From the IMG/VR virus record IMGVR_UViG_3300032046_000001, positions 1 through 64,000 of that record: a stretch of DNA of 64,000 nt, one strand, 5' to 3'. Of the stretch, positions 1 to 64,000 are shown one piece after another. Within the stretch, counting starts at the first letter, position 1, and each line of letters starts with the position of its first letter. The position numbers and the translations under genes are program-made. The notes beneath the pieces were generated by a model. The model had not been told where the DNA came from and ran no database searches. It worked only from the letters and a program-made list of their open reading frames with translations.

Positions 1-484
1 CTGTATTAAGTATGTCAATCTTATTATCAATAATATTAACTTCAGTATTTATATCATTTGTTGTATTAATAATTACGTCTGATTTATTATCAATAATATC
101 AATTTTTTCATTAAGATTAGTACAATCAGTTGATAGAATGTCAATCTTATTATCGATAATATTTGTTGTATTAATAATTATATCCGATTTATTATCAATA
201 TCTGTAACTATATCCAAGATACTTGTAGTATCAGTATTATTGATATATATCTCTTCGCTGGCATATAATGGTTCGTCTTGACCATCATCCCACAATATAA
301 TTAAATTAACAGGATCATCAAAATTTATATCAACACCATAAATTCCAGAATCTATTTGAACTTCAAATACTCCAGATGTTGTACGGGATTGATAAGTTGA
401 TCCATCACTATTGATGAGGGTATACCCAACTGTTGTTAATCCAGAATAATCGAAACCAAAATTCACACTTCTTAGAATATACAT
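1..484 (-). CDS. Putative virion structural protein with coiled-coil repeats (3' end runs off the window)
   Basis: Manual translation from the ATG at 484 gives MYILRSVNFGFDYSGLTTVGYTL..., open to the window edge, with repeated IDNKSD(I/V)IINTTN and IIDNKIDIL units. The listed + ORF 12..281 is its antisense shadow. Confidence 0.7.
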   Translation of the reverse strand, partial: MYILRSVNFGFDYSGLTTVGYTLINSDGSTYQSRTTSGVFEVQIDSGIYGVDINFDDPVNLIILWDDGQDEPLYASEEIYINNTDTTSILDIVTDIDNKSDIIINTTNIIDNKIDILSTDCTNLNEKIDIIDNKSDVIINTTNDINTEVNIIDNKIDILNT

Positions 485-485
485 A

Positions 486-1112
486 TCAATATTCCTTATA
501 AAAATGATTATAAATATGATTCCACGATTTTCCATTTTTTATATACGAAACCATTACCGTTGAAATATCATATAATTTTGATATTTCAATATTTTTAAAT
601 CCCAATTTAATCAACATGTGAATTTGATGTATTTGTTTTTCTATTAATTTTGAAGGTCTATTTTCTTTAAGTATTTCACTCAATTTATTTTTATGTTCTT
701 CTGATAATTTTTTATCTTTATGTGATTCACTCATTTTCTTTTTAGATTCTTCTGAAAAATATTTACCAATATGATGTAATTGTTGATGTTCTCCATGAGA
801 TATCAATTCGAGATTATTTAAAATATTATTTTCTTTTATTTCATCTTTATGATGAACATCACACTCTTCTGTTATTTCTCCAATAAAAGTTTCATACATT
901 AATCTATGAATTTTAAATGTTTTTGTTTTATTTTTTTTGTATAATTTGATATTAAAATAATATTTAATATCTTTATACTGTTTTAATATTTTTTCTTTTC
1001 CAAATTTTAATGATTTAACTCTACCTAAATTACTAATCATATAATCTGGATAATCTTTTATAATTTTCCAAACTTCATTTTCTAAATCTAAATTATTATA
1101 ATTATCACTCAT
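486..1112 (-). CDS. NUMOD4-HNH homing-type endonuclease with NUMOD3 and C-terminal HTH
   Basis: EVWKII..YPDYMISNLGRVKS (NUMOD4), HRL...DVHHKDEIKENNILNNLE..H (HNH), SEESKKKMSE (NUMOD3). Confidence 0.9.
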   Translation of the reverse strand: MSDNYNNLDLENEVWKIIKDYPDYMISNLGRVKSLKFGKEKILKQYKDIKYYFNIKLYKKNKTKTFKIHRLMYETFIGEITEECDVHHKDEIKENNILNNLELISHGEHQQLHHIGKYFSEESKKKMSESHKDKKLSEEHKNKLSEILKENRPSKLIEKQIHQIHMLIKLGFKNIEISKLYDISTVMVSYIKNGKSWNHIYNHFYKEY

Positions 1113-1211
1113 TTTTTAAATTCTCCAGTTTGAATTTTACCAGTAAATAAAATTATAAGAGAGCGGGATTACTGGTTATCCTTTTCGAGTGATCATCTCT
1201 ATCTCTCTTAT
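1113..1211 (-). ncRNA. Structured leader RNA element, copy A (three-way junction plus pseudoknot), upstream of an HNH gene
   Basis: Minus strand reads AUAAGAGAG AUA GAG-AUGAUCA-CUC GAAAA GGAU-AACCAGUA-AUCC CG CUCUCUUAU ... UACUGGU ... ACUGGAG ... AUG. The same architecture recurs at three other loci with compensatory changes. Confidence 0.75.
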
Positions 1212-1264
1212 TATTTTTAGGTTGTTAATCAACTATAATCTTTACAGTTTTTATCATCTTATCC

Positions 1265-1816
1265 TCATACTAAACTTTCAACCTTACAACATCCAGATGT
1301 TCTAAATTTTAATAAACTACTCAAATCATCATTAACCGTAAGACTTAAACGATCTAACGTTCTACCAATTAATTTTACTGGTTCTGCGTATACTAATCTC
1401 ATTTTTAATATTGAATTTGTTCCATCTCCGCAAAATTGAACAATATCAGTATTTGAGATTGACATAAAATCAAATAAATCTTTGATATTGTAAGTAGCCC
1501 TAATTTTTTCATCTTGAATTCTGTTATACACGATCCCGTTTGTTAATTTGGTAAGATTTAATAATTTATTATATGAAAGATTTGGAAATGTCGCATTTTC
1601 AGTTGCTCCTACAACAGTTGTAATACCAGTGTATGGTCCAACTAATGTAAAATTTAAGGAACATATATAGACAATTTCATCAGGTAGTGGATCTAGTATA
1701 AAGATAATAGGACCACCCGTTTCTTGAATATGAATATAATCAAGGAAAAAATCAGGAGGTGGAGACCCAATTACCTGCACTCTTAATTGATTGATCGTTT
1801 GTTCAATTAAATTCAT
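1265..1816 (-). CDS. Putative structural protein, C-terminal part (in frame with 1844..2374 across one TGA)
   Basis: The 27-nt gap to the upstream ORF is in frame and open (QKFTIPLSN). There is no SD before the ATG at 1816. Confidence 0.6.
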   Translation of the reverse strand: MNLIEQTINQLRVQVIGSPPPDFFLDYIHIQETGGPIIFILDPLPDEIVYICSLNFTLVGPYTGITTVVGATENATFPNLSYNKLLNLTKLTNGIVYNRIQDEKIRATYNIKDLFDFMSISNTDIVQFCGDGTNSILKMRLVYAEPVKLIGRTLDRLSLTVNDDLSSLLKFRTSGCCKVESLV

Positions 1817-1843
1817 ATTTGATAATGGAATGGTAAATTTTTG

Positions 1844-2374
1844 TCAGACATTTAATGTAGTAATATTTATATAATTTGCAATATTTACAGCTATTCCAAC
1901 AATTGTTCCAGTTGTAGTATTCCATCCGTATATATTTACATACTTAGTTCCAGTTCCCCACGAAGTAATATAAATCCATCCAGTGATTGCCGTGTATCCT
2001 GTAAAATCAAAAGATCCAGCACCTGGTGTCATTGACATTGTATTGTTTGTTGCCGTTGCGCTCCCATCAATTGATTTAGTTCCATTATAATGTTGTGTTG
2101 TTGAAGCAAAATTCCACGTACCTGAAATTGCAGATGTATTCCATTCACCAGAACCAGAACCGACATTTTCATTATAAACAAGAACAGGAGTTCCTCCAAA
2201 TGTCGCATTTTGATTCATTTCGATTCCGTATGTTGTATTTAAAAAATAATGAGATTGGAATTCATATTCTGTTAAATTTCGGGTAGCACAGATTAACGCA
2301 TTACCATATTGATTATTAACATCTACTTTCGCCGAATCACCAGTTTTGATATCTGTGATAATTGATTTAATCAT
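1844..2374 (-). CDS. Putative structural (tail-associated) protein, N-terminal part
   Basis: T/G/S/N-rich, beta-type composition. The N-terminus resembles that of 2397..2945 (D..TG..AKV). Confidence 0.6.
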   Translation of the reverse strand: MIKSIITDIKTGDSAKVDVNNQYGNALICATRNLTEYEFQSHYFLNTTYGIEMNQNATFGGTPVLVYNENVGSGSGEWNTSAISGTWNFASTTQHYNGTKSIDGSATATNNTMSMTPGAGSFDFTGYTAITGWIYITSWGTGTKYVNIYGWNTTTGTIVGIAVNIANYINITTLNV

Positions 2375-2396
2375 TCATTCACCATCTGATATTTAA

Positions 2397-2945
2397 CTAA
2401 AAAGCTTCATGAAAAAATATAGATAGCGTCATATTGATCTTAATACTTCCAGTCACTGCTGAAAAAGCAATTGAGGTATTTTTTGGAACTATAAAGTTAC
2501 TTATCCAATCAATATTGATCATGCCAACAGTTCCTCCATTAATTACAAGTCGATCAACTGTATTTCCACCAGTTAATCCTGTGATATTATTTCCTACAAC
2601 ACATTCAGCGTCGGCAGTATTTGCCGACCCGCAGTATTTATTAATTGGAACATAGGTCGTTCCAACTGCGGTTCCTATTGGTAGTAAAACAAAATTTATT
2701 GCCTCAACACTTGGTGTATAGAGCTGAATCGACGTAATGATTAAATCATCATCTCCTGTATTTTTCAAATAAAAGAAATAATAACCAGCTCCACCCGGAG
2801 TTTGTTCAATAACACAATTATATGCGCGTCTTTCTACGTGGTTTACATGGTGTTCAACTGGTGAACTTATTGATAGTGTTTCCAAAAAATTTTCATCATT
2901 TACTTTAGCTCGGTGTCCTGTTCCTGTTCCATCATCTATCGTCAT
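2397..2945 (-). CDS. Putative virion structural protein
   Basis: ORF with SD GAGG, G/T-rich beta composition, structural-gene neighbourhood. Confidence 0.55.
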   Translation of the reverse strand: MTIDDGTGTGHRAKVNDENFLETLSISSPVEHHVNHVERRAYNCVIEQTPGGAGYYFFYLKNTGDDDLIITSIQLYTPSVEAINFVLLPIGTAVGTTYVPINKYCGSANTADAECVVGNNITGLTGGNTVDRLVINGGTVGMINIDWISNFIVPKNTSIAFSAVTGSIKINMTLSIFFHEAF

Positions 2946-2980
2946 GTTTTTATTACCTCTTGATTAAATTGTTAATTTTT

Positions 2981-3199
2981 TTAGATTATATCTGATTCTT
3001 CTAATACGTCATCTGTTAATAAACTCAAATGGGTTCTTATTAATTTAAGTTCTAATAACATCTCTTGAAAAATATCAATCATACTCAGATTATTTATCTG
3101 TAAAGAACCATCATCATATCCTTTCAAGTTTATTTTTTCATCTTCTTGATTCAAAACCTTTAAAGTCTGAGGTGGTGCTGGCGTTGGTGTTGCACTCAT
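2981..3199 (-). CDS. Hypothetical protein
   Basis: SD AAGGAG precedes MSATPTP (ATG at 3199) within ORF 2981..3223. Confidence 0.55.
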   Translation of the reverse strand: MSATPTPAPPQTLKVLNQEDEKINLKGYDDGSLQINNLSMIDIFQEMLLELKLIRTHLSLLTDDVLEESDII

Positions 3200-3209
3200 A
3201 AATTCTCCT

Positions 3210-6200
3210 TTAGTCACTTTCAAGCATCAAAGATGTAAAATACGCATTTAGTAAATCTCTTGCTGGATTAGCTTTTGGATATCTATATTCAGCATGTCCA
3301 GTTTGAATAATATCACTTATAATCTCGTTCTTTGTTATGTGATCGTCAGACATCGGACCAAATAATTCTTGAAGAGCTAATAAACAACCATAAGAAATGA
3401 AACTGAGAGATTCTTGTTCACCCAATCTTTGACCACCTTCGTGTCCTTTACCAGCAGTTGGTTGTAAAACTTTTCCAATAACTGGACCTGTACTACGAGA
3501 GTGAACCTTCATGTCACCCATATGCTCAAGTTTATAAATATACATATAACCGAATGGACACTCATATGAAGTATACGTCTTATACTCTGGTAAATATATT
3601 TTATATTTTGATTTTAATCCAAGTATCTTAAGAACATCACGAATCATTTTAAAATTTGGACCCTTAAATGGTGGAACTATGATTGGAAACGCATAATTCT
3701 TTTTAATTTGTTCCCACATAATTCCCATCTGAGAGTCACTTAATTTAGCCACATTATTGAGAAATCCAGTACTTATGGCCTGATTTTTCGATGTATCTAA
3801 CATTGGAAGAACTTTTCTTGCTATATCTAAAAATTCTCTTTTATTTTTAGTCTTTAAGAAAATTTCAGCTAACTTTCTTGATATTAAACCACAATACATC
3901 TCGTATACTTGTCCCATATTCATACGACTTAATATACCAAGTGGATTAATGATAAAATCAAGTTTTTCACCCCAAGGTGTTCTTGGCATTAATTCTTCTT
4001 TTTCAATTAAAGAAATTATTCCCTTATTTCCATATCGATTACAAAGTTTATCTCCAAGATTAATTATAAGTTCTTGTCTTATTTTAAATCGAATCAAGAT
4101 ACCTTCGATAACTTTACCACGATTGGTATATTTTTCTTTAGGAGGTTTATTATATTTTTTATCGGTTCTTTCAATTAGTCCATTTAACTGTATGAATTTA
4201 TTTGGATCTTCAATGTTTGAAAAAACCTCAATTTCTGCAATTAAACCACCAGGACTTTTTTTAATATATTGACCTGCTGTGATATCAGTTGTTTCGTCTT
4301 CTTCAAAACCAATCAACTCTTCAATTTCACCAATTGTTTTTCTAAGTAATGGTTCACCACGAGTTGTCATTTTACCCATATCATTTACATAGAGAAGTCT
4401 ATCTTTTTCTGATAATGTGATATCTTCTTCAACAAGATGTAATGATGTCAATTTATCTTCTTTAACCAATCTCTCATTAATAACAACACCATCATCAAAA
4501 TTATAACCTTTGTATGGAAAGATTGAAACGGCAAGTGTTCTACCAAGTGATATCATTCCATTACTGATAGAACTACCCTCGGCAATAATTGAGTCTTTTT
4601 TAACTTGTTGTCCTTTTTTAACAACTACATTAAACATACTCAACGTGTTTTTACCACTACCAGATTTTAATGGGACAGGAGTAATATTAACTTGACTCTT
4701 TTTACCATCTTTACAAATCATTGTGATCTCATCATTCGTTATTTCAGAGATACGACCATCACATGGTGCCCTCTTGATAAAACTATCAGAAAGAACACTT
4801 GGTAATATAGATTCATATCCTGTTTGAACTATAGGTGGTTCTGGATTTTTTAATGGTAATATTTGTCTTGATTGTGCAGCAGCCATGATAACTCTAGCAC
4901 CTTCATTATTTTCAATGAAAGGAATCATACATGTTGATGTACTGAGCATACCCGACTTTTCACTATTATTAAGCTCCTTAACCTTGATTAAGCCACGCGC
5001 AGATGTAAGATGGGCATCTATACTTAGTTGCTGTATAATGCCGATATTTGGACCTTCAGGTGTGTCTAATGGATCAATATTTCCAAAGTATGTACTATGA
5101 ACATTTCGAGATTCCATTTGAACTGCCTCTTTTCCAGGAATACCACCAATTGATTTTCCAACTGGTGATACTTTGGATAAAGTTGCCATCTCTTCAAGAG
5201 GATTACCATATTCCATATTAACCACAATTTCAGAATTTATAAAGTCAGATATGACCTTAGTTGGAACAATCTGAAATTTTGCATTCTTATTTCCAGCTAA
5301 TACTTGTTCTTTATAGTTGGTATAAGCAGCCAATATTTGTTTTTGTGCCAAGTGAACCAGAATTTCAGAATTTCGAATTCTCTGATTTGATAAATCATTT
5401 CTGGCTTGAACATAACCAGATATAACACGTTGTGCCATATACTTCATAATTTCATCAAGAGTTATTGGTAAATTTTGATTCATCAATACTTGACGAACAA
5501 CAGGATCAACGATATTATCAAGATTTGTTCTAACTTTATAAGTTGAATTTATTTTACCTGTAATTTTGATAATTAAATCATTAAAATATTCGTTAGTTCC
5601 AAATGGTTTGTCAATTTTATATTCGCCAACTTTAGCTCTAATAAAAGAATTCACAATTTCTTTTTTCAATTCAGTATCAACGTTCTCAAAAATTACAGTT
5701 GTATCTGAATTAATTTTAACTGCCAATTCAGCCTTTCTTGGTTTAGATTTTGATATGGTATATTTGATTCCAAAATCTTTCAAAACTTTATCAAATCCAA
5801 AACTATATGCCATCAAAACAAGAAATGGAAGTTTATAAGAGGCAATATATATTTCCAAATAATTTATCTTTTTTGTTTTCTTACTCCAAATATGAAAACT
5901 CGAATATGAACTTTCAAATTTAGCATCATATGGTTTTGGAAAAGTAATCGGATTTAATATAATTTGATTAATTAGACATTTCTTTTGTCCATTAATTCTG
6001 AATGTTCCCGACACTGGATCAATTTTTGGTAGTTCAATTTTAATCTCTTGAACATTACCGTTTAGATCCTTTAATTTAACTATCAACATAACTTCATCAG
6101 ATTTTTCAATTTCACCATACTTCATTGGTTTATCAACTATATTTAAAGACTCTACTTTAAGAGGTACTTCTTTAGTTTCCAATATTTTAAATGAATTTAA

Positions 6201-7313
6201 CATGTCTTTTTTCAAATTAATCTCAAAATCAATCTGGCGTTTTTTGAAGAGATGTGTTGGTGATTTTTCATCAACCATTTTTGGAATATTCATTGATTGA
6301 TTTACTATATTTTCAGAAGTTATGATTGTTTTTTCCTGTGGAATAATTTCATCAGCAAAGTTTTTATCAATAACTTTTAATGCAGATTCTACCTTATTTT
6401 TAGGAATCGCATCAATAATTTTAGTCGCTCTTATAATATTACCAGAAGTTTTATGTAGGATTGAACTGGCAGCTAATTTAACGATATCCTCATATGGTAC
6501 TTCTTTGGCCAAAAATCGATCTATTTTTCTCGGATCTGTTTTAAGATAAGAGACAACTGAACTTTTAACCGCTTCTTTATTTTCAGGCTTAATGAGTTTA
6601 TTATCAATTACTTTATTTGTAATTCTTCTTGATATATCATCAATTTCATTTTCAGTTTCTTCATCAATATCAATCGGAGTTATTTTACGTAACAAAGTTA
6701 TTATTTTATTTATTTGAAATTCTTTATTTTTAAAAATTAAACGATACGTTGTATTATTTTCACCAACCATTGCAAAAACAACATAATCAAATGGAAATTC
6801 AACTTTTTCATCCTTCAACATCTGAAGTATTGGAAAGAACTTCCTATTAACAAAAGAATTCATGTCTTTTGTTAAATCAACAGAATATATTAATACTTTT
6901 TGATAATTTTGTGGGAATGATAATAAAAGATTAAAACTATTTTTAATTAATACTCCAGATCGTTGACGATAATTAGTTGGTCTAAATAATGCGTCAATTT
7001 TTCCAAGATACTGTGATAAATCAAAAATAAAACTTTTATTTTCAGGAATACGTTGTTTCTGTGAATATGGTAATAAACCTAATTGTTTATATTCTTTAAT
7101 CAATTCAGTTGTAGCAATAGTACGTGGTATTTTTGTAATCGGAACAACAACTATTCTAAAATCAGCAAGTCTTAATCCAAGCTTTGGATAATCATCAACA
7201 AATCTACCATTCTCAGAAAAGTATGTGAGTAGATATGGATTATTTGGAATCAGAGGAAACGCGAGAGAATTCGCAACTTGTGAATATAATCTAAAATTAC
7301 TAAATCTTATCAT
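3210..7313 (-). CDS. rpoB: Phage-encoded multisubunit RNA polymerase beta subunit
   Basis: RNVHSTYFGNIDPLDTPEGPNIG, GYNFDDGVVI, GDKLCNRYGNKG, NPLGILSRMNMGQ, YKLEHM..KVHSRS, GGQRLGEQE. Confidence 0.95.
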   Translation of the reverse strand: MIRFSNFRLYSQVANSLAFPLIPNNPYLLTYFSENGRFVDDYPKLGLRLADFRIVVVPITKIPRTIATTELIKEYKQLGLLPYSQKQRIPENKSFIFDLSQYLGKIDALFRPTNYRQRSGVLIKNSFNLLLSFPQNYQKVLIYSVDLTKDMNSFVNRKFFPILQMLKDEKVEFPFDYVVFAMVGENNTTYRLIFKNKEFQINKIITLLRKITPIDIDEETENEIDDISRRITNKVIDNKLIKPENKEAVKSSVVSYLKTDPRKIDRFLAKEVPYEDIVKLAASSILHKTSGNIIRATKIIDAIPKNKVESALKVIDKNFADEIIPQEKTIITSENIVNQSMNIPKMVDEKSPTHLFKKRQIDFEINLKKDMLNSFKILETKEVPLKVESLNIVDKPMKYGEIEKSDEVMLIVKLKDLNGNVQEIKIELPKIDPVSGTFRINGQKKCLINQIILNPITFPKPYDAKFESSYSSFHIWSKKTKKINYLEIYIASYKLPFLVLMAYSFGFDKVLKDFGIKYTISKSKPRKAELAVKINSDTTVIFENVDTELKKEIVNSFIRAKVGEYKIDKPFGTNEYFNDLIIKITGKINSTYKVRTNLDNIVDPVVRQVLMNQNLPITLDEIMKYMAQRVISGYVQARNDLSNQRIRNSEILVHLAQKQILAAYTNYKEQVLAGNKNAKFQIVPTKVISDFINSEIVVNMEYGNPLEEMATLSKVSPVGKSIGGIPGKEAVQMESRNVHSTYFGNIDPLDTPEGPNIGIIQQLSIDAHLTSARGLIKVKELNNSEKSGMLSTSTCMIPFIENNEGARVIMAAAQSRQILPLKNPEPPIVQTGYESILPSVLSDSFIKRAPCDGRISEITNDEITMICKDGKKSQVNITPVPLKSGSGKNTLSMFNVVVKKGQQVKKDSIIAEGSSISNGMISLGRTLAVSIFPYKGYNFDDGVVINERLVKEDKLTSLHLVEEDITLSEKDRLLYVNDMGKMTTRGEPLLRKTIGEIEELIGFEEDETTDITAGQYIKKSPGGLIAEIEVFSNIEDPNKFIQLNGLIERTDKKYNKPPKEKYTNRGKVIEGILIRFKIRQELIINLGDKLCNRYGNKGIISLIEKEELMPRTPWGEKLDFIINPLGILSRMNMGQVYEMYCGLISRKLAEIFLKTKNKREFLDIARKVLPMLDTSKNQAISTGFLNNVAKLSDSQMGIMWEQIKKNYAFPIIVPPFKGPNFKMIRDVLKILGLKSKYKIYLPEYKTYTSYECPFGYMYIYKLEHMGDMKVHSRSTGPVIGKVLQPTAGKGHEGGQRLGEQESLSFISYGCLLALQELFGPMSDDHITKNEIISDIIQTGHAEYRYPKANPARDLLNAYFTSLMLESD

Positions 7314-7990
7314 TTCTTCTTCTCCGCTATCGTTCCTGTTAAAACTTTTTCTAAAATTGTTTTCTCACCAGACACATCCGAAATTAATCCAGTATTGATT
7401 GATTTTCCTATATTCTCAAATGCCAAACCTTGTACGAAACCAGACTGGAAAACAATATCTTTCATATTAATAAGAACTGGATTCCACTTTTTTCCTAATC
7501 TGGCTGGTATTGATAAATTATTTTTATCTCGAAGAGCATTGCTAATTAAGACTTCTTGATGAACTAAATCCATTCCAGAAACATCTTTAAAAGCGTTGTT
7601 CAATTTTAAGATTAAATGGTCAACATCTTTAAAAATTTCACGACCACCCATTAATCTTTCAACAAACGCAACTTGTTTTTTAACATCTTCAACTTCAAGA
7701 CTGGCTTCCAATATTATAGATTGTTCTGGATAATTAAGTTTAATTTCTTTACTGTCTTTCACCATATCACTAATTTGAACAGTGACGGCATAATCTAAAA
7801 TTATATGAAATTCAAGATCCTTAAATATGATTCTTGAAATTAAATTTTTGACCCATATAGTTCCATCGTCTTGATTAATATTTATAGAGTCTTCAAGATC
7901 ATAGTCTTCTAAATTAATTATCAAAGTACATGGTTTGACACAATTTAGAAAGTTTTCATTTTGGTAAATATAATCTGTTATTTTCTTCAT
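7310..7990 (-). CDS. rpoC: RNA polymerase beta' subunit, C-terminal fragment
   Basis: DLVHQEVLISNALR (cf. KHIEVIVRQM) and GFVQGLAFEN (cf. SFISAASFQE). It lies between the beta' N-fragment and beta and has its own SD AGGA. Confidence 0.75.
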   Translation of the reverse strand: MKKITDYIYQNENFLNCVKPCTLIINLEDYDLEDSININQDDGTIWVKNLISRIIFKDLEFHIILDYAVTVQISDMVKDSKEIKLNYPEQSIILEASLEVEDVKKQVAFVERLMGGREIFKDVDHLILKLNNAFKDVSGMDLVHQEVLISNALRDKNNLSIPARLGKKWNPVLINMKDIVFQSGFVQGLAFENIGKSINTGLISDVSGEKTILEKVLTGTIAEKKK

Positions 7991-8003
7991 TATTTGATTC
8001 CTA

Positions 8004-8037
8004 TATTTTAGATCGAGTAATGACTTTCTCTAAAATA
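8004..8037 (-). other. Hairpin in the spacer between the two beta' fragments
   Basis: TATTTTAGA-16 nt-TCTAAAATA inverted repeat starting immediately after the stop codon. Confidence 0.55.
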
Positions 8038-10380
8038 TTATTCTAATTCGATTAAGGGATCATTTGATAAAATATCTTTTATCATTTCTTTCTTTTTTAC
8101 TTTTACAACACCACCAGTATGGAATGTTCGCATGATTGCCTGGGTATTAACTTCTCCCAAAATTTGTGATGCGATAATTCCTATAAATGGACTCTTATGA
8201 CGTTTCAAAAGATCGCCATAACAAGTATGACAGATTTTAGGTGATATACAATATATTGGTGTTCTTAGATGAATAACATCACCAATATTAAAATCACTTG
8301 GATTGAATGGAACAACCTTACCATTTTTAATAATATATCGTCCATTTAATCTACCGATCATATCACCGTCAAGTTTTATAGTGATTGTTCTACTGGTTCC
8401 GCAATCTTTCTTAAACAAATCAGCTTCAACTGGATTAAGAACATATGATAATTTTCTCGCCATGTATCCTGTTGTTGCAGTATTTAAAACTCGGTCAGCC
8501 AAACCTTTTCGTGCTCCAGGAGCAGCCTTGAAAAATTCAATTGGTGTTAGTCCTTCAGCGAATGAACCTTTGATGGGTTCGAGAATATTACCTTTAGTAT
8601 CAGCAATAACACCTTTAGCACACAAAATCTGAAGTGGTTGTGTCCAACCTTTACCGGCACCAGATTCAATTAGGTCATATAATCCAGTATTTTGTAGATG
8701 TTTTTCAAGAATAACTTTCATCTGTTGAAGAATATTATCGGCAGTCTCAGTATCAGCACCAGTTAATTTCTCTTTTAATTCATAAATTTCTTTCGGAACT
8801 TCAATATCGTCTAAGGTTATTGTTGGTGCAATAATTGTAGCAAATTTAAAACCCATTTTTGATAACTTGGAAACAGATTCAATAATAATTTCCTGGTCAT
8901 ACTTTTCAACCAATTTTGAAATTATTTTAGTTGCGATTTTTTTATTAACTACATCGTTAACAAATGGAAAATCTTTTGGTAACGCACTATTTAAAATTGC
9001 CTTTCCCATCGTTGTAGCTTCACCACGATATCTCACTGGAATATAAGGATCGACAGCATCATCCAGATCTTTTTCCGAAACAACAATTGGTGATCTAGAA
9101 TATGAAATATTTTTTGTCATCAAATATAAACCAGCATACATGTCTTTACTTAGAGCAAATACAAAAGATTTAGAAGAATCAGAAGCTTCAAGCCGCATCA
9201 TTCTTGTTTTAACTTCTTCTTGAGCTTCATCTGTCAATGGTGTATATATTGCCATTTGATCTCCATCAAAATCGGCATTAAAACCACCAACCTGTAAAAC
9301 ACAAATTTGAAGCGTATCACCTTCAACAAGAACTGGATGAAATGCTCTTACTGATGACATGTGTAAAACAGGATCTCGTTTACAAATTACTACTCGATCT
9401 TTCATTACCAATTCAGCTACATCCCAAAATATTTTATGTAATTTTGGTGGCAATTTATCACCAGCAACGATTGCTTTAATTATTCTTCTTATACTATCAA
9501 CAGATATTTCAGTTTTAATGAATTTTTTGATTTCACTTGATAATTCTTCTCTATTTATTCTGTTCGTATATAATAGAACGTGCATAATAAATGGTTCAAA
9601 TAAATTAACTGCGATACGGAATGGTACACCAACCTGATTAATTTTTAAATTTGGTCCAGGTGTAATAACCGCTCGTCCAGAAAAATCAATTCTTTTACCC
9701 AACATTTGACTTCTTATAAGTCCATTTTTCTTTTCAACTTTTGTTCTAATAAATTTATCATGTTCTACTATAGCTAATTGAAGTCCGTAAGAAAGAAGAT
9801 CAAATAAAATTCCAGAACCTCCAGAACTTCTAACTTGAATAGCTTTCCTGATTATCGATTGATAGACATCGTTAAGTTTGTCGATCATCCAGTTGCCATC
9901 TTCTTCTTGAAAACTTGGCCGAAAATCTGGAGGAATAATGGGAATTTTATCGATAAATAGAGTTCCATCCTTATAAGATTTATGAAGAAGATTTATAAAT
10001 TTTTCTCGTGTTTCTGTTTCTCCCCTGAATTTTATATCTGGAAATATTTCTATAAATTTTGATAAACCAGTTAATTCGCCATCAGAATCTTGAACCAAGT
10101 CACCATTCACTTTTAAAGTAAAATTTTCAGATGCTGAAATAAAAAGATCAATCTTTCTATTTAATTGAAGAATTATTTTTAAAGCGGATGGATGAATAAC
10201 TTTTGTGTGCAAATCTATATAGGAAAATGTCTTTCGTCGTTCTTGTGATTCTAAATTTCCAAAAATTCTTTCCGAAAATAATCCATCATTATTAAATTCG
10301 TTAGGTCTTGAAAAAATTTCGGCAGATGTAACTGGAGATAGACCTTTAGAAAATTTGTCTAAATCTAAAAATTTCAACAT
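8038..10380 (-). CDS. rpoC: RNA polymerase beta' subunit, N-terminal catalytic fragment
   Basis: GLFSERIFG, MLGKRIDFSGRAVI, FNADFDGDQM catalytic motif, ARKGLADRVLNTATTGYMARKL bridge helix, TQAIMRTFHTGG trigger loop. Confidence 0.97.
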   Translation of the reverse strand: MLKFLDLDKFSKGLSPVTSAEIFSRPNEFNNDGLFSERIFGNLESQERRKTFSYIDLHTKVIHPSALKIILQLNRKIDLFISASENFTLKVNGDLVQDSDGELTGLSKFIEIFPDIKFRGETETREKFINLLHKSYKDGTLFIDKIPIIPPDFRPSFQEEDGNWMIDKLNDVYQSIIRKAIQVRSSGGSGILFDLLSYGLQLAIVEHDKFIRTKVEKKNGLIRSQMLGKRIDFSGRAVITPGPNLKINQVGVPFRIAVNLFEPFIMHVLLYTNRINREELSSEIKKFIKTEISVDSIRRIIKAIVAGDKLPPKLHKIFWDVAELVMKDRVVICKRDPVLHMSSVRAFHPVLVEGDTLQICVLQVGGFNADFDGDQMAIYTPLTDEAQEEVKTRMMRLEASDSSKSFVFALSKDMYAGLYLMTKNISYSRSPIVVSEKDLDDAVDPYIPVRYRGEATTMGKAILNSALPKDFPFVNDVVNKKIATKIISKLVEKYDQEIIIESVSKLSKMGFKFATIIAPTITLDDIEVPKEIYELKEKLTGADTETADNILQQMKVILEKHLQNTGLYDLIESGAGKGWTQPLQILCAKGVIADTKGNILEPIKGSFAEGLTPIEFFKAAPGARKGLADRVLNTATTGYMARKLSYVLNPVEADLFKKDCGTSRTITIKLDGDMIGRLNGRYIIKNGKVVPFNPSDFNIGDVIHLRTPIYCISPKICHTCYGDLLKRHKSPFIGIIASQILGEVNTQAIMRTFHTGGVVKVKKKEMIKDILSNDPLIELE

Positions 10381-10431
10381 TATATTTTAGTCTCCGTTTC
10401 AGTAAATTACATAATCTTCAAAAAAAAATAA

Positions 10432-10890
10432 TTAGAAATAATTTTTTAACCGCTTGATAAACTTGGTCACATTTGCTTTTTTTGCGGCCATATCACTCGG
10501 TTTTGGAATTTCTTTTTCAAATTTATTATTAAGACTATTTAATTTTTGAAGTATCACTACAAGATGGTCTTGATCAACAACATCATTACCCATTAATTTA
10601 TTTACCATTTTCATTGATAATTTAATTATCGCGGGATCAACAGAACCCATACGGTTACAAATCGGAAAAAAGGGAACTTCTCTTCCCATTTGTTTCATCA
10701 TTAAAAAACACTTCGGATTTTTTTCAAATAATTTTTTTCTGTTATCTTGCGACATTAACCATTTTAGTTGATATTCATAATTTATTGGATTAGACATTAC
10801 TTCATCTATCTTTTTAATTAGTTCTTCCAATAGTTGAAATTGTTCATTTAATTTTTTAATCATTATTTTTTGACTCCTATAAATAGTCAT
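10432..10890 (-). CDS. Hypothetical protein
   Basis: 152-aa ORF in operon orientation; the start may be the ATG at 10863. Confidence 0.6.
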   Translation of the reverse strand: MTIYRSQKIMIKKLNEQFQLLEELIKKIDEVMSNPINYEYQLKWLMSQDNRKKLFEKNPKCFLMMKQMGREVPFFPICNRMGSVDPAIIKLSMKMVNKLMGNDVVDQDHLVVILQKLNSLNNKFEKEIPKPSDMAAKKANVTKFIKRLKNYF

Positions 10891-10918
10891 ATAAAGCCCC
10901 TTTTAAAGAAGGCTTTAT
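10891..10918. terminator. Intergenic hairpin, possible terminator
   Basis: ATAAAGCC...GGCTTTAT inverted repeat. Confidence 0.4.
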
Positions 10919-10931
10919 ATGATTTAATTAG

Positions 10932-11207
10932 TTATCGAAGTTTTAATCGTGCCTCGGTTAAACGTAATTTTACATATTCTTCACAAGTCCGAAACCAACT
11001 TTCATCAAGATCTGAATGTACTGGAGTTCTATTATCATCACCAATTACAATTTTATATGTCCACTCTGACATCTCAGCATAGGTTTTTACTATAAGTCTT
11101 ACATAATTCAATTCTTCATTCATAGGAATAACCGCATGTATATAACATGATTGTCCAATTTGATATCGTTGATACTCGTCCCTATCAATTATCATTAGTC
11201 TTTTCAT
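10932..11207 (-). CDS. Hypothetical protein
   Basis: ORF coupled to the upstream HD gene. Confidence 0.55.
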   Translation of the reverse strand: MKRLMIIDRDEYQRYQIGQSCYIHAVIPMNEELNYVRLIVKTYAEMSEWTYKIVIGDDNRTPVHSDLDESWFRTCEEYVKLRLTEARLKLR

Positions 11208-11709
11208 TCATCAACCTCCCAGGTATGCCAAAATGTGCCGGAATTTTTTTATTCAATCGATTCACAATATCTTCTTTATCATATTTCATTTTTCGATTTG
11301 GATTTCTACCCATTCGATCCCATCTTGCTAATTGAACTAATTCGGGCAACCAGGGATGAGAACTGAGAAATTGACATTTAGAAAGTTTTGACATTTCACC
11401 TTCGATATATGACCATATTCTCATATGATGTTCGATTAAAAAAAGAGTTTTTACACTAACGTAATTTCTTAAAAGTTTAACTCCAATTTCTGCATGACCA
11501 TGTGACTCTACAAGTTTTCCAATATCATGCAACATTGCTGCTAAAATTAAATCAGTATCATCACTTTCTTTAAATGCGTGGGACATAACTTGTAAAGAGT
11601 GATTTAAAACATCACCTTCAGGATGATACTTATTATTTTGTTGTATACCATCACACATATCGAGAAAATTAAAAATTTCTTTCATATGTTCAACTGTAAA
11701 TAACTCCAT
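11185..11709 (-). CDS. HD-domain phosphohydrolase
   Basis: QQNNKYHPEGDVLNHS...AAMLHDIGK...GHAEIG...HHM...D, resembling the HD domain of CCA-adding enzymes. Confidence 0.85.
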   Translation of the reverse strand: MELFTVEHMKEIFNFLDMCDGIQQNNKYHPEGDVLNHSLQVMSHAFKESDDTDLILAAMLHDIGKLVESHGHAEIGVKLLRNYVSVKTLFLIEHHMRIWSYIEGEMSKLSKCQFLSSHPWLPELVQLARWDRMGRNPNRKMKYDKEDIVNRLNKKIPAHFGIPGRLMNEKTNDN

Positions 11710-11718
11710 AACATCACC

Positions 11719-11976
11719 TCATCGAATAACTGGACTTACAACAATACTTCTTTTTACATCTCTTCTTAATGAGTTATACCATGATCTTGAAAGGTTATAT
11801 TTATATTTTTTTCCGAATTGTTTAGCACTATAGTGTGGTTCATCTAAAATATATATGCGCCTGTGCATATTATAAAAATAAGTCTGAAGTACTAATTTTG
11901 CAATATCGGCCTGTTTAGAAGTTTCAAATTCTAATATTTCTATACAACTTGTATTTTCAATTAAAACATAATACAC
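11719..11976 (-). CDS. Small hypothetical protein (putative paralog family)
   Basis: YYVLIE..EFETSKQADIAKLVLQTYF pattern shared with neighbouring ORFs. Confidence 0.55.
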   Translation of the reverse strand: MYYVLIENTSCIEILEFETSKQADIAKLVLQTYFYNMHRRIYILDEPHYSAKQFGKKYKYNLSRSWYNSLRRDVKRSIVVSPVIR

Positions 11977-11981
11977 GTTAA

Positions 11982-12218
11982 TTAATCCCCATTTCTAACA
12001 TGATTTTTTTTCACTGATCTTATTATTTCACACATCCAGTTTCTACCAAGATTGGTATATTCGGATAAATATTCGGGTTCTGACTCAATAATTCTACAAT
12101 GTATTCCACCATTAAAATAAGTATGAATTATCAGTTTACCAATCTGTGCATCTTTTAATTTTTTTAACTTTAATTTATAATTACGTCCACCAGAATTAAA
12201 TAATATATGATACACCAT
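11982..12218 (-). CDS. Small hypothetical protein (putative paralog family)
   Basis: YHILF..KLKKLKDAQIGKLIIHTYF. Confidence 0.55.
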   Translation of the reverse strand: MVYHILFNSGGRNYKLKLKKLKDAQIGKLIIHTYFNGGIHCRIIESEPEYLSEYTNLGRNWMCEIIRSVKKNHVRNGD

Positions 12219-12225
12219 AAATTAT

Positions 12226-12249
12226 AGAGGGGATCTTTCAATCCCCTCT
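12226..12249. terminator. GC-rich hairpin, probable terminator
   Basis: AGAGGGGAT-CTTTCA-ATCCCCTCT directly after the nucleotidyltransferase stop codon. Confidence 0.6.
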
Positions 12250-12257
12250 CAACTCCT

Positions 12258-13340
12258 TTAAAATATAGATAAAATTCTTGAAATAATTTTTTTATATCCA
12301 GTTTCTTCTTTTACTTCTATTGAATCGATAACCGACTCTTCGGGTTCAGTTCCATCTAAAACTTCCAGTTTAGAGTCAAAACTTCTTTTGATAAAATCAT
12401 CATAAATTTCATTGATGAATTCATCCCAATATGTTCCATCACATTCTTTGGGTAAATCAGTTTTGTCCGCCAATGATACAACTTCATCAACTAACTCATC
12501 TAATATGGGAGCTACTTCTTTATACGGAATCTCACCTTTTTTAACTTGTCGGAGATAATCCCTTTCCTTCAATGGGAAAGTTATGGTTCTTTCAAGATAT
12601 AACTGTTTTAATTGATAACCAGCTCTAATGGCATGAGATACTGCCCGCCAATCAATATTTTTATTCTCTTCAGCGTCTTTTGAACGCTGACCATACGTGT
12701 CATAAAACTTTTTGACCATCTCCAACGCATACTTTACTCGAATTGTTTCTTGAATCTTCCGGTTGCAAACTTCAACTGTTCTAAATCGGTTACGACCTTC
12801 AGCGGGATATATTTTGATATTTATCCCTTTAGGAATCCCATCAAATACATCTTTGACTTTTATTGCTGGTTGATCGGTGAATTGTTCAAAATATTTGATG
12901 ATCTGTTTCGCATCATATAACCGACTACCTTTTATGCCATATTTGGCCGCTTGGCCTCTGGCATAGTCAACAAATGTTGCGATATTTTTTGTATAAAATC
13001 TTCCACGTTCACCGACAATTTTCTCCCAGATGTCACTGGTTTGAAGTAAATAATCTGGAGGACAATGAAGCATGTCCATTGCGATTATATTACCTTCTTT
13101 AGCCATCTTTAAAAAGAATAATAACGAAAAAAACTCAATATCAACATCCGCTTTCGTATTTTTCACTGTCTGGTTCTTTTTCGTATTGTACCGTAAACTA
13201 TTTTTAACGGTTTGAAAATATAAATCTTTCTTCGATGGAATATATACACCTTTAAAATCTTTATCACTTGTTGGTGTACGTGTTCCATACAAACTACTAC
13301 CATATGGCATTTTCACAATAACATTATCCATTTTTAACAT
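12258..13340 (-). CDS. Pol-beta superfamily nucleotidyltransferase (T4 NrdC.11/RlaP-like)
   Basis: YGSSLYGTRTPTSDKDFKGVY (GS..DxD), YARGQAAKYGIKGSR, DWRAVSHAIR. Confidence 0.85.
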   Translation of the reverse strand: MLKMDNVIVKMPYGSSLYGTRTPTSDKDFKGVYIPSKKDLYFQTVKNSLRYNTKKNQTVKNTKADVDIEFFSLLFFLKMAKEGNIIAMDMLHCPPDYLLQTSDIWEKIVGERGRFYTKNIATFVDYARGQAAKYGIKGSRLYDAKQIIKYFEQFTDQPAIKVKDVFDGIPKGINIKIYPAEGRNRFRTVEVCNRKIQETIRVKYALEMVKKFYDTYGQRSKDAEENKNIDWRAVSHAIRAGYQLKQLYLERTITFPLKERDYLRQVKKGEIPYKEVAPILDELVDEVVSLADKTDLPKECDGTYWDEFINEIYDDFIKRSFDSKLEVLDGTEPEESVIDSIEVKEETGYKKIISRILSIF

Positions 13341-13359
13341 AGTATCCTTTCATAACTTT

Positions 13360-13629
13360 CTAACTTTCTGATAATTGATTCACTACATTTTCACGAAATC
13401 TTTCATAAATTTTTCGTTCGAAATTTCCATAAATATAACTCAATAAATCACCATCATATGATGAACCAAGATTATGCACGGATACAAATTGAACCAATTC
13501 TGGTTTTATTACATATCGATACTGATAGTCTGCTAAATACATCTTAGAAAAATTCATATAGGCTTCTGCCATTCGCCTATTATTCATCTTTCTATACCAA
13601 TAATGACTTCCATCATTACGCCAGATCAT
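13360..13629 (-). CDS. Small hypothetical protein
   Basis: ORF overlapping the upstream gene, with a pattern similar to its neighbours. Confidence 0.5.
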   Translation of the reverse strand: MIWRNDGSHYWYRKMNNRRMAEAYMNFSKMYLADYQYRYVIKPELVQFVSVHNLGSSYDGDLLSYIYGNFERKIYERFRENVVNQLSES

Positions 13630-13915
13630 TAAATAACATTAATCCATGAAAATATTCCTGAAATTTTTCAGATGTCAATTTATTATTATAACGAGATCTA
13701 ATCGAATGAACAACATCATTTTCGAAAGAATTATCTAATTTTGAGTAAAATGAACGTGTTTTATTAGAGATAGATGATCTAACTTTTATTCGAAAGTTTC
13801 GTTGAGTGAAATATAGAACTAAAATATTTCTATATTCTTCGGCTAATTTTTTATTTTTAAATTCACTATAATAAATATATATACCATCATCTTCTAATGT
13901 TACATAGTATTTCAT
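13616..13915 (-). CDS. Small hypothetical protein (putative paralog family)
   Basis: YYVTLE..SEFKNKKLAEEYRNILVLYF; ATGA coupling. Confidence 0.55.
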   Translation of the reverse strand: MKYYVTLEDDGIYIYYSEFKNKKLAEEYRNILVLYFTQRNFRIKVRSSISNKTRSFYSKLDNSFENDVVHSIRSRYNNKLTSEKFQEYFHGLMLFNDLA

Positions 13916-14187
13916 GATATTTCTCTATAGTAACGTTTCATATTAAAAGATCTCATCTCTCTCACAATTTCATTATAGAGATCTCTCGGCATTTCTTCAA
14001 TTCTGAAACTGTTATATAAATTTTTTTCTGTTATTTTATTAGAATCATCTAAAACTTTGTATCGGTACTGTGTTTCATGCGCATCACCATACAATTTCAA
14101 TTCAGTACCAAATCGATGTGCGCATGTCTTATTACGAAACCGAATAAAATACATTGGTACAGTATTTAATAGAAATAATATAGACAT
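13912..14187 (-). CDS. Small hypothetical protein
   Basis: ORF with SD GGAG; RFRNKTCAHRFGTELKLY. Confidence 0.55.
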   Translation of the reverse strand: MSILFLLNTVPMYFIRFRNKTCAHRFGTELKLYGDAHETQYRYKVLDDSNKITEKNLYNSFRIEEMPRDLYNEIVREMRSFNMKRYYREIS

Positions 14188-14210
14188 TCAACATCCCACT
14201 CCTTTAATAT

Positions 14211-14888
14211 TTATTTAATCTTTGAATCTTCTCGATTAAAATAATTAATATCATTATATGATACTTCAGTACATCTAAGACCAATAACTGATAATGAATT
14301 TAACATGATGAATCCACCTCTAAATGAATTCCTAAATAGATCAATATTAACACCAGAAGCTCTAGATTTACCAATATTATATTTTTGAGATATTGTTGAA
14401 TTTGTAAAAATTTTATTTAACAAGAATCTAATTGAATCAATTTCCATTCTTTTTGTAAGTTCACAATAAATATGAAACGATGTCTTACCTGTAAATCTTA
14501 TCTGTTTATTTAAAAAAATCGGAAATCGATTTAAAATATCATAACAATCAACTGTTGCCTTTTTACCTAATTCGAAATCGTTTGTATCAATATCAACAAT
14601 ACATATGTTTTCATGTCTTTTCATTGTTGTATGAAGTGACAACGTTCGTCCGGTTATCACTATATCATAATTTTTATTATTGAGTTTGATAAAATCTGTT
14701 GTTTTACTTTTTCTTTTGACCAGTATGGAATCATCAACTTTAAAGAAAGTCATTATGTCTCTATTTTTGGCTTGATCTAAAATTGGTAGTTTGTATTTTT
14801 GATAATGATTCCATATATCTAATTCCGTCAAACCATTCGGATAAAACTTATTTTTGATTATAACAGTCTGAGGATGTTTAGGATACAT
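14211..14888 (-). CDS. Stand-alone LigD-type primase-polymerase (AEP) domain protein
   Basis: LTELDIWNHY..PIL..RDI N-terminus, DID, FTGKTSFHIY, IDLFRN; these match LigD Pol motifs. Confidence 0.7.
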   Translation of the reverse strand: MYPKHPQTVIIKNKFYPNGLTELDIWNHYQKYKLPILDQAKNRDIMTFFKVDDSILVKRKSKTTDFIKLNNKNYDIVITGRTLSLHTTMKRHENICIVDIDTNDFELGKKATVDCYDILNRFPIFLNKQIRFTGKTSFHIYCELTKRMEIDSIRFLLNKIFTNSTISQKYNIGKSRASGVNIDLFRNSFRGGFIMLNSLSVIGLRCTEVSYNDINYFNREDSKIK

Positions 14889-14929
14889 TATAATTTATAC
14901 CTTATATTGTTTCTGTTATACATTCATTT

Positions 14930-16483
14930 TTAAAACGATTTTTTCAATTCTGATTGAATAACCGCAAAATAATTTTTCATGGCATCAGCAAAAAAGTAAG
15001 TATAAAATATTATGACATCTTTTTCAAGTTTCTTTCTGTCATAATAAACCTGTTCACCAGTCATGATATTTAAAAACTTAGTCCCATATACTCTTCCAAT
15101 GATTTGTTCGTATAAACATCTTTGGTTATGACACTGTTCAAAACCCTGATAATTTTTAAGACGATTATATTCATTAACAAATGTGTGTGCTAAATCATCT
15201 TTGATCTTATAAGTTGTCTTTACTGGAACAGTAGAAGATGGATCAGGATAACATTCTAATAATTGAAATAATACATCAAAATTACTGAATGTTTTTGATA
15301 ATAAATATCTGATATATACTGATAACATTGCTGATGTTTCTGGATTTAATGATCTAAAATGACTATATTGAATGCCTGTTAACTTAGCCAGTATTGGAAA
15401 AACTAAATATTCAATTAATGGTGAGTCTTGTTTAATTTTTCCCATACGTTCTTGAAATTTAACTAATTTTTGGTCATAATTCATTATTTGAGAAGTTGTC
15501 ATACTTTCAAGTAATTGATGTACATAACTGACCGATACTGATTTAATACGACCGATAGTATCATTTGAAGCATATGATTTTAAATTATTTATTTTGATAG
15601 TTTGAATATCAACATTTGCCTCGTCGTTATAAACAATCGTAGATTTATAAACGCTTCTCAATATCCATATAATTGCGGTATCAACAACCGTAACAAAAAA
15701 AGTGATTGGATTACGATCGTGTTGACAAAGTACCATGATATTATTCATCAAAAAATTAAAAATTTCGACGATATATAAATCAATCTCTTTACATTGGATC
15801 ATTTTTATGTATTCCCACATAAACTGATCCGTTTGTTTATAACGATATGTTTTTATTTTTATTATTTCAAATATTTTATTTATTATTTCTTTTGAATTAT
15901 TTATACTTTGTAAAAAAGTATTAAAAATTTTCTTGTGAATTCTCATATCTAATCTCAGATTTGAATTTGAGATTAATGAATATACCTTCAAATATGATGA
16001 TAGTTTGATGATCTCGTATATTTCAGTTTCTGTGAAAAGAATGCTCGTCTTTTTAACTTTATCTTCATTAACAAACAAAGATAAATTTAAATTAAGTCGT
16101 TCTATATATTGATTAACAAAATCAACAATAATTGGAACGTTTTTTGAAATAGCCTCTGCTCTAATATCTTCATATTTTTCCAGATTGGGGCATACAGACT
16201 TTAAATTTGAAACACTTCTCTCAGTTAAATCCGTATTACACTCAGACTCTGGATTCTTCATACAATAATTACATGTATGAATAAATTGTTGTTTCATAAA
16301 ATTAGAAAACCAATCTTCACACTCACTTCCAAGTGTCGATATCATTCCTTCGATAAACCCGGTAATTAATTCGAATTTATTGGAAATCGAAGACGGTGTA
16401 ATTAAATCTAATTCTGCAATAACTTCCTCATCTTGATAAATAAAATACTTCTTCTTATGGACAATCTGTTCAAATTTTATCAA
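14930..16483 (-). CDS. Hypothetical protein (517 aa)
   Basis: Long ORF; no recognised motif. Confidence 0.75.
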   Translation of the reverse strand: MIKFEQIVHKKKYFIYQDEEVIAELDLITPSSISNKFELITGFIEGMISTLGSECEDWFSNFMKQQFIHTCNYCMKNPESECNTDLTERSVSNLKSVCPNLEKYEDIRAEAISKNVPIIVDFVNQYIERLNLNLSLFVNEDKVKKTSILFTETEIYEIIKLSSYLKVYSLISNSNLRLDMRIHKKIFNTFLQSINNSKEIINKIFEIIKIKTYRYKQTDQFMWEYIKMIQCKEIDLYIVEIFNFLMNNIMVLCQHDRNPITFFVTVVDTAIIWILRSVYKSTIVYNDEANVDIQTIKINNLKSYASNDTIGRIKSVSVSYVHQLLESMTTSQIMNYDQKLVKFQERMGKIKQDSPLIEYLVFPILAKLTGIQYSHFRSLNPETSAMLSVYIRYLLSKTFSNFDVLFQLLECYPDPSSTVPVKTTYKIKDDLAHTFVNEYNRLKNYQGFEQCHNQRCLYEQIIGRVYGTKFLNIMTGEQVYYDRKKLEKDVIIFYTYFFADAMKNYFAVIQSELKKSF

Positions 16484-16601
16484 ACTTTGTTCCTCTTCAC
16501 TTTTTTCATAGAGTATCCTCCCACTAATAAAAAAAATCGAGATTTGGTATCTCGATTATTAATATATATAGAAAAGATCTATTTTAAAGAAATTGGGAGG
16601 T

Positions 16602-17117
16602 TTATTTAACAACGAATCTTTTCAACATTGAAACTAACTTCTGTTTGTCCATGAAAGCACCAGGGCATGTTTCAAGTTCATCTTTGGATATTTCATGATG
16701 GAAATATATTCTGTGATATGTAATTGGTAAAAACTTCATAAGAGGATTTAATAGACGATACGCAATCACCTCGTATAATCTCAGATCAGGTATTTTATAA
16801 TCATAATTACCCATAACAGCGATATGAATCGCAGCATTATTAATATCAGGATCAATGTCGTCATAATCACATAAAGTTACAAATGGCCTACACATGATAA
16901 CCTGATAATCATCTTTGATCTTATCAACGACAAAATGATAATTAATATCAGCCTGTTTTTTTTCAAACATGTTACCTATTATTCCAGGTAGTTGATATTT
17001 AGACGTATCAACTTTTGATTCTGGAGCGGGATACTGGCAGGTTGTTTGATGAAGAACAATATAACGAATCTTAGTTCTTCTAATTTTTAATAAAGAATAT
17101 CGAAACGGAATTTTCAT
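16602..17117 (-). CDS. N-acetylmuramoyl-L-alanine amidase (Amidase_2/T7 lysozyme-like)
   Basis: IVLHQT...YHFVV...FHHEI...TCPG zinc-ligand pattern. Confidence 0.8.
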   Translation of the reverse strand: MKIPFRYSLLKIRRTKIRYIVLHQTTCQYPAPESKVDTSKYQLPGIIGNMFEKKQADINYHFVVDKIKDDYQVIMCRPFVTLCDYDDIDPDINNAAIHIAVMGNYDYKIPDLRLYEVIAYRLLNPLMKFLPITYHRIYFHHEISKDELETCPGAFMDKQKLVSMLKRFVVK

Positions 17118-17127
17118 AATTAGTCAC

Positions 17128-17874
17128 CTAAGCACATGGTGGTGGATCTAAATTTAAACTCTTAGCATAATCGACACCACTATCTAAAGAGCTATCGATA
17201 TCTTCTACAATACCAAGCAAACTATCCAAAGCTGTTTCAATATTTAATTTCTGACTTGGACTCATATTAATATCTGTATATAATCTATATCTATCAAAAT
17301 TACCATCGGATAAAATATATAATTGTACTAAATAATTATTAAAAGCTGTTACTCTACTAGATATATCATCATCACAAAGAGCATCAACGCAGTCAATAAT
17401 TTGATATATTTTTGGAATCTTAGTAGTCAAGTTGAAGCCTTTGGGTCCATATTTATGAATCATACTATCAATCAATTGTGCCGCAGAAAATTCATAAAGA
17501 CCACTTGTTAGAGAATTAATTGTACTTGCGGCTAAATTTTTCGTCTCACTTTCAATACTTCTTAATAGAGTAACAGGATTTTTGAAATTTAAATCTTCAC
17601 ATAAAAATGGACAGTTTCTAATAATATTTAATATTTCTCTAATAGCAGCATCATCAATATCTGGAACAATATCATCAATATTATTATTAATATCTTCAAC
17701 TGCACTATTAATCGCACCAATAGCTGCATACTGCATAGTTTGAAGTGTTGTTTTTATTGTATTTATTGGTCCATAAACAGCAGCTTTGACTATAGCCAGT
17801 AATTTTAAAACAGCATCAAATTCAGTTATTAACTTTTTACACACAGTATTTCGTACTAGGGTTAATGTTGACAT
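17128..17874 (-). CDS. Hypothetical helical protein, probably structural
   Basis: 248-aa ORF in the baseplate neighbourhood. Confidence 0.6.
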   Translation of the reverse strand: MSTLTLVRNTVCKKLITEFDAVLKLLAIVKAAVYGPINTIKTTLQTMQYAAIGAINSAVEDINNNIDDIVPDIDDAAIREILNIIRNCPFLCEDLNFKNPVTLLRSIESETKNLAASTINSLTSGLYEFSAAQLIDSMIHKYGPKGFNLTTKIPKIYQIIDCVDALCDDDISSRVTAFNNYLVQLYILSDGNFDRYRLYTDINMSPSQKLNIETALDSLLGIVEDIDSSLDSGVDYAKSLNLDPPPCA

Positions 17875-18506
17875 TATTCACCATCCAGTTTTATATGACA
17901 CCATATTTTTCCTAATTTTATTAATGAAATTGTTTGTCTACAAACTCCAAATATATTAGCGATTTCTGTCTGAGTTATTTTTAACTGTTTTATAATTGGA
18001 GAATTTGAAATTTGATATATTGTCTTAACTTGCCATTCTTCTAATTTTGAATTATTATTACTTTCTCCATTTTGAACTGAATTTTCACTCATTTTCTTTC
18101 TAGTTTTTTCTGAAGGGTGTTTTCCAAAAAGCACATGATTTTCACCTTTTGGATTATGATATATACTATGCTCTATTTTAGGCATTTTTTTTAAATTATT
18201 AATAAAATTATCTTCTTTATTTTCATTTATATGATGAACATCATAACCTTTTCCTAATTTTTCTTTGAAGGTTTCATAAACAAGATGATGAATTTTTTTA
18301 TTTAGTTTTTTATTTTTATTATATAATCTCAAACATAAATATTTCTGTTTTTTATATGGTTTTAATATGTTTCCATTTATCTTATTATACTTAAAACTTT
18401 TAATTCTACCAAAATTACTAACTTCATAATCTGGACAATCTTCTATAACTTTCCATATTTCATTTTCTAAATCATTAATATTTAAATTTTTATAAATTTC
18501 ACTCAT
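17874..18506 (-). CDS. NUMOD4-HNH homing-type endonuclease
   Basis: EIWKVIED.PDYEVSNFGRIKS; DVHHINENKEDNFINNL; C-terminal HTH ITQTEIANIFGV. Confidence 0.9.
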   Translation of the reverse strand: MSEIYKNLNINDLENEIWKVIEDCPDYEVSNFGRIKSFKYNKINGNILKPYKKQKYLCLRLYNKNKKLNKKIHHLVYETFKEKLGKGYDVHHINENKEDNFINNLKKMPKIEHSIYHNPKGENHVLFGKHPSEKTRKKMSENSVQNGESNNNSKLEEWQVKTIYQISNSPIIKQLKITQTEIANIFGVCRQTISLIKLGKIWCHIKLDGE

Positions 18507-18518
18507 ATTTTAAATTTC

Positions 18519-19514
18519 CTATGTTTCTCGATCACCTTTAGGATTCGCAGCACTCGCTGAACTGGCCGTATCAGCGTTTGTTGCTGGTGTTGATGATCCA
18601 CTATTACTACTAACAATAGGCGCATCAACCGATATTGTCGCGGCAGACATTAAACTCAATGATCCAATTGCTTGCTCATTAATATTAAGACCACCCATGA
18701 CATTGTAGTTCATCACAGATTCAGATTTTAAATTAGCACCAGCTTTTAAACTCAAATCATCACCACTTTCACAGTTTAACGCATCACCAGATTTTAAATT
18801 TAAATTACTACCAGATTCACAATTAAGATTATTAGTTGATTTTAAGTGAATATTTTTCCCAGTTATTTTAATATCACCATCAGATTTGATTTCAATTCCA
18901 CTTTTAAAATATGCCTGTAATTTTTGTTGGTCGATGTCAATGTGAAAGAAATCACCTTTATATGTTCTTATAAGAACTTTTTGTTTTCCATCTCTTTCAT
19001 CGAAAAAAATAGTCGTTTGATTATCATCTATAGTATATACCGAGTCGGTATCACCAGATGGTGGAGTTGATATTTGTCTTTTTTTACCTGTTATCTCAAC
19101 TCTGGCATCATCAGGATCATCACTAACTACAATACATCTTCCATCATGTGATTTAAAAATAACCCATTTTTCAAATGGGTTAGTTCCAAGTTGATTTTCT
19201 GGAAGAACTTTAGCGTTTTTCAAATTTAGTGCCGCAAAATAATATGGCCTATTAATATTTCCTTTTTCAAAAAAAATGAGAACCCATGAATTTTTTGGTG
19301 GTATATAACTTGTTCCAGCATAATAAGGATCTTCTGTTGATTCTGAATTTCTTCCACCTATTGGGTTATTTGCTGGAAGTGCCCATATACCTTCTGTTTC
19401 AGATAATTCACCCATAACATCAGGAATCCAGACCATTACTTGACCAAATTTTTCTGGATCATTGTTATCAACTACTTTTGCTCTATAAATATCATGATAT
19501 TCAAAATTTTTCAT
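18519..19514 (-). CDS. Baseplate hub/spike protein (T4 gp5/VgrG-like)
   Basis: YRAKVVDNNDPEKFGQVMVWIP..WALP..PPKNSWVLIFFEKGNINRPYY OB-fold, then beta-helix repeats (LNLKSG, LNCESG). Confidence 0.85.
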   Translation of the reverse strand: MKNFEYHDIYRAKVVDNNDPEKFGQVMVWIPDVMGELSETEGIWALPANNPIGGRNSESTEDPYYAGTSYIPPKNSWVLIFFEKGNINRPYYFAALNLKNAKVLPENQLGTNPFEKWVIFKSHDGRCIVVSDDPDDARVEITGKKRQISTPPSGDTDSVYTIDDNQTTIFFDERDGKQKVLIRTYKGDFFHIDIDQQKLQAYFKSGIEIKSDGDIKITGKNIHLKSTNNLNCESGSNLNLKSGDALNCESGDDLSLKAGANLKSESVMNYNVMGGLNINEQAIGSLSLMSAATISVDAPIVSSNSGSSTPATNADTASSASAANPKGDRET

Positions 19515-19525
19515 TTTAATCTCTA

Positions 19526-20416
19526 TTATTTCTTAAAAATCCCTTTTGATATTTCGAGTATTTTCGAATATTCTGATTCATTATACTTGGAAATAAAAGT
19601 TGGAACAATATTTGAACCAGATAGTGAACTTGTTGTAATGATTGATATAAATCTCGACAAATCTTCTAAAGCTGGAAGAAAACCATATCCAAAAAGTTTT
19701 AATATTTTAGATGAAAAAATATATGGGTTAATTCCAGGCATCACTTTAAAATGACTCAATGAATTGATAAAATCCTTGATTTGATAAAAATCAAAATTAT
19801 CCAATTCATCCATACTGAGTGATTTATAATTGAATGTTGATGCTGTTCCTGAAAGTTTATACATTGATTCATTATCAACATCAAAAAAGGATTTTAAAAT
19901 ATAACAATTCGTTAAAAATTTTAATTTGGGAATTTCGGTAGAGTATATACCTAATAAACCATAATCTTTACCGAATAATCTGATAAAAATACTCATGAGA
20001 AAATTTGATATTGTCACAAAATATTTTTGATCTATCTTATACTTACCTGAAACTAACTTGGCAAAACATACAGTGTATACCAATGCTGCATATATGTTTT
20101 TAGGATCATATCTAGATAAATCAGTTGAACCCATTGATTGTAAATTAATAATCATCCCATCTGTAGTTGTATTATATGTCACAGGCAATAAATATTTTGG
20201 AATATTAACAATCTCAATTTTTTCTCTTTTTTTAATATCAGATATTAAATTAAAAATTACTGGTTTCGTAAAATGATCTATTCTATTTTCGATTAACTTT
20301 AAAATAACAAATATTTTTCTTGGTCCACCTTCTGTTTTATAACTATCAATCACGGATCTTGAAAGACTTAAAATATTTGGTAGATCCTTTAACAAACTAA
20401 ATTCTTTTTTTATCAT
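19526..20416 (-). CDS. Hypothetical protein
   Basis: 296-aa ORF with SD. Confidence 0.7.
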   Translation of the reverse strand: MIKKEFSLLKDLPNILSLSRSVIDSYKTEGGPRKIFVILKLIENRIDHFTKPVIFNLISDIKKREKIEIVNIPKYLLPVTYNTTTDGMIINLQSMGSTDLSRYDPKNIYAALVYTVCFAKLVSGKYKIDQKYFVTISNFLMSIFIRLFGKDYGLLGIYSTEIPKLKFLTNCYILKSFFDVDNESMYKLSGTASTFNYKSLSMDELDNFDFYQIKDFINSLSHFKVMPGINPYIFSSKILKLFGYGFLPALEDLSRFISIITTSSLSGSNIVPTFISKYNESEYSKILEISKGIFKK

Positions 20417-20430
20417 TTTACTATATTCCT

Positions 20431-20823
20431 TTATAAAGAAACAGATGTCAGTTCTGAAGGAGGAACTTTAGTAAAATTGTCTTTACAGATAGTAACAATA
20501 GATTGAAATGACGGAATTACTACTGTACTCATAGTAAAATCTTCTTTACTAAAGACATTATTAACGTACATTAAAACCAGCCATAATGACGGATTCCCGT
20601 ACTCATCAATTGAGAGATATTCCGGCTTCATAAAATATTTCGTATCCAATTTTTTTTCTACTGAATATTTTAACAAATAGAATAAATTTTTTTCTAACGT
20701 ATAGATATTGGGATTTGGAAATATATAAATCCCATTATCTGTACGCAGTCTTTCTCTCATATTATCGAAGTCAATACTTTGTATACTATATCGTCTGCTC
20801 TCATCATCAATAGTTACACTCAT
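20431..20823 (-). CDS. Baseplate wedge protein (gp53/LysM-like)
   Basis: KPEYLSIDEYGNPSLWLVLMYVNN...VVIP. Confidence 0.65.
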   Translation of the reverse strand: MSVTIDDESRRYSIQSIDFDNMRERLRTDNGIYIFPNPNIYTLEKNLFYLLKYSVEKKLDTKYFMKPEYLSIDEYGNPSLWLVLMYVNNVFSKEDFTMSTVVIPSFQSIVTICKDNFTKVPPSELTSVSL

Positions 20824-21455
20824 GACATCCCAACTTTCTCATATACATCATCAATATTTAGACCTGGATAATTATCTTTCTCCCATTTAATATTGGAGCA
20901 AGTTACCGCCATTCTCTCATTAATAACTTCCATATCACTATCATCAATATATTGACCATACTCTTCTATAAATAATCTATAACTTCCCTTAATTAAACCA
21001 ATAGGGATTTTTAAAAATCCAGCATGAAATTTTTCATGTATTGTTTTAACAAGAGGAATATATCCAAGTTGATTACAGAAATGAATTCTCATAACTTCTG
21101 ATGCAACATCAAAACTACTAAAAGACTCATTAGTATCTATTTTTTTATTAATGACCGTCTTAGTAATTGAAAATAATGAAATTGGATGATGATGAATATC
21201 AATTGATACCTCGTCATTGATTTCATGCGTTACAAAACAAAAATTATTTTTAAGTACATTTACCAAGTAGTCACGCCATTCCTTGTATTCTGGACACATA
21301 CGAATTAACTTTTCACAATTTTTAGTAAATTTAAAAAATTCTTTTTCATTTTCAAAATTACTAATTTTTAATGAAATACTAAATGGATAATCATCACTAT
21401 ATAATTCAAGTTTATCAACATTTGATAATATACTGGTATCGATTTGTTCATTCAT
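20820..21455 (-). CDS. Hypothetical protein
   Basis: ORF with SD; C..T...IDIHHHP...HEKFH is a possible HNH-like fold. Confidence 0.65.
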   Translation of the reverse strand: MNEQIDTSILSNVDKLELYSDDYPFSISLKISNFENEKEFFKFTKNCEKLIRMCPEYKEWRDYLVNVLKNNFCFVTHEINDEVSIDIHHHPISLFSITKTVINKKIDTNESFSSFDVASEVMRIHFCNQLGYIPLVKTIHEKFHAGFLKIPIGLIKGSYRLFIEEYGQYIDDSDMEVINERMAVTCSNIKWEKDNYPGLNIDDVYEKVGMS

Positions 21456-21467
21456 TTTTAACTCCCT

Positions 21468-22451
21468 TTAGACAAGATATTTATCAAGTTTTTCCAGGGT
21501 GGTTGTTTCAGTAACAATCTTTCCAGGTTTTTTCATTAATTTAAAAAATGGACTAGATGACTTTTTAACATCTTCTAAATCGTCAAAAACTTTACCATAC
21601 TCAGAACCCAATGCACTATACATGAAATTATATTGAACCGTAGAACACAAACCTTGAAATTCTTTCATACAGAAGTATGCTCTCTTATTAACATCATCAC
21701 AGATAACAAACGAAGACCAACCTAAACTATATAATCTTCTTATATTCGCGGTCCTCTCTAAGAAACTATATCCAAGATCCATCATATTCAAAACAGTAAA
21801 AATATTGTCTTTATGTACTGTTCTTGCCATAATAACATCTTTCTTTGGATCACCACTTATAGTTAATTGGGTAAAAGGAAGATGTGTCCAACGTACAACT
21901 GCCCACATTGTTTTGAGAAATTTTCTTCCGAGAATGGATAGTCTTGATTGAAGGAAATTCATTGATTGATCTGACATGATTAAATCGATAAGAGCAGCAT
22001 CAGACTGAACAGGAAACGGAATTGTTTTAATACCAGCGATTCTTGTACCAGCAAAAGTATCAACTTTAATCCATGTAGGTTCTAAACTTACAGAACTAAA
22101 ACTTGGTGGTTCTACTTTAACATCAATTTTTACTGTCGCTTTTTCACCTTGAGATATTTTCTTATCTTTTTCTGGTGCAGCGGGCATATTAATAACAACA
22201 CTTGGTGGTTTCTTACCTTGTTCTAATATGACACCATCGTCACTTCTATGATCATTTGTCTCAGCTTCATGTAGTTTTAACATACCTTTCTGAAAGAATA
22301 ATGATCTTTTACCTCTTGCAAAATTATTCGCAGCTTTGACAATATCATCCATCTTATAAATTAACACAAACTTCTCAATTACTTTTGAAATACCCGGCAA
22401 AACATTTGCGGAGACATTACTAGATACCAACATTGGGTAAACCACAATCAT
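21468..22451 (-). CDS. Hypothetical protein, probably structural
   Basis: SD GAGGAGG inside the upstream endonuclease gene precedes MIVVYPM (ATG at 22451). Confidence 0.65.
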   Translation of the reverse strand: MIVVYPMLVSSNVSANVLPGISKVIEKFVLIYKMDDIVKAANNFARGKRSLFFQKGMLKLHEAETNDHRSDDGVILEQGKKPPSVVINMPAAPEKDKKISQGEKATVKIDVKVEPPSFSSVSLEPTWIKVDTFAGTRIAGIKTIPFPVQSDAALIDLIMSDQSMNFLQSRLSILGRKFLKTMWAVVRWTHLPFTQLTISGDPKKDVIMARTVHKDNIFTVLNMMDLGYSFLERTANIRRLYSLGWSSFVICDDVNKRAYFCMKEFQGLCSTVQYNFMYSALGSEYGKVFDDLEDVKKSSSPFFKLMKKPGKIVTETTTLEKLDKYLV

Positions 22452-23035
22452 CTTAAATCCTCCTCTATATGATTCCAATTCCTTTTATTTTTAATATTAG
22501 AAATTGTCAATCGACTAACTCCAAACATATCAGCTATTTCTTGTTGAGTTAATATTCCTTCTTTTAATAATAATTTTATTTGAATAACTTGTTCTTCTGT
22601 TAATTTATGATTTGGATGATTTTCTCCTTTGACATTATAATGATTTTTAGACATTAATTTTTTTGTTTTGTCAGAAAAATGTTTACCCAAATTTGGACTA
22701 TTATTTTTATTATTATGAAAACTATTATGTTCTAATTTTGGCATTAATTTTAAATTTTCTAAATTATTATTTTCTTTATCTCCATTAATATGATGAATAC
22801 ATTCATCATTCTTTAATTTATAATTATTAAAAGTTTCATAAACTAATCTATGAATATAATTTAAATTATATTCATTATTTTCTTTATATAGCTTTATATT
22901 ATAATACTCATTAATATTTTTTAATTTTTTTAATATTTTACCACATTTATACCTTTTAAAACTTTTAATTCTGCCTAAATTACTTATAAGGTAATCTCCA
23001 TTGTATCCATCGATTTCTTTCCAAGTTTCATTCAT
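22448..23035 (-). CDS. NUMOD4-HNH homing-type endonuclease
   Basis: ETWKEIDGYNGDYLISNLGRIKS; HRLVYETF; CIHHINGDKENNNLENL; HTH LTQQEIADMFGVSR. Confidence 0.9.
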   Translation of the reverse strand: MNETWKEIDGYNGDYLISNLGRIKSFKRYKCGKILKKLKNINEYYNIKLYKENNEYNLNYIHRLVYETFNNYKLKNDECIHHINGDKENNNLENLKLMPKLEHNSFHNNKNNSPNLGKHFSDKTKKLMSKNHYNVKGENHPNHKLTEEQVIQIKLLLKEGILTQQEIADMFGVSRLTISNIKNKRNWNHIEEDLR

Positions 23036-23047
23036 ACTATCTCCAAT

Positions 23048-23899
23048 TTAAAGTATAAATTTTGATTTTGGTTTAATATTTTCTATATTTTCTTTACAGT
23101 ATTTTTTATATGGGCAGAATGTACAATCACTCGTATTTTCTTCTCTTGGAAGAGTATTTTTCTTCAAACTATCAGAAATGATAAATGATTTATTCAAAAA
23201 TGATTCAGCAATTGAATCATTCAACGGTAGATTATTAAATGGAAATACAGTTTTTAAATTACGTCCAATATACACAATTGAAATATTTTTTATTTTATAA
23301 TTATAATCATTATTTAATATATACGAATAAATAAGACCTTGATGATAATGTGTTAATTCATATTTATTTTCAAATTTTTCATTATCCATTGTCTTTAACT
23401 CATATAACGTATTTCCCTTTATTGCGTCAACTCTGCCCTTTACATTATATTTTTTACTTATTACCGTTTTTTCAATCTCATCAAACTTATATAATTCTTG
23501 TACAATTTTGTGTACTAAATTTCCAACTTTTTTAATAAGATGTAGATATGAAAATTTGAATGTATTTTGAAGATCAATGTTATATTTTTTACACTGAAAA
23601 TAAACTTTTTTAGGACACGAGATCAAATCACTCACTGAAATATAAGTTTTTTCATAATTATTAGAACGGTTGTGTTCTTTAATTAATTCATTTCTCATAG
23701 CTTGTTCAAGTCTATTAATATCAAAACCTGAGTCTTCGCTATTTGAAATTGAAGGTTGAACTTGTAACTCGTGTGGAAGTTCTTGTATATGTTGAGTGTG
23801 AGGAATCTTTTCCATAAGAAAAGATTCCTCGATTTTATTTTCTGTTTTATTTTTTTCTAAATTCTCTAAGAATGCCAAAATTTCATTAAATTCGTCCAA
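23048..23899 (-). CDS. Cas4-like PD-(D/E)XK exonuclease
   Basis: SVSDLISCPKK, GNLVH, GRVDAI..ELKT, HQGLIY, CTFCPYKKYC Fe-S cysteines. Confidence 0.85.
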   Translation of the reverse strand: MDEFNEILAFLENLEKNKTENKIEESFLMEKIPHTQHIQELPHELQVQPSISNSEDSGFDINRLEQAMRNELIKEHNRSNNYEKTYISVSDLISCPKKVYFQCKKYNIDLQNTFKFSYLHLIKKVGNLVHKIVQELYKFDEIEKTVISKKYNVKGRVDAIKGNTLYELKTMDNEKFENKYELTHYHQGLIYSYILNNDYNYKIKNISIVYIGRNLKTVFPFNNLPLNDSIAESFLNKSFIISDSLKKNTLPREENTSDCTFCPYKKYCKENIENIKPKSKFIL

Positions 23900-23908
23900 A
23901 ATATCACC

Positions 23909-24145
23909 TTATTCTTTATCTTCTTTTTCTTCACTTTCTTGATATGGATTCCATTTAGAAGCTGGATATTTACCTTGGGTATAACCAGCTTTATGAAGTG
24001 CCATTTGTTTTGCGCCAGTTCTAGCAGCAACATCTTTTACTACTGAACTAGATTGTGGTTTTTTTACTATAGATGGTTTAGATGCTGTTTTAATACCAGC
24101 ACCAGTTGGATTTGGTTGTCCTGACATTATTCCAGCTTCACCCAA
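23909..24145 (-). CDS. Hypothetical protein
   Basis: Short low-complexity ORF filling the intergenic space. Confidence 0.45.
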   Translation of the reverse strand: MGEAGIMSGQPNPTGAGIKTASKPSIVKKPQSSSVVKDVAARTGAKQMALHKAGYTQGKYPASKWNPYQESEEKEDKE

Positions 24146-24174
24146 AGTCTCATCATGTAGATTATTTACCTCAG

Positions 24175-24759
24175 TTAGTTTTTTTTTACATCACGATTTA
24201 AGATCTCAAGACTTGTCTCAATTAAAGAGTCCCTCAAAATCTTATAAGCATCTTCGATGATTTTACCAGTCCACGAATTGAGTTCTTTGTAATTCGTTGA
24301 CTCATTGATCGCTCTAGATACTAAGAGATTATCGACAGCCAATGAAAAAGCTTTCTCTTTAATCCGAGTCTTAACTTCTTCCTCAAGATCAACTTTCTTA
24401 TTCTCAGTTAAACTCTCGACAAGCCTATCCTTAATACTTGTTTTACCCCGTGGAGTATCCAATAAAGAAAGAGCGTTCTTTCTAGCTTGTTTAGCACTCT
24501 TAACTGCCATCTCATTTAACTGTTTCACATTGACTTTTTCTTGAATTACTTCAGGACTGTGATCAATCAACTTGTACATCTCAATAATCGTACTCAACAA
24601 TGCACCCTTAGTTGCTACATACTCTTCAACCAAAGCTGCATTACACACTTCACAATCCTCTTTCAACTCAATGTTCTTTAATGGTTTACCAAATAAAACA
24701 TAGTCGATTGAATAAAAATTTTCAAGGATTCTGATTTTTGTTTCTTTACTTAACGACAT
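24175..24759 (-). CDS. Hypothetical protein
   Basis: Strong SD GGAGG, 194 aa. Confidence 0.7.
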   Translation of the reverse strand: MSLSKETKIRILENFYSIDYVLFGKPLKNIELKEDCEVCNAALVEEYVATKGALLSTIIEMYKLIDHSPEVIQEKVNVKQLNEMAVKSAKQARKNALSLLDTPRGKTSIKDRLVESLTENKKVDLEEEVKTRIKEKAFSLAVDNLLVSRAINESTNYKELNSWTGKIIEDAYKILRDSLIETSLEILNRDVKKN

Positions 24760-24776
24760 TGTATATCCTCCAAAAA

Positions 24777-25070
24777 TTAATTCTTTTTATAATTAAAACT
24801 AGGAACCTCATCATCTAAAATTTCCAAAGATATCTTCCTCAGATCATTTGAAAAGTGAGTGTTTTTCATGGCAGAAACAATAGTACGTAATGCCTCAATC
24901 GTTTTTCCTTTTCTACCAATAATCTTACCATAATCCAATTTGGCAGCCTTAACTTGACATATAATTGTGATTGTGCTTGTGATTATTGTGATTTCGACTT
25001 TCTCTGGTTCATCAACAAAACTACAAATAATCGGGGTTAATTTATCTTTCAAAAATTCTGATATACTCAT
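24777..25070 (-). CDS. khpA: KH-domain RNA-binding protein, KhpA/UPF0109-like
   Basis: FVDEPEKVEI...DYGKIIGRKGKTIEALRTIV...ISLEI (GxxG loop). Confidence 0.85.
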   Translation of the reverse strand: MSISEFLKDKLTPIICSFVDEPEKVEITIITSTITIICQVKAAKLDYGKIIGRKGKTIEALRTIVSAMKNTHFSNDLRKISLEILDDEVPSFNYKKN

Positions 25071-25135
25071 ATTTAATACTCCTTACACGTTTTTTTGCCA
25101 ATTTTAATTTTTTTTTGAAAATTATTTTTCATTTA

Positions 25136-25150
25136 TATTTTGTTCCCAAT
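25136..25150 (-). promoter_or_regulatory. Intergenic 15-mer ATTGGGAACAAAATA, copy 1 (candidate phage promoter)
   Basis: Identical 15-mer at 35253-35267 and 49760-49774; all three are at gene boundaries on the same strand. Confidence 0.55.
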
Positions 25151-25160
25151 ACTTACATTC

Positions 25161-25787
25161 CTACTTTCCAGTACTTCCAAAACCACCATCTCCACGTTCA
25201 GTATCATCCAATTCATTAACTTCAGTAATTTTAAGTACATTAGATGAAAGAACAGGACAGATAACACCCTGAGCGATACGATCTCCAGCCTTGATTTGAT
25301 AACCATCTTGACTAATACCAAAATGAATAGTTTGTTCATTTTCATTAAAATATGTACATTGATTTAAATTATACTTAACGACAGTCATAGGAATGATTAA
25401 TTCACCTCTATAGTCATTATCAATAGTACATGGAGTATTAGGCATCGTAACACCAAATTTTCTAGCGAGACCAGAACGTGGGCGAATCTGCATTTCAAAA
25501 GTAAATGGATAGGTTTCATCAGGATTGGGGAGTTGAACACACAGTCCTGTTCGAACTGGTGTAATAACTCCAGGAACTAAATAACAATCTTCAATAGATA
25601 CTAAGTCAAACCCTGAAGAACTTGGGGTTGAAAACTTAGGAATAACAGCAGATTCGTGCATCTTTTTGAAAGACACACAAATCTCCGTTTCTATAACAGG
25701 AATATGAGCTTCACAAGCTTGTTCCTGTAATAGTCTAACTAAATCAATTTCATTCACATTCTCACCTATAATTGGTATATTATTCAT
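25161..25787 (-). CDS. dut: Trimeric dUTPase
   Basis: SGFDL, QIRPRSGLA, TIDNDYRGEL, GDRIAQ, RGDGGFGSTG. Confidence 0.95.
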   Translation of the reverse strand: MNNIPIIGENVNEIDLVRLLQEQACEAHIPVIETEICVSFKKMHESAVIPKFSTPSSSGFDLVSIEDCYLVPGVITPVRTGLCVQLPNPDETYPFTFEMQIRPRSGLARKFGVTMPNTPCTIDNDYRGELIIPMTVVKYNLNQCTYFNENEQTIHFGISQDGYQIKAGDRIAQGVICPVLSSNVLKITEVNELDDTERGDGGFGSTGK

Positions 25788-25800
25788 TATTCATTTCTCC

Positions 25801-27051
25801 TTATAATTCGTTTGGTTCGAGTATTTCTTTACGGATTGTATCTTTCACCAATTCGTCAAATGCGGTTCTAAAATCCATATCGGTCTCATATGTAATTGGA
25901 GCTTCTTTAACACGATATTTCTTGGTTGGATAATTTAGTAAATTATGCCATTGCCCTGTATCAATTTTCTTCTTATCCATTAAAAATTTATAATTAGACC
26001 AAAAATTTGAAAACCCGTGATTTAAACCACCTATAATTTCTACCTCAATATTTGAGGGATATAATTTGTTTTTAATGCATTTCATACTAGACATTATTCC
26101 ATTATATCCAATTTTTTCAACAAGTTTACTATCAAAACTTTTTTGTTTTAAATCGATTAACTGAAAAGTATTAAATTTGATCGATTTACCACCGGGCATA
26201 TTTTGATTTTGATTCATATATTTTAAATCATTAGTTGGTTTATTATACGGATTAATTGAAATTATATCTCTCAACTGATTAATAGCCAATAAACAAACAT
26301 TATACTGACTCAATTTCATAACGTACTTTGGAACCAAGAATGAATATAATCTTGATTTAAATCCCATTACTTTGTTAAGATCATCCGTCTCTAATTCTTT
26401 GTTACACATTGTATTTGCGATTGAATCCCAAACAACTATTGCTGGTCTATCCTCTTTTCTTTTATCTTTAAAAGTACACAAACTTTCTAAAAGTTGAAAA
26501 AGTTTTTCAACAGTAACACCAACGTGTGGTCTAATTTTAGGTTGGACAACACCAAGATTAAATAATCGAGCAACCGACATTGAATACTCAGCATCTAAAT
26601 ATATTATTGCAATATCACCACTATATTTTTTTTGTATGTTTCCTAAAAATTGACCAACAAACATTGATTTACCAGAACCTGGAGGTCCAATAACAACATT
26701 TAAAGCACCACTTGCAAATCCTCCTCCTAAAATACCATCAACAAGATCAATACCAGTTGGAAGAATATCTTTCACTCCAGTATCGAGTTTCAAATCTGTT
26801 GTTTTTTCTAAAAAATTATATAATTCATCATATAATTCTTTGACATCATCTGGGGATGCTTCAAATGTCTCATCTTCAGTCATGGATGATATATCTGAGG
26901 TATTTGTTTTTGATTTTCGTTTCTTTCTTGGTTTTACAACAACCTCATCGATATTTTTTAATTGAATATCACTTAATACAGCATTCTTGTCAATTTCCAC
27001 CTGAACAAATTCTGATTCTTCTCCACTATATTCTAATTCTTCATCATTCAT
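25801..27051 (-). CDS. recA: RecA/UvsX-like recombinase
   Basis: PTGIDLVDGILGGG, GPPGSGKS, YLDAE, VVWDSIA, INQLR, PGGKSIKF, KNK. Confidence 0.9.
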   Translation of the reverse strand: MNDEELEYSGEESEFVQVEIDKNAVLSDIQLKNIDEVVVKPRKKRKSKTNTSDISSMTEDETFEASPDDVKELYDELYNFLEKTTDLKLDTGVKDILPTGIDLVDGILGGGFASGALNVVIGPPGSGKSMFVGQFLGNIQKKYSGDIAIIYLDAEYSMSVARLFNLGVVQPKIRPHVGVTVEKLFQLLESLCTFKDKRKEDRPAIVVWDSIANTMCNKELETDDLNKVMGFKSRLYSFLVPKYVMKLSQYNVCLLAINQLRDIISINPYNKPTNDLKYMNQNQNMPGGKSIKFNTFQLIDLKQKSFDSKLVEKIGYNGIMSSMKCIKNKLYPSNIEVEIIGGLNHGFSNFWSNYKFLMDKKKIDTGQWHNLLNYPTKKYRVKEAPITYETDMDFRTAFDELVKDTIRKEILEPNEL

Positions 27052-27407
27052 ACAACATTCTCCTTGTTCATAAGTTTGTTTTTATTCAACAATTCAATCT
27101 TTGTTGCCAATGACCTGATATCAATACTTTCTGTACCGTTATCGTCATTTTCATCTAATTTTCGTTTTAATTCAATTTCATCTTTCAAACTTTTATTGAT
27201 CTCTTTACGAATATCAAGAATGGAATTAAATAAAGCCGTTGTAGCTTTCACTTTCTCTTCAAAGAATCTTATAAATCTGTTATCAACCTTATCTGGAAAA
27301 AGTAAGTAAACTTTCTTTTTAAGTTCTTCTAAGTCAATAATCATTGCCTTAAGTGCGTCTCTATTTTCTTTAAACTCACTTATAAGGGCATCTAAATTTT
27401 CTATCAT
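27048..27407 (-). CDS. Hypothetical coiled-coil protein
   Basis: ORF with ATGA coupling to the recombinase gene. Confidence 0.65.
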   Translation of the reverse strand: MIENLDALISEFKENRDALKAMIIDLEELKKKVYLLFPDKVDNRFIRFFEEKVKATTALFNSILDIRKEINKSLKDEIELKRKLDENDDNGTESIDIRSLATKIELLNKNKLMNKENVV

Positions 27408-27417
27408 TTATTCATTC

Positions 27418-27627
27418 CTATTCTTGAATAAATTTCATTTTACCAGTAATATCCAGTCTATTTCTCATCTCACCATGTTCTAAAATATTACCTCTTTCAT
27501 CAACATAGTCGCATGAAAAATCGGTATCTCTTGGTGCCGTTCCATGACAAAAACCAAAACCATCAAGTTTATGATGATATGGACATTTGCCAGAATACGG
27601 ACATATTTCATTGGCTTTCAATATCAT
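27418..27627 (-). CDS. Small Cys-rich hypothetical protein
   Basis: CPYSGKCPY..C..C; SD AAGGAG. Confidence 0.6.
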   Translation of the reverse strand: MILKANEICPYSGKCPYHHKLDGFGFCHGTAPRDTDFSCDYVDERGNILEHGEMRNRLDITGKMKFIQE

Positions 27628-27639
27628 TGTCTATCTCCT

Positions 27640-29643
27640 TTATATCTCCAATTGTTCGAATCTTCTTCGAGGAAATTCATATTCTCTGCGTTCTTTAACC
27701 CAGTTATTAATGGGTGTTAGATAACCTACAACCCTTGTATACTTCTCATTTATTTGTTCTCCACATATTGGACACAATGCTCCATTAGTTACAGAAACAT
27801 GTCCGTTAGAACATTTAGCGAAACATGCGTTAAGAGCAAAATGATCTAATCCACAAGATGTCGCAAACGATATGAGATCTACCATTTGTTTTTTACTTGT
27901 TTTAGCACTGATGTTCAAATGACTAATTACGCCTCCTCCGAAGAACTTAGACAATTTCCCATCAATCTTTGCTCTTGAAATCAAATCAATGTTTTCCCAA
28001 AGTGGGACAAATTGATTAGAATATAATATACTTTCACTATCACCAAAATACACTTTGTCTTTTTTAGCCAAGTTTATAGCGGCACCTTCACCTGGGATCT
28101 GTTCCAGATTAAAAGGAACTTGGTACTCACCAGCCAAATCATTTAATAGATCATTACAATATTTAAAAAGTTCAATCGCTTCATCTTGAGACTGAACTAA
28201 ATCAATACCTAATGTTTTAAACGCTTCATATATTCCGTTAAAACCAATCGTACTAAAAAACATTGTGTCAAGATCAAGCCATTTCATAGGCTTAAAAAAT
28301 TGAAGAAAATTCTGATTAATTCTATCTTTTATTAGTGCTCGATGTGCAACTAATATTTTGGCCGAATCATACATTGCACGTTTAAGCGATTCCTTAAATA
28401 AATCGAGAGTTTTGGTCTTTCTTGCAAGTCTTACAAGATTGATTGTAACAACCCTATGACTACCTAAATTCAATCCACCATTACCAAAACTATCAATTCC
28501 TTTATATTTCATAAGTTCAGTTTTATTATTAATCATTCGACAACAACTTGCAATCTTGGCTTTATCATTTGTTATGAATATGTTAAATACACCCTCCGTA
28601 TTATATTCAGCCAAGTCTTCTAAGAATGCCTTATCTCCAACTTCACGATTCTCAGCATCAATAAACAAACTTACTGTCACAATTGGGAATCGATATGGAA
28701 TATTAGTAAGAGGATCTTTCTGAGATATAAATTTCATGAAAACACGTTGAACAGCCATAATCACTTCGATTATATCAAGTGGAGAAGTACCATCGGGATA
28801 ATAATAATTTTTAAACATGTTTTCTAATGTTTTTCTACAATATAAAGAAACATTGGAAAATGGGCTATCACCACCAATTCTAAAATTATTATTGGCAACA
28901 TGTACAAATGATTGAAAATCATTTTCGATTTTCTTTTCAATCTCACATATCAAACTATCTGGCCATAATTTTTCTTCAAAGGTTACACCAGTTTCCATTG
29001 TTGTTAGCAAATCATTAATACTACTAACCATCTCATTAACTTCTTTATTGATATACCATGCATAATTAACTAAAAGATCACCAAAGGCAACAGCACCAGC
29101 GAATTCTTGAGACATTGACATAAGATGTTCAATACACTGTGCTATAAATGATGATGCTCTCTTAGGTGGTTTACTACTCAAAGTTCCATATGGTCGCCCA
29201 TTCAACATAATGTTATATGTTGATATAGCAACACAATATGGAACATTAATCTTCGTTAAATCATGTGGATAGAACTTTCCATCAAGACAACTTGAAATTA
29301 ATCGATTTGCCTCTTCTAATCCAAATATTTTTTGGACATATTTCCACAATAAATAATACCCATCTAATTTCATCAGTCCTTTCATAATTTCTGATGAAAA
29401 AGTATTTAAATTTTTTAACTGGCCAACATTAGCATTAGGATCAACAGAAATATCACTTGTGTGATTTTCAAAATATTGCCGACTAATCGTGGCAATATCT
29501 AATTTATCTCTCGATATTCCTGATAACTCTAAATAGTCTTTTCCCTTTGGTGTGTTATTAAATTTATTGTATAAATCATTAAACTCTGATGGAAAATTCA
29601 TTTCAATCCTAAGCATAATTTCTAACCCTCTTATAAACTTCAA
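27640..29643 (-). CDS. nrdD: Anaerobic (class III) ribonucleoside-triphosphate reductase
   Basis: YPHDL, YC, SQEFAGA, ASCCR, EQIPGE, GGVISH, C..GH..CPICG, TRVVGYL glycyl-radical motif. No ATP cone is evident, and the start may be the ATG at 29616. Confidence 0.95.
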   Translation of the reverse strand: MKFIRGLEIMLRIEMNFPSEFNDLYNKFNNTPKGKDYLELSGISRDKLDIATISRQYFENHTSDISVDPNANVGQLKNLNTFSSEIMKGLMKLDGYYLLWKYVQKIFGLEEANRLISSCLDGKFYPHDLTKINVPYCVAISTYNIMLNGRPYGTLSSKPPKRASSFIAQCIEHLMSMSQEFAGAVAFGDLLVNYAWYINKEVNEMVSSINDLLTTMETGVTFEEKLWPDSLICEIEKKIENDFQSFVHVANNNFRIGGDSPFSNVSLYCRKTLENMFKNYYYPDGTSPLDIIEVIMAVQRVFMKFISQKDPLTNIPYRFPIVTVSLFIDAENREVGDKAFLEDLAEYNTEGVFNIFITNDKAKIASCCRMINNKTELMKYKGIDSFGNGGLNLGSHRVVTINLVRLARKTKTLDLFKESLKRAMYDSAKILVAHRALIKDRINQNFLQFFKPMKWLDLDTMFFSTIGFNGIYEAFKTLGIDLVQSQDEAIELFKYCNDLLNDLAGEYQVPFNLEQIPGEGAAINLAKKDKVYFGDSESILYSNQFVPLWENIDLISRAKIDGKLSKFFGGGVISHLNISAKTSKKQMVDLISFATSCGLDHFALNACFAKCSNGHVSVTNGALCPICGEQINEKYTRVVGYLTPINNWVKERREYEFPRRRFEQLEI

Positions 29644-29655
29644 TTTGATTTTTCA

Positions 29656-30165
29656 TTAATAGACTCCTTTATTAATTTCTAAATTTTCTATATTCTCTAT
29701 TTTCCCATTAATCCAACATCTTTGATTTAATGATGCTGGAAAACCACTATTCTTTTTCATTTGATCATATGGACCATCAATGATTATATCAATATTATTT
29801 TTAAAATATTCATCAATATTTTCAAATAATTCTCCTGTATATAAGATAGTTCTTAAACTTCTTGATTTACAAAAATCAATCAATTTTTTAAGTTGAATTT
29901 TATAGGTTGGTAAAAAATCTCCACCACAAAAACATACACTACTAATCAGACACAATCGATTTTCAATTAATTCTTGAATTTCATCTAAAAAAAATAACAT
30001 ATGATTTGTTTCGGTCAATTCTTGTATCTCTGGATTCTGACATCCATGACATTTCCGAATACAACCTACTACAAACAGGGTTAGACTTATTGTTTCAAGC
30101 GTTGGGTCATCATTTGTATTTATTTCATATGATGCAATTGGTAAGGTTTCGGGAGATATCTCCAT
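29656..30165 (-). CDS. nrdG: Anaerobic RNR activating radical-SAM protein
   Basis: GCIRKCHGCQNP (CxxxCxxC), GGD, YTG, IDGPY, SLNQR; adjacent to nrdD. Confidence 0.92.
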   Translation of the reverse strand: MEISPETLPIASYEINTNDDPTLETISLTLFVVGCIRKCHGCQNPEIQELTETNHMLFFLDEIQELIENRLCLISSVCFCGGDFLPTYKIQLKKLIDFCKSRSLRTILYTGELFENIDEYFKNNIDIIIDGPYDQMKKNSGFPASLNQRCWINGKIENIENLEINKGVY

Positions 30166-30256
30166 TTATACTTTCCTTTTCACTTTTAAAATTTAAGACA
30201 GGAGAATCCTTCTTATATATTTGTAGTCACTCTGAAAAAAATAAAGTCACTATAAA

Positions 30257-30571
30257 TTATATTTTGCTCGGTTTTCTTATTAGATCTTCTACTTCCTTGA
30301 AGCCCTCTTCATAAAATTTTTGTTCGTTTGGATCTAATTCAAATAATACACGTAAAAATTCTCCAACATGCACCTTCTCTTCTCTGGCTATATCTCTCAT
30401 AACTTTTTTAAATAGAGGATTATTAGAAGCGTTCGATAACTGTTCATAAAGTTGAATTGCCTCCGATTCAGCAGCTATGCTGAATCTTAACGCTCTTGTC
30501 ATTTCTTCTGTCGATAGCTTAGTATCTCTACTTAAATCATTTCCCTTAAACGGGGTTCCAAAATCAGGCAT
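30257..30571 (-). CDS. Ferritin-like/rubrerythrin-like protein (encapsulin-cargo Flp type)
   Basis: RALRFSIAAESEAIQLYEQ...DIAREEKVHVGEF di-iron E/ExxH ligands. Confidence 0.85.
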   Translation of the reverse strand: MPDFGTPFKGNDLSRDTKLSTEEMTRALRFSIAAESEAIQLYEQLSNASNNPLFKKVMRDIAREEKVHVGEFLRVLFELDPNEQKFYEEGFKEVEDLIRKPSKI

Positions 30572-30582
30572 TCATTTCTCCT

Positions 30583-30972
30583 TTAATCTTTTATTCCAGC
30601 TCCACTTTCCATCTTATCAAGTCTTGTATAATAATCAGGAATCTCGGCTATATGAGCTTTCGCTATCATTTTAGAAATCACAGGATTATCAATATGTTCT
30701 TTCTCTACTTCAATTCCTCTTTCAAGTTGTTTAGAATCATATTTGTCATCAGGATCATCTCCATGTTTTAAATTTATAAGACTTGATAGTAATTTATAAA
30801 TTTCAACCTCTAATTTGTGAGGAGATAAACCCAATTGATTAGCGAAGTCATGTATTTGTTCATCACTCTGTATTTTATTTTTCTGAAAAAATTCAATAAT
30901 TTTATTTTGTACATTTTTATTATTTTCTTCTGCCTCGTTTAGAACTAATAAGTAATCTTCAATTAGTTTCAT
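30583..30972 (-). CDS. DUF5661-like protein
   Basis: QLERGIEVEKEH..IAKAHIAEIPDYYTRL..ME. Confidence 0.7.
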   Translation of the reverse strand: MKLIEDYLLVLNEAEENNKNVQNKIIEFFQKNKIQSDEQIHDFANQLGLSPHKLEVEIYKLLSSLINLKHGDDPDDKYDSKQLERGIEVEKEHIDNPVISKMIAKAHIAEIPDYYTRLDKMESGAGIKD

Positions 30973-31333
30973 TATAATTTCCTCTAAAAATCAAATAATG
31001 ATTTTCTTTACCTAAAACATAAACAAAATGATATACTCCTTTTAATTGAGATCCATAAAAATTTATCACAATATGTTTTTTATTATATTTTAAAATTTCA
31101 CATCCACCAGAATCAATTTTGATTATTCTTCCAGTTTTGGTTTTACCAGTAAAAAGAGCACTGGTTTCAGAATGATTTTTAGTTCTAATCATCAACGATT
31201 TCTTATTTTCAAGTGGTATACCCTTCACAACGGCAAAACTAATCCATTTATTTTTTTTAACTTTGATTCTTATATCATAGTGTTTTTTTTTATTTATTTG
31301 GTGTTCCATCAATATAAATTTTGTTTTTGTCAT
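30959..31333 (-). CDS. LigD 3'-phosphoesterase-like protein, diverged paralog
   Basis: FILMEH..KHYDIRI..WISFAVVKG; clear similarity to 31334..31729. Confidence 0.7.
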   Translation of the reverse strand: MTKTKFILMEHQINKKKHYDIRIKVKKNKWISFAVVKGIPLENKKSLMIRTKNHSETSALFTGKTKTGRIIKIDSGGCEILKYNKKHIVINFYGSQLKGVYHFVYVLGKENHYLIFRGNYNETN

Positions 31334-31729
31334 TTAAACCATCTTGCCTTTGAAAAATAAATAAGTTTTATCTTTTTCACTTTTTCCAATACTTGCCATA
31401 GAAATGAAGTGATAAATCCCATTTAATTTAACACCATGAAAATTTATAACTATATGATTTGGTTTATATTTCATAACCTCACAATTTCCTTGATCTTCAA
31501 TTTCTAAAAAACCAGCACCATAACCAGATTTAATTTCACCTGTAAGTAGAGCTTCTTCCTCACTATGCCATGTTGTTCGAACTACCATTCTTTTTTCTCC
31601 AGCATTCGTTGGTGGTCCTTTTCTAATAGCGAATGAATCCCAGTCTTTTCGTCCAGGTACTTGAAAACGCAAATCGTAATGTAGTCCTGCCTTCTTTGCG
31701 GTATGTTTCATTAAAACAAATCTTTCCAT
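31334..31729 (-). CDS. Stand-alone LigD 3'-phosphoesterase (PE) domain protein
   Basis: FVLMKH.A...LHYDLRF..SFAIRKGP...KRMVVRT.H...GEIKSGYGAG..D.G...FHG.KL.G.Y. Confidence 0.85.
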   Translation of the reverse strand: MERFVLMKHTAKKAGLHYDLRFQVPGRKDWDSFAIRKGPPTNAGEKRMVVRTTWHSEEEALLTGEIKSGYGAGFLEIEDQGNCEVMKYKPNHIVINFHGVKLNGIYHFISMASIGKSEKDKTYLFFKGKMV

Positions 31730-31731
31730 TA

Positions 31732-32295
31732 TTATTCCTTTTTTTCAAAAATAATATCTTTTGGATCTATTCTTCCATTTAAAGGTGCGATTGCTAAATG
31801 AGGAACATGTGAGAATAAGAACCGTCCTCCTTTCTTTTTTTCAAATACTTTTTGATTCATTGTTTTTTTCATTTTTAAAACATCTTTTAAAGTTAATGAT
31901 GTCCACTGACGGGAAGATACGATACCAAGACCATAATATGTCCAATCTGGTTTAAAAACATCTAAAGATATTTTAGTTAATATCATATGTTTTACAAATT
32001 CATCTCGTTCTTTATGAAGTCCGGGTGTTACTGGTTCACATAAAAACCATATAACTTTTGAGGCATTTTTACCATTAGCTTTATCAAAAAGTTGAAAAAA
32101 AAGTTCAGGGTTTTTTATGAGATCATCTTTAGACAAATGGGATTTTTCTATTCTCCCTCTGTCTAAATATTTCTCAGCCGAATTAACGAATTTATCGATA
32201 AGACCAACATGATAAAGACCATACAGTGACAATAACCCATATTTTTTTATGAGTTGATAATTATTTTTGTCTATGTACGAATAAAGATATTTCAT
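31732..32295 (-). CDS. Hypothetical protein
   Basis: IKKYGLLS...FSHVPHL..G.I; a weak resemblance to ADP-ribosyltransferase-like folds is unverified. Confidence 0.6.
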   Translation of the reverse strand: MKYLYSYIDKNNYQLIKKYGLLSLYGLYHVGLIDKFVNSAEKYLDRGRIEKSHLSKDDLIKNPELFFQLFDKANGKNASKVIWFLCEPVTPGLHKERDEFVKHMILTKISLDVFKPDWTYYGLGIVSSRQWTSLTLKDVLKMKKTMNQKVFEKKKGGRFLFSHVPHLAIAPLNGRIDPKDIIFEKKE

Positions 32296-32308
32296 TTTTA
32301 TTTAACCT

Positions 32309-33172
32309 TTATTTATAATTATTTTTTGTTGTTGCCCCAGGAATCTCCTCCCAATCTTTTAAAGTTCTAACACGCTTATTTGTTTTAATTGCAGCCTTTA
32401 GTGTGTTTAATTCAAAATTATTTTTATCTGCCCATTGTACTAAAGCATTGATATCTTTGATAAAACATTTTCCACCAAATCCTCGATCACCATCATGACC
32501 AGGAACATCAGCATGACTATTACCAATCCTACCATCAGCTAAAAACATCTTTTTCAAATCATCATATTTAATCCCTAATTTTTCAGCGATATCATAAATT
32601 TCATTTAAATATGAAACTTTCAATGCGAAAAAACAATTAGCCATATACTTAACTAACTCGGCACCTTCCCAAGTTGTTTTATAAATGGGCGTATGAACAA
32701 ATCGATTCTTATATAAAGCCTCAACCTTATTTAATGATTCTTCATCATCACCACCAAGAACAATCCTTGCAGTATTAATAAAATCCAATTTCGCTGTTCT
32801 TTCTGTCAAAAATTCAGGATTAAAAATTAGATTGTGATTTGTAAACTTTTCAGCCAATCCTCTTGTTGTACCAGGAAGAATAGTACTTTTTAAAATAATT
32901 ATTTTTTTACTATTAGCAACATCATCAATGCTTTCTAAGGCATCACACACGGCTGTTAAATCTTGTTTACCATTATCATCCATTGGAGTTGGAACACATA
33001 CAAATAAGAAATCAGACCCATTTACTGTCTCTTCTAATGTATTTGGAGTTATTTGAAACTTGTCATATATTCTGATTTCGGAATGTAATGAAAATCCATA
33101 AGCAACTGCTGAACCGACAAAACCACAACCAATAATTCCAATTTTATATTTTTCTCTATTATTTTTTCCCAT
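32309..33172 (-). CDS. UDP-glucose/GDP-mannose dehydrogenase family protein (short form)
   Basis: GCGFVG, CVPTP, KSTILPGT, NPEFL, AELVKY.AN, GFGGKCFIKD. Confidence 0.9.
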   Translation of the reverse strand: MGKNNREKYKIGIIGCGFVGSAVAYGFSLHSEIRIYDKFQITPNTLEETVNGSDFLFVCVPTPMDDNGKQDLTAVCDALESIDDVANSKKIIILKSTILPGTTRGLAEKFTNHNLIFNPEFLTERTAKLDFINTARIVLGGDDEESLNKVEALYKNRFVHTPIYKTTWEGAELVKYMANCFFALKVSYLNEIYDIAEKLGIKYDDLKKMFLADGRIGNSHADVPGHDGDRGFGGKCFIKDINALVQWADKNNFELNTLKAAIKTNKRVRTLKDWEEIPGATTKNNYK

Positions 33173-33191
33173 TTATAAATTCTCCAATATC

Positions 33192-33359
33192 TTAAAATAT
33201 ACGTGGATCTATTTCATTTTCATCAATACGTATAAACCAAGGATTATAGTCTTTGTTTATATTTTCATTAATTAATTTTTTTTGATCTTCTGTTAGTTCT
33301 TGTGGTTGACCAAAAATTTTCAGAAGTTCTTTTGTTTTTATTTCTATTGGCTTTCCCAT
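33192..33359 (-). CDS. Small hypothetical protein (55 aa, not in the ORF track)
   Basis: MGKPIEIKTKELLKIFGQPQEL...DPRIF; fills the gap between genes and has an upstream GGAG. Confidence 0.5.
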   Translation of the reverse strand: MGKPIEIKTKELLKIFGQPQELTEDQKKLINENINKDYNPWFIRIDENEIDPRIF

Positions 33360-33682
33360 TTAATATCACTCCATTTTGTTGTTGGTACTTTCCATCCTCT
33401 CGCAATCCAGAGTTCTTGTCTAAGTTTTTGAAATGTTTTTCGTTCTTCGTTATCTTTATTATGAAATACTTTATTAAAAATAAAATAACATTCTGAACTA
33501 CAAGAACATCCACTTCCATGAAACCACGAATTGATTCTTCTAAGACATATACAACAACCATTGATATATGGTGCTTTTTCATCTGGTTCAGGATCTTTAT
33601 ATGACAATATTTTTTCTTTTAATTCATCTAATGTCATTTCAACTTTATCTGAATCTTCATCACCAATCAAATATTTTTTCAT
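33344..33682 (-). CDS. Cys-rich hypothetical protein
   Basis: CCIC...CSCSSEC; TAATG coupling. Confidence 0.6.
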   Translation of the reverse strand: MKKYLIGDEDSDKVEMTLDELKEKILSYKDPEPDEKAPYINGCCICLRRINSWFHGSGCSCSSECYFIFNKVFHNKDNEERKTFQKLRQELWIARGWKVPTTKWSDIKWESQ

Positions 33683-34017
33683 TAATCTTTATGTCCTTTT
33701 GAATTCAAAATTTTAACGACACCCAACAAAGTGTGTGTGTTTTTGACTTGTCCTGATGTAAAAGTAATATTAAAATGTTTTCCGAGCATATCAAAAAATC
33801 TCAATTTTTGTTGATCATTAAACATCAAACCTTTAAATGAAACATCATAACCTCTTTGTTTTAAATAATGAATAACATCCTCTCTTTCATCTTCGGGAAC
33901 AATACTTAATATAATACGATCCAATATATCACCAATATATTCTTTTTTTCTACCAAATAATTCATTTAAATAATTTCCTAAAATTCCATCATTACTTTCA
34001 ATCGAATATTTTGTCAT
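33682..34017 (-). CDS. Hypothetical protein
   Basis: ORF with SD GGAGG inside ruvC. Confidence 0.6.
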   Translation of the reverse strand: MTKYSIESNDGILGNYLNELFGRKKEYIGDILDRIILSIVPEDEREDVIHYLKQRGYDVSFKGLMFNDQQKLRFFDMLGKHFNITFTSGQVKNTHTLLGVVKILNSKGHKD

Positions 34018-34480
34018 TTTTTACAACATCCTCCCACGCCATTCTTGCAAGAGAATAAGCGTCGGCTAAATTGTCATCAGAGAACTCAATGCCAAATTTT
34101 TTATAAACCTGTAACAGCATCAAATTTTTCTTGGCATTACCACTACCAGTAATAAATTTTTTTAATACTTTTGGTTCGATAACTTTGAAATTTAAAGATT
34201 CTTTCTTCATCATGATTCTAATATAATAATGAAGAGCACCCAATTGAATAAGGGTATTTCCCTTCGAATTAAATGATACTCCTTCTATATTAATAATAGA
34301 ATCTTTTTGAGTATATTTTTGAATTTCTTTCCATATACTTATAAAACGAGCTTCAATTTCTTCAGTACTTTTGGTATTAAATAATTTTGATTGTATTATA
34401 TTGCCTCTTTCATCGAGAACAATAATTCCAGTTCCGGTTAGCGAAGGATCTATGCCTATAAATATTTTTTTATCCAACAT
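33998..34480 (-). CDS. ruvC: RuvC-like Holliday junction resolvase
   Basis: IGIDPSLTGTG, IEG, LKKFITGSGNAKK, DDNLADAYSLA; likely ATG at 34480. Confidence 0.9.
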   Translation of the reverse strand: MLDKKIFIGIDPSLTGTGIIVLDERGNIIQSKLFNTKSTEEIEARFISIWKEIQKYTQKDSIINIEGVSFNSKGNTLIQLGALHYYIRIMMKKESLNFKVIEPKVLKKFITGSGNAKKNLMLLQVYKKFGIEFSDDNLADAYSLARMAWEDVVKNDKIFD

Positions 34481-35219
34481 GTGACCAACTCCTTCCAATT
34501 TTTATATATGAAATTGTTCTTCGACTAACTCCGAACATATCAGCTATTTCTTGTTGAGTTAATATTCCATCTTTCAATAATAATTTTATTTGAATAACTT
34601 TTTGTTCGGTTAATTTTGAATTTGGATGTTTTTCACCTCTAAAATCAGCATGGTTTTCACTCAATTTCTTTTTGTGTTCTTCTGAAAGTGAAAATCCTTT
34701 CTTTTTTTCACTTATTTTATTTTTTGATTCTTCTGAGTGGTGTTTTCCAAGCATTGATTTTGGATGTTTTTCACCTCTAAAATCAGCATGGTTTTCACTC
34801 AATTTCTTTTTGTGTTCTTCTGATTTAGGTCGTCCTTTTCTGTCACAACTCATTTTCTTTTTCGATTCGTCAGAAAAGATATAACCACTTATTCCATCAC
34901 CACCATCAGTTATATTAACAAGAGATCCAGTTTTTAAATTAATTCTACCAATTTCATTAATTAATTGTTTTTCAAATTTAAATGAATTTTCTTCATTTAA
35001 ATTTTCATATAATTTAAAAACAATTGGTTCTAATCCAGACTGTTTAATTTTATTTATTTTATTTTTAAATAATCTACATCGACTATTGTCTAATTCTTTG
35101 TATCTATTATCTTTTCCTTTACCAATATATATTGGTTCAAAAATAAAACATACATCATTATAACAATATCTTCCAGATTTTCTTGGATCTAAATAAATAT
35201 AAATGTAAAATTTGTTCAT
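34470..35219 (-). CDS. GIY-YIG-like homing-type endonuclease with NUMOD3 repeats and HTH
   Basis: FYIYIYLDPR...PIYIGKGKDNR...E..LI..IGR...LVNITDGGDG; NUMOD3 repeats. Confidence 0.85.
   Translation of the reverse strand: MNKFYIYIYLDPRKSGRYCYNDVCFIFEPIYIGKGKDNRYKELDNSRCRLFKNKINKIKQSGLEPIVFKLYENLNEENSFKFEKQLINEIGRINLKTGSLVNITDGGDGISGYIFSDESKKKMSCDRKGRPKSEEHKKKLSENHADFRGEKHPKSMLGKHHSEESKNKISEKKKGFSLSEEHKKKLSENHADFRGEKHPNSKLTEQKVIQIKLLLKDGILTQQEIADMFGVSRRTISYIKIGRSWSHVG
34621..34823. repeat. Exact 65-bp intragenic direct repeat (duplicated NUMOD3-like module)
   Basis: 34621-34685 is identical to 34759-34823 and encodes SEEHKKKLSENHADFRGEKHP twice. Confidence 0.9.
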
Positions 35220-35252
35220 TAAATAAACTTCTCCAATTAATAATCATCTTTT

Positions 35253-35267
35253 TATTTTGTTCCCAAT
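35253..35267 (-). promoter_or_regulatory. Intergenic 15-mer ATTGGGAACAAAATA, copy 2
   Basis: Identical to the copies at 25136 and 49760. Confidence 0.55.
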
Positions 35268-35268
35268 T

Positions 35269-35835
35269 TTATAGGTATAAGATTTCAAAAATTTTAATCC
35301 TGTCTTCCATAGAAGATTCTTTTGTAAAAGAGACATATTCAATGTCAAAATTCTCATATACACCTTTTAGTATATAGTCGAAAAGAATATATTTATTTTT
35401 ACTTTTATTTCCACTACGAAAACCATCATCTAAATTAATATTCTCCAAAATTGGAAAATAAAATATTTTATCATATATATTTGTTTTTACAAATAATGAA
35501 CAATAATCATATATTTTATTCCTCAAATAGTCACTAACTGTGTCATGATAATATAAAATATATAAAAATATATCAAACACAGTTCTATCAGTAATTAATA
35601 TCTCTTTGTTTCTTTTTGTTTTTAAAATATTTATGTGATTTTCAATTATCATCTCTTGAAATTTATCACGATCTTGATCTAATACTTCTCCAGGATTGTT
35701 TACTCCAAGAGCTTCACATGCTTCTGTCGTACCCTCACTACAAAGAGCAATCTTATTAGGATATTTTTGGACTAACTCTTTTGCTAAAGATGTTTTGCCA
35801 ACACCACATGTTCCAGAAAATGCTATTATTTTCAT
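35269..35835 (-). CDS. P-loop NTPase / nucleotide kinase (AAA_28/NadR-like)
   Basis: SGTCGVGKTS, ITDRTVFD..Y, DDGFR. Confidence 0.8.
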   Translation of the reverse strand: MKIIAFSGTCGVGKTSLAKELVQKYPNKIALCSEGTTEACEALGVNNPGEVLDQDRDKFQEMIIENHINILKTKRNKEILITDRTVFDIFLYILYYHDTVSDYLRNKIYDYCSLFVKTNIYDKIFYFPILENINLDDGFRSGNKSKNKYILFDYILKGVYENFDIEYVSFTKESSMEDRIKIFEILYL

Positions 35836-35861
35836 AAAAAATTATTCCTTCCATGAGAGAT

Positions 35862-35892
35862 GACTGCTTAGTGATTAAATCACTAAGCAGTC
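35862..35892. terminator. Palindrome with perfect 15-bp arms (terminator or operator)
   Basis: GACTGCTTAGTGATT-A-AATCACTAAGCAGTC, intergenic. Confidence 0.6.
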
Positions 35893-35906
35893 TAATTTCA
35901 ATTTAT

Positions 35907-36131
35907 CTATCCTGGATAATAACTCGTAAATACTTCATTAATTTCCTTTTCCTCAAAATCATAATCTTCTGGGAAATTATATAAATCATCACATGAGTAA
36001 CCATTATCATTAATTTTTAATTTTTCTTCAATATATTTTTTTACTTGTTCAAACGCATGTTCTTTTGATTCAGCTACCACATAAAAAGAATGTGTTTCAT
36101 ATTCATAAATTCTCCAACAGTATACCTTCAT
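35907..36131 (-). CDS. Hypothetical protein
   Basis: SD AAGGAG; FYVVAESKEHA. Confidence 0.65.
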   Translation of the reverse strand: MKVYCWRIYEYETHSFYVVAESKEHAFEQVKKYIEEKLKINDNGYSCDDLYNFPEDYDFEEKEINEVFTSYYPG

Positions 36132-36161
36132 TATTCGATCTCCTTTAAAATTATTAAGTAA

Positions 36162-36881
36162 TTAACCCTTATCAAATGTGACATTGGGTAAACTACCAAG
36201 AGTCATCTTATCAACAAGATCTCTCTTCATTTCCTTACCTTCTTCTAATATTTCAGCTCCAAGAGGAATTTCACCAAACGGGGTTCTTAAATTTCCACCA
36301 CCATATCTTTGACGAATACGACCAATCAATATCATAATATCAGCAAGAGCAAGTTGACAAAATAATAATTGAAATTCATTTGGAATTTTTCTCAGATCTT
36401 CAGGATGGTTGCGTTCGTACTCAATAGTTATATTCCTAACATTAATTGGTGTTGGTGAGATGCGTACAATATTTGGATGGAAGAACTCGATCGTTCTATC
36501 GTAATTAGAGAATGTCTTCAACATACCCGCAATTTCGGTATCAAGTGCCCAACTTCTTAGTTCTCCTTGTGTAAATGGACCAAGAGGAGGAAATCCATTA
36601 ATTAAGTAATCACTCATATCTCCATACATGTTTTTAACATTGAGTATTTCCAATCCTTCTGGATCTTCAATATAGTACTCATTTCCACGTCCTGGTACTT
36701 GTGCGCTTTCAAGTAATGGATTCAAATATACTTTGTTTGTGTCAGGAAAATATCGTGAGAATTCACGAAGGGTATAATTTTTAAAATAATCGATAATTTT
36801 AGAATCATCTAATTCCAGAACCATGAATGAAAATCCTAAATTATCTTTTATATACTCTAAGACGCGCGTCTGAGTTAACAA
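36162..36881 (-). CDS. Neck/head-completion protein (T4 gp13-like)
   Basis: VLEYIKDNLG..LELDD..I..F..Y N-terminus and GRIRQRY.G..GEI.LG..I.EEG C-terminus; TTG start at 36881 after SD AAGGAG. Confidence 0.6.
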   Translation of the reverse strand: MLTQTRVLEYIKDNLGFSFMVLELDDSKIIDYFKNYTLREFSRYFPDTNKVYLNPLLESAQVPGRGNEYYIEDPEGLEILNVKNMYGDMSDYLINGFPPLGPFTQGELRSWALDTEIAGMLKTFSNYDRTIEFFHPNIVRISPTPINVRNITIEYERNHPEDLRKIPNEFQLLFCQLALADIMILIGRIRQRYGGGNLRTPFGEIPLGAEILEEGKEMKRDLVDKMTLGSLPNVTFDKG

Positions 36882-37567
36882 TGGATGTCTCCTTCTATTA
36901 ATGACCAACCTTTCCCAGATTTTATTCTAGAAACTGTTGATATACTAATGTTAAATATATTACTAATTTCTTTTTGAGTTATCTTTAACTGTTTTATAAT
37001 AGGAGAATTTGTAATTTTGTAAATAACTACAACTTGCCATTCTTTTAATTTAGAATTCGAATTATTTTCTCCTACATTTTTTTGACTTATTTTTAATTTT
37101 GTTTTGTTAGAAAGAAATTTTCCAATTCGTTTATTTCTCATTATTTCTTTTGATTTATTCGAATGTTTTTTTCCAAACATTGGATTCGACTCATCTTTAT
37201 TACCATTAATCATATGAAACACTCTATGTTCTTTTTTAGTCATTAAATTTAAATTTTCATAATAATTATCTTCTTTATTTTCATTAATATGATGAATACA
37301 CTCGTTTGATTTTAATTTATAATTATTAAAAATTTCAAATAGTAAAATATGAATTGACTTATTTTTAACTTTTCGATTTTTACACAAAACAATATAAAAA
37401 TATCCACTACTATCTTTATTTTGTCTTAATATTCTTCCTTCTTTGTATCTTTTAAAACTTTTAACTCTACCAAGATTACTGACTTGATAATCTGGATAAT
37501 CTTCTATAGTTTTCCAAACTTCATTTTCTAAATCACTAATGTCTAAATTTTCAAATATTTTAATCAT
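36875..37567 (-). CDS. NUMOD4-HNH homing-type endonuclease
   Basis: EVWKTIEDYPDYQVSNLGRVKS; CIHHINENKEDN..ENL; NPMFGKKHS; likely ATG at 37567. Confidence 0.9.
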   Translation of the reverse strand: MIKIFENLDISDLENEVWKTIEDYPDYQVSNLGRVKSFKRYKEGRILRQNKDSSGYFYIVLCKNRKVKNKSIHILLFEIFNNYKLKSNECIHHINENKEDNYYENLNLMTKKEHRVFHMINGNKDESNPMFGKKHSNKSKEIMRNKRIGKFLSNKTKLKISQKNVGENNSNSKLKEWQVVVIYKITNSPIIKQLKITQKEISNIFNISISTVSRIKSGKGWSLIEGDIHC

Positions 37568-37661
37568 TTTATAATCGCCTGTCAATTATTTCCTGAAATT
37601 AATTTAAAGAGAGCAGGAAGTTCAGGATTACTTCTTTTCGACGGCCAATCTATCTCTCTTT
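37568..37661 (-). ncRNA. Structured leader RNA element, copy B
   Basis: AAAGAGAG AUA GA-UUGGCCG-UC GAAAA GAAG-UAAUCCUGAA-CUUC CUG CUCUCUUU ... UUCAGGA ... ACAGG ... AUG. Confidence 0.75.
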
Positions 37662-37666
37662 TTTAT

Positions 37667-38002
37667 TTAAATGCTATTCCATAATACCATTGCTCTTTCT
37701 TTTCGTGGAACTTCTTGTTTTTCGCGTTCTATATCTAATTCGAGTTTCTTTTTTAATGGTGTTATTTCATCTATTTTTTTACCACATCTTAAACAAATTT
37801 TTTTGATATATCGTTTATCAAAATCTATAGGATCTTTTATTAATCTACAAGGTGGGGATTCTGGAGGCATAGGACGACCGTCAGTTATTTTTTTACAGTC
37901 TTCAAGATATCTTTGATGATGTTTTATATTACTTATTAATTGTACTTCTGTAATTCTTTCTAATATTTCCCAATCATGAAAACCTAATTTACACCAGTTC
38001 AT
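37667..38002 (-). CDS. Hypothetical protein with zinc-finger-like motif
   Basis: CKLGFHDW...CLRCGK. Confidence 0.65.
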   Translation of the reverse strand: MNWCKLGFHDWEILERITEVQLISNIKHHQRYLEDCKKITDGRPMPPESPPCRLIKDPIDFDKRYIKKICLRCGKKIDEITPLKKKLELDIEREKQEVPRKERAMVLWNSI

Positions 38003-38882
38003 TATCTAATATATCTCTTGTCTCACTTCGAATCGTATAATCATTATCATTTTTAGATTCATAAACTTGAAGGAGTCCATAAGTCAAATCAAATAATCTT
38101 CTAATCTTGGCATATACTTCTTTAGTATCACCTAAGTCTCTTCGAAAAACATCTTTATCTAATTTTTCATTAGTCTTGAGATCCCACAAACGACAAGTAT
38201 CAGGTGATATTTCATCAGCTAATATAAGATGTTGATCTTCAGTTCTGTGACCAAATTCGAGTTTCATATCGACCAGTAAAATTCCATGTTTTTCAAAAAA
38301 TTCTTTGATGTGAATATTGATAAGTTTAGTTAAATTTTTTATTTTGAATAAAATAATATCAACTTTACACTTATATATTGGAAGATATTCTTTTTCAGTT
38401 GGAACCTTTCTTATTAATCCCAATTTTCTAATATGGTCTTCTGTAATCATTGGATCGTCCAATTCATCACTTTTATAATAATACTCTATAATAGGTTCAA
38501 CTATTGGTGTTCCTTCTTCTATATCAAGTCTTTTTGATAAACTTCCAGCAACAACATTTCGAACAACAACTTCAATTGGAAGTATATTGACTCTATTAAC
38601 TAACATCTCCCTATCATTTAATTTAGTAATAAAATGAGTACTGATGTTATTACTGTGCAAATGAGAAAATAATATAGATGAAGAACTATTATTACAAATA
38701 CCCTTATCTTCAATTACAGCCTTCTTCTTTCCATTGAAAGCTGTTGCGTCATCATTAAATCGTTGTATTAAAATATTAGGATCATTAGTTTCAAATAATG
38801 TCTTTGCCTTACCAGAATAAAGTTCTTTTCCTCTTTTAATATGACCCCATTTAGGATCAGTATAATCAAATAAATCGTTCAT
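37989..38882 (-). CDS. purC: SAICAR synthetase
   Basis: LYSGKAK, DDATAFNG, PIEVVVRNVVAGS, YKSDELDDP, LVDMKLEFG, LADEISPDTCRLWD, DKDVFR; ATG at 38882 with SD GAGGAG. Confidence 0.95.
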   Translation of the reverse strand: MNDLFDYTDPKWGHIKRGKELYSGKAKTLFETNDPNILIQRFNDDATAFNGKKKAVIEDKGICNNSSSSILFSHLHSNNISTHFITKLNDREMLVNRVNILPIEVVVRNVVAGSLSKRLDIEEGTPIVEPIIEYYYKSDELDDPMITEDHIRKLGLIRKVPTEKEYLPIYKCKVDIILFKIKNLTKLINIHIKEFFEKHGILLVDMKLEFGHRTEDQHLILADEISPDTCRLWDLKTNEKLDKDVFRRDLGDTKEVYAKIRRLFDLTYGLLQVYESKNDNDYTIRSETRDILDNELV

Positions 38883-38889
38883 ATTCTCC

Positions 38890-40035
38890 TCAAAAATTCT
38901 CAAAATCAAAATCACTTCTATTAGAAAATAAGATATCAACATCTTCTTCTAATACTTCTACATTCCCTTTTCTTAGTGCCTTGTACATTGTATTTGACTC
39001 GGTGAAATTATCATTATTCAAAATATTAGTCACATAGTTTCTTTTAGCGATAATTTCTGTATTCGGTGGATCTTTAAAAACTTCGGATATTATTTTAAAC
39101 CACACCAATCTTAAATTATTAGATATAATTGAAGTTTTATTTTCTTCTTCAATTATTTTTGATATAGTTTTATCATTACTATTTTTTATAAATATTTTTT
39201 TCTTATTGAGAACATTATGATATAAATCTTCCATACTACCAACACACTCAATTAGACCACTGATTATTTTTGGAATGGTTTTAGGACCAATACTTTTAAT
39301 CTTAGGAACATCATCAGTTTTATCACCAAGTACAGCCATAACCAATGGAAAATATTTATCTGGTATGTCAACTTTAAATTTTAAATATGTTGACATAATT
39401 TCACCTTTTTTAACTATCTTTATTTTCTGACCTGATTTACAAAATTGATATATGTCACTTCCGAGAGAAATAGTCTGAAATAAATCATGATCATTTGAAT
39501 AAATTATATTACATGAATCTTGTAATGTAATCAATGAATTACTTATAAGATAGTATGGAATAAAATCAGCTTCGAAATTTTGTAACAAAAATAATTTACA
39601 ACTTGGAATTTTATTTATAACTTTTTCGGATAATTTCAAATTATTTTGAATAGTAGAAAAAAATACATCTTTGTCTATTTGATTAAGATTAAATAAATCA
39701 CCAATTTTACGATTACTTTTATAATTTTTATCAATATTCGTATGATAATATGAATGTCCCATTTCTGCGAAAAATATGAAATTAATATCGAGACTACGTT
39801 TTATCGCATATTTTTTATGGAATGAAAGAAAAGATATCAAAGACTCAAAAATAGAAGTATCAATAAATTTAGAATATTTTGTAGATTCTACAATATTAAC
39901 AACAAATTCTTCCAAATAGAGACAATTTAAGATGTTACGTAAATCTATAAATAAATTTAAAATTTTATAATTATTAGAATATGATAAAATGTTGTCTAAA
40001 ATCGAATATGTGGGGTAATAAGAAATGACGTTCAT
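38890..40035 (-). CDS. 5'-3' exonuclease / T4 RNase H-like (FEN family)
   Basis: FID, YKSNR, FEADFI, SNDHDLFQ, LGDKTDDVPKIKSIGPKT; ATG at 40035 coupled to the upstream mini-ORF. Confidence 0.85.
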   Translation of the reverse strand: MNVISYYPTYSILDNILSYSNNYKILNLFIDLRNILNCLYLEEFVVNIVESTKYSKFIDTSIFESLISFLSFHKKYAIKRSLDINFIFFAEMGHSYYHTNIDKNYKSNRKIGDLFNLNQIDKDVFFSTIQNNLKLSEKVINKIPSCKLFLLQNFEADFIPYYLISNSLITLQDSCNIIYSNDHDLFQTISLGSDIYQFCKSGQKIKIVKKGEIMSTYLKFKVDIPDKYFPLVMAVLGDKTDDVPKIKSIGPKTIPKIISGLIECVGSMEDLYHNVLNKKKIFIKNSNDKTISKIIEEENKTSIISNNLRLVWFKIISEVFKDPPNTEIIAKRNYVTNILNNDNFTESNTMYKALRKGNVEVLEEDVDILFSNRSDFDFENF

Positions 40036-40085
40036 AACTGTCCTGACCATCGAGGATCTAAATAAGTATAAATATAATAATTCAT
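40032..40085 (-). pseudogene. 17-codon remnant of a GIY-YIG-like endonuclease
   Basis: MNYYIYTYLDPRWSGQL* versus MNKFYIYIYLDPRKSGRY of 34470..35219; intact SD AGGAG. Confidence 0.75.
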
Positions 40086-40178
40086 AAATAATCTCCTGTT
40101 AATTATTTCCTGAAAAGAAAAAGAGAGAAGGAAGTTCAGGATTACTTCTTTTTCGAGCTTAAGTCTCTATCTCTCTTA
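40086..40178 (-). ncRNA. Structured leader RNA element, copy C
   Basis: AAGAGAG AUA GAG-ACUUAAG-CUC GAAAAA GAAG-UAAUCCUGAA-CUUC CUU CUCUCUU ... UUCAGGA ... ACAGGAG ... AUG. Confidence 0.75.
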
Positions 40179-40185
40179 TTATCCA

Positions 40186-41676
40186 TTAAGAAACCTTCCC
40201 AAATCTTGAGTAATATAATCTTGATTTAATAACATCAAATTTATCAGCAAATTTAGAACCATAACGTTTCTTGGATTCATCTTTTGTCATCATACCCCAT
40301 TGTTCTGGAACTAATTTGACAGCAACATCACCAATAACAACTTTTAATTTACGATCATGTTCTAAAATAATATCAAAACCAGTTTCCTTAGATTCTTCTT
40401 GAATCATAAGACCAATATTGGCAAAATTTAAAATTCGTTGAAATACTTCAGAAAACTTTGCACCATATTTTTCTCTAACCTGTACTGGTGTTGATTGTAA
40501 CCAGTTAACATAACTTTGTTTAACTTCTATATCATCAATTGAAACTTTTAAACCATCTGGTTCTAAAAAGAACTCAATCGATTTAAATTTAGGAATAAAA
40601 ACAGTATCAAGAACTTCACCTGTGTCTGTACCACAAAGTTGTAAACAAACAGGATCGCTCATTTCTCTATCAAATTCATAGTATTTGTTTCTAACCACTT
40701 TTACAGTAATGTTTTTATTGTTATTTCTATATAATTTTTTCAGTACATTAGTTATCTTAATGGTATCAACAGAACCATATAGTAGGTCAGCACTATTATC
40801 TTCAAAAATCAAATTCATATTACATTGTAAATGATGAAGTTGATCAGACACATTCAATATATCAGTCTTTTCTTTTATTTCAGAGTCTTTCTCTTTAACT
40901 CCAAATTTAACAGTAGGTGTTTCATTTGTTAGATCAAGCAGACATGTTAATTCATGACACTCATCAAGTTCTGTATTGCCAATTTCATCTATGACTTTTT
41001 TCAAATCATTACATGTTTCAATTTTATCTTGTTCTGGAATTAGATCTTTAGTTTCTTTTTCAACAGTCACTAAAACAAGATTAGGTTCAGTTGTTTTATC
41101 AACAGTAGCAACAATCTTTGCTCTATCACCATCACGATCAATAATTTCTTTTTCAAATCGATCTTCAGTTTCTCCAGAAATTTTTGTCACATCTTTTATC
41201 ACGTTTTCTTCTTCCTCGACAACTTTTTTAAACTTTTCCATTTCTTTTATAGTTTTTTCATTTTTCTTATCTATCAATTTACCACATGATTCAACAATCT
41301 TTTCAAGTGGAACATTGATATTGCCAGAATTTTCTTTTTCTAAAAATTTTCTATACTGATTTACAAATGTTTTATTATTTGGATCGTTATTTATTTTTAA
41401 AAACTCTTCAGGATCAGGATATTCATTTGGGTAGAAGTCTAAATCGAAAACATTTATTGGCATGATTACGTCAAATTTATAATCTGATGGTAATGTAAGT
41501 ATTTTATCATTTCGTCCAACTTTTTCTAAACTGAAAACGAGTCTTGGAATATCTTCAGATTCATCAACATGACATATAATATAATAATCTTTGTTCAAGA
41601 TATGTTCACATTTCTGACCAGCTTCAAGTAGGATCAATCTTATTTTATTAATTTCATCTCGTTCAAATGGAGTCAT
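40186..41676 (-). CDS. Hypothetical protein (496 aa)
   Basis: Long acidic ORF; two similar C-terminal units (LKV.I.D..VK...W......KYG.KF). Confidence 0.7.
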   Translation of the reverse strand: MTPFERDEINKIRLILLEAGQKCEHILNKDYYIICHVDESEDIPRLVFSLEKVGRNDKILTLPSDYKFDVIMPINVFDLDFYPNEYPDPEEFLKINNDPNNKTFVNQYRKFLEKENSGNINVPLEKIVESCGKLIDKKNEKTIKEMEKFKKVVEEEENVIKDVTKISGETEDRFEKEIIDRDGDRAKIVATVDKTTEPNLVLVTVEKETKDLIPEQDKIETCNDLKKVIDEIGNTELDECHELTCLLDLTNETPTVKFGVKEKDSEIKEKTDILNVSDQLHHLQCNMNLIFEDNSADLLYGSVDTIKITNVLKKLYRNNNKNITVKVVRNKYYEFDREMSDPVCLQLCGTDTGEVLDTVFIPKFKSIEFFLEPDGLKVSIDDIEVKQSYVNWLQSTPVQVREKYGAKFSEVFQRILNFANIGLMIQEESKETGFDIILEHDRKLKVVIGDVAVKLVPEQWGMMTKDESKKRYGSKFADKFDVIKSRLYYSRFGKVS

Positions 41677-42359
41677 TTCTGAATCTCCCCAAGCTTCTCA
41701 GATATCTCTTTTTCTTTAGTAAATAAATTCCACTCTTTTGATTTATCTATTTTTTCTTGTCCAACTTCATCTACAATTTTATAAGAATAAATTTTTTCAA
41801 CTGCTTCTGTATGATGCTTTTCATAATCTACAGCAGCAGCATGAAGATCTTCATAATTATCTTTTTCATTAGGAACTTTTACAATCTTGGTTTCACCATC
41901 AACATTTTGAATATCAAGTACCACTGATTTATCCATAGATTCTTTTAATTTTTTCTTGGTTTCCGTCATCTTTTTTACACGATCAAGAGGACGTACAACT
42001 AATTTACCATTCGTATCAAAAAACATTTCAGTCTCTTGAATACTATCATCTATTTTTGTGATTGTATCCAAAATCGTATGTGCCAAGTTTTTAATTTTAC
42101 TTAGATAAGGATCAAATATGTGTCCACATTCTTGTTGAAAATATGCGTCATTAAGATGAGTCCATTCTTGATATGTCATAGAAATTGAATATTTTCCAAG
42201 TGTCACAGTTAAATTATCTGGTTCAGCCGAAATTGTGATTAATGAATTGAGATAATCATAATCTCTTTGAATGTCTTTTTCTAATTTAAGTAAGGCATAA
42301 TCAATCATATCCTTGTGTTTATAATACTCTCGTTTTGGTTTCCTATTCACCTTCGGCAT
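41673..42359 (-). CDS. Hypothetical protein
   Basis: ORF shares PYLSKIK..A with 42347..42736. Confidence 0.65.
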   Translation of the reverse strand: MPKVNRKPKREYYKHKDMIDYALLKLEKDIQRDYDYLNSLITISAEPDNLTVTLGKYSISMTYQEWTHLNDAYFQQECGHIFDPYLSKIKNLAHTILDTITKIDDSIQETEMFFDTNGKLVVRPLDRVKKMTETKKKLKESMDKSVVLDIQNVDGETKIVKVPNEKDNYEDLHAAAVDYEKHHTEAVEKIYSYKIVDEVGQEKIDKSKEWNLFTKEKEISEKLGEIQK

Positions 42360-42736
42360 TTTTGGTGATGTTCATCATATAACTCATGAACAAATTCTTT
42401 AAATTCGATTTCAATATTTCTATATAATCTTTTTTTATTAACTTCGATCATGACTTGAACATAGTAACTATCTTCGTTTCTATAAAATTCAGAAATTTTA
42501 ACTGAATCATAGAACCGTGTCACTTCTAAAGCACGATCTTTTATTTTAGATAAATATGGAATGAGTAAGTTCCATTTTTCTTGTTTGATATAATCTGGAT
42601 AATTATTTTCATCAAAGGTTAACCATTCATCATAATCATATGGACCAAACCATTGTCTACCATCTTGTAAAATTGCTACTATACTATAATCACCATTAAT
42701 CTCAATATTTTCATCTACATAATCTTTTAAATACAT
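42347..42736 (-). CDS. Hypothetical protein
   Basis: ORF with SD GGGAG. Confidence 0.65.
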   Translation of the reverse strand: MYLKDYVDENIEINGDYSIVAILQDGRQWFGPYDYDEWLTFDENNYPDYIKQEKWNLLIPYLSKIKDRALEVTRFYDSVKISEFYRNEDSYYVQVMIEVNKKRLYRNIEIEFKEFVHELYDEHHQKCRR

Positions 42737-42753
42737 TTTTTAAATCTCCCAAT

Positions 42754-43404
42754 TCATATAACATTGTACCATGATCTTCCATTTTTAATATTTGAAATAG
42801 TACTCTGATCAATATTATATATTTTTGATATATCTTTATTTTTAAATTTCAATTTTAATAACATTTTAATTTGGATAATTTGTTTAATAACTAATTTATG
42901 ATTTGTATTATTTTCTCCTATAAATTTTCCATTAAGTGATTCACTTATTCTTTGTTTTGTTATATCAGATCTATGTTTTCCAAAATTTGGATTATTTTCT
43001 CCTTTCATGTGTTCGCTAATTTTTTGTTTGTGTCTATCTGATAATTTTCTTCCTATTGTGTTTTTATTATTAATTTTATGTAAACTATTATGATCTGATT
43101 TTGTTTTCTTTTCTAAATTTTTCCAATAATTATTTTTTATATTTTCATCTTTGTGATGGACACACTCATCCTGTTTTAATTTATCATTATAGAAAGTTTC
43201 ATAAACTAATATATGAATTTTTTTACTTTTACCATGATCATTTCTATATAAACTAATCTGAAAATAACCATGAGAATCTGTACATAATTTTAATATTTTT
43301 TCTTTATTAAATTTCAGTGACTTTATTTTTCCAAAGTCACTGATCAAATAATCTGAATATTCATTAATTATTTTCCATGTTTCTTTATTCTTCATCTTCA
43401 TCAT
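42754..43404 (-). CDS. NUMOD4-HNH homing-type endonuclease
   Basis: ETWKIINEYSDYLISDFGKIKS; CVHHKDENIKNNYWKNLE; NPNFGKHRS; HTH. Confidence 0.88.
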   Translation of the reverse strand: MMKMKNKETWKIINEYSDYLISDFGKIKSLKFNKEKILKLCTDSHGYFQISLYRNDHGKSKKIHILVYETFYNDKLKQDECVHHKDENIKNNYWKNLEKKTKSDHNSLHKINNKNTIGRKLSDRHKQKISEHMKGENNPNFGKHRSDITKQRISESLNGKFIGENNTNHKLVIKQIIQIKMLLKLKFKNKDISKIYNIDQSTISNIKNGRSWYNVI

Positions 43405-43663
43405 CTTCGGTTATTTCATCATCATAACCATCTTGAAATTCACTGTCTTCATCAACATTTTCATATCTCTCAACCAATTCTAAGATATCAATACCAGTAT
43501 GTGTAGGTATTGTCCCACTCCCAGAACAAATTGGACATGTCGTAGTTGGTTCTGGTTCATCGCCGTTCCAACCATTAAGATCCCATTCTAAAAATTTCGG
43601 ATTTATAACTTCACATGTCCCATTACAAAAAGGACATACTGTTTCTAAATAATCTTCTTCCAT
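43385..43663 (-). CDS. Small DnaJ-type zinc-finger protein with acidic tail
   Basis: CPFCNGTC and CPICSGSG. Confidence 0.7.
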   Translation of the reverse strand: MEEDYLETVCPFCNGTCEVINPKFLEWDLNGWNGDEPEPTTTCPICSGSGTIPTHTGIDILELVERYENVDEDSEFQDGYDDEITEDDEDEE

Positions 43664-43673
43664 AATTTACCTC

Positions 43674-43704
43674 TCCCAATAAATGATAATCATTTTTAAA
43701 TCTC
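43674..43704. promoter_or_regulatory. Fur-box-like palindrome / left inverted repeat
   Basis: tcccaat-AAATGATAATCATTT-ttaaatctc; inverted copy at 44593-44623. Confidence 0.55.
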
Positions 43705-43718
43705 AATTCACCATTTTG

Positions 43719-44528
43719 TTAGATTAAACATGTTCCACAATTAGGGCAAAATTTAAAATTAGTTTTATATTTTCTTCCACATGTAGGACATTGAATATTT
43801 GTTTTTAAATAGATTGGTTTTGATACTTCAGTCTGATTTGTTTTACCTTTCAATTTGATAACCATAGTATATATTGTTGATTCTAATTCACCAATATATC
43901 CATAACTAAAACCTTGATTAGATATTGATCCTTTAACAGTGATGCCATCATTAGGTTGTTCTACTGTGCTCGCATAGTATGCGTTTGAAATAGTAGAGCA
44001 TTGTATATTGTCGGCACAATGTGGTGAATCACACAAACTACGACCAAGGGTCATACCTCTAACAGTAGATCCATCAAAAGTATTATCGAAATAATAATAT
44101 TTTTCATTCCAGTGCCATTCTGATGAATCAATCATTCTGAATGGAACACCAGGAGTTATATACGATTGTTTATCTTTTTCAAATTGAAATTTAATTTCAA
44201 TTAAACCATCATCTATTTTATCTCCACGAAAATTTGATATTTCTTGAGTCTTTTCAATAAATTTAAATTTATTGCCTTGATTGAAATTATTATTTATAAT
44301 AAATCTCTCAATATTTGTTTCAATATCGGGATATAAAATAATCTGATTTCCATCTAAAACATCAGTACCATCTATTTTAATAGAAGCAACGGCTTTCTTT
44401 GTTCCAAGAGATTTGAGCGATAGTTTATATTCATTTCCAAATGGAATATAAACCGTATCATCATATTCTCTTAAAATTTTTCCATTATCATCTTTTACTA
44501 CACATATAAGTTTATTCTTATACATCAT
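43719..44528 (-). CDS. Hypothetical phage protein with C-terminal double zinc ribbon
   Basis: CPTCG..FKFCPNCGT; SD AAGGAG before the ATG at 44528. Confidence 0.75.
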   Translation of the reverse strand: MMYKNKLICVVKDDNGKILREYDDTVYIPFGNEYKLSLKSLGTKKAVASIKIDGTDVLDGNQIILYPDIETNIERFIINNNFNQGNKFKFIEKTQEISNFRGDKIDDGLIEIKFQFEKDKQSYITPGVPFRMIDSSEWHWNEKYYYFDNTFDGSTVRGMTLGRSLCDSPHCADNIQCSTISNAYYASTVEQPNDGITVKGSISNQGFSYGYIGELESTIYTMVIKLKGKTNQTEVSKPIYLKTNIQCPTCGRKYKTNFKFCPNCGTCLI

Positions 44529-44592
44529 TGAATCTCTCCTTTTATTTAAGGCCATCAGTTAAGACCTAATTTTTTTAAACTGATTAAATTTA

Positions 44593-44623
44593 GAGATTCT
44601 AAATGATTATCATTTATTTGGGA
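44593..44623. promoter_or_regulatory. Fur-box-like palindrome / right inverted repeat
   Basis: gagattct-AAATGATTATCATTT-atttggga. Confidence 0.55.
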
Positions 44624-44630
44624 AAATTAT

Positions 44631-44966
44631 TTAATCTTTATATTTATTAGTCATGTGTTGACTAAATTCTGAAATTTCATAATTTCCTGATTCATAGCTC
44701 TGTTTCTGTCTATCAGAAAATTCTTTTTTCTGAAGTTTCCTTTGTTCTTCTCTCTCATAATGAAGTTCATGACTTATTTCTATTACTTCCATTTTATTTA
44801 ATGATTCATATAATTTTTTACATTCTTGAGTACATAAATAATTAATTATTGGATAATCATCATATGTTATTCTTCCACATAAATAACATCTATTCATATA
44901 TTTTTTTATATCACCATGTGACAACTCATCATCAAATTCAAGTATTTTATTTTTTAATTCATTCAT
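44631..44966 (-). CDS. Hypothetical protein with CxxC...CxxxC motif
   Basis: CYLCG...LCTQEC. Confidence 0.6.
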   Translation of the reverse strand: MNELKNKILEFDDELSHGDIKKYMNRCYLCGRITYDDYPIINYLCTQECKKLYESLNKMEVIEISHELHYEREEQRKLQKKEFSDRQKQSYESGNYEISEFSQHMTNKYKD

Positions 44967-45010
44967 GGTTTTTATTTTTTCTCCATTTTTATTATTATTT
45001 TAAATTTATA

Positions 45011-45265
45011 CTATCTCCGTGCTTGTGATCGCACTCTTGCACTATACTTTCTCATTAATTGTTCTTTTGCTTTTTTATACATAGCTTTGTAACGCAACAT
45101 ATTTTTGTAAAGGGGATCATTTTTCTTTCTAGCAGCACTACTTGCTAAAGAACCTATAGCACGATTGATTTTTGCCTGTCTAGAAATTGTTGATCTTGAT
45201 GTTCTCTTGACTTCTTCAAGATTATCATCAAAAAGCTCTTCTAAATACTGTTCCAATAGAGTCAT
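45011..45265 (-). CDS. Small basic hypothetical protein
   Basis: SD GAGG; acidic N-terminus followed by a basic helix. Confidence 0.65.
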   Translation of the reverse strand: MTLLEQYLEELFDDNLEEVKRTSRSTISRQAKINRAIGSLASSAARKKNDPLYKNMLRYKAMYKKAKEQLMRKYSARVRSQARR

Positions 45266-45313
45266 ATTAAATTCCTCTAAAATTATGTTATCATCAAATA
45301 AAAAATAATTTGA

Positions 45314-46297
45314 CTATAGATTCAAATAATCTAAAATCTCATTTATATTTGTTGAATTTATTCCAATTTTACCAACTACAATACCAGCCACTATATTCGC
45401 CAATTCAACTGATTCTTCTAATGACAATATTTCTGATAAATATGATAATGTAAGTGTTGATATTACTGTATCACCCGCACCACTTACATCATAAACTTCT
45501 TTAGCTTTAGTTGGTAAACTTATCATTTTGTGTCCATCGTTTCTTATAATAGATATTCCATCTTTTCCCCGTGTAACTATAAGATAATCAAGATTTAATT
45601 TATGATATAATTTCATTCCAGCTTTATATATTTTATCTTCAGTATCAACAACCATCTTAGAAATTTTTGATAGTTCTTTTAAATTGGGTGTTAAAAAATT
45701 GGCATTTTTATATTTAAGATAATTAGATCCTTTAGGATCTATAAAAATTAATTTATTATTTTTTTTACACGTATTAATTATTTTCTGAGTCAATTTAAAA
45801 GTCAAAACTCCTTTTAAATAATCAGAAATAATAACTGCCGAACATTTGTCAATATGACTATTGACAAATTCTAATATTAATTTTTCTAATTTAGAATCTA
45901 TTTCTCTCGTTGATTCTTTATCAAATCTAATTAATTGATAATTTTCTGAAAAAATTCTATTTTTTATTGTTGTTGGTCTGTCATAATCTATAAAAATACC
46001 ATCAATTGAACACACATTCTTTAATTTATTTAATACAAATTCTCCATTTGAATCATTTCCGATTATTCCACATGGAATAACATTTCCACCTAATGATAGT
46101 ATATTAGATATAACATTTCCACTTCCACCAATCATTTTAAAAGTTTTTTCAATATCCACAATAGGAACTGGAAATTCTGGAGAAATGCGTTCTACTTTAC
46201 CAATAATATATTTATCTACCATAATATCTCCAATAACTAATATATTATGATAATTAAATTTAGAAAATATATTTTTAATTTTTTCTTTACTGAACAT
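45314..46297 (-). CDS. rfaE: D-glycero-D-manno-heptose-7-phosphate kinase (HldE/RfaE domain I, PfkB family)
   Basis: VIGDIMVDKY..G.VERISPEFPVPIV, GGSGNV, RPTTIKNR, ISDYLKG, DPKG, TPNLKE, VYDVSGAGDTV. Confidence 0.92.
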   Translation of the reverse strand: MFSKEKIKNIFSKFNYHNILVIGDIMVDKYIIGKVERISPEFPVPIVDIEKTFKMIGGSGNVISNILSLGGNVIPCGIIGNDSNGEFVLNKLKNVCSIDGIFIDYDRPTTIKNRIFSENYQLIRFDKESTREIDSKLEKLILEFVNSHIDKCSAVIISDYLKGVLTFKLTQKIINTCKKNNKLIFIDPKGSNYLKYKNANFLTPNLKELSKISKMVVDTEDKIYKAGMKLYHKLNLDYLIVTRGKDGISIIRNDGHKMISLPTKAKEVYDVSGAGDTVISTLTLSYLSEILSLEESVELANIVAGIVVGKIGINSTNINEILDYLNL

Positions 46298-46901
46298 GAT
46301 ACCAGATTTTTCCTCTTTTTATATCCGAAATCGTTATTCTACTAACTCCAAACATGTCAGCTATTTCTTGTTGGGTTAATATTCCTTCTTTTAATAATAA
46401 TTTTATTTGAATTACTTGTTCTTCTGTTAATTTGTGTTGTGGATGATTTTCACCTTTATAATTTAATTTTCCACTTTTAAACTCTTCTTTTCTCGTTTTA
46501 CTTATTTTAATTTTTGTTTCATTTAATAATATTTTTCCTTTGTTATGATATTTTGAGTGTCTTGAATGTGGTTCAGATTTCAAATTATCAATAAAATTAT
46601 TTTCTTTATCTTCGTTTGTATGATGAACATCATAATTTTTTTCTAATTTTTTGTTGAAAGTTTCATAAACTAATCGATGAATAACTTTAGTTTTAGATTT
46701 CTTATTCTTATTATGTAAATCAACATAAAAATATCCCTTATGATTTCTACACTGTTTTAATATTCTACAATCAGTACCTTTCCATTTTATAAAACTTTTA
46801 ATTCTCCCAAGATTACTAACTTGATATTCTGGATATTCTTCAATAGTTTTCCAAACTTCATTTTCTAAATCATTAATATCTAAATTTTCATATATTTTCA
46901 T
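46287..46901 (-). CDS. NUMOD4-HNH homing-type endonuclease
   Basis: EVWKTIEEYPEYQVSNLGRIKS; HRLVYETF; DVHHTNEDKENNFIDNL; ATG at 46901 after SD AAGGAG. Confidence 0.9.
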   Translation of the reverse strand: MKIYENLDINDLENEVWKTIEEYPEYQVSNLGRIKSFIKWKGTDCRILKQCRNHKGYFYVDLHNKNKKSKTKVIHRLVYETFNKKLEKNYDVHHTNEDKENNFIDNLKSEPHSRHSKYHNKGKILLNETKIKISKTRKEEFKSGKLNYKGENHPQHKLTEEQVIQIKLLLKEGILTQQEIADMFGVSRITISDIKRGKIWYHVQ

Positions 46902-46987
46902 TATAACTCCTTGTATTATTTTCCTTGAATGATTAAAGAGAGCAGGTAGCAAGGTCTACTTTTCGAGCGATCGACTCTATCTCTCTT
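46902..46987 (-). ncRNA. Structured leader RNA element, copy D
   Basis: AAGAGAG AUA GAG-UCGAUCG-CUC GAAAA GUAG-ACCUUG-CUAC CUG CUCUCUU ... CAAGG ... CAAGGAG ... AUG. Confidence 0.75.
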
Positions 46988-46992
46988 ATTAT

Positions 46993-48741
46993 TTACGGAC
47001 TAATATCATATATGTATATTTCAACAACATCACTATTGTGTTGACCGTCAAAAATACCATGTGTATCAAAATCTGCCCAACCGCCAGCTAATATATAATT
47101 TAATGAACCATCAACCGATGTTGAATCAATATTTATATACTCATACGCATTAGATGATGTTGCGTCGTGAAAATTCATAATATCTTCGATTGTTTGTTCA
47201 ATATACATTTGAATATTTTCATCATCTGTCGATGCACCAATATCAAAATATGAACCACAATCATAAGTTTCTCGCGGATCTAATAAACTACACGTTGAAT
47301 CTGAACATAATACACATGCAGTACTATCAGCAACATCAAAATCAATTACAATTTCTGTTCGATTGTCATATACTTCATCTTCCATTACCAACGAATCAGC
47401 AACAGGATTATTAATAATATAAGCAGCTTCTAAACTTATTAGTCTGGCATGATATGGTTTGAAAAAATTAATAACTTTATTTAATTCAGTTAGTGATTCA
47501 ATACCAAGTACAGTAGTTGCAATATTAAAATCAGCACTAATATTGAGTATCATCCAGTCATTTAAATCTTGAAGTAGTAAAGATAATAAAGTCAAACCGT
47601 GTCCTGACAAAAGATAACTTCTAACACTAAGATATAAATCCGAATTTATGGTTTGTAATAGTGTTGCAAGTGTTGTTCGAGTCAGTGATGTAAAAAAATT
47701 TGTTGACTGACTTCTCGTAAATAAATCATTAAATTGACTTATTCTTAAATCTCGTAAACTTCTTGAATCATTTTGTGTTGGATCGGTTGAATATAATCGT
47801 TGTGTTAAATTTTCATATTGTGAAAGAATGATACTGGTTTCTAAAACTGATGTTCCATCATAACAAGAAAAAAGTGGATCTGTCGAACCATTAGTGCGAT
47901 CATAATATTCATCAAAAAGATAGACTATTGACAAATATAATTCTAATAATGACACATTAAAATTTAATTCTGTCAATTTTATATCTGGCGTTAGCGTACC
48001 ACCAGATGAATATGTTATATATTGATCTTGAATATGTCGAGATAAAATAGACATAATCACATTTAGACTTGATAAGTTATATCTTGGTCTTAATGAAAAA
48101 TATGGTGATTTTGATGGTAAACCAATTATATTAGTAGTCAGAAGATTTCTGATGTTTGTCTCAGTTAATAACCAATGAGGATCAAGTTGAACAATATCAT
48201 TAAAAGCTATATCAGCAAAAGGAACATCAATAACTCCTGGAGGTAAATATCGTTCACTTCGGAAAACTAATCTATTCGATGAATCAAGTTCTAACCAATA
48301 TTCAGCAAGATCAATATCGATAAGACCATAATATCCCATTATATCAATAATAGATTCTGGTGTGCCTTTAATCTTATATAAATTAACAAGATCTAAAAAA
48401 AAATTAGCTTTGGTGAGAAATGATAATGGTTTGGTTGAAAAATTATAACCAAAACTTTTAAATAACTCATCAAGTTGAGTTTCAGGCATTGAGAAAATAT
48501 CAGATACTTGTTTTTGAGTAGATATTATGGTTCTGTGAGATGCATACCAGTTTATAAGAAAATTTCTTAATCTTTTATAATCTTGTGTGCTGTACACTAA
48601 TTGATCGATCGTATTTTCGAAAAGCTGTGTTGATGTTCCCTGTTCACTCTTTGATAATACTTGTGTATTTATATCGAGATTAGAGACCGTTGTTCCATCG
48701 ATATAATTCATTATGTTAAAAAAATCTGTAACTGAAAACAT
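46993..48741 (-). CDS. Putative baseplate wedge/structural protein
   Basis: LDELFKSFG..LVNLYKIKGTPESI (P2 gpI/T4 gp7-like pattern), INFFKPYH. Confidence 0.6.
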   Translation of the reverse strand: MFSVTDFFNIMNYIDGTTVSNLDINTQVLSKSEQGTSTQLFENTIDQLVYSTQDYKRLRNFLINWYASHRTIISTQKQVSDIFSMPETQLDELFKSFGYNFSTKPLSFLTKANFFLDLVNLYKIKGTPESIIDIMGYYGLIDIDLAEYWLELDSSNRLVFRSERYLPPGVIDVPFADIAFNDIVQLDPHWLLTETNIRNLLTTNIIGLPSKSPYFSLRPRYNLSSLNVIMSILSRHIQDQYITYSSGGTLTPDIKLTELNFNVSLLELYLSIVYLFDEYYDRTNGSTDPLFSCYDGTSVLETSIILSQYENLTQRLYSTDPTQNDSRSLRDLRISQFNDLFTRSQSTNFFTSLTRTTLATLLQTINSDLYLSVRSYLLSGHGLTLLSLLLQDLNDWMILNISADFNIATTVLGIESLTELNKVINFFKPYHARLISLEAAYIINNPVADSLVMEDEVYDNRTEIVIDFDVADSTACVLCSDSTCSLLDPRETYDCGSYFDIGASTDDENIQMYIEQTIEDIMNFHDATSSNAYEYINIDSTSVDGSLNYILAGGWADFDTHGIFDGQHNSDVVEIYIYDISP

Positions 48742-48797
48742 TATTTAGTCTCCATAAAGTTATTTACTATCTATCTAAGTATCTATTTTCTTATTTT

Positions 48798-49100
48798 TTA
48801 TTTATTTTTTGAATTTACATGATCCAACCATTTTTGTTGATTTGCCTGATTCATTTTCTCTCTTGTTATGGAATTTACGTTACGAGTTAATTGTTCTCTA
48901 CGTCTTTCATTTGAATCACCCGACCGAGGTTGCTGTGGCATTGATCGTCTAAATTCTCCCTGCTCATCAACAACTTCTGCCTCTTCAACTTCTTCTTCTT
49001 TTTCTTTTAAAAATTTTTTTTCCAGTAAAATATCGGCTGAACTTTCTTTATCTTTGTGTAGTTCTTTGAGTAGATTTTTATAAGTTTCGTCATTAATCAT
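48798..49100 (-). CDS. Hypothetical protein
   Basis: Charged 100-aa ORF. Confidence 0.6.
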   Translation of the reverse strand: MINDETYKNLLKELHKDKESSADILLEKKFLKEKEEEVEEAEVVDEQGEFRRSMPQQPRSGDSNERRREQLTRNVNSITREKMNQANQQKWLDHVNSKNK

Positions 49101-49102
49101 TG

Positions 49103-49699
49103 TTATGTTCCTTTATTTGTCATAAAAACGAAAAAGTTTTCGATTAAAAATGTCTCATATAATATTTCCAATGGTTTAGTTGCATCAGATATTAATATGG
49201 TATTATTATAATACTGATAATGTTCATTTATTTTTAAATCAAGATATCGATAAATCATTATTGATAAATTAGTTGTAAGTGCTGTTGAGTCAATATCGAT
49301 GAGTGTTACAGATGTTGAATCCAATCTATACTCTAATAGTTTGTTAAGCATCGTAAAATCATCACTTCTTAAATTAAAAATATTAATATTTGTTGATGAT
49401 GTTTCATCAATCGGACTTAACATATAACATTGTCCTGATGCTGGATAAATTAATAAACGATCCTTAAAAACTTGAGGCCATGCCGTTCTTGATACTATTG
49501 TATATAAATATTTATAAGATGTATAAAGTTTCGGCCAATTTTCATCAAATAATAATTGTACGAATGATTGTGGTGTTGTATAAACTTCCGCAAAAGTTGC
49601 GGGAATTGGTATATTATTTTTGTTTAGAGTCAACGACTTCAAAAACTGTTCAGAGTAATATTGAAGTTCTGGTATCAGAATGGTAGAACTTAAAGTCAT
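49103..49699 (-). CDS. Hypothetical protein, probably structural
   Basis: SD GGAG before MTLSST (ATG at 49699). Confidence 0.6.
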   Translation of the reverse strand: MTLSSTILIPELQYYSEQFLKSLTLNKNNIPIPATFAEVYTTPQSFVQLLFDENWPKLYTSYKYLYTIVSRTAWPQVFKDRLLIYPASGQCYMLSPIDETSSTNINIFNLRSDDFTMLNKLLEYRLDSTSVTLIDIDSTALTTNLSIMIYRYLDLKINEHYQYYNNTILISDATKPLEILYETFLIENFFVFMTNKGT

Positions 49700-49714
49700 T
49701 TTATCTCCAATCAA

Positions 49715-49745
49715 GAAGGGGATGAATTAAATTTCATCCCCCTTC
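49715..49745. terminator. GC-rich hairpin
   Basis: GAAGGGGATGAA-TTAAAT-TTCATCCCCCTTC. Confidence 0.55.
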
Positions 49746-49759
49746 ATAGGTTAGGTTTT

Positions 49760-49774
49760 TATTTTGTTCCCAAT
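49760..49774 (-). promoter_or_regulatory. Intergenic 15-mer ATTGGGAACAAAATA, copy 3
   Basis: Identical to the copies at 25136 and 35253. Confidence 0.55.
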
Positions 49775-50514
49775 TATAATTCATCATCCTCTTCTTGGAG
49801 TAGTGATTTAGTATATGAATTGATTTGAACACCACCAACCTCTGCTGAAAATTTACTATAACAACCTTCTTGTGTTTCATATATCTTTAATAAAATATCA
49901 CCATCATGATCGACTATAAAAGGTATTGTGATAATATGAGTTATACCATTTAATTCTTTATTTGTAGGTATTAGATCAAGTAACACAGCCTCTTGATTCT
50001 TACTCTGATGAATTGACACAATCGATGCTGTATTGTTATTAAAAACTATTTTAATATATGGATTATCAAAATTTTCCGTTATAACTTTGATACGTTTTGT
50101 AATCGTTTTATTTAATTGAACATCTAAAATCAAGTCTTCAGGATCTAATATAAATAAACTACTAAATTCTTCATTCTTGATAAATGGGTTATCTACAAAC
50201 TCAAGTATTGGAATAGAAAATTTAATTTGCGTTGATTCATCAGCAACAATATGAGAATCATTAGTAGTTGATATCTGAATATCATTATCCTTAAAAATTT
50301 TTAAAATATCTAATTTCTTTTTTATATCAATAATTGGTAGATTGATATTACCAATTATTGGAGTTAAATCCATTTCAAATAAACACAGAAGAGAATTAAT
50401 TCTTTGACGAATTAATCCTCCTTGAATATCACAATCATTACAAAGATCTTTCAAGATTGAAAGTACGCGCATGAATGTTTTAAACTTTTCAGCATCTAAA
50501 TTCACTGTCGTCAT
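49774..50514 (-). CDS. Probable DNA sliding clamp (gp45/PCNA-like)
   Basis: 246 aa, acidic, two-domain beta-alpha-beta pattern, near the primase and clamp loader; no diagnostic motif. Confidence 0.5.
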   Translation of the reverse strand: MTTVNLDAEKFKTFMRVLSILKDLCNDCDIQGGLIRQRINSLLCLFEMDLTPIIGNINLPIIDIKKKLDILKIFKDNDIQISTTNDSHIVADESTQIKFSIPILEFVDNPFIKNEEFSSLFILDPEDLILDVQLNKTITKRIKVITENFDNPYIKIVFNNNTASIVSIHQSKNQEAVLLDLIPTNKELNGITHIITIPFIVDHDGDILLKIYETQEGCYSKFSAEVGGVQINSYTKSLLQEEDDEL

Positions 50515-50887
50515 TTAAAAAATCACCTTTCTTTATTTTTTTTACTACAGTTAAAAATACATATGGTTTTTCTTCTTTTAAATTTCTGTAGTCAAGGGTC
50601 ACAAAAATACACTCGATTTCTTTTAACACATCAAATATTCTTTCACTTAAACTTTTTGGATCTTCAGACTCGATTGGAATGGCAAAGATCATTAAAACAC
50701 AGTCATTATTATTATAACGATGTTTAAACAAATAAACATTGTTATTTCCATACTGTAGATTTTGATTTTTATCACTTGCTAACATCATAGCCTTGAAGTA
50801 GTCTATCTTTTTTAAGTTACACTGATACTCGTAACCATTTTTTACTATATTTTTGAAACAGGTCTTTAATTTATTTTCTATGATCAT
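50489..50887 (-). CDS. Hypothetical protein
   Basis: ORF in the replication cluster. Confidence 0.6.
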   Translation of the reverse strand: MIIENKLKTCFKNIVKNGYEYQCNLKKIDYFKAMMLASDKNQNLQYGNNNVYLFKHRYNNNDCVLMIFAIPIESEDPKSLSERIFDVLKEIECIFVTLDYRNLKEEKPYVFLTVVKKIKKGDFLNDDSEFRC

Positions 50888-50900
50888 TTCTTTCTATTAC

Positions 50901-51887
50901 CTATATTATAAATTTTTCAGGAATTATCGGATATTCATTGAAATCTTTTCCTCCCTTATTATAATAAACTGACAAACTATTAATTACATGTGAATTATAC
51001 TTCTTAAGTTTTTCATAATAACTTAATTTAACATCAGCATCAGATAGGATACTAACATCAACCCTATAAATTTTTTCATTTAGAACGATACTTTTGAGTA
51101 GAGATGGGTATGATGAAGAAAGAGCTGACGCATAAAGTTTTACCTGATTTTTAATATTTAAAATATTAAAAACACTTTCACTTAATATATCAAATACACC
51201 TTCTGCTAATACTACATGATTTGAATTACTATTACAACCTTCTATTTTATAATAATCTATAAAACTTATTTTTTGAAGTTCAAGTTTGAAGTGTTTAAAG
51301 GGGGATTTGGAATCAATGTTCCGAAAAATAACAAGAGTATGGTTCTCTGTAAGAAAACCTACAAAATTGGAATTTAAATAGTCTTTCCATTTGAAAACAT
51401 TCTCATCTTTAATAAAATTTTTATTGACTTCAATAAAATTATTGATGTCAAATATTAAACCTTTTATCGATTTTAAATCGATATTTTGGAATCCTAATCT
51501 TTTCTTGATATACAATGATTTTAATTTAAATTTGTCTTCATCGAGATTAGGAGTGTAAATTTCTTTTGGTGCTAAAATCTTTTTTTCTTGTTTTAATTTT
51601 TTTGATTTAATAATTATATCAGAATCAATAAATTGTTCCGATATATCATTACCTATAATCTTTCGTATAAGAACTGAAAGATTTCCAGATTTTTTAGGAC
51701 AACTTGCACGAAAACAGTGAAATATTGGAATTTCTAAACTTATATAACAGTGATGATGATTTTTATCAGAGTCAGATTCACAATATGGACACTTTATTAT
51801 AATATTATGTGAAGTTACTTTTACACAATTATCACCTAAATTATCTTTAAGAAACTGAATAAAATTTTCATTATAAATACCAATCAA
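50901..51887 (-). CDS. DNA primase (DnaG/T4 gp61-like)
   Basis: CPYC...FHCFRASC zinc finger, AEGVFD and SDAD TOPRIM motifs, KDFNE. Confidence 0.8.
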   Translation of the reverse strand: MIGIYNENFIQFLKDNLGDNCVKVTSHNIIIKCPYCESDSDKNHHHCYISLEIPIFHCFRASCPKKSGNLSVLIRKIIGNDISEQFIDSDIIIKSKKLKQEKKILAPKEIYTPNLDEDKFKLKSLYIKKRLGFQNIDLKSIKGLIFDINNFIEVNKNFIKDENVFKWKDYLNSNFVGFLTENHTLVIFRNIDSKSPFKHFKLELQKISFIDYYKIEGCNSNSNHVVLAEGVFDILSESVFNILNIKNQVKLYASALSSSYPSLLKSIVLNEKIYRVDVSILSDADVKLSYYEKLKKYNSHVINSLSVYYNKGGKDFNEYPIIPEKFII

Positions 51888-51898
51888 TTATCTACCTA

Positions 51899-52291
51899 TT
51901 AACTATATACAAATTCTACATTGAAAAAATTAATTGTGACTGGTCCAAATTGATGACCATTTATTGTTTGTGTCATCGAACAACAATCGTAATGTGATTT
52001 TTCAAGATCTATAATTAAATTATATGGTATATCTGAATTTTTCATATTGATCATAACTTCCATTTTTTTAAATTGTCTTACACTAAATCCCCAACTGTGA
52101 ACTGTCGGATAATGATATCGATTTAAATATGCGTCACAGATCAGTTCAAAATTATATACAACTTTTTCATCATTCCAATCTTGATCTTTCGTGTTATTGT
52201 ATGCTGACATACTTATAAGAATCGTGTGTTGAATAAAATGTAATAAGTCAAGAGTCTCTTTCGTTAATTTAAATTTCTTATCTTCAATCAT
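51899..52291 (-). CDS. Hypothetical protein
   Basis: SD AAGGAG. Confidence 0.6.
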   Translation of the reverse strand: MIEDKKFKLTKETLDLLHFIQHTILISMSAYNNTKDQDWNDEKVVYNFELICDAYLNRYHYPTVHSWGFSVRQFKKMEVMINMKNSDIPYNLIIDLEKSHYDCCSMTQTINGHQFGPVTINFFNVEFVYS

Positions 52292-52337
52292 TATTCATTC
52301 TCCTTAATTTATTTAATCTTTTTAATATAGAATCAAT

Positions 52338-52541
52338 TTATTTTTTGATATTATTTATCGCATCCGATAACATATTCACTGTAGTAATTATTTCATTAAT
52401 TTTGTCAATCATATGAACTAAATTTTTTGTTGATGGCAACGGTTGTGGATAAACATCACCATTTCGATCATAATCAACTTCGGTTGAATCTGGAAATTCA
52501 AATTCATTTAATTTTTCAATTTCATCTATTTTCATCTTCAA
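52338..52541 (-). CDS. Hypothetical protein
   Basis: Short coupled ORF. Confidence 0.5.
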   Translation of the reverse strand: MKMKIDEIEKLNEFEFPDSTEVDYDRNGDVYPQPLPSTKNLVHMIDKINEIITTVNMLSDAINNIKK

Positions 52542-52722
52542 TCACTTTCTTTAATCTTTTTAACTTTGTTAATACACGATTCGAAATATTTTTATCACCA
52601 ATATAAATTCTTGTCCAATTAAAAAATTCAATTTCTGTACAAGGAACTCTTGGATGACAATCGGTTTCTTCAGCAATAAATAACTCAACATACTCTTTAA
52701 TATCTTTATGTTTATCACTCAT
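52522..52722 (-). CDS. Hypothetical protein
   Basis: Short coupled ORF. Confidence 0.5.
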   Translation of the reverse strand: MSDKHKDIKEYVELFIAEETDCHPRVPCTEIEFFNWTRIYIGDKNISNRVLTKLKRLKKVIEDENR

Positions 52723-52725
52723 TTC

Positions 52726-52902
52726 CTAAAGATCTATGGTCATGACTTTGAGAATATCTTTTTCTAATTCCTGTACTTTTCTCGATAAGTATGCAACAGT
52801 CTCTTCGAGCTTTCGGATTATTTCTTTCATCTCAATAATTTCAATTATTTCATCCTGAGCAACAGTCCGAGGCATTGGAATGAATGATTCCATTTTTTCC
52901 AT
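52726..52902 (-). CDS. Small coiled-coil protein (58 aa, not in the ORF track)
   Basis: MEKMESFIPMPRTVAQDEII...LEETVAYLSRKVQELEK; SD AGGAG. Confidence 0.55.
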   Translation of the reverse strand: MEKMESFIPMPRTVAQDEIIEIIEMKEIIRKLEETVAYLSRKVQELEKDILKVMTIDL

Positions 52903-52959
52903 TTTAACTTTTCTCCTATCACTAATGGTATTTTCTTTATAATATTTTCTCCGAATGTT

Positions 52960-53220
52960 TTAGGTGTTGATTTCATTAATCATCCTCGCTAAAATATCGC
53001 CATGACAGGATTTCGGTGAACACCAACAACCTAAAACTTTATCTTTCAATTCATGAAAATCTTTTAATAAATTAGGTTGTGTTCTAATCCATATTTCATA
53101 TTTCTTAATAACTTCTTCTCGTGTTCCATCTTTTCCGATTGTGAAAGGATTACCCCATTTAGATGGTCTTCCAATATAGATATCATATTTTTCTTTTTTA
53201 CAATGAACAACTCTTGTCAC
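52960..53220 (-). CDS. DUF4326 family protein
   Basis: VVHCKK..YDIYIGRPSKWGNPF..G.R.EVI..Y...L..K.LGCWC.P..CHGDIL. Confidence 0.85.
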   Translation of the reverse strand: MTRVVHCKKEKYDIYIGRPSKWGNPFTIGKDGTREEVIKKYEIWIRTQPNLLKDFHELKDKVLGCWCSPKSCHGDILARMINEINT

Positions 53221-54179
53221 TATTTACCACCTAAAAATTTAATTATTTCAAATATCATAGCCATAAAGTGCATTGAAGGTACTAACGCGCTATTATGAGC
53301 ATTGGTATATCGATTAATAATAATTTTAATAGGAACTGGCATTTCTTTCATATAAAATAATGTCATATATATTTCAGTAAAATAAAGATCATCACCATTT
53401 AATAATTCAATAATCTCACTAATGAGTTTATTAATATTATTAAATGTTTTTGCTGAGGCTAATTTAATAATTTGAAGAATAGATTCGATGATCTTCTTTT
53501 CATTTGTCACATAATGTTTTACTTTTAAAACATTTGATACCGTACTTCTTTCAATAAAATTTAGAATCTTTCTTATATCTGGATAATGGAGATCAATCAA
53601 GAATTTTAGATCTTCTTCTTTATAAGTTATATTTTCACCAATCAGAATTTTTCTACAGTAATCAGTCACATAGTCAACTGATAATTTATTAAATTTGTAC
53701 ATTTGAAGTCTTGATTGTAATGGACTCGGTAATTTATATAAATTATTTCCAGTAAATATAAATCTGGAATACTTCTGGTATCTCTCAACTATATGTCGTA
53801 AAGAATCAAAAGCATCTGGCGTCATATTATCAGACTCATCAATATAAACAACCTTGATTTTGTCACTACCAGATGGTGGCGAACTTAAAAACGGTTCTAT
53901 CACTGAACTAATAAAACCAATTCCTCTATTCTGTTGTGCAGAACCGTTTATTCTTAATAAATTACTCTTAGGTAAAGACAAGATACCATTCTTAGAAACA
54001 AGTATCTCACTTATAGTTGATTTACCAGAACCTGGAGGTCCAATAAATAATAAATGTGGAATCTCACGACTATCTATATATTCTTGAAATTTTTTTCTAT
54101 CATCGTCATCAAGAATTAGATCCTCAAGTTTATTAGGTCTATATTTAGAAACTAATAAACAACTTACAAATTCATTCAT
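53220..54179 (-). CDS. Clamp loader subunit (RFC small/T4 gp44-like AAA+)
   Basis: KYRPNKLEDLI, PHLLFIGPPGSGKST, IDESD, RFIFTGN, PLQSR, PDIRK. Confidence 0.92.
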   Translation of the reverse strand: MNEFVSCLLVSKYRPNKLEDLILDDDDRKKFQEYIDSREIPHLLFIGPPGSGKSTISEILVSKNGILSLPKSNLLRINGSAQQNRGIGFISSVIEPFLSSPPSGSDKIKVVYIDESDNMTPDAFDSLRHIVERYQKYSRFIFTGNNLYKLPSPLQSRLQMYKFNKLSVDYVTDYCRKILIGENITYKEEDLKFLIDLHYPDIRKILNFIERSTVSNVLKVKHYVTNEKKIIESILQIIKLASAKTFNNINKLISEIIELLNGDDLYFTEIYMTLFYMKEMPVPIKIIINRYTNAHNSALVPSMHFMAMIFEIIKFLGGK

Positions 54180-54201
54180 TCAAAATCCTTTCTTTATTTA
54201 T

Positions 54202-54600
54202 CTAACACTCGCTTCCTACTTGATGAGTTCTAAGATAATGGTTTTGTATTTCTGATCTTACAAAATCATCAATTATCAGTTTTCTTGTATTTTCTTGATG
54301 TTTTTTAATACAATCACTACCAGAAATATATTTTCCCTCTTCATCGATCATATATACTTCCATTATATTAAGACCATTAACATTTTCCAAGTCATTTAAT
54401 ATGAGAGTACAATGAGCGGCTATATCAGCTCTCGTAGCAACATTAAATGATAAATCAATAATTTTATCATTATTTGAATAATTTATAATCATAAATTCGG
54501 TGATTATATAATCTTTATCATCAACTGTATAATCAGTTAAAATATTAATATTATTTTTAGATAAATAGTCTTTGATTTTTTGAGTAACACTTAGATCCAT
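54202..54600 (-). CDS. Hypothetical protein
   Basis: ORF in operon. Confidence 0.6.
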   Translation of the reverse strand: MDLSVTQKIKDYLSKNNINILTDYTVDDKDYIITEFMIINYSNNDKIIDLSFNVATRADIAAHCTLILNDLENVNGLNIMEVYMIDEEGKYISGSDCIKKHQENTRKLIIDDFVRSEIQNHYLRTHQVGSEC

Positions 54601-54602
54601 AG

Positions 54603-54866
54603 TTATTCCTGAAAACTCTCTGCTTGTTTAATAATATCTATCATTAAAGATGAAAATAACTTCTTATAATCTTTTATATTTTTTGTTTTGATGTGTTCAA
54701 CTAAAAACTTTTTTAAATTTGAAAGAAATTCACTAAAATCAATTTCTTCTCCAGATGTTGTTTTTTCTTTTGCCATCGGACACGATTCACCTTCAATTAT
54801 AGGTGGATGAAAAAATCCACATTGAGGGCATTTAGGTGCAATTGGCATCATTCTCGGTCTATCCAT
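54603..54866 (-). CDS. Hypothetical protein with CxxC..H..C motif
   Basis: CPQCGFFHPP...CP; SD AAGGAG. Confidence 0.65.
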   Translation of the reverse strand: MDRPRMMPIAPKCPQCGFFHPPIIEGESCPMAKEKTTSGEEIDFSEFLSNLKKFLVEHIKTKNIKDYKKLFSSLMIDIIKQAESFQE

Positions 54867-55375
54867 AAAATTTCTCCTTATATAATTTATAATATATTTC
54901 TTTTATATTATGTTATAGAATCTAAAATTTTATTCCCAGTGCAAATTAAAATGATAGTGATGATAACAAAATCGTAGATTTTAAAAATATTGTTTTTAAA
55001 AGCTATAAACGATTACATAACTTGTTATGTAAATAGTTATGTTAAGAATCTACGAGATATATATCGAAGAGTAATCCAAGTTGAAGGAAGGTTGAATGAT
55101 CTTGAGCAAAGCGAAAGATCATTCAACTAAAATTATTATTACAGAGGAACGAAGTGACGATTATTAGATTATAAAGTTTTAGATACGAAGAAGCCATTAT
55201 TTTAAAAATTCATAAAATTAATTTTAACTGGGTTTATTTTTTTTATACAACCTAACATAATATTAGATTCTTGTTATTCATGTTTAATTCCTTTATATGT
55301 CAAAAGGGGGATTTCATCCCCCTTTGACGAATCCCCCATTAATTTAAAAATGAGGATCTATTAACAAATATATAA
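54867..55375. other. Divergent intergenic region with several palindromes (candidate origin or divergent promoters)
   Basis: The coding strand switches here; hairpins at 55013-55032, 55091-55127 and 55299-55328. Confidence 0.5.
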
Positions 55376-56929
55376 ATGAAAACGAAAGGATGTAAAATGA
55401 AAATAGAAGAAGAAATTTTTTGGTTTAATCAGAAGTATCTTGTCCATAAAGATAATATATTTAATTCAAATGGAACAATCGATATTTCTACATCATGTAA
55501 TACACAAAACTTTCAGAATTTCTCAAGTCCAACATTTAATATTGCTATATATAATGATAAGTCTCGATATAGTGTAAATCTTCGATATCAGGATGTTGTT
55601 GACTTATTATTATCAATTGAAGAAGTATCTAAAAATATTGATGATATTTATTTGAAAGATCTAAAGGCAGAAATAGTTAAAAACTACAGTACTAAATTTT
55701 TAAAAATATTATTTAAAAAATCTAATCGTAATCAGGAAAAAGGTGTATTAATTAATATTTTAAATACACAAACAGATTTTGGTGTTATTGTACTTTATTA
55801 CAACTTCTTTACTTCAATTGTAGATTTATTAAAATCATTCAAACAAGATTATTTGAGACTATCTCTTGAAATTTCAAATAGAGCTTTAATATCAAATTTA
55901 TTTGAAGAAGTAAAACAGATTAAAAATGGAGTTAGATCATTGCCGTCTTCAATAATTGAACTTAAAAGTTTAAATAACAGTTATATACCAGAATTTAAAA
56001 ATGAAGTTCAAGAAGAATTAGACAAATATATTGAAGAACATTCGAATGATAATGAAGTTCCCTGGTTAGATGAGCAGTTACCAATAATAATTAAAGAAAA
56101 TATTATTCAAAGTATATTAGTTAATGATATATGTCAAAATGATATTTCAAATCTTGAATCACTGATGATGACATTAGTAACAGAACAATATCCTATTGAT
56201 AAAATTAAATTATTATTTTCTCAATATTTTTCGAGCAGTTTTGAGTTACTTCCTGGTATTTCAGAAAAAGATTTGAAGTCGATTCACTATTATTCAAAAT
56301 TAATTTTTATGTCTAATCTTCAAAACTACTCAAAAAACAATCAACCGATTCCGACTAGTGTTCCAATTTTAAAATATAATGCCACCAATTTTAATTTTAG
56401 TAACATTGATCTGGCATATGATCTGCTAACGATAACAATATATATCAGGCTTATGAAAACTAAATTAGAATCTAAAATTCAAGATTCTTCAATTAATAAA
56501 TCATTATTATATCTGATATTAAGAAATTTTACTGATATATTTACTTTCAGCTTTTTAGATACCAAAGAATCTAATATTATAATTAATAGTGTTATTGATC
56601 GATTTAAATATTTTAGTTCTAAAGGTTTCTTTAAAAAATTTGAAGAAATATTAAATCAATACAATCTCCCAAATATTAGTGAAACTGAAATAAGAAATTT
56701 TTTGAAAGATGGAATCATTCGAGTTATTGGTCCAAATAAGACACAATATATTAATGAACTACATACATCGGATTATAATAATAATAAAGTTAAAATTCCG
56801 TATCTAAACGAATTAAGTTTAGAAGAGATAAATAAAATAATCAAAGATGAGATTAATTTCCAACCAGAAGAACCAAGTAAGAAAACTGAAGATGGGAATT
56901 GGGTAAACTCAATATTAGAAGATGAATAA
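55376..56929 (+). CDS. Hypothetical protein (517 aa)
   Basis: Long ORF; the start may be the second Met (MKIEEE). Confidence 0.75.
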   Translation: MKTKGCKMKIEEEIFWFNQKYLVHKDNIFNSNGTIDISTSCNTQNFQNFSSPTFNIAIYNDKSRYSVNLRYQDVVDLLLSIEEVSKNIDDIYLKDLKAEIVKNYSTKFLKILFKKSNRNQEKGVLINILNTQTDFGVIVLYYNFFTSIVDLLKSFKQDYLRLSLEISNRALISNLFEEVKQIKNGVRSLPSSIIELKSLNNSYIPEFKNEVQEELDKYIEEHSNDNEVPWLDEQLPIIIKENIIQSILVNDICQNDISNLESLMMTLVTEQYPIDKIKLLFSQYFSSSFELLPGISEKDLKSIHYYSKLIFMSNLQNYSKNNQPIPTSVPILKYNATNFNFSNIDLAYDLLTITIYIRLMKTKLESKIQDSSINKSLLYLILRNFTDIFTFSFLDTKESNIIINSVIDRFKYFSSKGFFKKFEEILNQYNLPNISETEIRNFLKDGIIRVIGPNKTQYINELHTSDYNNNKVKIPYLNELSLEEINKIIKDEINFQPEEPSKKTEDGNWVNSILEDE

Positions 56930-56943
56930 AGAAAGGAAATAAA

Positions 56944-57528
56944 ATGTCTTTAAATTTAGGGAAAATTTTAAATCGAAATTATGCGATTAGAATTCCATTT
57001 TTAAATGGAAATTATGATATCAATATATTCTTTAATAAAAAATCATCATTCCTATTATTTGATGTAAATCCTGATTTTAGAGATGATATTAATATCAATT
57101 ATGGAGTTAAAATAAATATGTTTAAAAATTTACAATCATCAAAGTTTTGTGAAACTTTTTTGAATCTTCATAATTATCATGGGAAAAAACTAGACATTAT
57201 TAATCAATTTGAATCTGTTAAAGATGAGCATTTAAATGATGTTCATTTTATATTAAACGAATCAATTAATTTATCAAAGTTTGAATTTGATAATAAAACT
57301 TTTTATGATTCATTACAAATATATGGAATGACTCTCACTATTTATAATAGTGAATTTATTTTTATTATTGCTGAAAGACAAAATATTATCCCAAAATTAA
57401 ATAAAAAAGTTGTAAGAACAACGGCTATACAGATCGCAACCAATAATTCAATTAATATTTTAAATGAATTTCACGATGAACTAAAATTACATCATGACAA
57501 TATTTTTGAAATAGATGAGGATATATAA
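56944..57528 (+). CDS. Hypothetical protein
   Basis: SD AAGGA. Confidence 0.65.
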   Translation: MSLNLGKILNRNYAIRIPFLNGNYDINIFFNKKSSFLLFDVNPDFRDDININYGVKINMFKNLQSSKFCETFLNLHNYHGKKLDIINQFESVKDEHLNDVHFILNESINLSKFEFDNKTFYDSLQIYGMTLTIYNSEFIFIIAERQNIIPKLNKKVVRTTAIQIATNNSINILNEFHDELKLHHDNIFEIDEDI

Positions 57529-57531
57529 AAA

Positions 57532-58221
57532 TTGAAAATATTTGAAAATTTAAATTTACAAGATTTGGAAAACGAAATATGGAAAGATATTGTAGATTAT
57601 GATGGTGATTATCAAGTTAGTAACTTTGGAAGAATTAAATCATTAAAATTTAAAAATGAAAAAATATTAAGACAAAATAAAGATAACAAAGAATATTTAT
57701 TTATTAATCTGTGTAAAAATGGAAAATACAAACCTAAGAGAATTCATATTTTAGTTTATGAAACTTTTAATAATTATAAATTAAAAGAAGATGAATGTGT
57801 TCATCACAATAAAGATTGGTGTAAAGAAAATAATAATTTTGATAATTTAATAATGATGTCTAAAAAAGAGCATAATAAATTACACATGAAAGGTAAAAAT
57901 AATCATAATTTTGGAAAACATCATTCAGAAGAATCGAAAAAGAAAATAAGTGAAAAAATTACAATGAGTGAAAGTAGTAAAGGTGAGAATAATCCAAGTC
58001 ATAAATTAAAAGATGGAGAAGTTTGGTTAATCAAAAAAATATTAAATTCTGATTATTATAAATCTGGAAAAATAAGTCAAACTTTTATAGGAAAGATGTT
58101 TGGAGTTAGTTCAATGATTATTTCGTATATAAAGACTGGAAAACTTTGGTCTCACATTAAATATGATGAATTTAAAACTAATTCCCGCTTTGACTTGGAG
58201 CTTGATGACAATGATGAATAA
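57532..58221 (+). CDS. NUMOD4-HNH homing-type endonuclease
   Basis: EIWKDIVDYDGDYQVSNFGRIKS; CVHHNKDWCKENNNFDNL; NHNFGKHHSEESKKKISE; HTH. Confidence 0.88.
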   Translation: MKIFENLNLQDLENEIWKDIVDYDGDYQVSNFGRIKSLKFKNEKILRQNKDNKEYLFINLCKNGKYKPKRIHILVYETFNNYKLKEDECVHHNKDWCKENNNFDNLIMMSKKEHNKLHMKGKNNHNFGKHHSEESKKKISEKITMSESSKGENNPSHKLKDGEVWLIKKILNSDYYKSGKISQTFIGKMFGVSSMIISYIKTGKLWSHIKYDEFKTNSRFDLELDDNDE

Positions 58222-58396
58222 AATTTTAAAAATTATATCATATCTATTAGTACCTTTCGCTTTTTTTGGATCGTTTATATTATTACTTTTTGTGTCAATA
58301 AAAGACACAGAATGGGCAGACGTTGTTTACATGGCTAATGATATTCACAATGATATTCTATCAAAATTAAGGATAAAAAATGGCAGACGTAAATAA
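58211..58396 (+). CDS. Small membrane protein
   Basis: One hydrophobic segment (IISYLLVPFAFFGSFILLLFV); GGAG upstream of MMNKIL. Confidence 0.5.
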   Translation: MMNKILKIISYLLVPFAFFGSFILLLFVSIKDTEWADVVYMANDIHNDILSKLRIKNGRRK

Positions 58397-59606
58397 AATA
58401 ACAACTCGTTACCATTACGAATATATTAATAATATATTCAGTTCTTTTTATAAATCGGTTTTAGATTATTTTGCCACATACTTACAACCTAGATTTGAAT
58501 ATCAAGTTGTTAGTACATACGATAAAGCTGTTGAATATCTTTCAAAAAAAGATCAATATGGCCGAGAAATAGATCAACCTAATCTTCCAGCCTTAATATT
58601 AAATCCGACTGGTGATTTTGGAATATCAGATAATGGTGGTATGCAATTCTGGAGATTTCCAAATTTGGCACCAGCAATGATTAAAAGATTGTTTTATCCC
58701 ATTTATCAGGATAGTAACGTATTAGTCACTGTTGGCTTTAGTCGTATTAAAGGTGAAATGGAAATCATAACTTTAGTAAATAGTATATATGAATATATTG
58801 ATATTAAAATGTTATTTTTACAAATACTTGGTGGATATAATCGACTGATATATCCCCAATGGTTTAGTAGTTATATAATTATACCAGATTCACTTTTAAA
58901 CTATACATACAGAAATGAGTATACTGGTGAACGATATAAATTAGATTGGGAGAGTGCTGGTGCAACAGAAGTTTTAGTTAAGAGCACGAATAAAAATGAA
59001 ATTGTATGTCCTGTTAGTATTAAACCCTGGTTTAAATTAACATCTATGAGTGATGGAAGTACTAAATATGGTGGTACAGATAAGTTAGCTGACTGGAGAC
59101 TTGTTTCTACTATTGAGTATGAAGTAGAAGTTCCTTCATTTATAGTTCTCGAATCTGATTATCTTGCTGAGAATATTAATCTTAATGTCAATTTTGGATC
59201 TATATTTTCATCATATCCTAAGTATCAACCACCGGCTAATAGAGAGTTAACTAGATTTCATTGGGACTTTGGACTTGATGAGACATCCAATAGCACAATA
59301 AATTATGATGATGCTACATCAGAAATAGAATATACAAAACATTTAGTTTTCAACACAAGATACTATCATGTAGTAACAGCAATTGAAGCCGAATCAACAA
59401 CTGATGTTGATATTTCACTTCCAGAAACTATTGATGATCCCGATTATCTTTTGGTAAATTCTAAAAGTGGTCTTTTAACTTATAATGATCACTACTCGAT
59501 TATCGACGACGGAAATATTTTACGAATAAAAGTTGATTATGTCGATTTAACTGAAGGTCAAGTTATTGAACTATATGTTTACAAAGATGAATTTTCTATT
59601 GTTTGA
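58380..59606 (+). CDS. Putative tail/neck structural protein
   Basis: 408-aa ORF, beta-rich; NLPALIL pattern as in tail-completion proteins (unverified). Confidence 0.5.
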   Translation: MADVNKITTRYHYEYINNIFSSFYKSVLDYFATYLQPRFEYQVVSTYDKAVEYLSKKDQYGREIDQPNLPALILNPTGDFGISDNGGMQFWRFPNLAPAMIKRLFYPIYQDSNVLVTVGFSRIKGEMEIITLVNSIYEYIDIKMLFLQILGGYNRLIYPQWFSSYIIIPDSLLNYTYRNEYTGERYKLDWESAGATEVLVKSTNKNEIVCPVSIKPWFKLTSMSDGSTKYGGTDKLADWRLVSTIEYEVEVPSFIVLESDYLAENINLNVNFGSIFSSYPKYQPPANRELTRFHWDFGLDETSNSTINYDDATSEIEYTKHLVFNTRYYHVVTAIEAESTTDVDISLPETIDDPDYLLVNSKSGLLTYNDHYSIIDDGNILRIKVDYVDLTEGQVIELYVYKDEFSIV

Positions 59607-59829
59607 TTTAATTTCATATTTTGGTATCGTTCTTATTTTTATAGCTTATGGTTTAAATAGACTAATAAAATTCAATCCAAAAATTTATAATATATTAAAC
59701 ATGATTGGTGGTATATTGCTAACAATATATTCTATTTATATTGATAATATAGTTTTTACAGTATTAAATATTGTATGGTCAGTTATAGCCATGACTGATT
59801 TATTTTTATATCACAGAAAGGAAATTTAA
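59588..59829 (+). CDS. Small three-helix membrane protein
   Basis: ISYFGIVLIFIAY...YNILNMIGGILL.IYS...F.VLNIVW. Confidence 0.65.
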
Positions 59830-59831
59830 AA

Positions 59832-60386
59832 ATGGAGATTGTATACGAAGATTATCCAAGTAATAATACAATATTTAAAGTTCTCGTCGCTGCTGGTATT
59901 ATAGTCAGAACTAATCATGAATCTGGTGATGAGGAATTACTTTTAATTCAACGTTCACCTGCTGATAAATGGCCACTACTTTGGGAAATTCCCAGAGGTA
60001 AATGTGATCATGTGCAGAAAAATGGTGAGAATGAAAAAATATTACATTGTTTAAAACGTGAAATAAAGGAAGAAGTTGGTTTAGATATAAGAATAATAAA
60101 ATTGATTGATATTTTTGAATATTCGTCAAAAGACAGAAAAAGAAGAGCAATACAATATAATTATTTATGTAGATTAACTAATGAAAGTCAACATATTACA
60201 CTATCAAATGAACATATCAATTATAAATGGGTAAGATCAATGTCAGAAGTACAATTGATGTTGGCAAGTGAACTGGTTAAAGTTATTGCTCAAATATTTA
60301 ATGAAGAAGATAAAATTATCAATTATCCAGAAGAGATACTTCCTATTGAAGAAAAACTTGATAAATATCTTGGTAAATTAAAATGA
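59832..60386 (+). CDS. Nudix hydrolase
   Basis: LLLIQRS...WEIPRG...E....CLKREIKEEVG Nudix box; LSNEH..YKW. Confidence 0.88.
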   Translation: MEIVYEDYPSNNTIFKVLVAAGIIVRTNHESGDEELLLIQRSPADKWPLLWEIPRGKCDHVQKNGENEKILHCLKREIKEEVGLDIRIIKLIDIFEYSSKDRKRRAIQYNYLCRLTNESQHITLSNEHINYKWVRSMSEVQLMLASELVKVIAQIFNEEDKIINYPEEILPIEEKLDKYLGKLK

Positions 60387-60949
60387 AAATATATGAAAAT
60401 TTAGATATTAATGATTTAGACAGAGAAATCTGGAAAACTATAAAAGATTTTCCAGATTATCAAGTTAGTAATTTTGGTAGAGTTAAAAGAAAAATTCATG
60501 ATAAATACAATCGTAAATTAAAAATATTAAAACAATTTAAAAGTAAAGAATATCTACGTGTTAGTTTTTTCAAAAATGGAAAAATAAAACACAAATCAAT
60601 TCATATAATAATATTTGAATCTTTTAATAATTGTAAATTAAAAAATGATGAATGTATTCATCATATTGACAAGAACAGAGAAAATAATTATTATAAAAAT
60701 TTAAAATTAATGAGTAAGAAAAAACACAATAGTCTTCATAAAAAAGAAGAAAATAAAGGAAATTTAAATCCAATGTTTGGCAGTAAAAGACCTGGAGAAA
60801 TATCTGGAAATCATAAATTACTAGAACAAGATGTTTATGACATTCGAAAATCATTAGAATTAAAATTATATACACCAAAACAATTATCTTGGATGTTTGA
60901 TGTTAGTGTAGAAACAATTTCACTAATAAAAAATAAAAAGCGTTGGTAG
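60383..60949 (+). CDS. NUMOD4-HNH homing-type endonuclease
   Basis: EIWKTIKDFPDYQVSNFGRVK; CIHHIDKNRENNYYKNL; HTH. Confidence 0.88.
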   Translation: MKIYENLDINDLDREIWKTIKDFPDYQVSNFGRVKRKIHDKYNRKLKILKQFKSKEYLRVSFFKNGKIKHKSIHIIIFESFNNCKLKNDECIHHIDKNRENNYYKNLKLMSKKKHNSLHKKEENKGNLNPMFGSKRPGEISGNHKLLEQDVYDIRKSLELKLYTPKQLSWMFDVSVETISLIKNKKRW

Positions 60950-60956
60950 TGAAATT

Positions 60957-61532
60957 ATGAAAAAGATTTTTTTAAAAATCAAGAATCCGGGAATAATGTT
61001 TCAACTCGGAAACAAAAAATTTCGATCTCCTGTTGAAATTGATGTAACTCATCTTAAAGTTGATAATATTATTTCTCAAATGAAAACATATGGGATTACC
61101 GATTTTGATATCACAACCAGTGAAGTTTCTATTCCAACAAAAGAAAAACATAAACCAAACGTAATTATTATTGATACGGATAACAAAGAGATCGAAAAAC
61201 TTAATTTAAAAATCGATCAAATGGAGAAGGTTCTAAAAGAACTTTTAAATCAAAATAAACGGGAACAAAATAATGTAGAATCTAAAAAAATTAAAGAAAC
61301 ACAAATAGAGATTAAACCTGAAGTTAAAATTCCAGTAAAACCAAAGACTCAATCACAACCACAATTACAACCAGTACAGGAGATATTAAAAAAAGTTGTA
61401 ATTGAAGAACTCGAAGAATTGGTAGAAGAACCAAAATTTAATTTTATTACTAAAGATTTTAAATTAGGAACAGTTGATCCGTTTATGACTTTACCTAATA
61501 TCGATCAACTTAAAGTACTTAAAAAAAAATAG
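60957..61532 (+). CDS. Hypothetical protein
   Basis: 191-aa ORF with a coiled-coil middle region. Confidence 0.65.
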   Translation: MKKIFLKIKNPGIMFQLGNKKFRSPVEIDVTHLKVDNIISQMKTYGITDFDITTSEVSIPTKEKHKPNVIIIDTDNKEIEKLNLKIDQMEKVLKELLNQNKREQNNVESKKIKETQIEIKPEVKIPVKPKTQSQPQLQPVQEILKKVVIEELEELVEEPKFNFITKDFKLGTVDPFMTLPNIDQLKVLKKK

Positions 61533-61541
61533 GAGCATATA

Positions 61542-61946
61542 ATGGCCAAAAGTTTAGAAAGTATGATTAAAAAAGCACACGCACTCGTTGACCAACTTCT
61601 TGAGAGTGTCAAAAATGAAATTCCAGAAGTACCAGATAATAGTAAAACTGCTGGTGCTAATATTAAGAAAGAATTACTTGGTGATGGAAAACCGTCTGAA
61701 GCATTAGAAGAGCATGAAGACAACTTCATGCCAGAAGTACCAGATGAAAGTAAGACTGCTGGTTCTGATATTAAGAAAGCTATCGCAACCGCTGTCAATC
61801 CAAAAGTTAAACAACCAATTGATATTAAACAACCAAAGATTGATAATGAACTTGAAACTGGTGAAAAACCTGCACCTGTACAGACATCAGCAAAACAAAT
61901 GATAAAAGATATTGTAGAAGGCACTGTTGTAAAAAAAAATCGATAA
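61542..61946 (+). CDS. Hypothetical protein with internal repeat; may extend to 62131 via a -1 shift
   Basis: SD AGGAG; PEVPD.SKTAG..IKK twice (61623-61671, 61731-61779); ends at an A9 run. Confidence 0.7.
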   Translation: MAKSLESMIKKAHALVDQLLESVKNEIPEVPDNSKTAGANIKKELLGDGKPSEALEEHEDNFMPEVPDESKTAGSDIKKAIATAVNPKVKQPIDIKQPKIDNELETGEKPAPVQTSAKQMIKDIVEGTVVKKNR

Positions 61947-62138
61947 CATTAGCTGATATATCTGACTATATTGGTAATATAAAACATGCTGGTTTTAAAG
62001 ATCAAACAAAATTACAAGGAATGTTGAATAGGGCTAAAACTATAGCGGCCAAACAAGGCAAAGAAAATGATTTACCAACAGTAGTTGGGATAATTCAACA
62101 ATTCTTTAAAGAAGAAGAACTGGATTATTAGAATGTTG

Positions 62139-62171
62139 AGGGAACTTGTTAAAACGAGTTCCCTATTTTTT
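62139..62171 (+). terminator. Rho-independent terminator
   Basis: AGGGAACTTGTT-AA-AACGAGTTCCCT followed by ATTTTTT. Confidence 0.7.
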
Positions 62172-62193
62172 ATGAAAAAGAGAAGGATGTATA

Positions 62194-63438
62194 ATGAATA
62201 ATAATGGATTGAATATGACTGGAATACAACCACCAACAAAACTTGAAATGAGCGAATTTGGAATTTCACAAAACAATGTGAGTATTGTTGAGACAGTGGA
62301 AGAAATAAAGAAGAACCCGCCTAATATCGTTGTAGCAGAATGTATGAACGACGTTGCCTTTATTCAAAATCGCTATAAATTACAGAAGATGTATAAAAAA
62401 ATACAATATTGTATGAGTCTTGGTGTATATACTCAATTACGATTTGATACTAAAAGAAATATGAAGATTCTACGACCCGGAAAATATAAATTTAAAAATA
62501 TTTATAAACCATATAATGGACAAAATTTAAATAATAAAAAATTGTTAATTTGGAGGACAGGTGGAATCGGTGATCTTTTATTTATAAATCCAATTATACG
62601 ATATATAAAAGAAATATATCCAACATGTAAGATTTCATTAGCATGTGGACCTCAATATCAACCGATGGTTGAGACATTTGAAGGCATTGATAATTTGTAT
62701 GATTTACCGTTCAACGCCTCAATTCTTTTTGATAATAATTATCATGCCATATTTGAAGGTGTTATTGAACGGACAAAAGAGGCTGAAAAAACCAACGCTT
62801 ATGTTTTATTTGCCAAGTCTCTTGGATTGAATATTCCAGTTGAAAAACTGGTTCCTCATCAGAAACCTAAAGAAGATAAAGTTGAGGAATGTAAGAAGAT
62901 TTTAGACACTTGGAAAATATCAGATAAACCATTTATATTATTACAACCAAGAGCTAGTTCGCCAATCAGAACACCAAGAACTGATTTTTGGAAACAGATA
63001 ATTAATAAATTAATCAGTCTTGATTATAATGTTATTTTGACCGATTCACCACATCAGAAAGAAAAATTAGATAACTTTATAGCAGAACTTGAAAATAAAA
63101 ACAGAGTTTTTAATTTTTGTGGACATTCAAAATCACTTGATTATACAATTGCATTAGCATCACTTGCTAATCTTATAGTAGCGACCGATTCAGCTCTAAT
63201 TCATATTGGAGCTTCATTGGGTAAGAAAGTTTTTGGAGTGTATGGTCCATTTCCTGGTGATATTCGAATGGCAACATATCCTAATTCTCGATGGGTAGAA
63301 CCACACAATTATAAATGCTGTCCTTGTTTTCGCCACGGCCACCTGAGTTGTGAGTACTCACGAAATTCATATCCTACTTGTTATGACCAAATCGACATGA
63401 ATGAGTGTTATGAAAAAATAGAAGAATTGTTAAGTTAA
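62194..63438 (+). CDS. Glycosyltransferase family 9 (ADP-heptose heptosyltransferase-like)
   Basis: RTGGIGDLLF, ATDSALIHIGASLG..VFGVYGP, C.PC...C...C C-terminus. Confidence 0.85.
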   Translation: MNNNGLNMTGIQPPTKLEMSEFGISQNNVSIVETVEEIKKNPPNIVVAECMNDVAFIQNRYKLQKMYKKIQYCMSLGVYTQLRFDTKRNMKILRPGKYKFKNIYKPYNGQNLNNKKLLIWRTGGIGDLLFINPIIRYIKEIYPTCKISLACGPQYQPMVETFEGIDNLYDLPFNASILFDNNYHAIFEGVIERTKEAEKTNAYVLFAKSLGLNIPVEKLVPHQKPKEDKVEECKKILDTWKISDKPFILLQPRASSPIRTPRTDFWKQIINKLISLDYNVILTDSPHQKEKLDNFIAELENKNRVFNFCGHSKSLDYTIALASLANLIVATDSALIHIGASLGKKVFGVYGPFPGDIRMATYPNSRWVEPHNYKCCPCFRHGHLSCEYSRNSYPTCYDQIDMNECYEKIEELLS

Positions 63439-63448
63439 GGAATTATGA

Positions 63449-64000
63449 ATGATTAAAATATTTATTTCAGTTCGTAATCGTTTAGAAATAACAAAAAAAT
63501 GTATAGAAGCTCTTGAACGTCACTCAGTGATACCTCATGATATTTATATTTATGATAATTCTACAAATTATCGTTTACGTGAACATTGGGAGTATTTTTA
63601 TAATTTATACAAGAATGGATTGATTGTTCAGTGTATTTTTAACACAGATATATCGACATTTAATGCTTTTTCAAAAGCTGTTTCTTGTAATCAGTTTGGT
63701 CAAACTCACATGTTAGATCCAAAATGGAATCAGTGTGATTTTCTAACTATACTGGATAATGATATAATCGTTATGCCTGGATGGGATGAAATTATTAAAA
63801 AAACTTGGAAAGAAGTTAGAAATGATAATAATTTAAAAAATAAAATAAAAATTATTGGTCAAAGTCCTGGAGGAATTAAAGGATCTAAATTTGATAAAAA
63901 AATTGCTGGATATGATATTAGAATCGGAAAATATGGAGGTAGTGGATTTTGGACCGTACAATCAGATTTTTTTAAAACAATTGGCTTTCTTGATTTGACT
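63449..64000 (+). CDS. Glycosyltransferase family 2 (partial, runs off the window)
   Basis: Manual translation MIKIFISVRNRLEITKKCIEAL...IYIYDNST...AVSCN...LDNDIIV.PGW (DxD motif). Confidence 0.8.
   Translation, partial: MIKIFISVRNRLEITKKCIEALERHSVIPHDIYIYDNSTNYRLREHWEYFYNLYKNGLIVQCIFNTDISTFNAFSKAVSCNQFGQTHMLDPKWNQCDFLTILDNDIIVMPGWDEIIKKTWKEVRNDNNLKNKIKIIGQSPGGIKGSKFDKKIAGYDIRIGKYGGSGFWTVQSDFFKTIGFLDLT

What the first reader, a model, noticed from the sequence alone, without database searches (positions are those of the whole stretch)
46902..46987. Leader P2 loop is a different self-complementary hexamer in each copy: kissing-loop dimerisation code
The 7-nt P2 loops are A-UGAUCA, U-UGGCCG, A-CUUAAG and U-CGAUCG. 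Three are perfect palindromes. The fourth is self-complementary only with terminal G-U pairs, which works for the minus-strand RNA and not for DNA or the opposite strand. The sequence varies while palindromy is kept, as in the retroviral dimer-initiation kissing loop. Inference: each leader homodimerises only with its own kind, giving orthogonal, concentration-dependent sensing of its own transcript (for example copy-number feedback on a toxic nuclease), or it scaffolds a dimeric RNP.
Basis: partly seen in the sequence, partly recalled or inferred. Interest (0 to 1): 0.85.

Follow-up and report, generated by a model that had tools for sequence, protein, structure and literature searches.

The report
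Self-pairing loops in phage mRNA leaders
Four short RNA leaders in front of homing-endonuclease genes of a jumbo phage belong to a known but uncharacterised RNA family (int-alpA), and across that family one hairpin loop almost always carries a self-complementary sequence that varies from copy to copy. This is the comparative signature of two RNA molecules pairing with each other.

Summary
The window holds exactly four copies of a ~90-nt minus-strand leader, with P2 loops A-UGAUCA, U-UGGCCG, A-CUUAAG and U-CGAUCG. The leader is not new: it is a divergent, AT-rich branch of Rfam RF02996 (int-alpA RNA), a three-way junction plus pseudoknot. Here it sits before HNH and GIY-YIG homing-endonuclease genes of a 312-kb jumbo phage.

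The palindrome rule holds well beyond the window.
- **Phage-type set:** among 29 distinct P2 hairpins from viral and metagenome contigs, 19 carry a 6-nt or longer Watson-Crick palindrome (shuffles 3.9) and 27 carry one of 4 nt or longer. At least 13 different hexamers occur, always in the same register.
- **Proteobacterial set:** 17 of 22 distinct P2 loops of bona fide int-alpA RNAs also hold a 4-nt or longer palindrome (expected about 5).
- **Recurring alternative:** a GACG tetraloop, which is a known retroviral kissing loop.

Symmetric RNA-RNA self-pairing, as a kissing loop or an extended P2 duplex, is the best reading.

- "A different code in each copy" fails. The same phage has at least 11 copies, with CUUAAG three times and CGAUCG twice.
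- The G-U strand argument fails.
- Concentration sensing is untested.

The parts
46902..46987 (-). Leader copy D (the finding): P1 46981-46987 with 46936-46942, junction AUA, P2, GAAAA, P3, CUG, then tail to the start codon
   Evidence: 49.9 bits with R1; Rfam int-alpA 35.3 bits, gathering score 35.8
46965..46977 (-). Copy D P2 hairpin GAG/CUC with loop U+CGAUCG (palindrome 46968-46973)
46946..46959 (-). Copy D P3 hairpin. Its loop ACCUUG (core 46950-46954) is an anti-Shine-Dalgarno-like sequence
46923..46927 (-). Copy D site 1 (CAAGG), complementary to the P3 loop; this is the family's pseudoknot partner
46907..46913 (-). Copy D site 2 (CAAGGAG): the Shine-Dalgarno sequence with a 5' flank that is also complementary to the P3 loop. 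It lies in the loop of a short A-U hairpin (P4), 5 nt before the ATG at 46899-46901
46287..46901 (-). HNH homing endonuclease gene (NUMOD4 + HNH_3 + HTH) served by leader D
40086..40177 (-). Leader copy C: P2 40155-40167, loop A+CUUAAG (palindrome 40158-40163), J2/3 GAAAAA, P3 40131-40148, site 1 40108-40113, SD 40093-40098
   Evidence: (78.1 bits)
40032..40085 (-). 17-codon remnant of a GIY-YIG endonuclease ORF (MNYYIYTYLDPRWSGQL, then a stop) behind leader C; the frame beyond is full of stops
38890..40050 (-). 5'-3' exonuclease (flap endonuclease-like) gene that now follows leader C in another frame (both Pfam hits are below the families' gathering cut-offs)
37568..37660 (-). Leader copy B: P2 37640-37650 (GA/UC plus a U-G pair), loop U+UGGCCG or U-GGCC (37642-37647), P3 37617-37634, site 1 37591-37596, degenerate SD CAGGCG 37576-37581
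   Evidence: Rfam int-alpA 36.6 bits, above gathering; 72.1 bits
36875..37567 (-). HNH homing endonuclease gene (NUMOD4, HNH_3, NUMOD3) served by leader B
1113..1209 (-). Leader copy A: P2 1187-1199, loop A+UGAUCA (palindrome 1190-1195), P3 about 1166-1181, site 1 1139-1144, SD ACUGGAG 1123-1129
   Evidence: (48.6 bits)
486..1112 (-). HNH homing endonuclease gene (NUMOD4, HNH_3, NUMOD3) served by leader A

Best explanation
**What it is.** The four elements are AT-rich members of the int-alpA RNA class. This is a cis-acting 5' leader built as a three-way junction: P1, UA, P2, GAAAA, P3, CU, P1'.

**How the leader is arranged.** The P3 loop is an anti-Shine-Dalgarno-like sequence. It can pair with either of two downstream copies of its complement. 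Site 1 is the family's pseudoknot partner. Site 2 is the real ribosome-binding site, displayed in the loop of a small hairpin, P4.

**How P2 works (inferred).** P2 is a very short stem of 2-4 bp. Its apical loop carries 1-2 unpaired nucleotides followed by a self-complementary tetramer to hexamer. The most likely role is symmetric pairing with the same loop of a second leader molecule. That pairing could be a kissing complex or, after strand exchange, a 12-bp extended P2 duplex with two bulges. Because P2 alone is predicted to be barely stable, dimerisation would complete the junction. It would thereby set which partner the P3 loop takes, and so how well the downstream gene is translated.

**What is shown.** Family membership, the structure with its covariation, the family-wide palindrome rule in a fixed register, and the doubled P3-loop complement.

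**What is inferred.** That the RNAs dimerise in the cell, and that dimerisation affects translation. The direction of any such effect is unknown.
For: **Family and fold.**
- Rfam int-alpA hits: 36.6 bits for copy B and 35.3 for copy D, against a gathering score of 35.8.
- Across 47 distinct phage-type leaders, 98.4% of cells are paired and 13 of 15 pairs show changes on both sides. No shuffle out of 500 reaches this, and slid controls collapse.

**Palindrome rule.**
- 19 of 29 distinct P2 hairpins have a 6-nt or longer palindrome and 27 of 29 have 4 nt or longer. Shuffles give 3.9 and 14.9.
- Counting only loops defined by the minimum-free-energy fold, 23 of 29 have 4 nt or longer, against 5-8 expected (maximum 16 in 5000). 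For proteobacterial int-alpA it is 17 of 22 against 4.4-5.6 expected (maximum 13).
- All 18 proteobacterial loci tested score 47-72 bits against Rfam int-alpA.
- Register test: Watson-Crick in 26, 24 and 20 of 33, against 7-13 when slid.
- At least 13 different palindromic hexamers occur.
- P3 hairpins of the same RNAs serve as a control: only 1 of 29 has a 6-nt or longer palindrome.

**Other support.**
- GACG tetraloops recur as the alternative P2 cap in both sets. They are an established retroviral kissing loop (PMC516450; PMC7357161).
- No partner in cis: the hexamer recurs within 300 nt in 1 of 28 leaders, against 4.3 copies expected.
- An isolated P2 is predicted at -1 kcal/mol or weaker in 83% of phage-type cases and at 0.0 for three of the four window copies. 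Two P2 segments form a duplex of -9 to -15 kcal/mol.
- RNAcofold predicts a P2-mediated homodimer for all four copies. The mean gain is -8.9 kcal/mol, against -5.7 when the loop is shuffled to be non-palindromic. The real loop is better in 36 of 41 leaders.
- The P3-loop complement is present twice in the tail, as site 1 and the SD, in 39 of 41 leaders.
Against: - There is no experimental or transcript evidence. No RNA run was listed for this phage.
- Nearest-neighbour folding cannot model kissing loops, and the shuffled-loop control still shows a sizeable predicted dimer gain.
- Some members lack any 4-nt palindrome. The only two phage-type exceptions in the whole-P2 test are UAUCU and UCGCU. 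Six of 29 phage-type and 5 of 22 proteobacterial loops fail the stricter loop-only test, and these counts include the GACG tetraloops.
- Four GC pairs or six AU-rich pairs are weak unless the loops are pre-organised and Mg2+ is present.
- In some copies the outer pair of the hexamer could instead close P2 within the same molecule, for example GAGU/GCUC in copy D.
- Whether leader mRNA reaches concentrations at which such dimers form is unknown.
Confidence: 0.6

Rival explanations
1. Each leader carries a private dimerisation code, so it pairs only with its own transcripts and senses its own concentration, for example as copy-number feedback on a toxic nuclease.
For: - Neighbouring leaders on one contig differ in every case seen (L045 three copies, L266 three, L261 two, L059 two, L284 two, window B/C).
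- Leaders with an identical P3 and P1 carry up to four different P2 palindromes, so P2 changes faster than the rest or is exchanged.
Against: - The 312-kb phage has at least 11 copies but only about 8 loop types: CUUAAG three times and CGAUCG twice. UGAUCA and CGAUCG share GAUC, and UCAUGA and CCAUGA share CAUG.
- CUUAAG is combined with six different P3 modules across contigs.
- With about 13 types in use, unlike neighbours are expected by chance.
- The proteobacterial elements are usually single-copy, yet they keep the palindrome.
- Nothing links dimerisation to dose sensing.
Confidence: 0.2
2. The palindromes come from a mutational process, not from selection for dimerisation. Quasi-palindrome template switching or gene conversion at the P2 inverted repeat would keep making the loop complementary to itself.
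For: - P2 plus its loop is a near-perfect 12-14-nt DNA palindrome, which is a substrate for template-switch correction (established knowledge, not tested here).
- P2 and P3 modules assort independently, so recombination between leaders does occur.
Against: - The 1-2 extra nucleotides on the 5' side of the loop break the symmetry, yet they are retained in nearly every copy and in the same place. Correction should erase them.
- P3 hairpins in the same RNAs show no such tendency: 1 of 29.
- The rule holds in distant GC-rich bacteria with different P2 lengths.
- The non-palindromic alternative that recurs is specifically GACG, a known kissing loop.
Confidence: 0.1
3. The palindrome is a DNA-level signal, such as a site for a dimeric DNA-binding protein, a restriction-modification enzyme or a cruciform, and not an RNA feature.
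For: - Every 4-6-nt palindrome is formally a possible type II restriction or operator half-site pair.
- The outer GAG...CUC arms are conserved.
Against: - At least 13 unrelated hexamers cannot be one protein's site.
- The element is a structured RNA with strand-specific G-U pairs in P1, P2 and P3 and a strand-specific Rfam match.
- Palindromic hexamers as a class are only mildly under-represented in the window (1430 observed against 1521-1662 expected), so there is no sign of restriction pressure focused on them.
- The one extra base makes the DNA site asymmetric.
Confidence: 0.05
4. The loop acts within one molecule. Its outer bases extend P2 to leave a special tetraloop, or the loop docks on another part of the same leader, and the apparent palindromy is a by-product.
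For: - Minimum-free-energy folds absorb the outer pair in several copies.
- Rfam's alignment draws copy D's P2 as 4 bp with a 5-nt loop.
Against: - A closing pair explains at most the outer two positions. The central tetramer is still self-complementary and uses all four Watson-Crick pair types, and a hairpin loop cannot exploit that within one molecule.
- In most copies the 5' bulge prevents simple extension of the stem.
- No covarying partner or second copy of the hexamer lies nearby.
Confidence: 0.05

Closest known systems
int-alpA RNA motif (Rfam RF02996; from the 224-motif comparative survey, PMC5737381)
   Same: - The same three-way junction with the conserved junction strands UAG / CGAAAAG / CCU.
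- The same P3 loop (CCUU-like) and the same pseudoknot to a 3' AAGG-like stretch.
- Copy B scores above and copy D just below the family's gathering score.
- The Rfam consensus P2 loop is itself one unpaired base plus ACGU.
   Different: - This is an AT-rich branch with P1 fixed as AGAGAG/CUCUCU, and it is barely detected by the Rfam model. The default gathering search missed all four copies.
- It sits in a jumbo phage directly in front of HNH and GIY-YIG homing-endonuclease genes. The known members lie in integrative elements next to tRNA or tmRNA genes of Proteobacteria.
- It uses 6-nt AU-containing palindromes where the GC-rich members mostly use 4-nt GC palindromes.
- I found no text in the held library that mentions a palindromic P2 loop or dimerisation for this family. 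The survey's supplement is not held.
Retroviral dimer-initiation kissing loops (HIV-1 DIS hexamer palindrome; GACG tetraloops of murine leukaemia, alpha- and gammaretroviruses and Maedi-Visna virus)
   Same: - An apical-loop palindrome whose sequence varies while self-complementarity is kept.
- Unpaired flanking bases.
- The option of converting a kissing complex into an extended duplex.
- GACG tetraloops appear here as the recurrent alternative cap.
   Different: - The loop is 7-8 nt with flanking bases only on the 5' side. The DIS has a 9-nt loop with purines on both sides.
- The stem is only 3 bp and is part of a three-way junction.
- The context is an mRNA leader, not a packaged genome.
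- There is no nucleocapsid-type chaperone and no evidence of dimers.
Ribozymes and introns that dimerise through palindromes (hatchet ACGU; HYER1/5 group IIC introns; double-hammerhead forms of viroid, newt and Penelope-like hammerheads)
   Same: A short or unstable helix of a multi-helix junction carries a palindrome, so two copies complete each other. In the HYERs, members with the palindrome dimerise and members without it stay monomers. The double hammerhead is cited from my own knowledge; the Lunse et al. 2016 title appears in the reference list seen.
   Different: No catalytic core is recognisable. By eye the junction strands (UA, GAAAA, CU) do not fit the hammerhead CUGAUGA...GAAA...UH core, and Rfam gives no ribozyme hit.
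Translational control of free-standing and intron-encoded homing endonuclease genes in T4-like phages by RNA structures that sequester the ribosome-binding site (established knowledge, not checked here)
   Same: A structured leader with a sequence complementary to the Shine-Dalgarno region lies in front of an endonuclease gene inserted between phage genes.
   Different: Here the anti-SD lies in the loop of a conserved junction RNA. A decoy copy of the SD is present. The module is shared with unrelated cargo genes in bacterial islands.

Membership tests
int-alpA RNA (Rfam RF02996) | Covariance-model score at or above the curated gathering score (35.8 bits) | tested here: inconclusive
   Copy B scores 36.6 bits (met). 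Copy D scores 35.3 bits, E 4.6e-6 in a 201-nt search (just below). Copies A and C were not listed at E<=1 in the whole-window search. All four were missed by the default gathering run. All four match one another at 48.6-78.1 bits with my model R1.
int-alpA RNA (Rfam RF02996) | Three-way junction P1-P2-P3 with conserved junction strands UAG, CGAAAAG and CCU | tested here: met
   Present in all four copies. Helices are supported by covariation in 47 distinct relatives.
int-alpA RNA (Rfam RF02996) | Pseudoknot between the P3 loop (CCUU-like) and an AAGG-like stretch 3' of P1 | tested here: met
   Site 1 is complementary to the P3 loop in 39 of 41 leaders, over at least 12 different loop sequences. 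It is aligned to model positions 67-71 by Rfam.
int-alpA RNA (Rfam RF02996) | Genomic setting in integrative elements of Proteobacteria near integrase or alpA genes | tested here: not met
   In the window the leaders precede HNH genes and one GIY-YIG remnant of an AT-rich (28% GC) jumbo phage. The proteobacterial loci fetched lie next to tRNA or tmRNA genes and precede genes of unknown function. This is a contextual feature, not a structural one.
Kissing-loop dimer-initiation element (HIV-1 DIS type) | Self-complementary sequence in an apical loop | tested here: met
Kissing-loop dimer-initiation element (HIV-1 DIS type) | Sequence varies among relatives while self-complementarity is kept (symmetric covariation) | tested here: met
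   At least 13 hexamers occur. Pair counts are 26, 24 and 20 of 33 in register, against 7-13 when slid.
Kissing-loop dimer-initiation element (HIV-1 DIS type) | Conserved unpaired purines flanking the palindrome on both sides | tested here: not met
   Flanking bases occur only on the 5' side. They are A or AA in GAG-stem copies but U, UA or UU in GAU-stem copies.
Kissing-loop dimer-initiation element (HIV-1 DIS type) | The RNA forms loop-dependent homodimers | not testable with these tools
   Only nearest-neighbour predictions of the extended-duplex form are available.
Hammerhead ribozyme (double-hammerhead type) | Catalytic core CUGAUGA ... GAAA ... UH around three helices | tested here: not met
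   The junction strands are UA, GAAAA and CU(G), read directly. There is no Rfam hammerhead hit at E<=1.

The most novel reading that the evidence does not exclude
int-alpA-class leaders work only as symmetric homodimers. The P2 loop is an address that decides which transcripts can pair. In a phage carrying a dozen paralogous leaders, the repertoire of palindromes partitions them into dimerisation groups. Translation of each homing endonuclease or cargo gene would then depend on the concentration of its own group of transcripts. This would be an RNA-only, dose-sensing translational switch shared by phages and bacterial integrative elements.
Probability: 0.2. Interest if true: 0.8.

Novelty: new variant of a known kind. 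Interest (0 to 1): 0.6.

Why it matters
**Rarity.** Natural RNAs known to act as homodimers are few (reviews PMC7357161 and PMC12990946). None of those listed in these reviews is a small bacterial or phage mRNA leader.

**A testable hypothesis for an orphan motif.** int-alpA is a motif without an assigned function. The family-wide, register-fixed palindrome gives it a concrete hypothesis that is cheap to test. The experiments are native gels, mass photometry, and symmetric compensatory mutants in a reporter.

**Wider range.** The finding extends the family from proteobacterial islands to homing-endonuclease cassettes of an AT-rich jumbo phage. This suggests the leader is a portable expression-control module for genes that mobile elements need to keep on a tight leash.

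**Mechanism.** The doubled complement of the P3 loop (a decoy plus the real ribosome-binding site) is a second handle on how the leader works.

Tried and rejected
- **Megablast against phage records.** A 4-kb stretch around the leader gave no match. The window was instead placed on IMG/VR contig IMGVR_UViG_3300032046_000001 by identical leader loci.
- **E. coli K-12 CP4-57 intA/alpA region.** It holds no int-alpA RNA. Proteobacterial members were therefore fetched with a pattern built from the Rfam consensus P3.
- **Supplement of the discovery paper.** It is not held. A full-text search for 'int-alpA' found only two unrelated uses.
- **RNA-seq evidence.** No RNA run was listed. Laying DNA contigs of four metagenome runs on copies B and C showed no variation in the leaders and only paralogue cross-alignments.
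- **Promoter and terminator scan** around the leaders: at chance level.
- **Relatives of the upstream 582-aa gene**, sought to find an endonuclease-free allele: only the same contig was returned.
- **Hammerhead reading** of the junction: rejected by eye (see the membership test).
- **The G-U strand argument.** Rejected, because loops with C-A flanks are as common as loops with G-U flanks.
- **Restriction-site avoidance.** Palindromic hexamers are only mildly depleted in the window.
- **The first MAFFT alignments (A1, A2).** They misplaced P3, so the model was built from six equal-length copies.

Full report
**1. The observation**

The stretch 46902-46987 (minus strand) runs from just after the stop codon of a 582-aa gene to the ATG of an HNH endonuclease gene. 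It reads P1 (AAGAGAG), AUA, P2 (GAG, loop U-CGAUCG, CUC), GAAAA, P3 (GUAG, loop ACCUUG, CUAC), CUG, P1' (CUCUCUU), then a tail with the ribosome-binding site.

Three further copies lie at 1113-1209, 37568-37660 and 40086-40177. Their P2 loops are A-UGAUCA, U-UGGCCG and A-CUUAAG. A covariance model built from six copies was run without filters over both strands of the window. It finds these four at 48.6-78.1 bits; the next hit scores 17 bits.

**2. What the leader is**

Rfam's default run reports nothing. With permissive filters, copy B matches RF02996, the int-alpA RNA, at 36.6 bits (gathering score 35.8). Copy D matches at 35.3 bits.

The match covers the whole model. The shared features are the same three helices, the same junction strands (UAG, CGAAAAG, CCU), the same CCUU-type P3 loop, and the 3' AAGG that Rfam annotates as its pseudoknot partner. 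The leader is thus an AT-rich branch of a known motif of unknown function.

Its host is the 312,420-bp contig IMGVR_UViG_3300032046_000001, from a sediment metagenome. This is a jumbo phage with 28% GC, split multisubunit RNA polymerase beta-type genes, NrdD and a UvsX-like recombinase.

**3. More copies**

Two pattern scans that fix only P1, the junction strands and P1' were run against viral and metagenome contigs. Neither pattern constrains the P2 loop. Together they gave 42 distinct cores. A covariance-model pass over 46 loci added six more with variant P1 or longer P2, giving 47 distinct sequences.

On this alignment the three helices are 98.4% paired. Thirteen of 15 pairs show changes on both sides. 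No shuffle out of 500 reaches this, and slid controls fall to 50-67% paired. G-U and U-G pairs in P1, P2 and P3, together with the strand-specific Rfam match, fix the RNA strand.

**4. The palindrome rule**

In the 29 distinct phage-type P2 hairpins, the longest Watson-Crick palindrome is 6 nt or more in 19 and 4 nt or more in 27. Loop shuffles, which keep the already symmetric composition, give 3.9 and 14.9.

A stricter count uses only the unpaired loop of the minimum-free-energy hairpin. There 23 of 29 hold a 4-nt or longer palindrome, against 5-8 expected (maximum 16 in 5000). The P3 hairpins of the same RNAs serve as a control: 1 of 29 has a 6-nt or longer palindrome.

The hexamers seen are UGAUCA, CUUAAG, CGAUCG, UUGCAA, UCUAGA, UCAUGA, UGUACA, CUAUAG, UACGUA, AUGCAU, UCGCGA, CGUACG, AUUAAU/UAAUUA and UAGCUA.

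They always abut the 3' strand of P2, with one or two unpaired bases on the 5' side. In that register, positions 3-4, 2-5 and 1-6 are Watson-Crick in 26, 24 and 20 of 33 distinct hairpins. The inner pair uses all four pair types. Registers slid by one or two bases give 7-13. This is ordinary helix covariation, except that the helix can only form between two identical loops.

**5. The rule holds for the whole family**

A genome scan with the Rfam-consensus P3 returned 44 instances. They come mostly from Betaproteobacteria, Gammaproteobacteria and other Pseudomonadota, with one hit in a Thermosulfurimonas MAG. All 18 loci that I re-scanned are int-alpA at 47-72 bits, typically next to tRNA or tmRNA genes.

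Their 22 distinct P2 loops contain CGCG (the commonest, in CCCGCGAA), GGCC (six variants, including UUGGCCG as in copy B), GCGC, AGCU, UCGA, UUCGAA, UUGCAA, UAAUUA and GCGCGC. In the loop-only test, 17 of 22 hold a 4-nt or longer palindrome, against 4.4-5.6 expected (maximum 13 in 5000).

GC-rich members mostly use four GC pairs, whereas the AT-rich phage uses six mixed pairs. That difference fits a requirement for a given pairing strength.

The main non-palindromic cap, in both sets, is a 4-bp stem closed by GACG. This tetraloop is a documented retroviral kissing loop, pairing through its CG (PMC516450; PMC7357161).

**6.

- **The loops are not private.** The phage has at least 11 copies. CUUAAG occurs three times (copy C, L081, L118) and CGAUCG twice (copy D, L007). 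UGAUCA shares GAUC with CGAUCG, and UCAUGA shares CAUG with CCAUGA.
- **Modules are shuffled.** CUUAAG is joined to six different P3 modules, and one P3 module to four different palindromes. P2 and P3 therefore assort independently.
- **The G-U argument has no force.** UGGCCG, UGCGCG, CGAUUG and CGUG need G-U on the sense strand. CGGCCA, C-CAUG-A and C-CGCG-A would need it on the other strand. The common denominator is the central tetramer.

**7. Rivals tested**

- **A partner in cis.** The hexamer recurs within 300 nt in only 1 of 28 leaders, against 4.3 copies expected.
- **A DNA-level site.** Thirteen or more unrelated hexamers, an asymmetric extra base, and only mild general depletion of palindromic hexamers in the window (1430 observed against 1521-1662 expected) argue against it.
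- **A mutational origin by quasi-palindrome correction.** The retained 5' bulge and the clean P3 control argue against it.
- **A role within one molecule.** The outer pair of the hexamer can close P2 in some copies. The central tetramer remains unexplained.

**8. Energetics (predictions only)**

An isolated P2 is predicted to be unfolded or marginal: 0.0 kcal/mol for three of the four window copies, and -1 or weaker in 83% of phage-type hairpins. The commonest proteobacterial P2 has only two base pairs. Two P2 segments form a symmetric duplex of -9 to -15 kcal/mol.

RNAcofold gives a P2-mediated dimer for all four leaders. The mean predicted gain is -8.9 kcal/mol, against -5.7 when the loop is shuffled to lack palindromes. 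The real loop is better in 36 of 41 leaders. These models cannot represent kissing loops.

**9. The rest of the leader**

The P3 loop is anti-Shine-Dalgarno-like. Its complement occurs twice in the tail in 39 of 41 leaders. Site 1 comes soon after P1'. Site 2 is the Shine-Dalgarno sequence together with its 5' flank.

Both sites covary with the loop across a dozen loop sequences, for example CCUUG with CAAGG and CAAGGAG, and ACCAGU with ACUGGU and ACUGGAG. Site 2 sits in the loop of a short hairpin (P4), a few bases before the start codon. The proteobacterial members show the same doubling (UUGAAGG twice).

I infer a switch between a decoy pseudoknot, which leaves the ribosome-binding site free, and a P3-P4 loop-loop contact, which masks the site. 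Dimerisation through P2 would stabilise the junction that presents P3. The direction of any effect is unknown.

**10. Context**

Three leaders precede intact NUMOD4/HNH_3 endonuclease genes. Copy C precedes a 17-codon GIY-YIG remnant and then a 5'-3' exonuclease-like gene, whose Pfam hits are below the curated cut-offs. In other contigs the same leader precedes ORFs that begin with the same YYIY-type N-terminus as this remnant, so they are probably full-length GIY-YIG genes; I did not check them.

Six further endonuclease genes in the window have no leader. They abut or overlap the preceding gene, or lie within about 50 nt of it. In the bacterial loci the downstream genes are of unknown function (for example DUF6387), not nucleases. 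The RNA is therefore a portable module and not a partner of one protein family.

**11. Comparison and novelty**

Functionally, the closest analogues are the retroviral dimer-initiation loops and the palindrome-dependent dimers of hatchet and HYER RNAs.

By membership it is int-alpA. All structural criteria are met, the score criterion is borderline, and the genomic-context criterion is not met.

I found no text in the held library that links int-alpA to palindromic loops or dimerisation. The discovery paper's supplement could not be read, so prior notice there cannot be excluded.

**12. Verdict**

- Dimerisation is the best-supported reading (confidence about 0.6).
- The orthogonal-code and dose-sensing reading is possible but weakened (about 0.2).
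- This is a new variant and a new property of a known RNA family.

Noticed in passing
window 46907-46927, 40093-40113, 37576-37596, 1123-1144 (and 39 of 41 related leaders): The complement of the P3 loop occurs twice in each tail. The first copy is the annotated pseudoknot partner. The second is the Shine-Dalgarno sequence plus its 5' flank, shown in the loop of a small hairpin. All three elements covary. This suggests a decoy-versus-sequestration switch.
   Followed up: partly
window 40032-40085 and 38890-40050: Leader C is followed only by a 17-codon GIY-YIG remnant and then, in another frame, a gene with weak 5'-3' exonuclease Pfam hits (below the curated cut-offs). The endonuclease gene has been lost while the leader stays intact (78 bits).
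   Followed up: yes
window 17874-18506, 22448-23035, 34470-35219, 42754-43404, 57532-58221, 60383-60949: Six more homing-endonuclease genes have no leader. Five are of the NUMOD4/HNH type (57532-58221 matches NUMOD4 and NUMOD3 but not HNH_3) and one is GIY-YIG-like. They abut or overlap the upstream gene, or lie within about 50 nt of it. The phage therefore uses two ways of expressing such genes.
   Followed up: partly
L261:5061-5113, L272, L273, L285; L122, L209: A 4-bp P2 capped by a GACG tetraloop recurs in both the AT-rich phage set and the proteobacterial set, as the alternative to a palindromic loop.
   Followed up: partly
loci L242-L286, L045, L081, L118: P2 and P3 modules of the leader occur in many combinations. 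CUUAAG goes with six P3 types, and one P3 goes with four palindromes. This points to recombination between leaders at the invariant junction strands.
   Followed up: partly
window 46988-46995, 40178-40188, 37661-37669, 1210-1264: In copies B, C and D the leader starts within about 10 nt of the stop codon of the preceding gene, so a terminating ribosome would cover the 5' strand of P1. Copy A starts 55 nt after the stop at 1265-1267. Possible coupling to upstream translation was not examined.
   Followed up: no
window 3210-7313 and 8038-10380: Two large ORFs match phage multisubunit RNA polymerase beta-type subunits, as in nucleus-forming and other jumbo phages. NrdD lies at 27640-29643 and a UvsX-like recombinase at 25801-27051.
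   Followed up: partly
window 4-199: Imperfect direct repeats of 39-65 nt (families D14 and D17; start-to-start spacing 63 nt for D17, 126 nt for D14) at the left edge of the window, inside ORF 12-281.
   Followed up: no
L261:2482-2537: A leader copy with loop U-CGAUUG, which is self-complementary only through two G-U pairs. It also has changes in J2/3 (CUCA AAAAG) and in the P3 loop. It is possibly a decaying copy.
   Followed up: no
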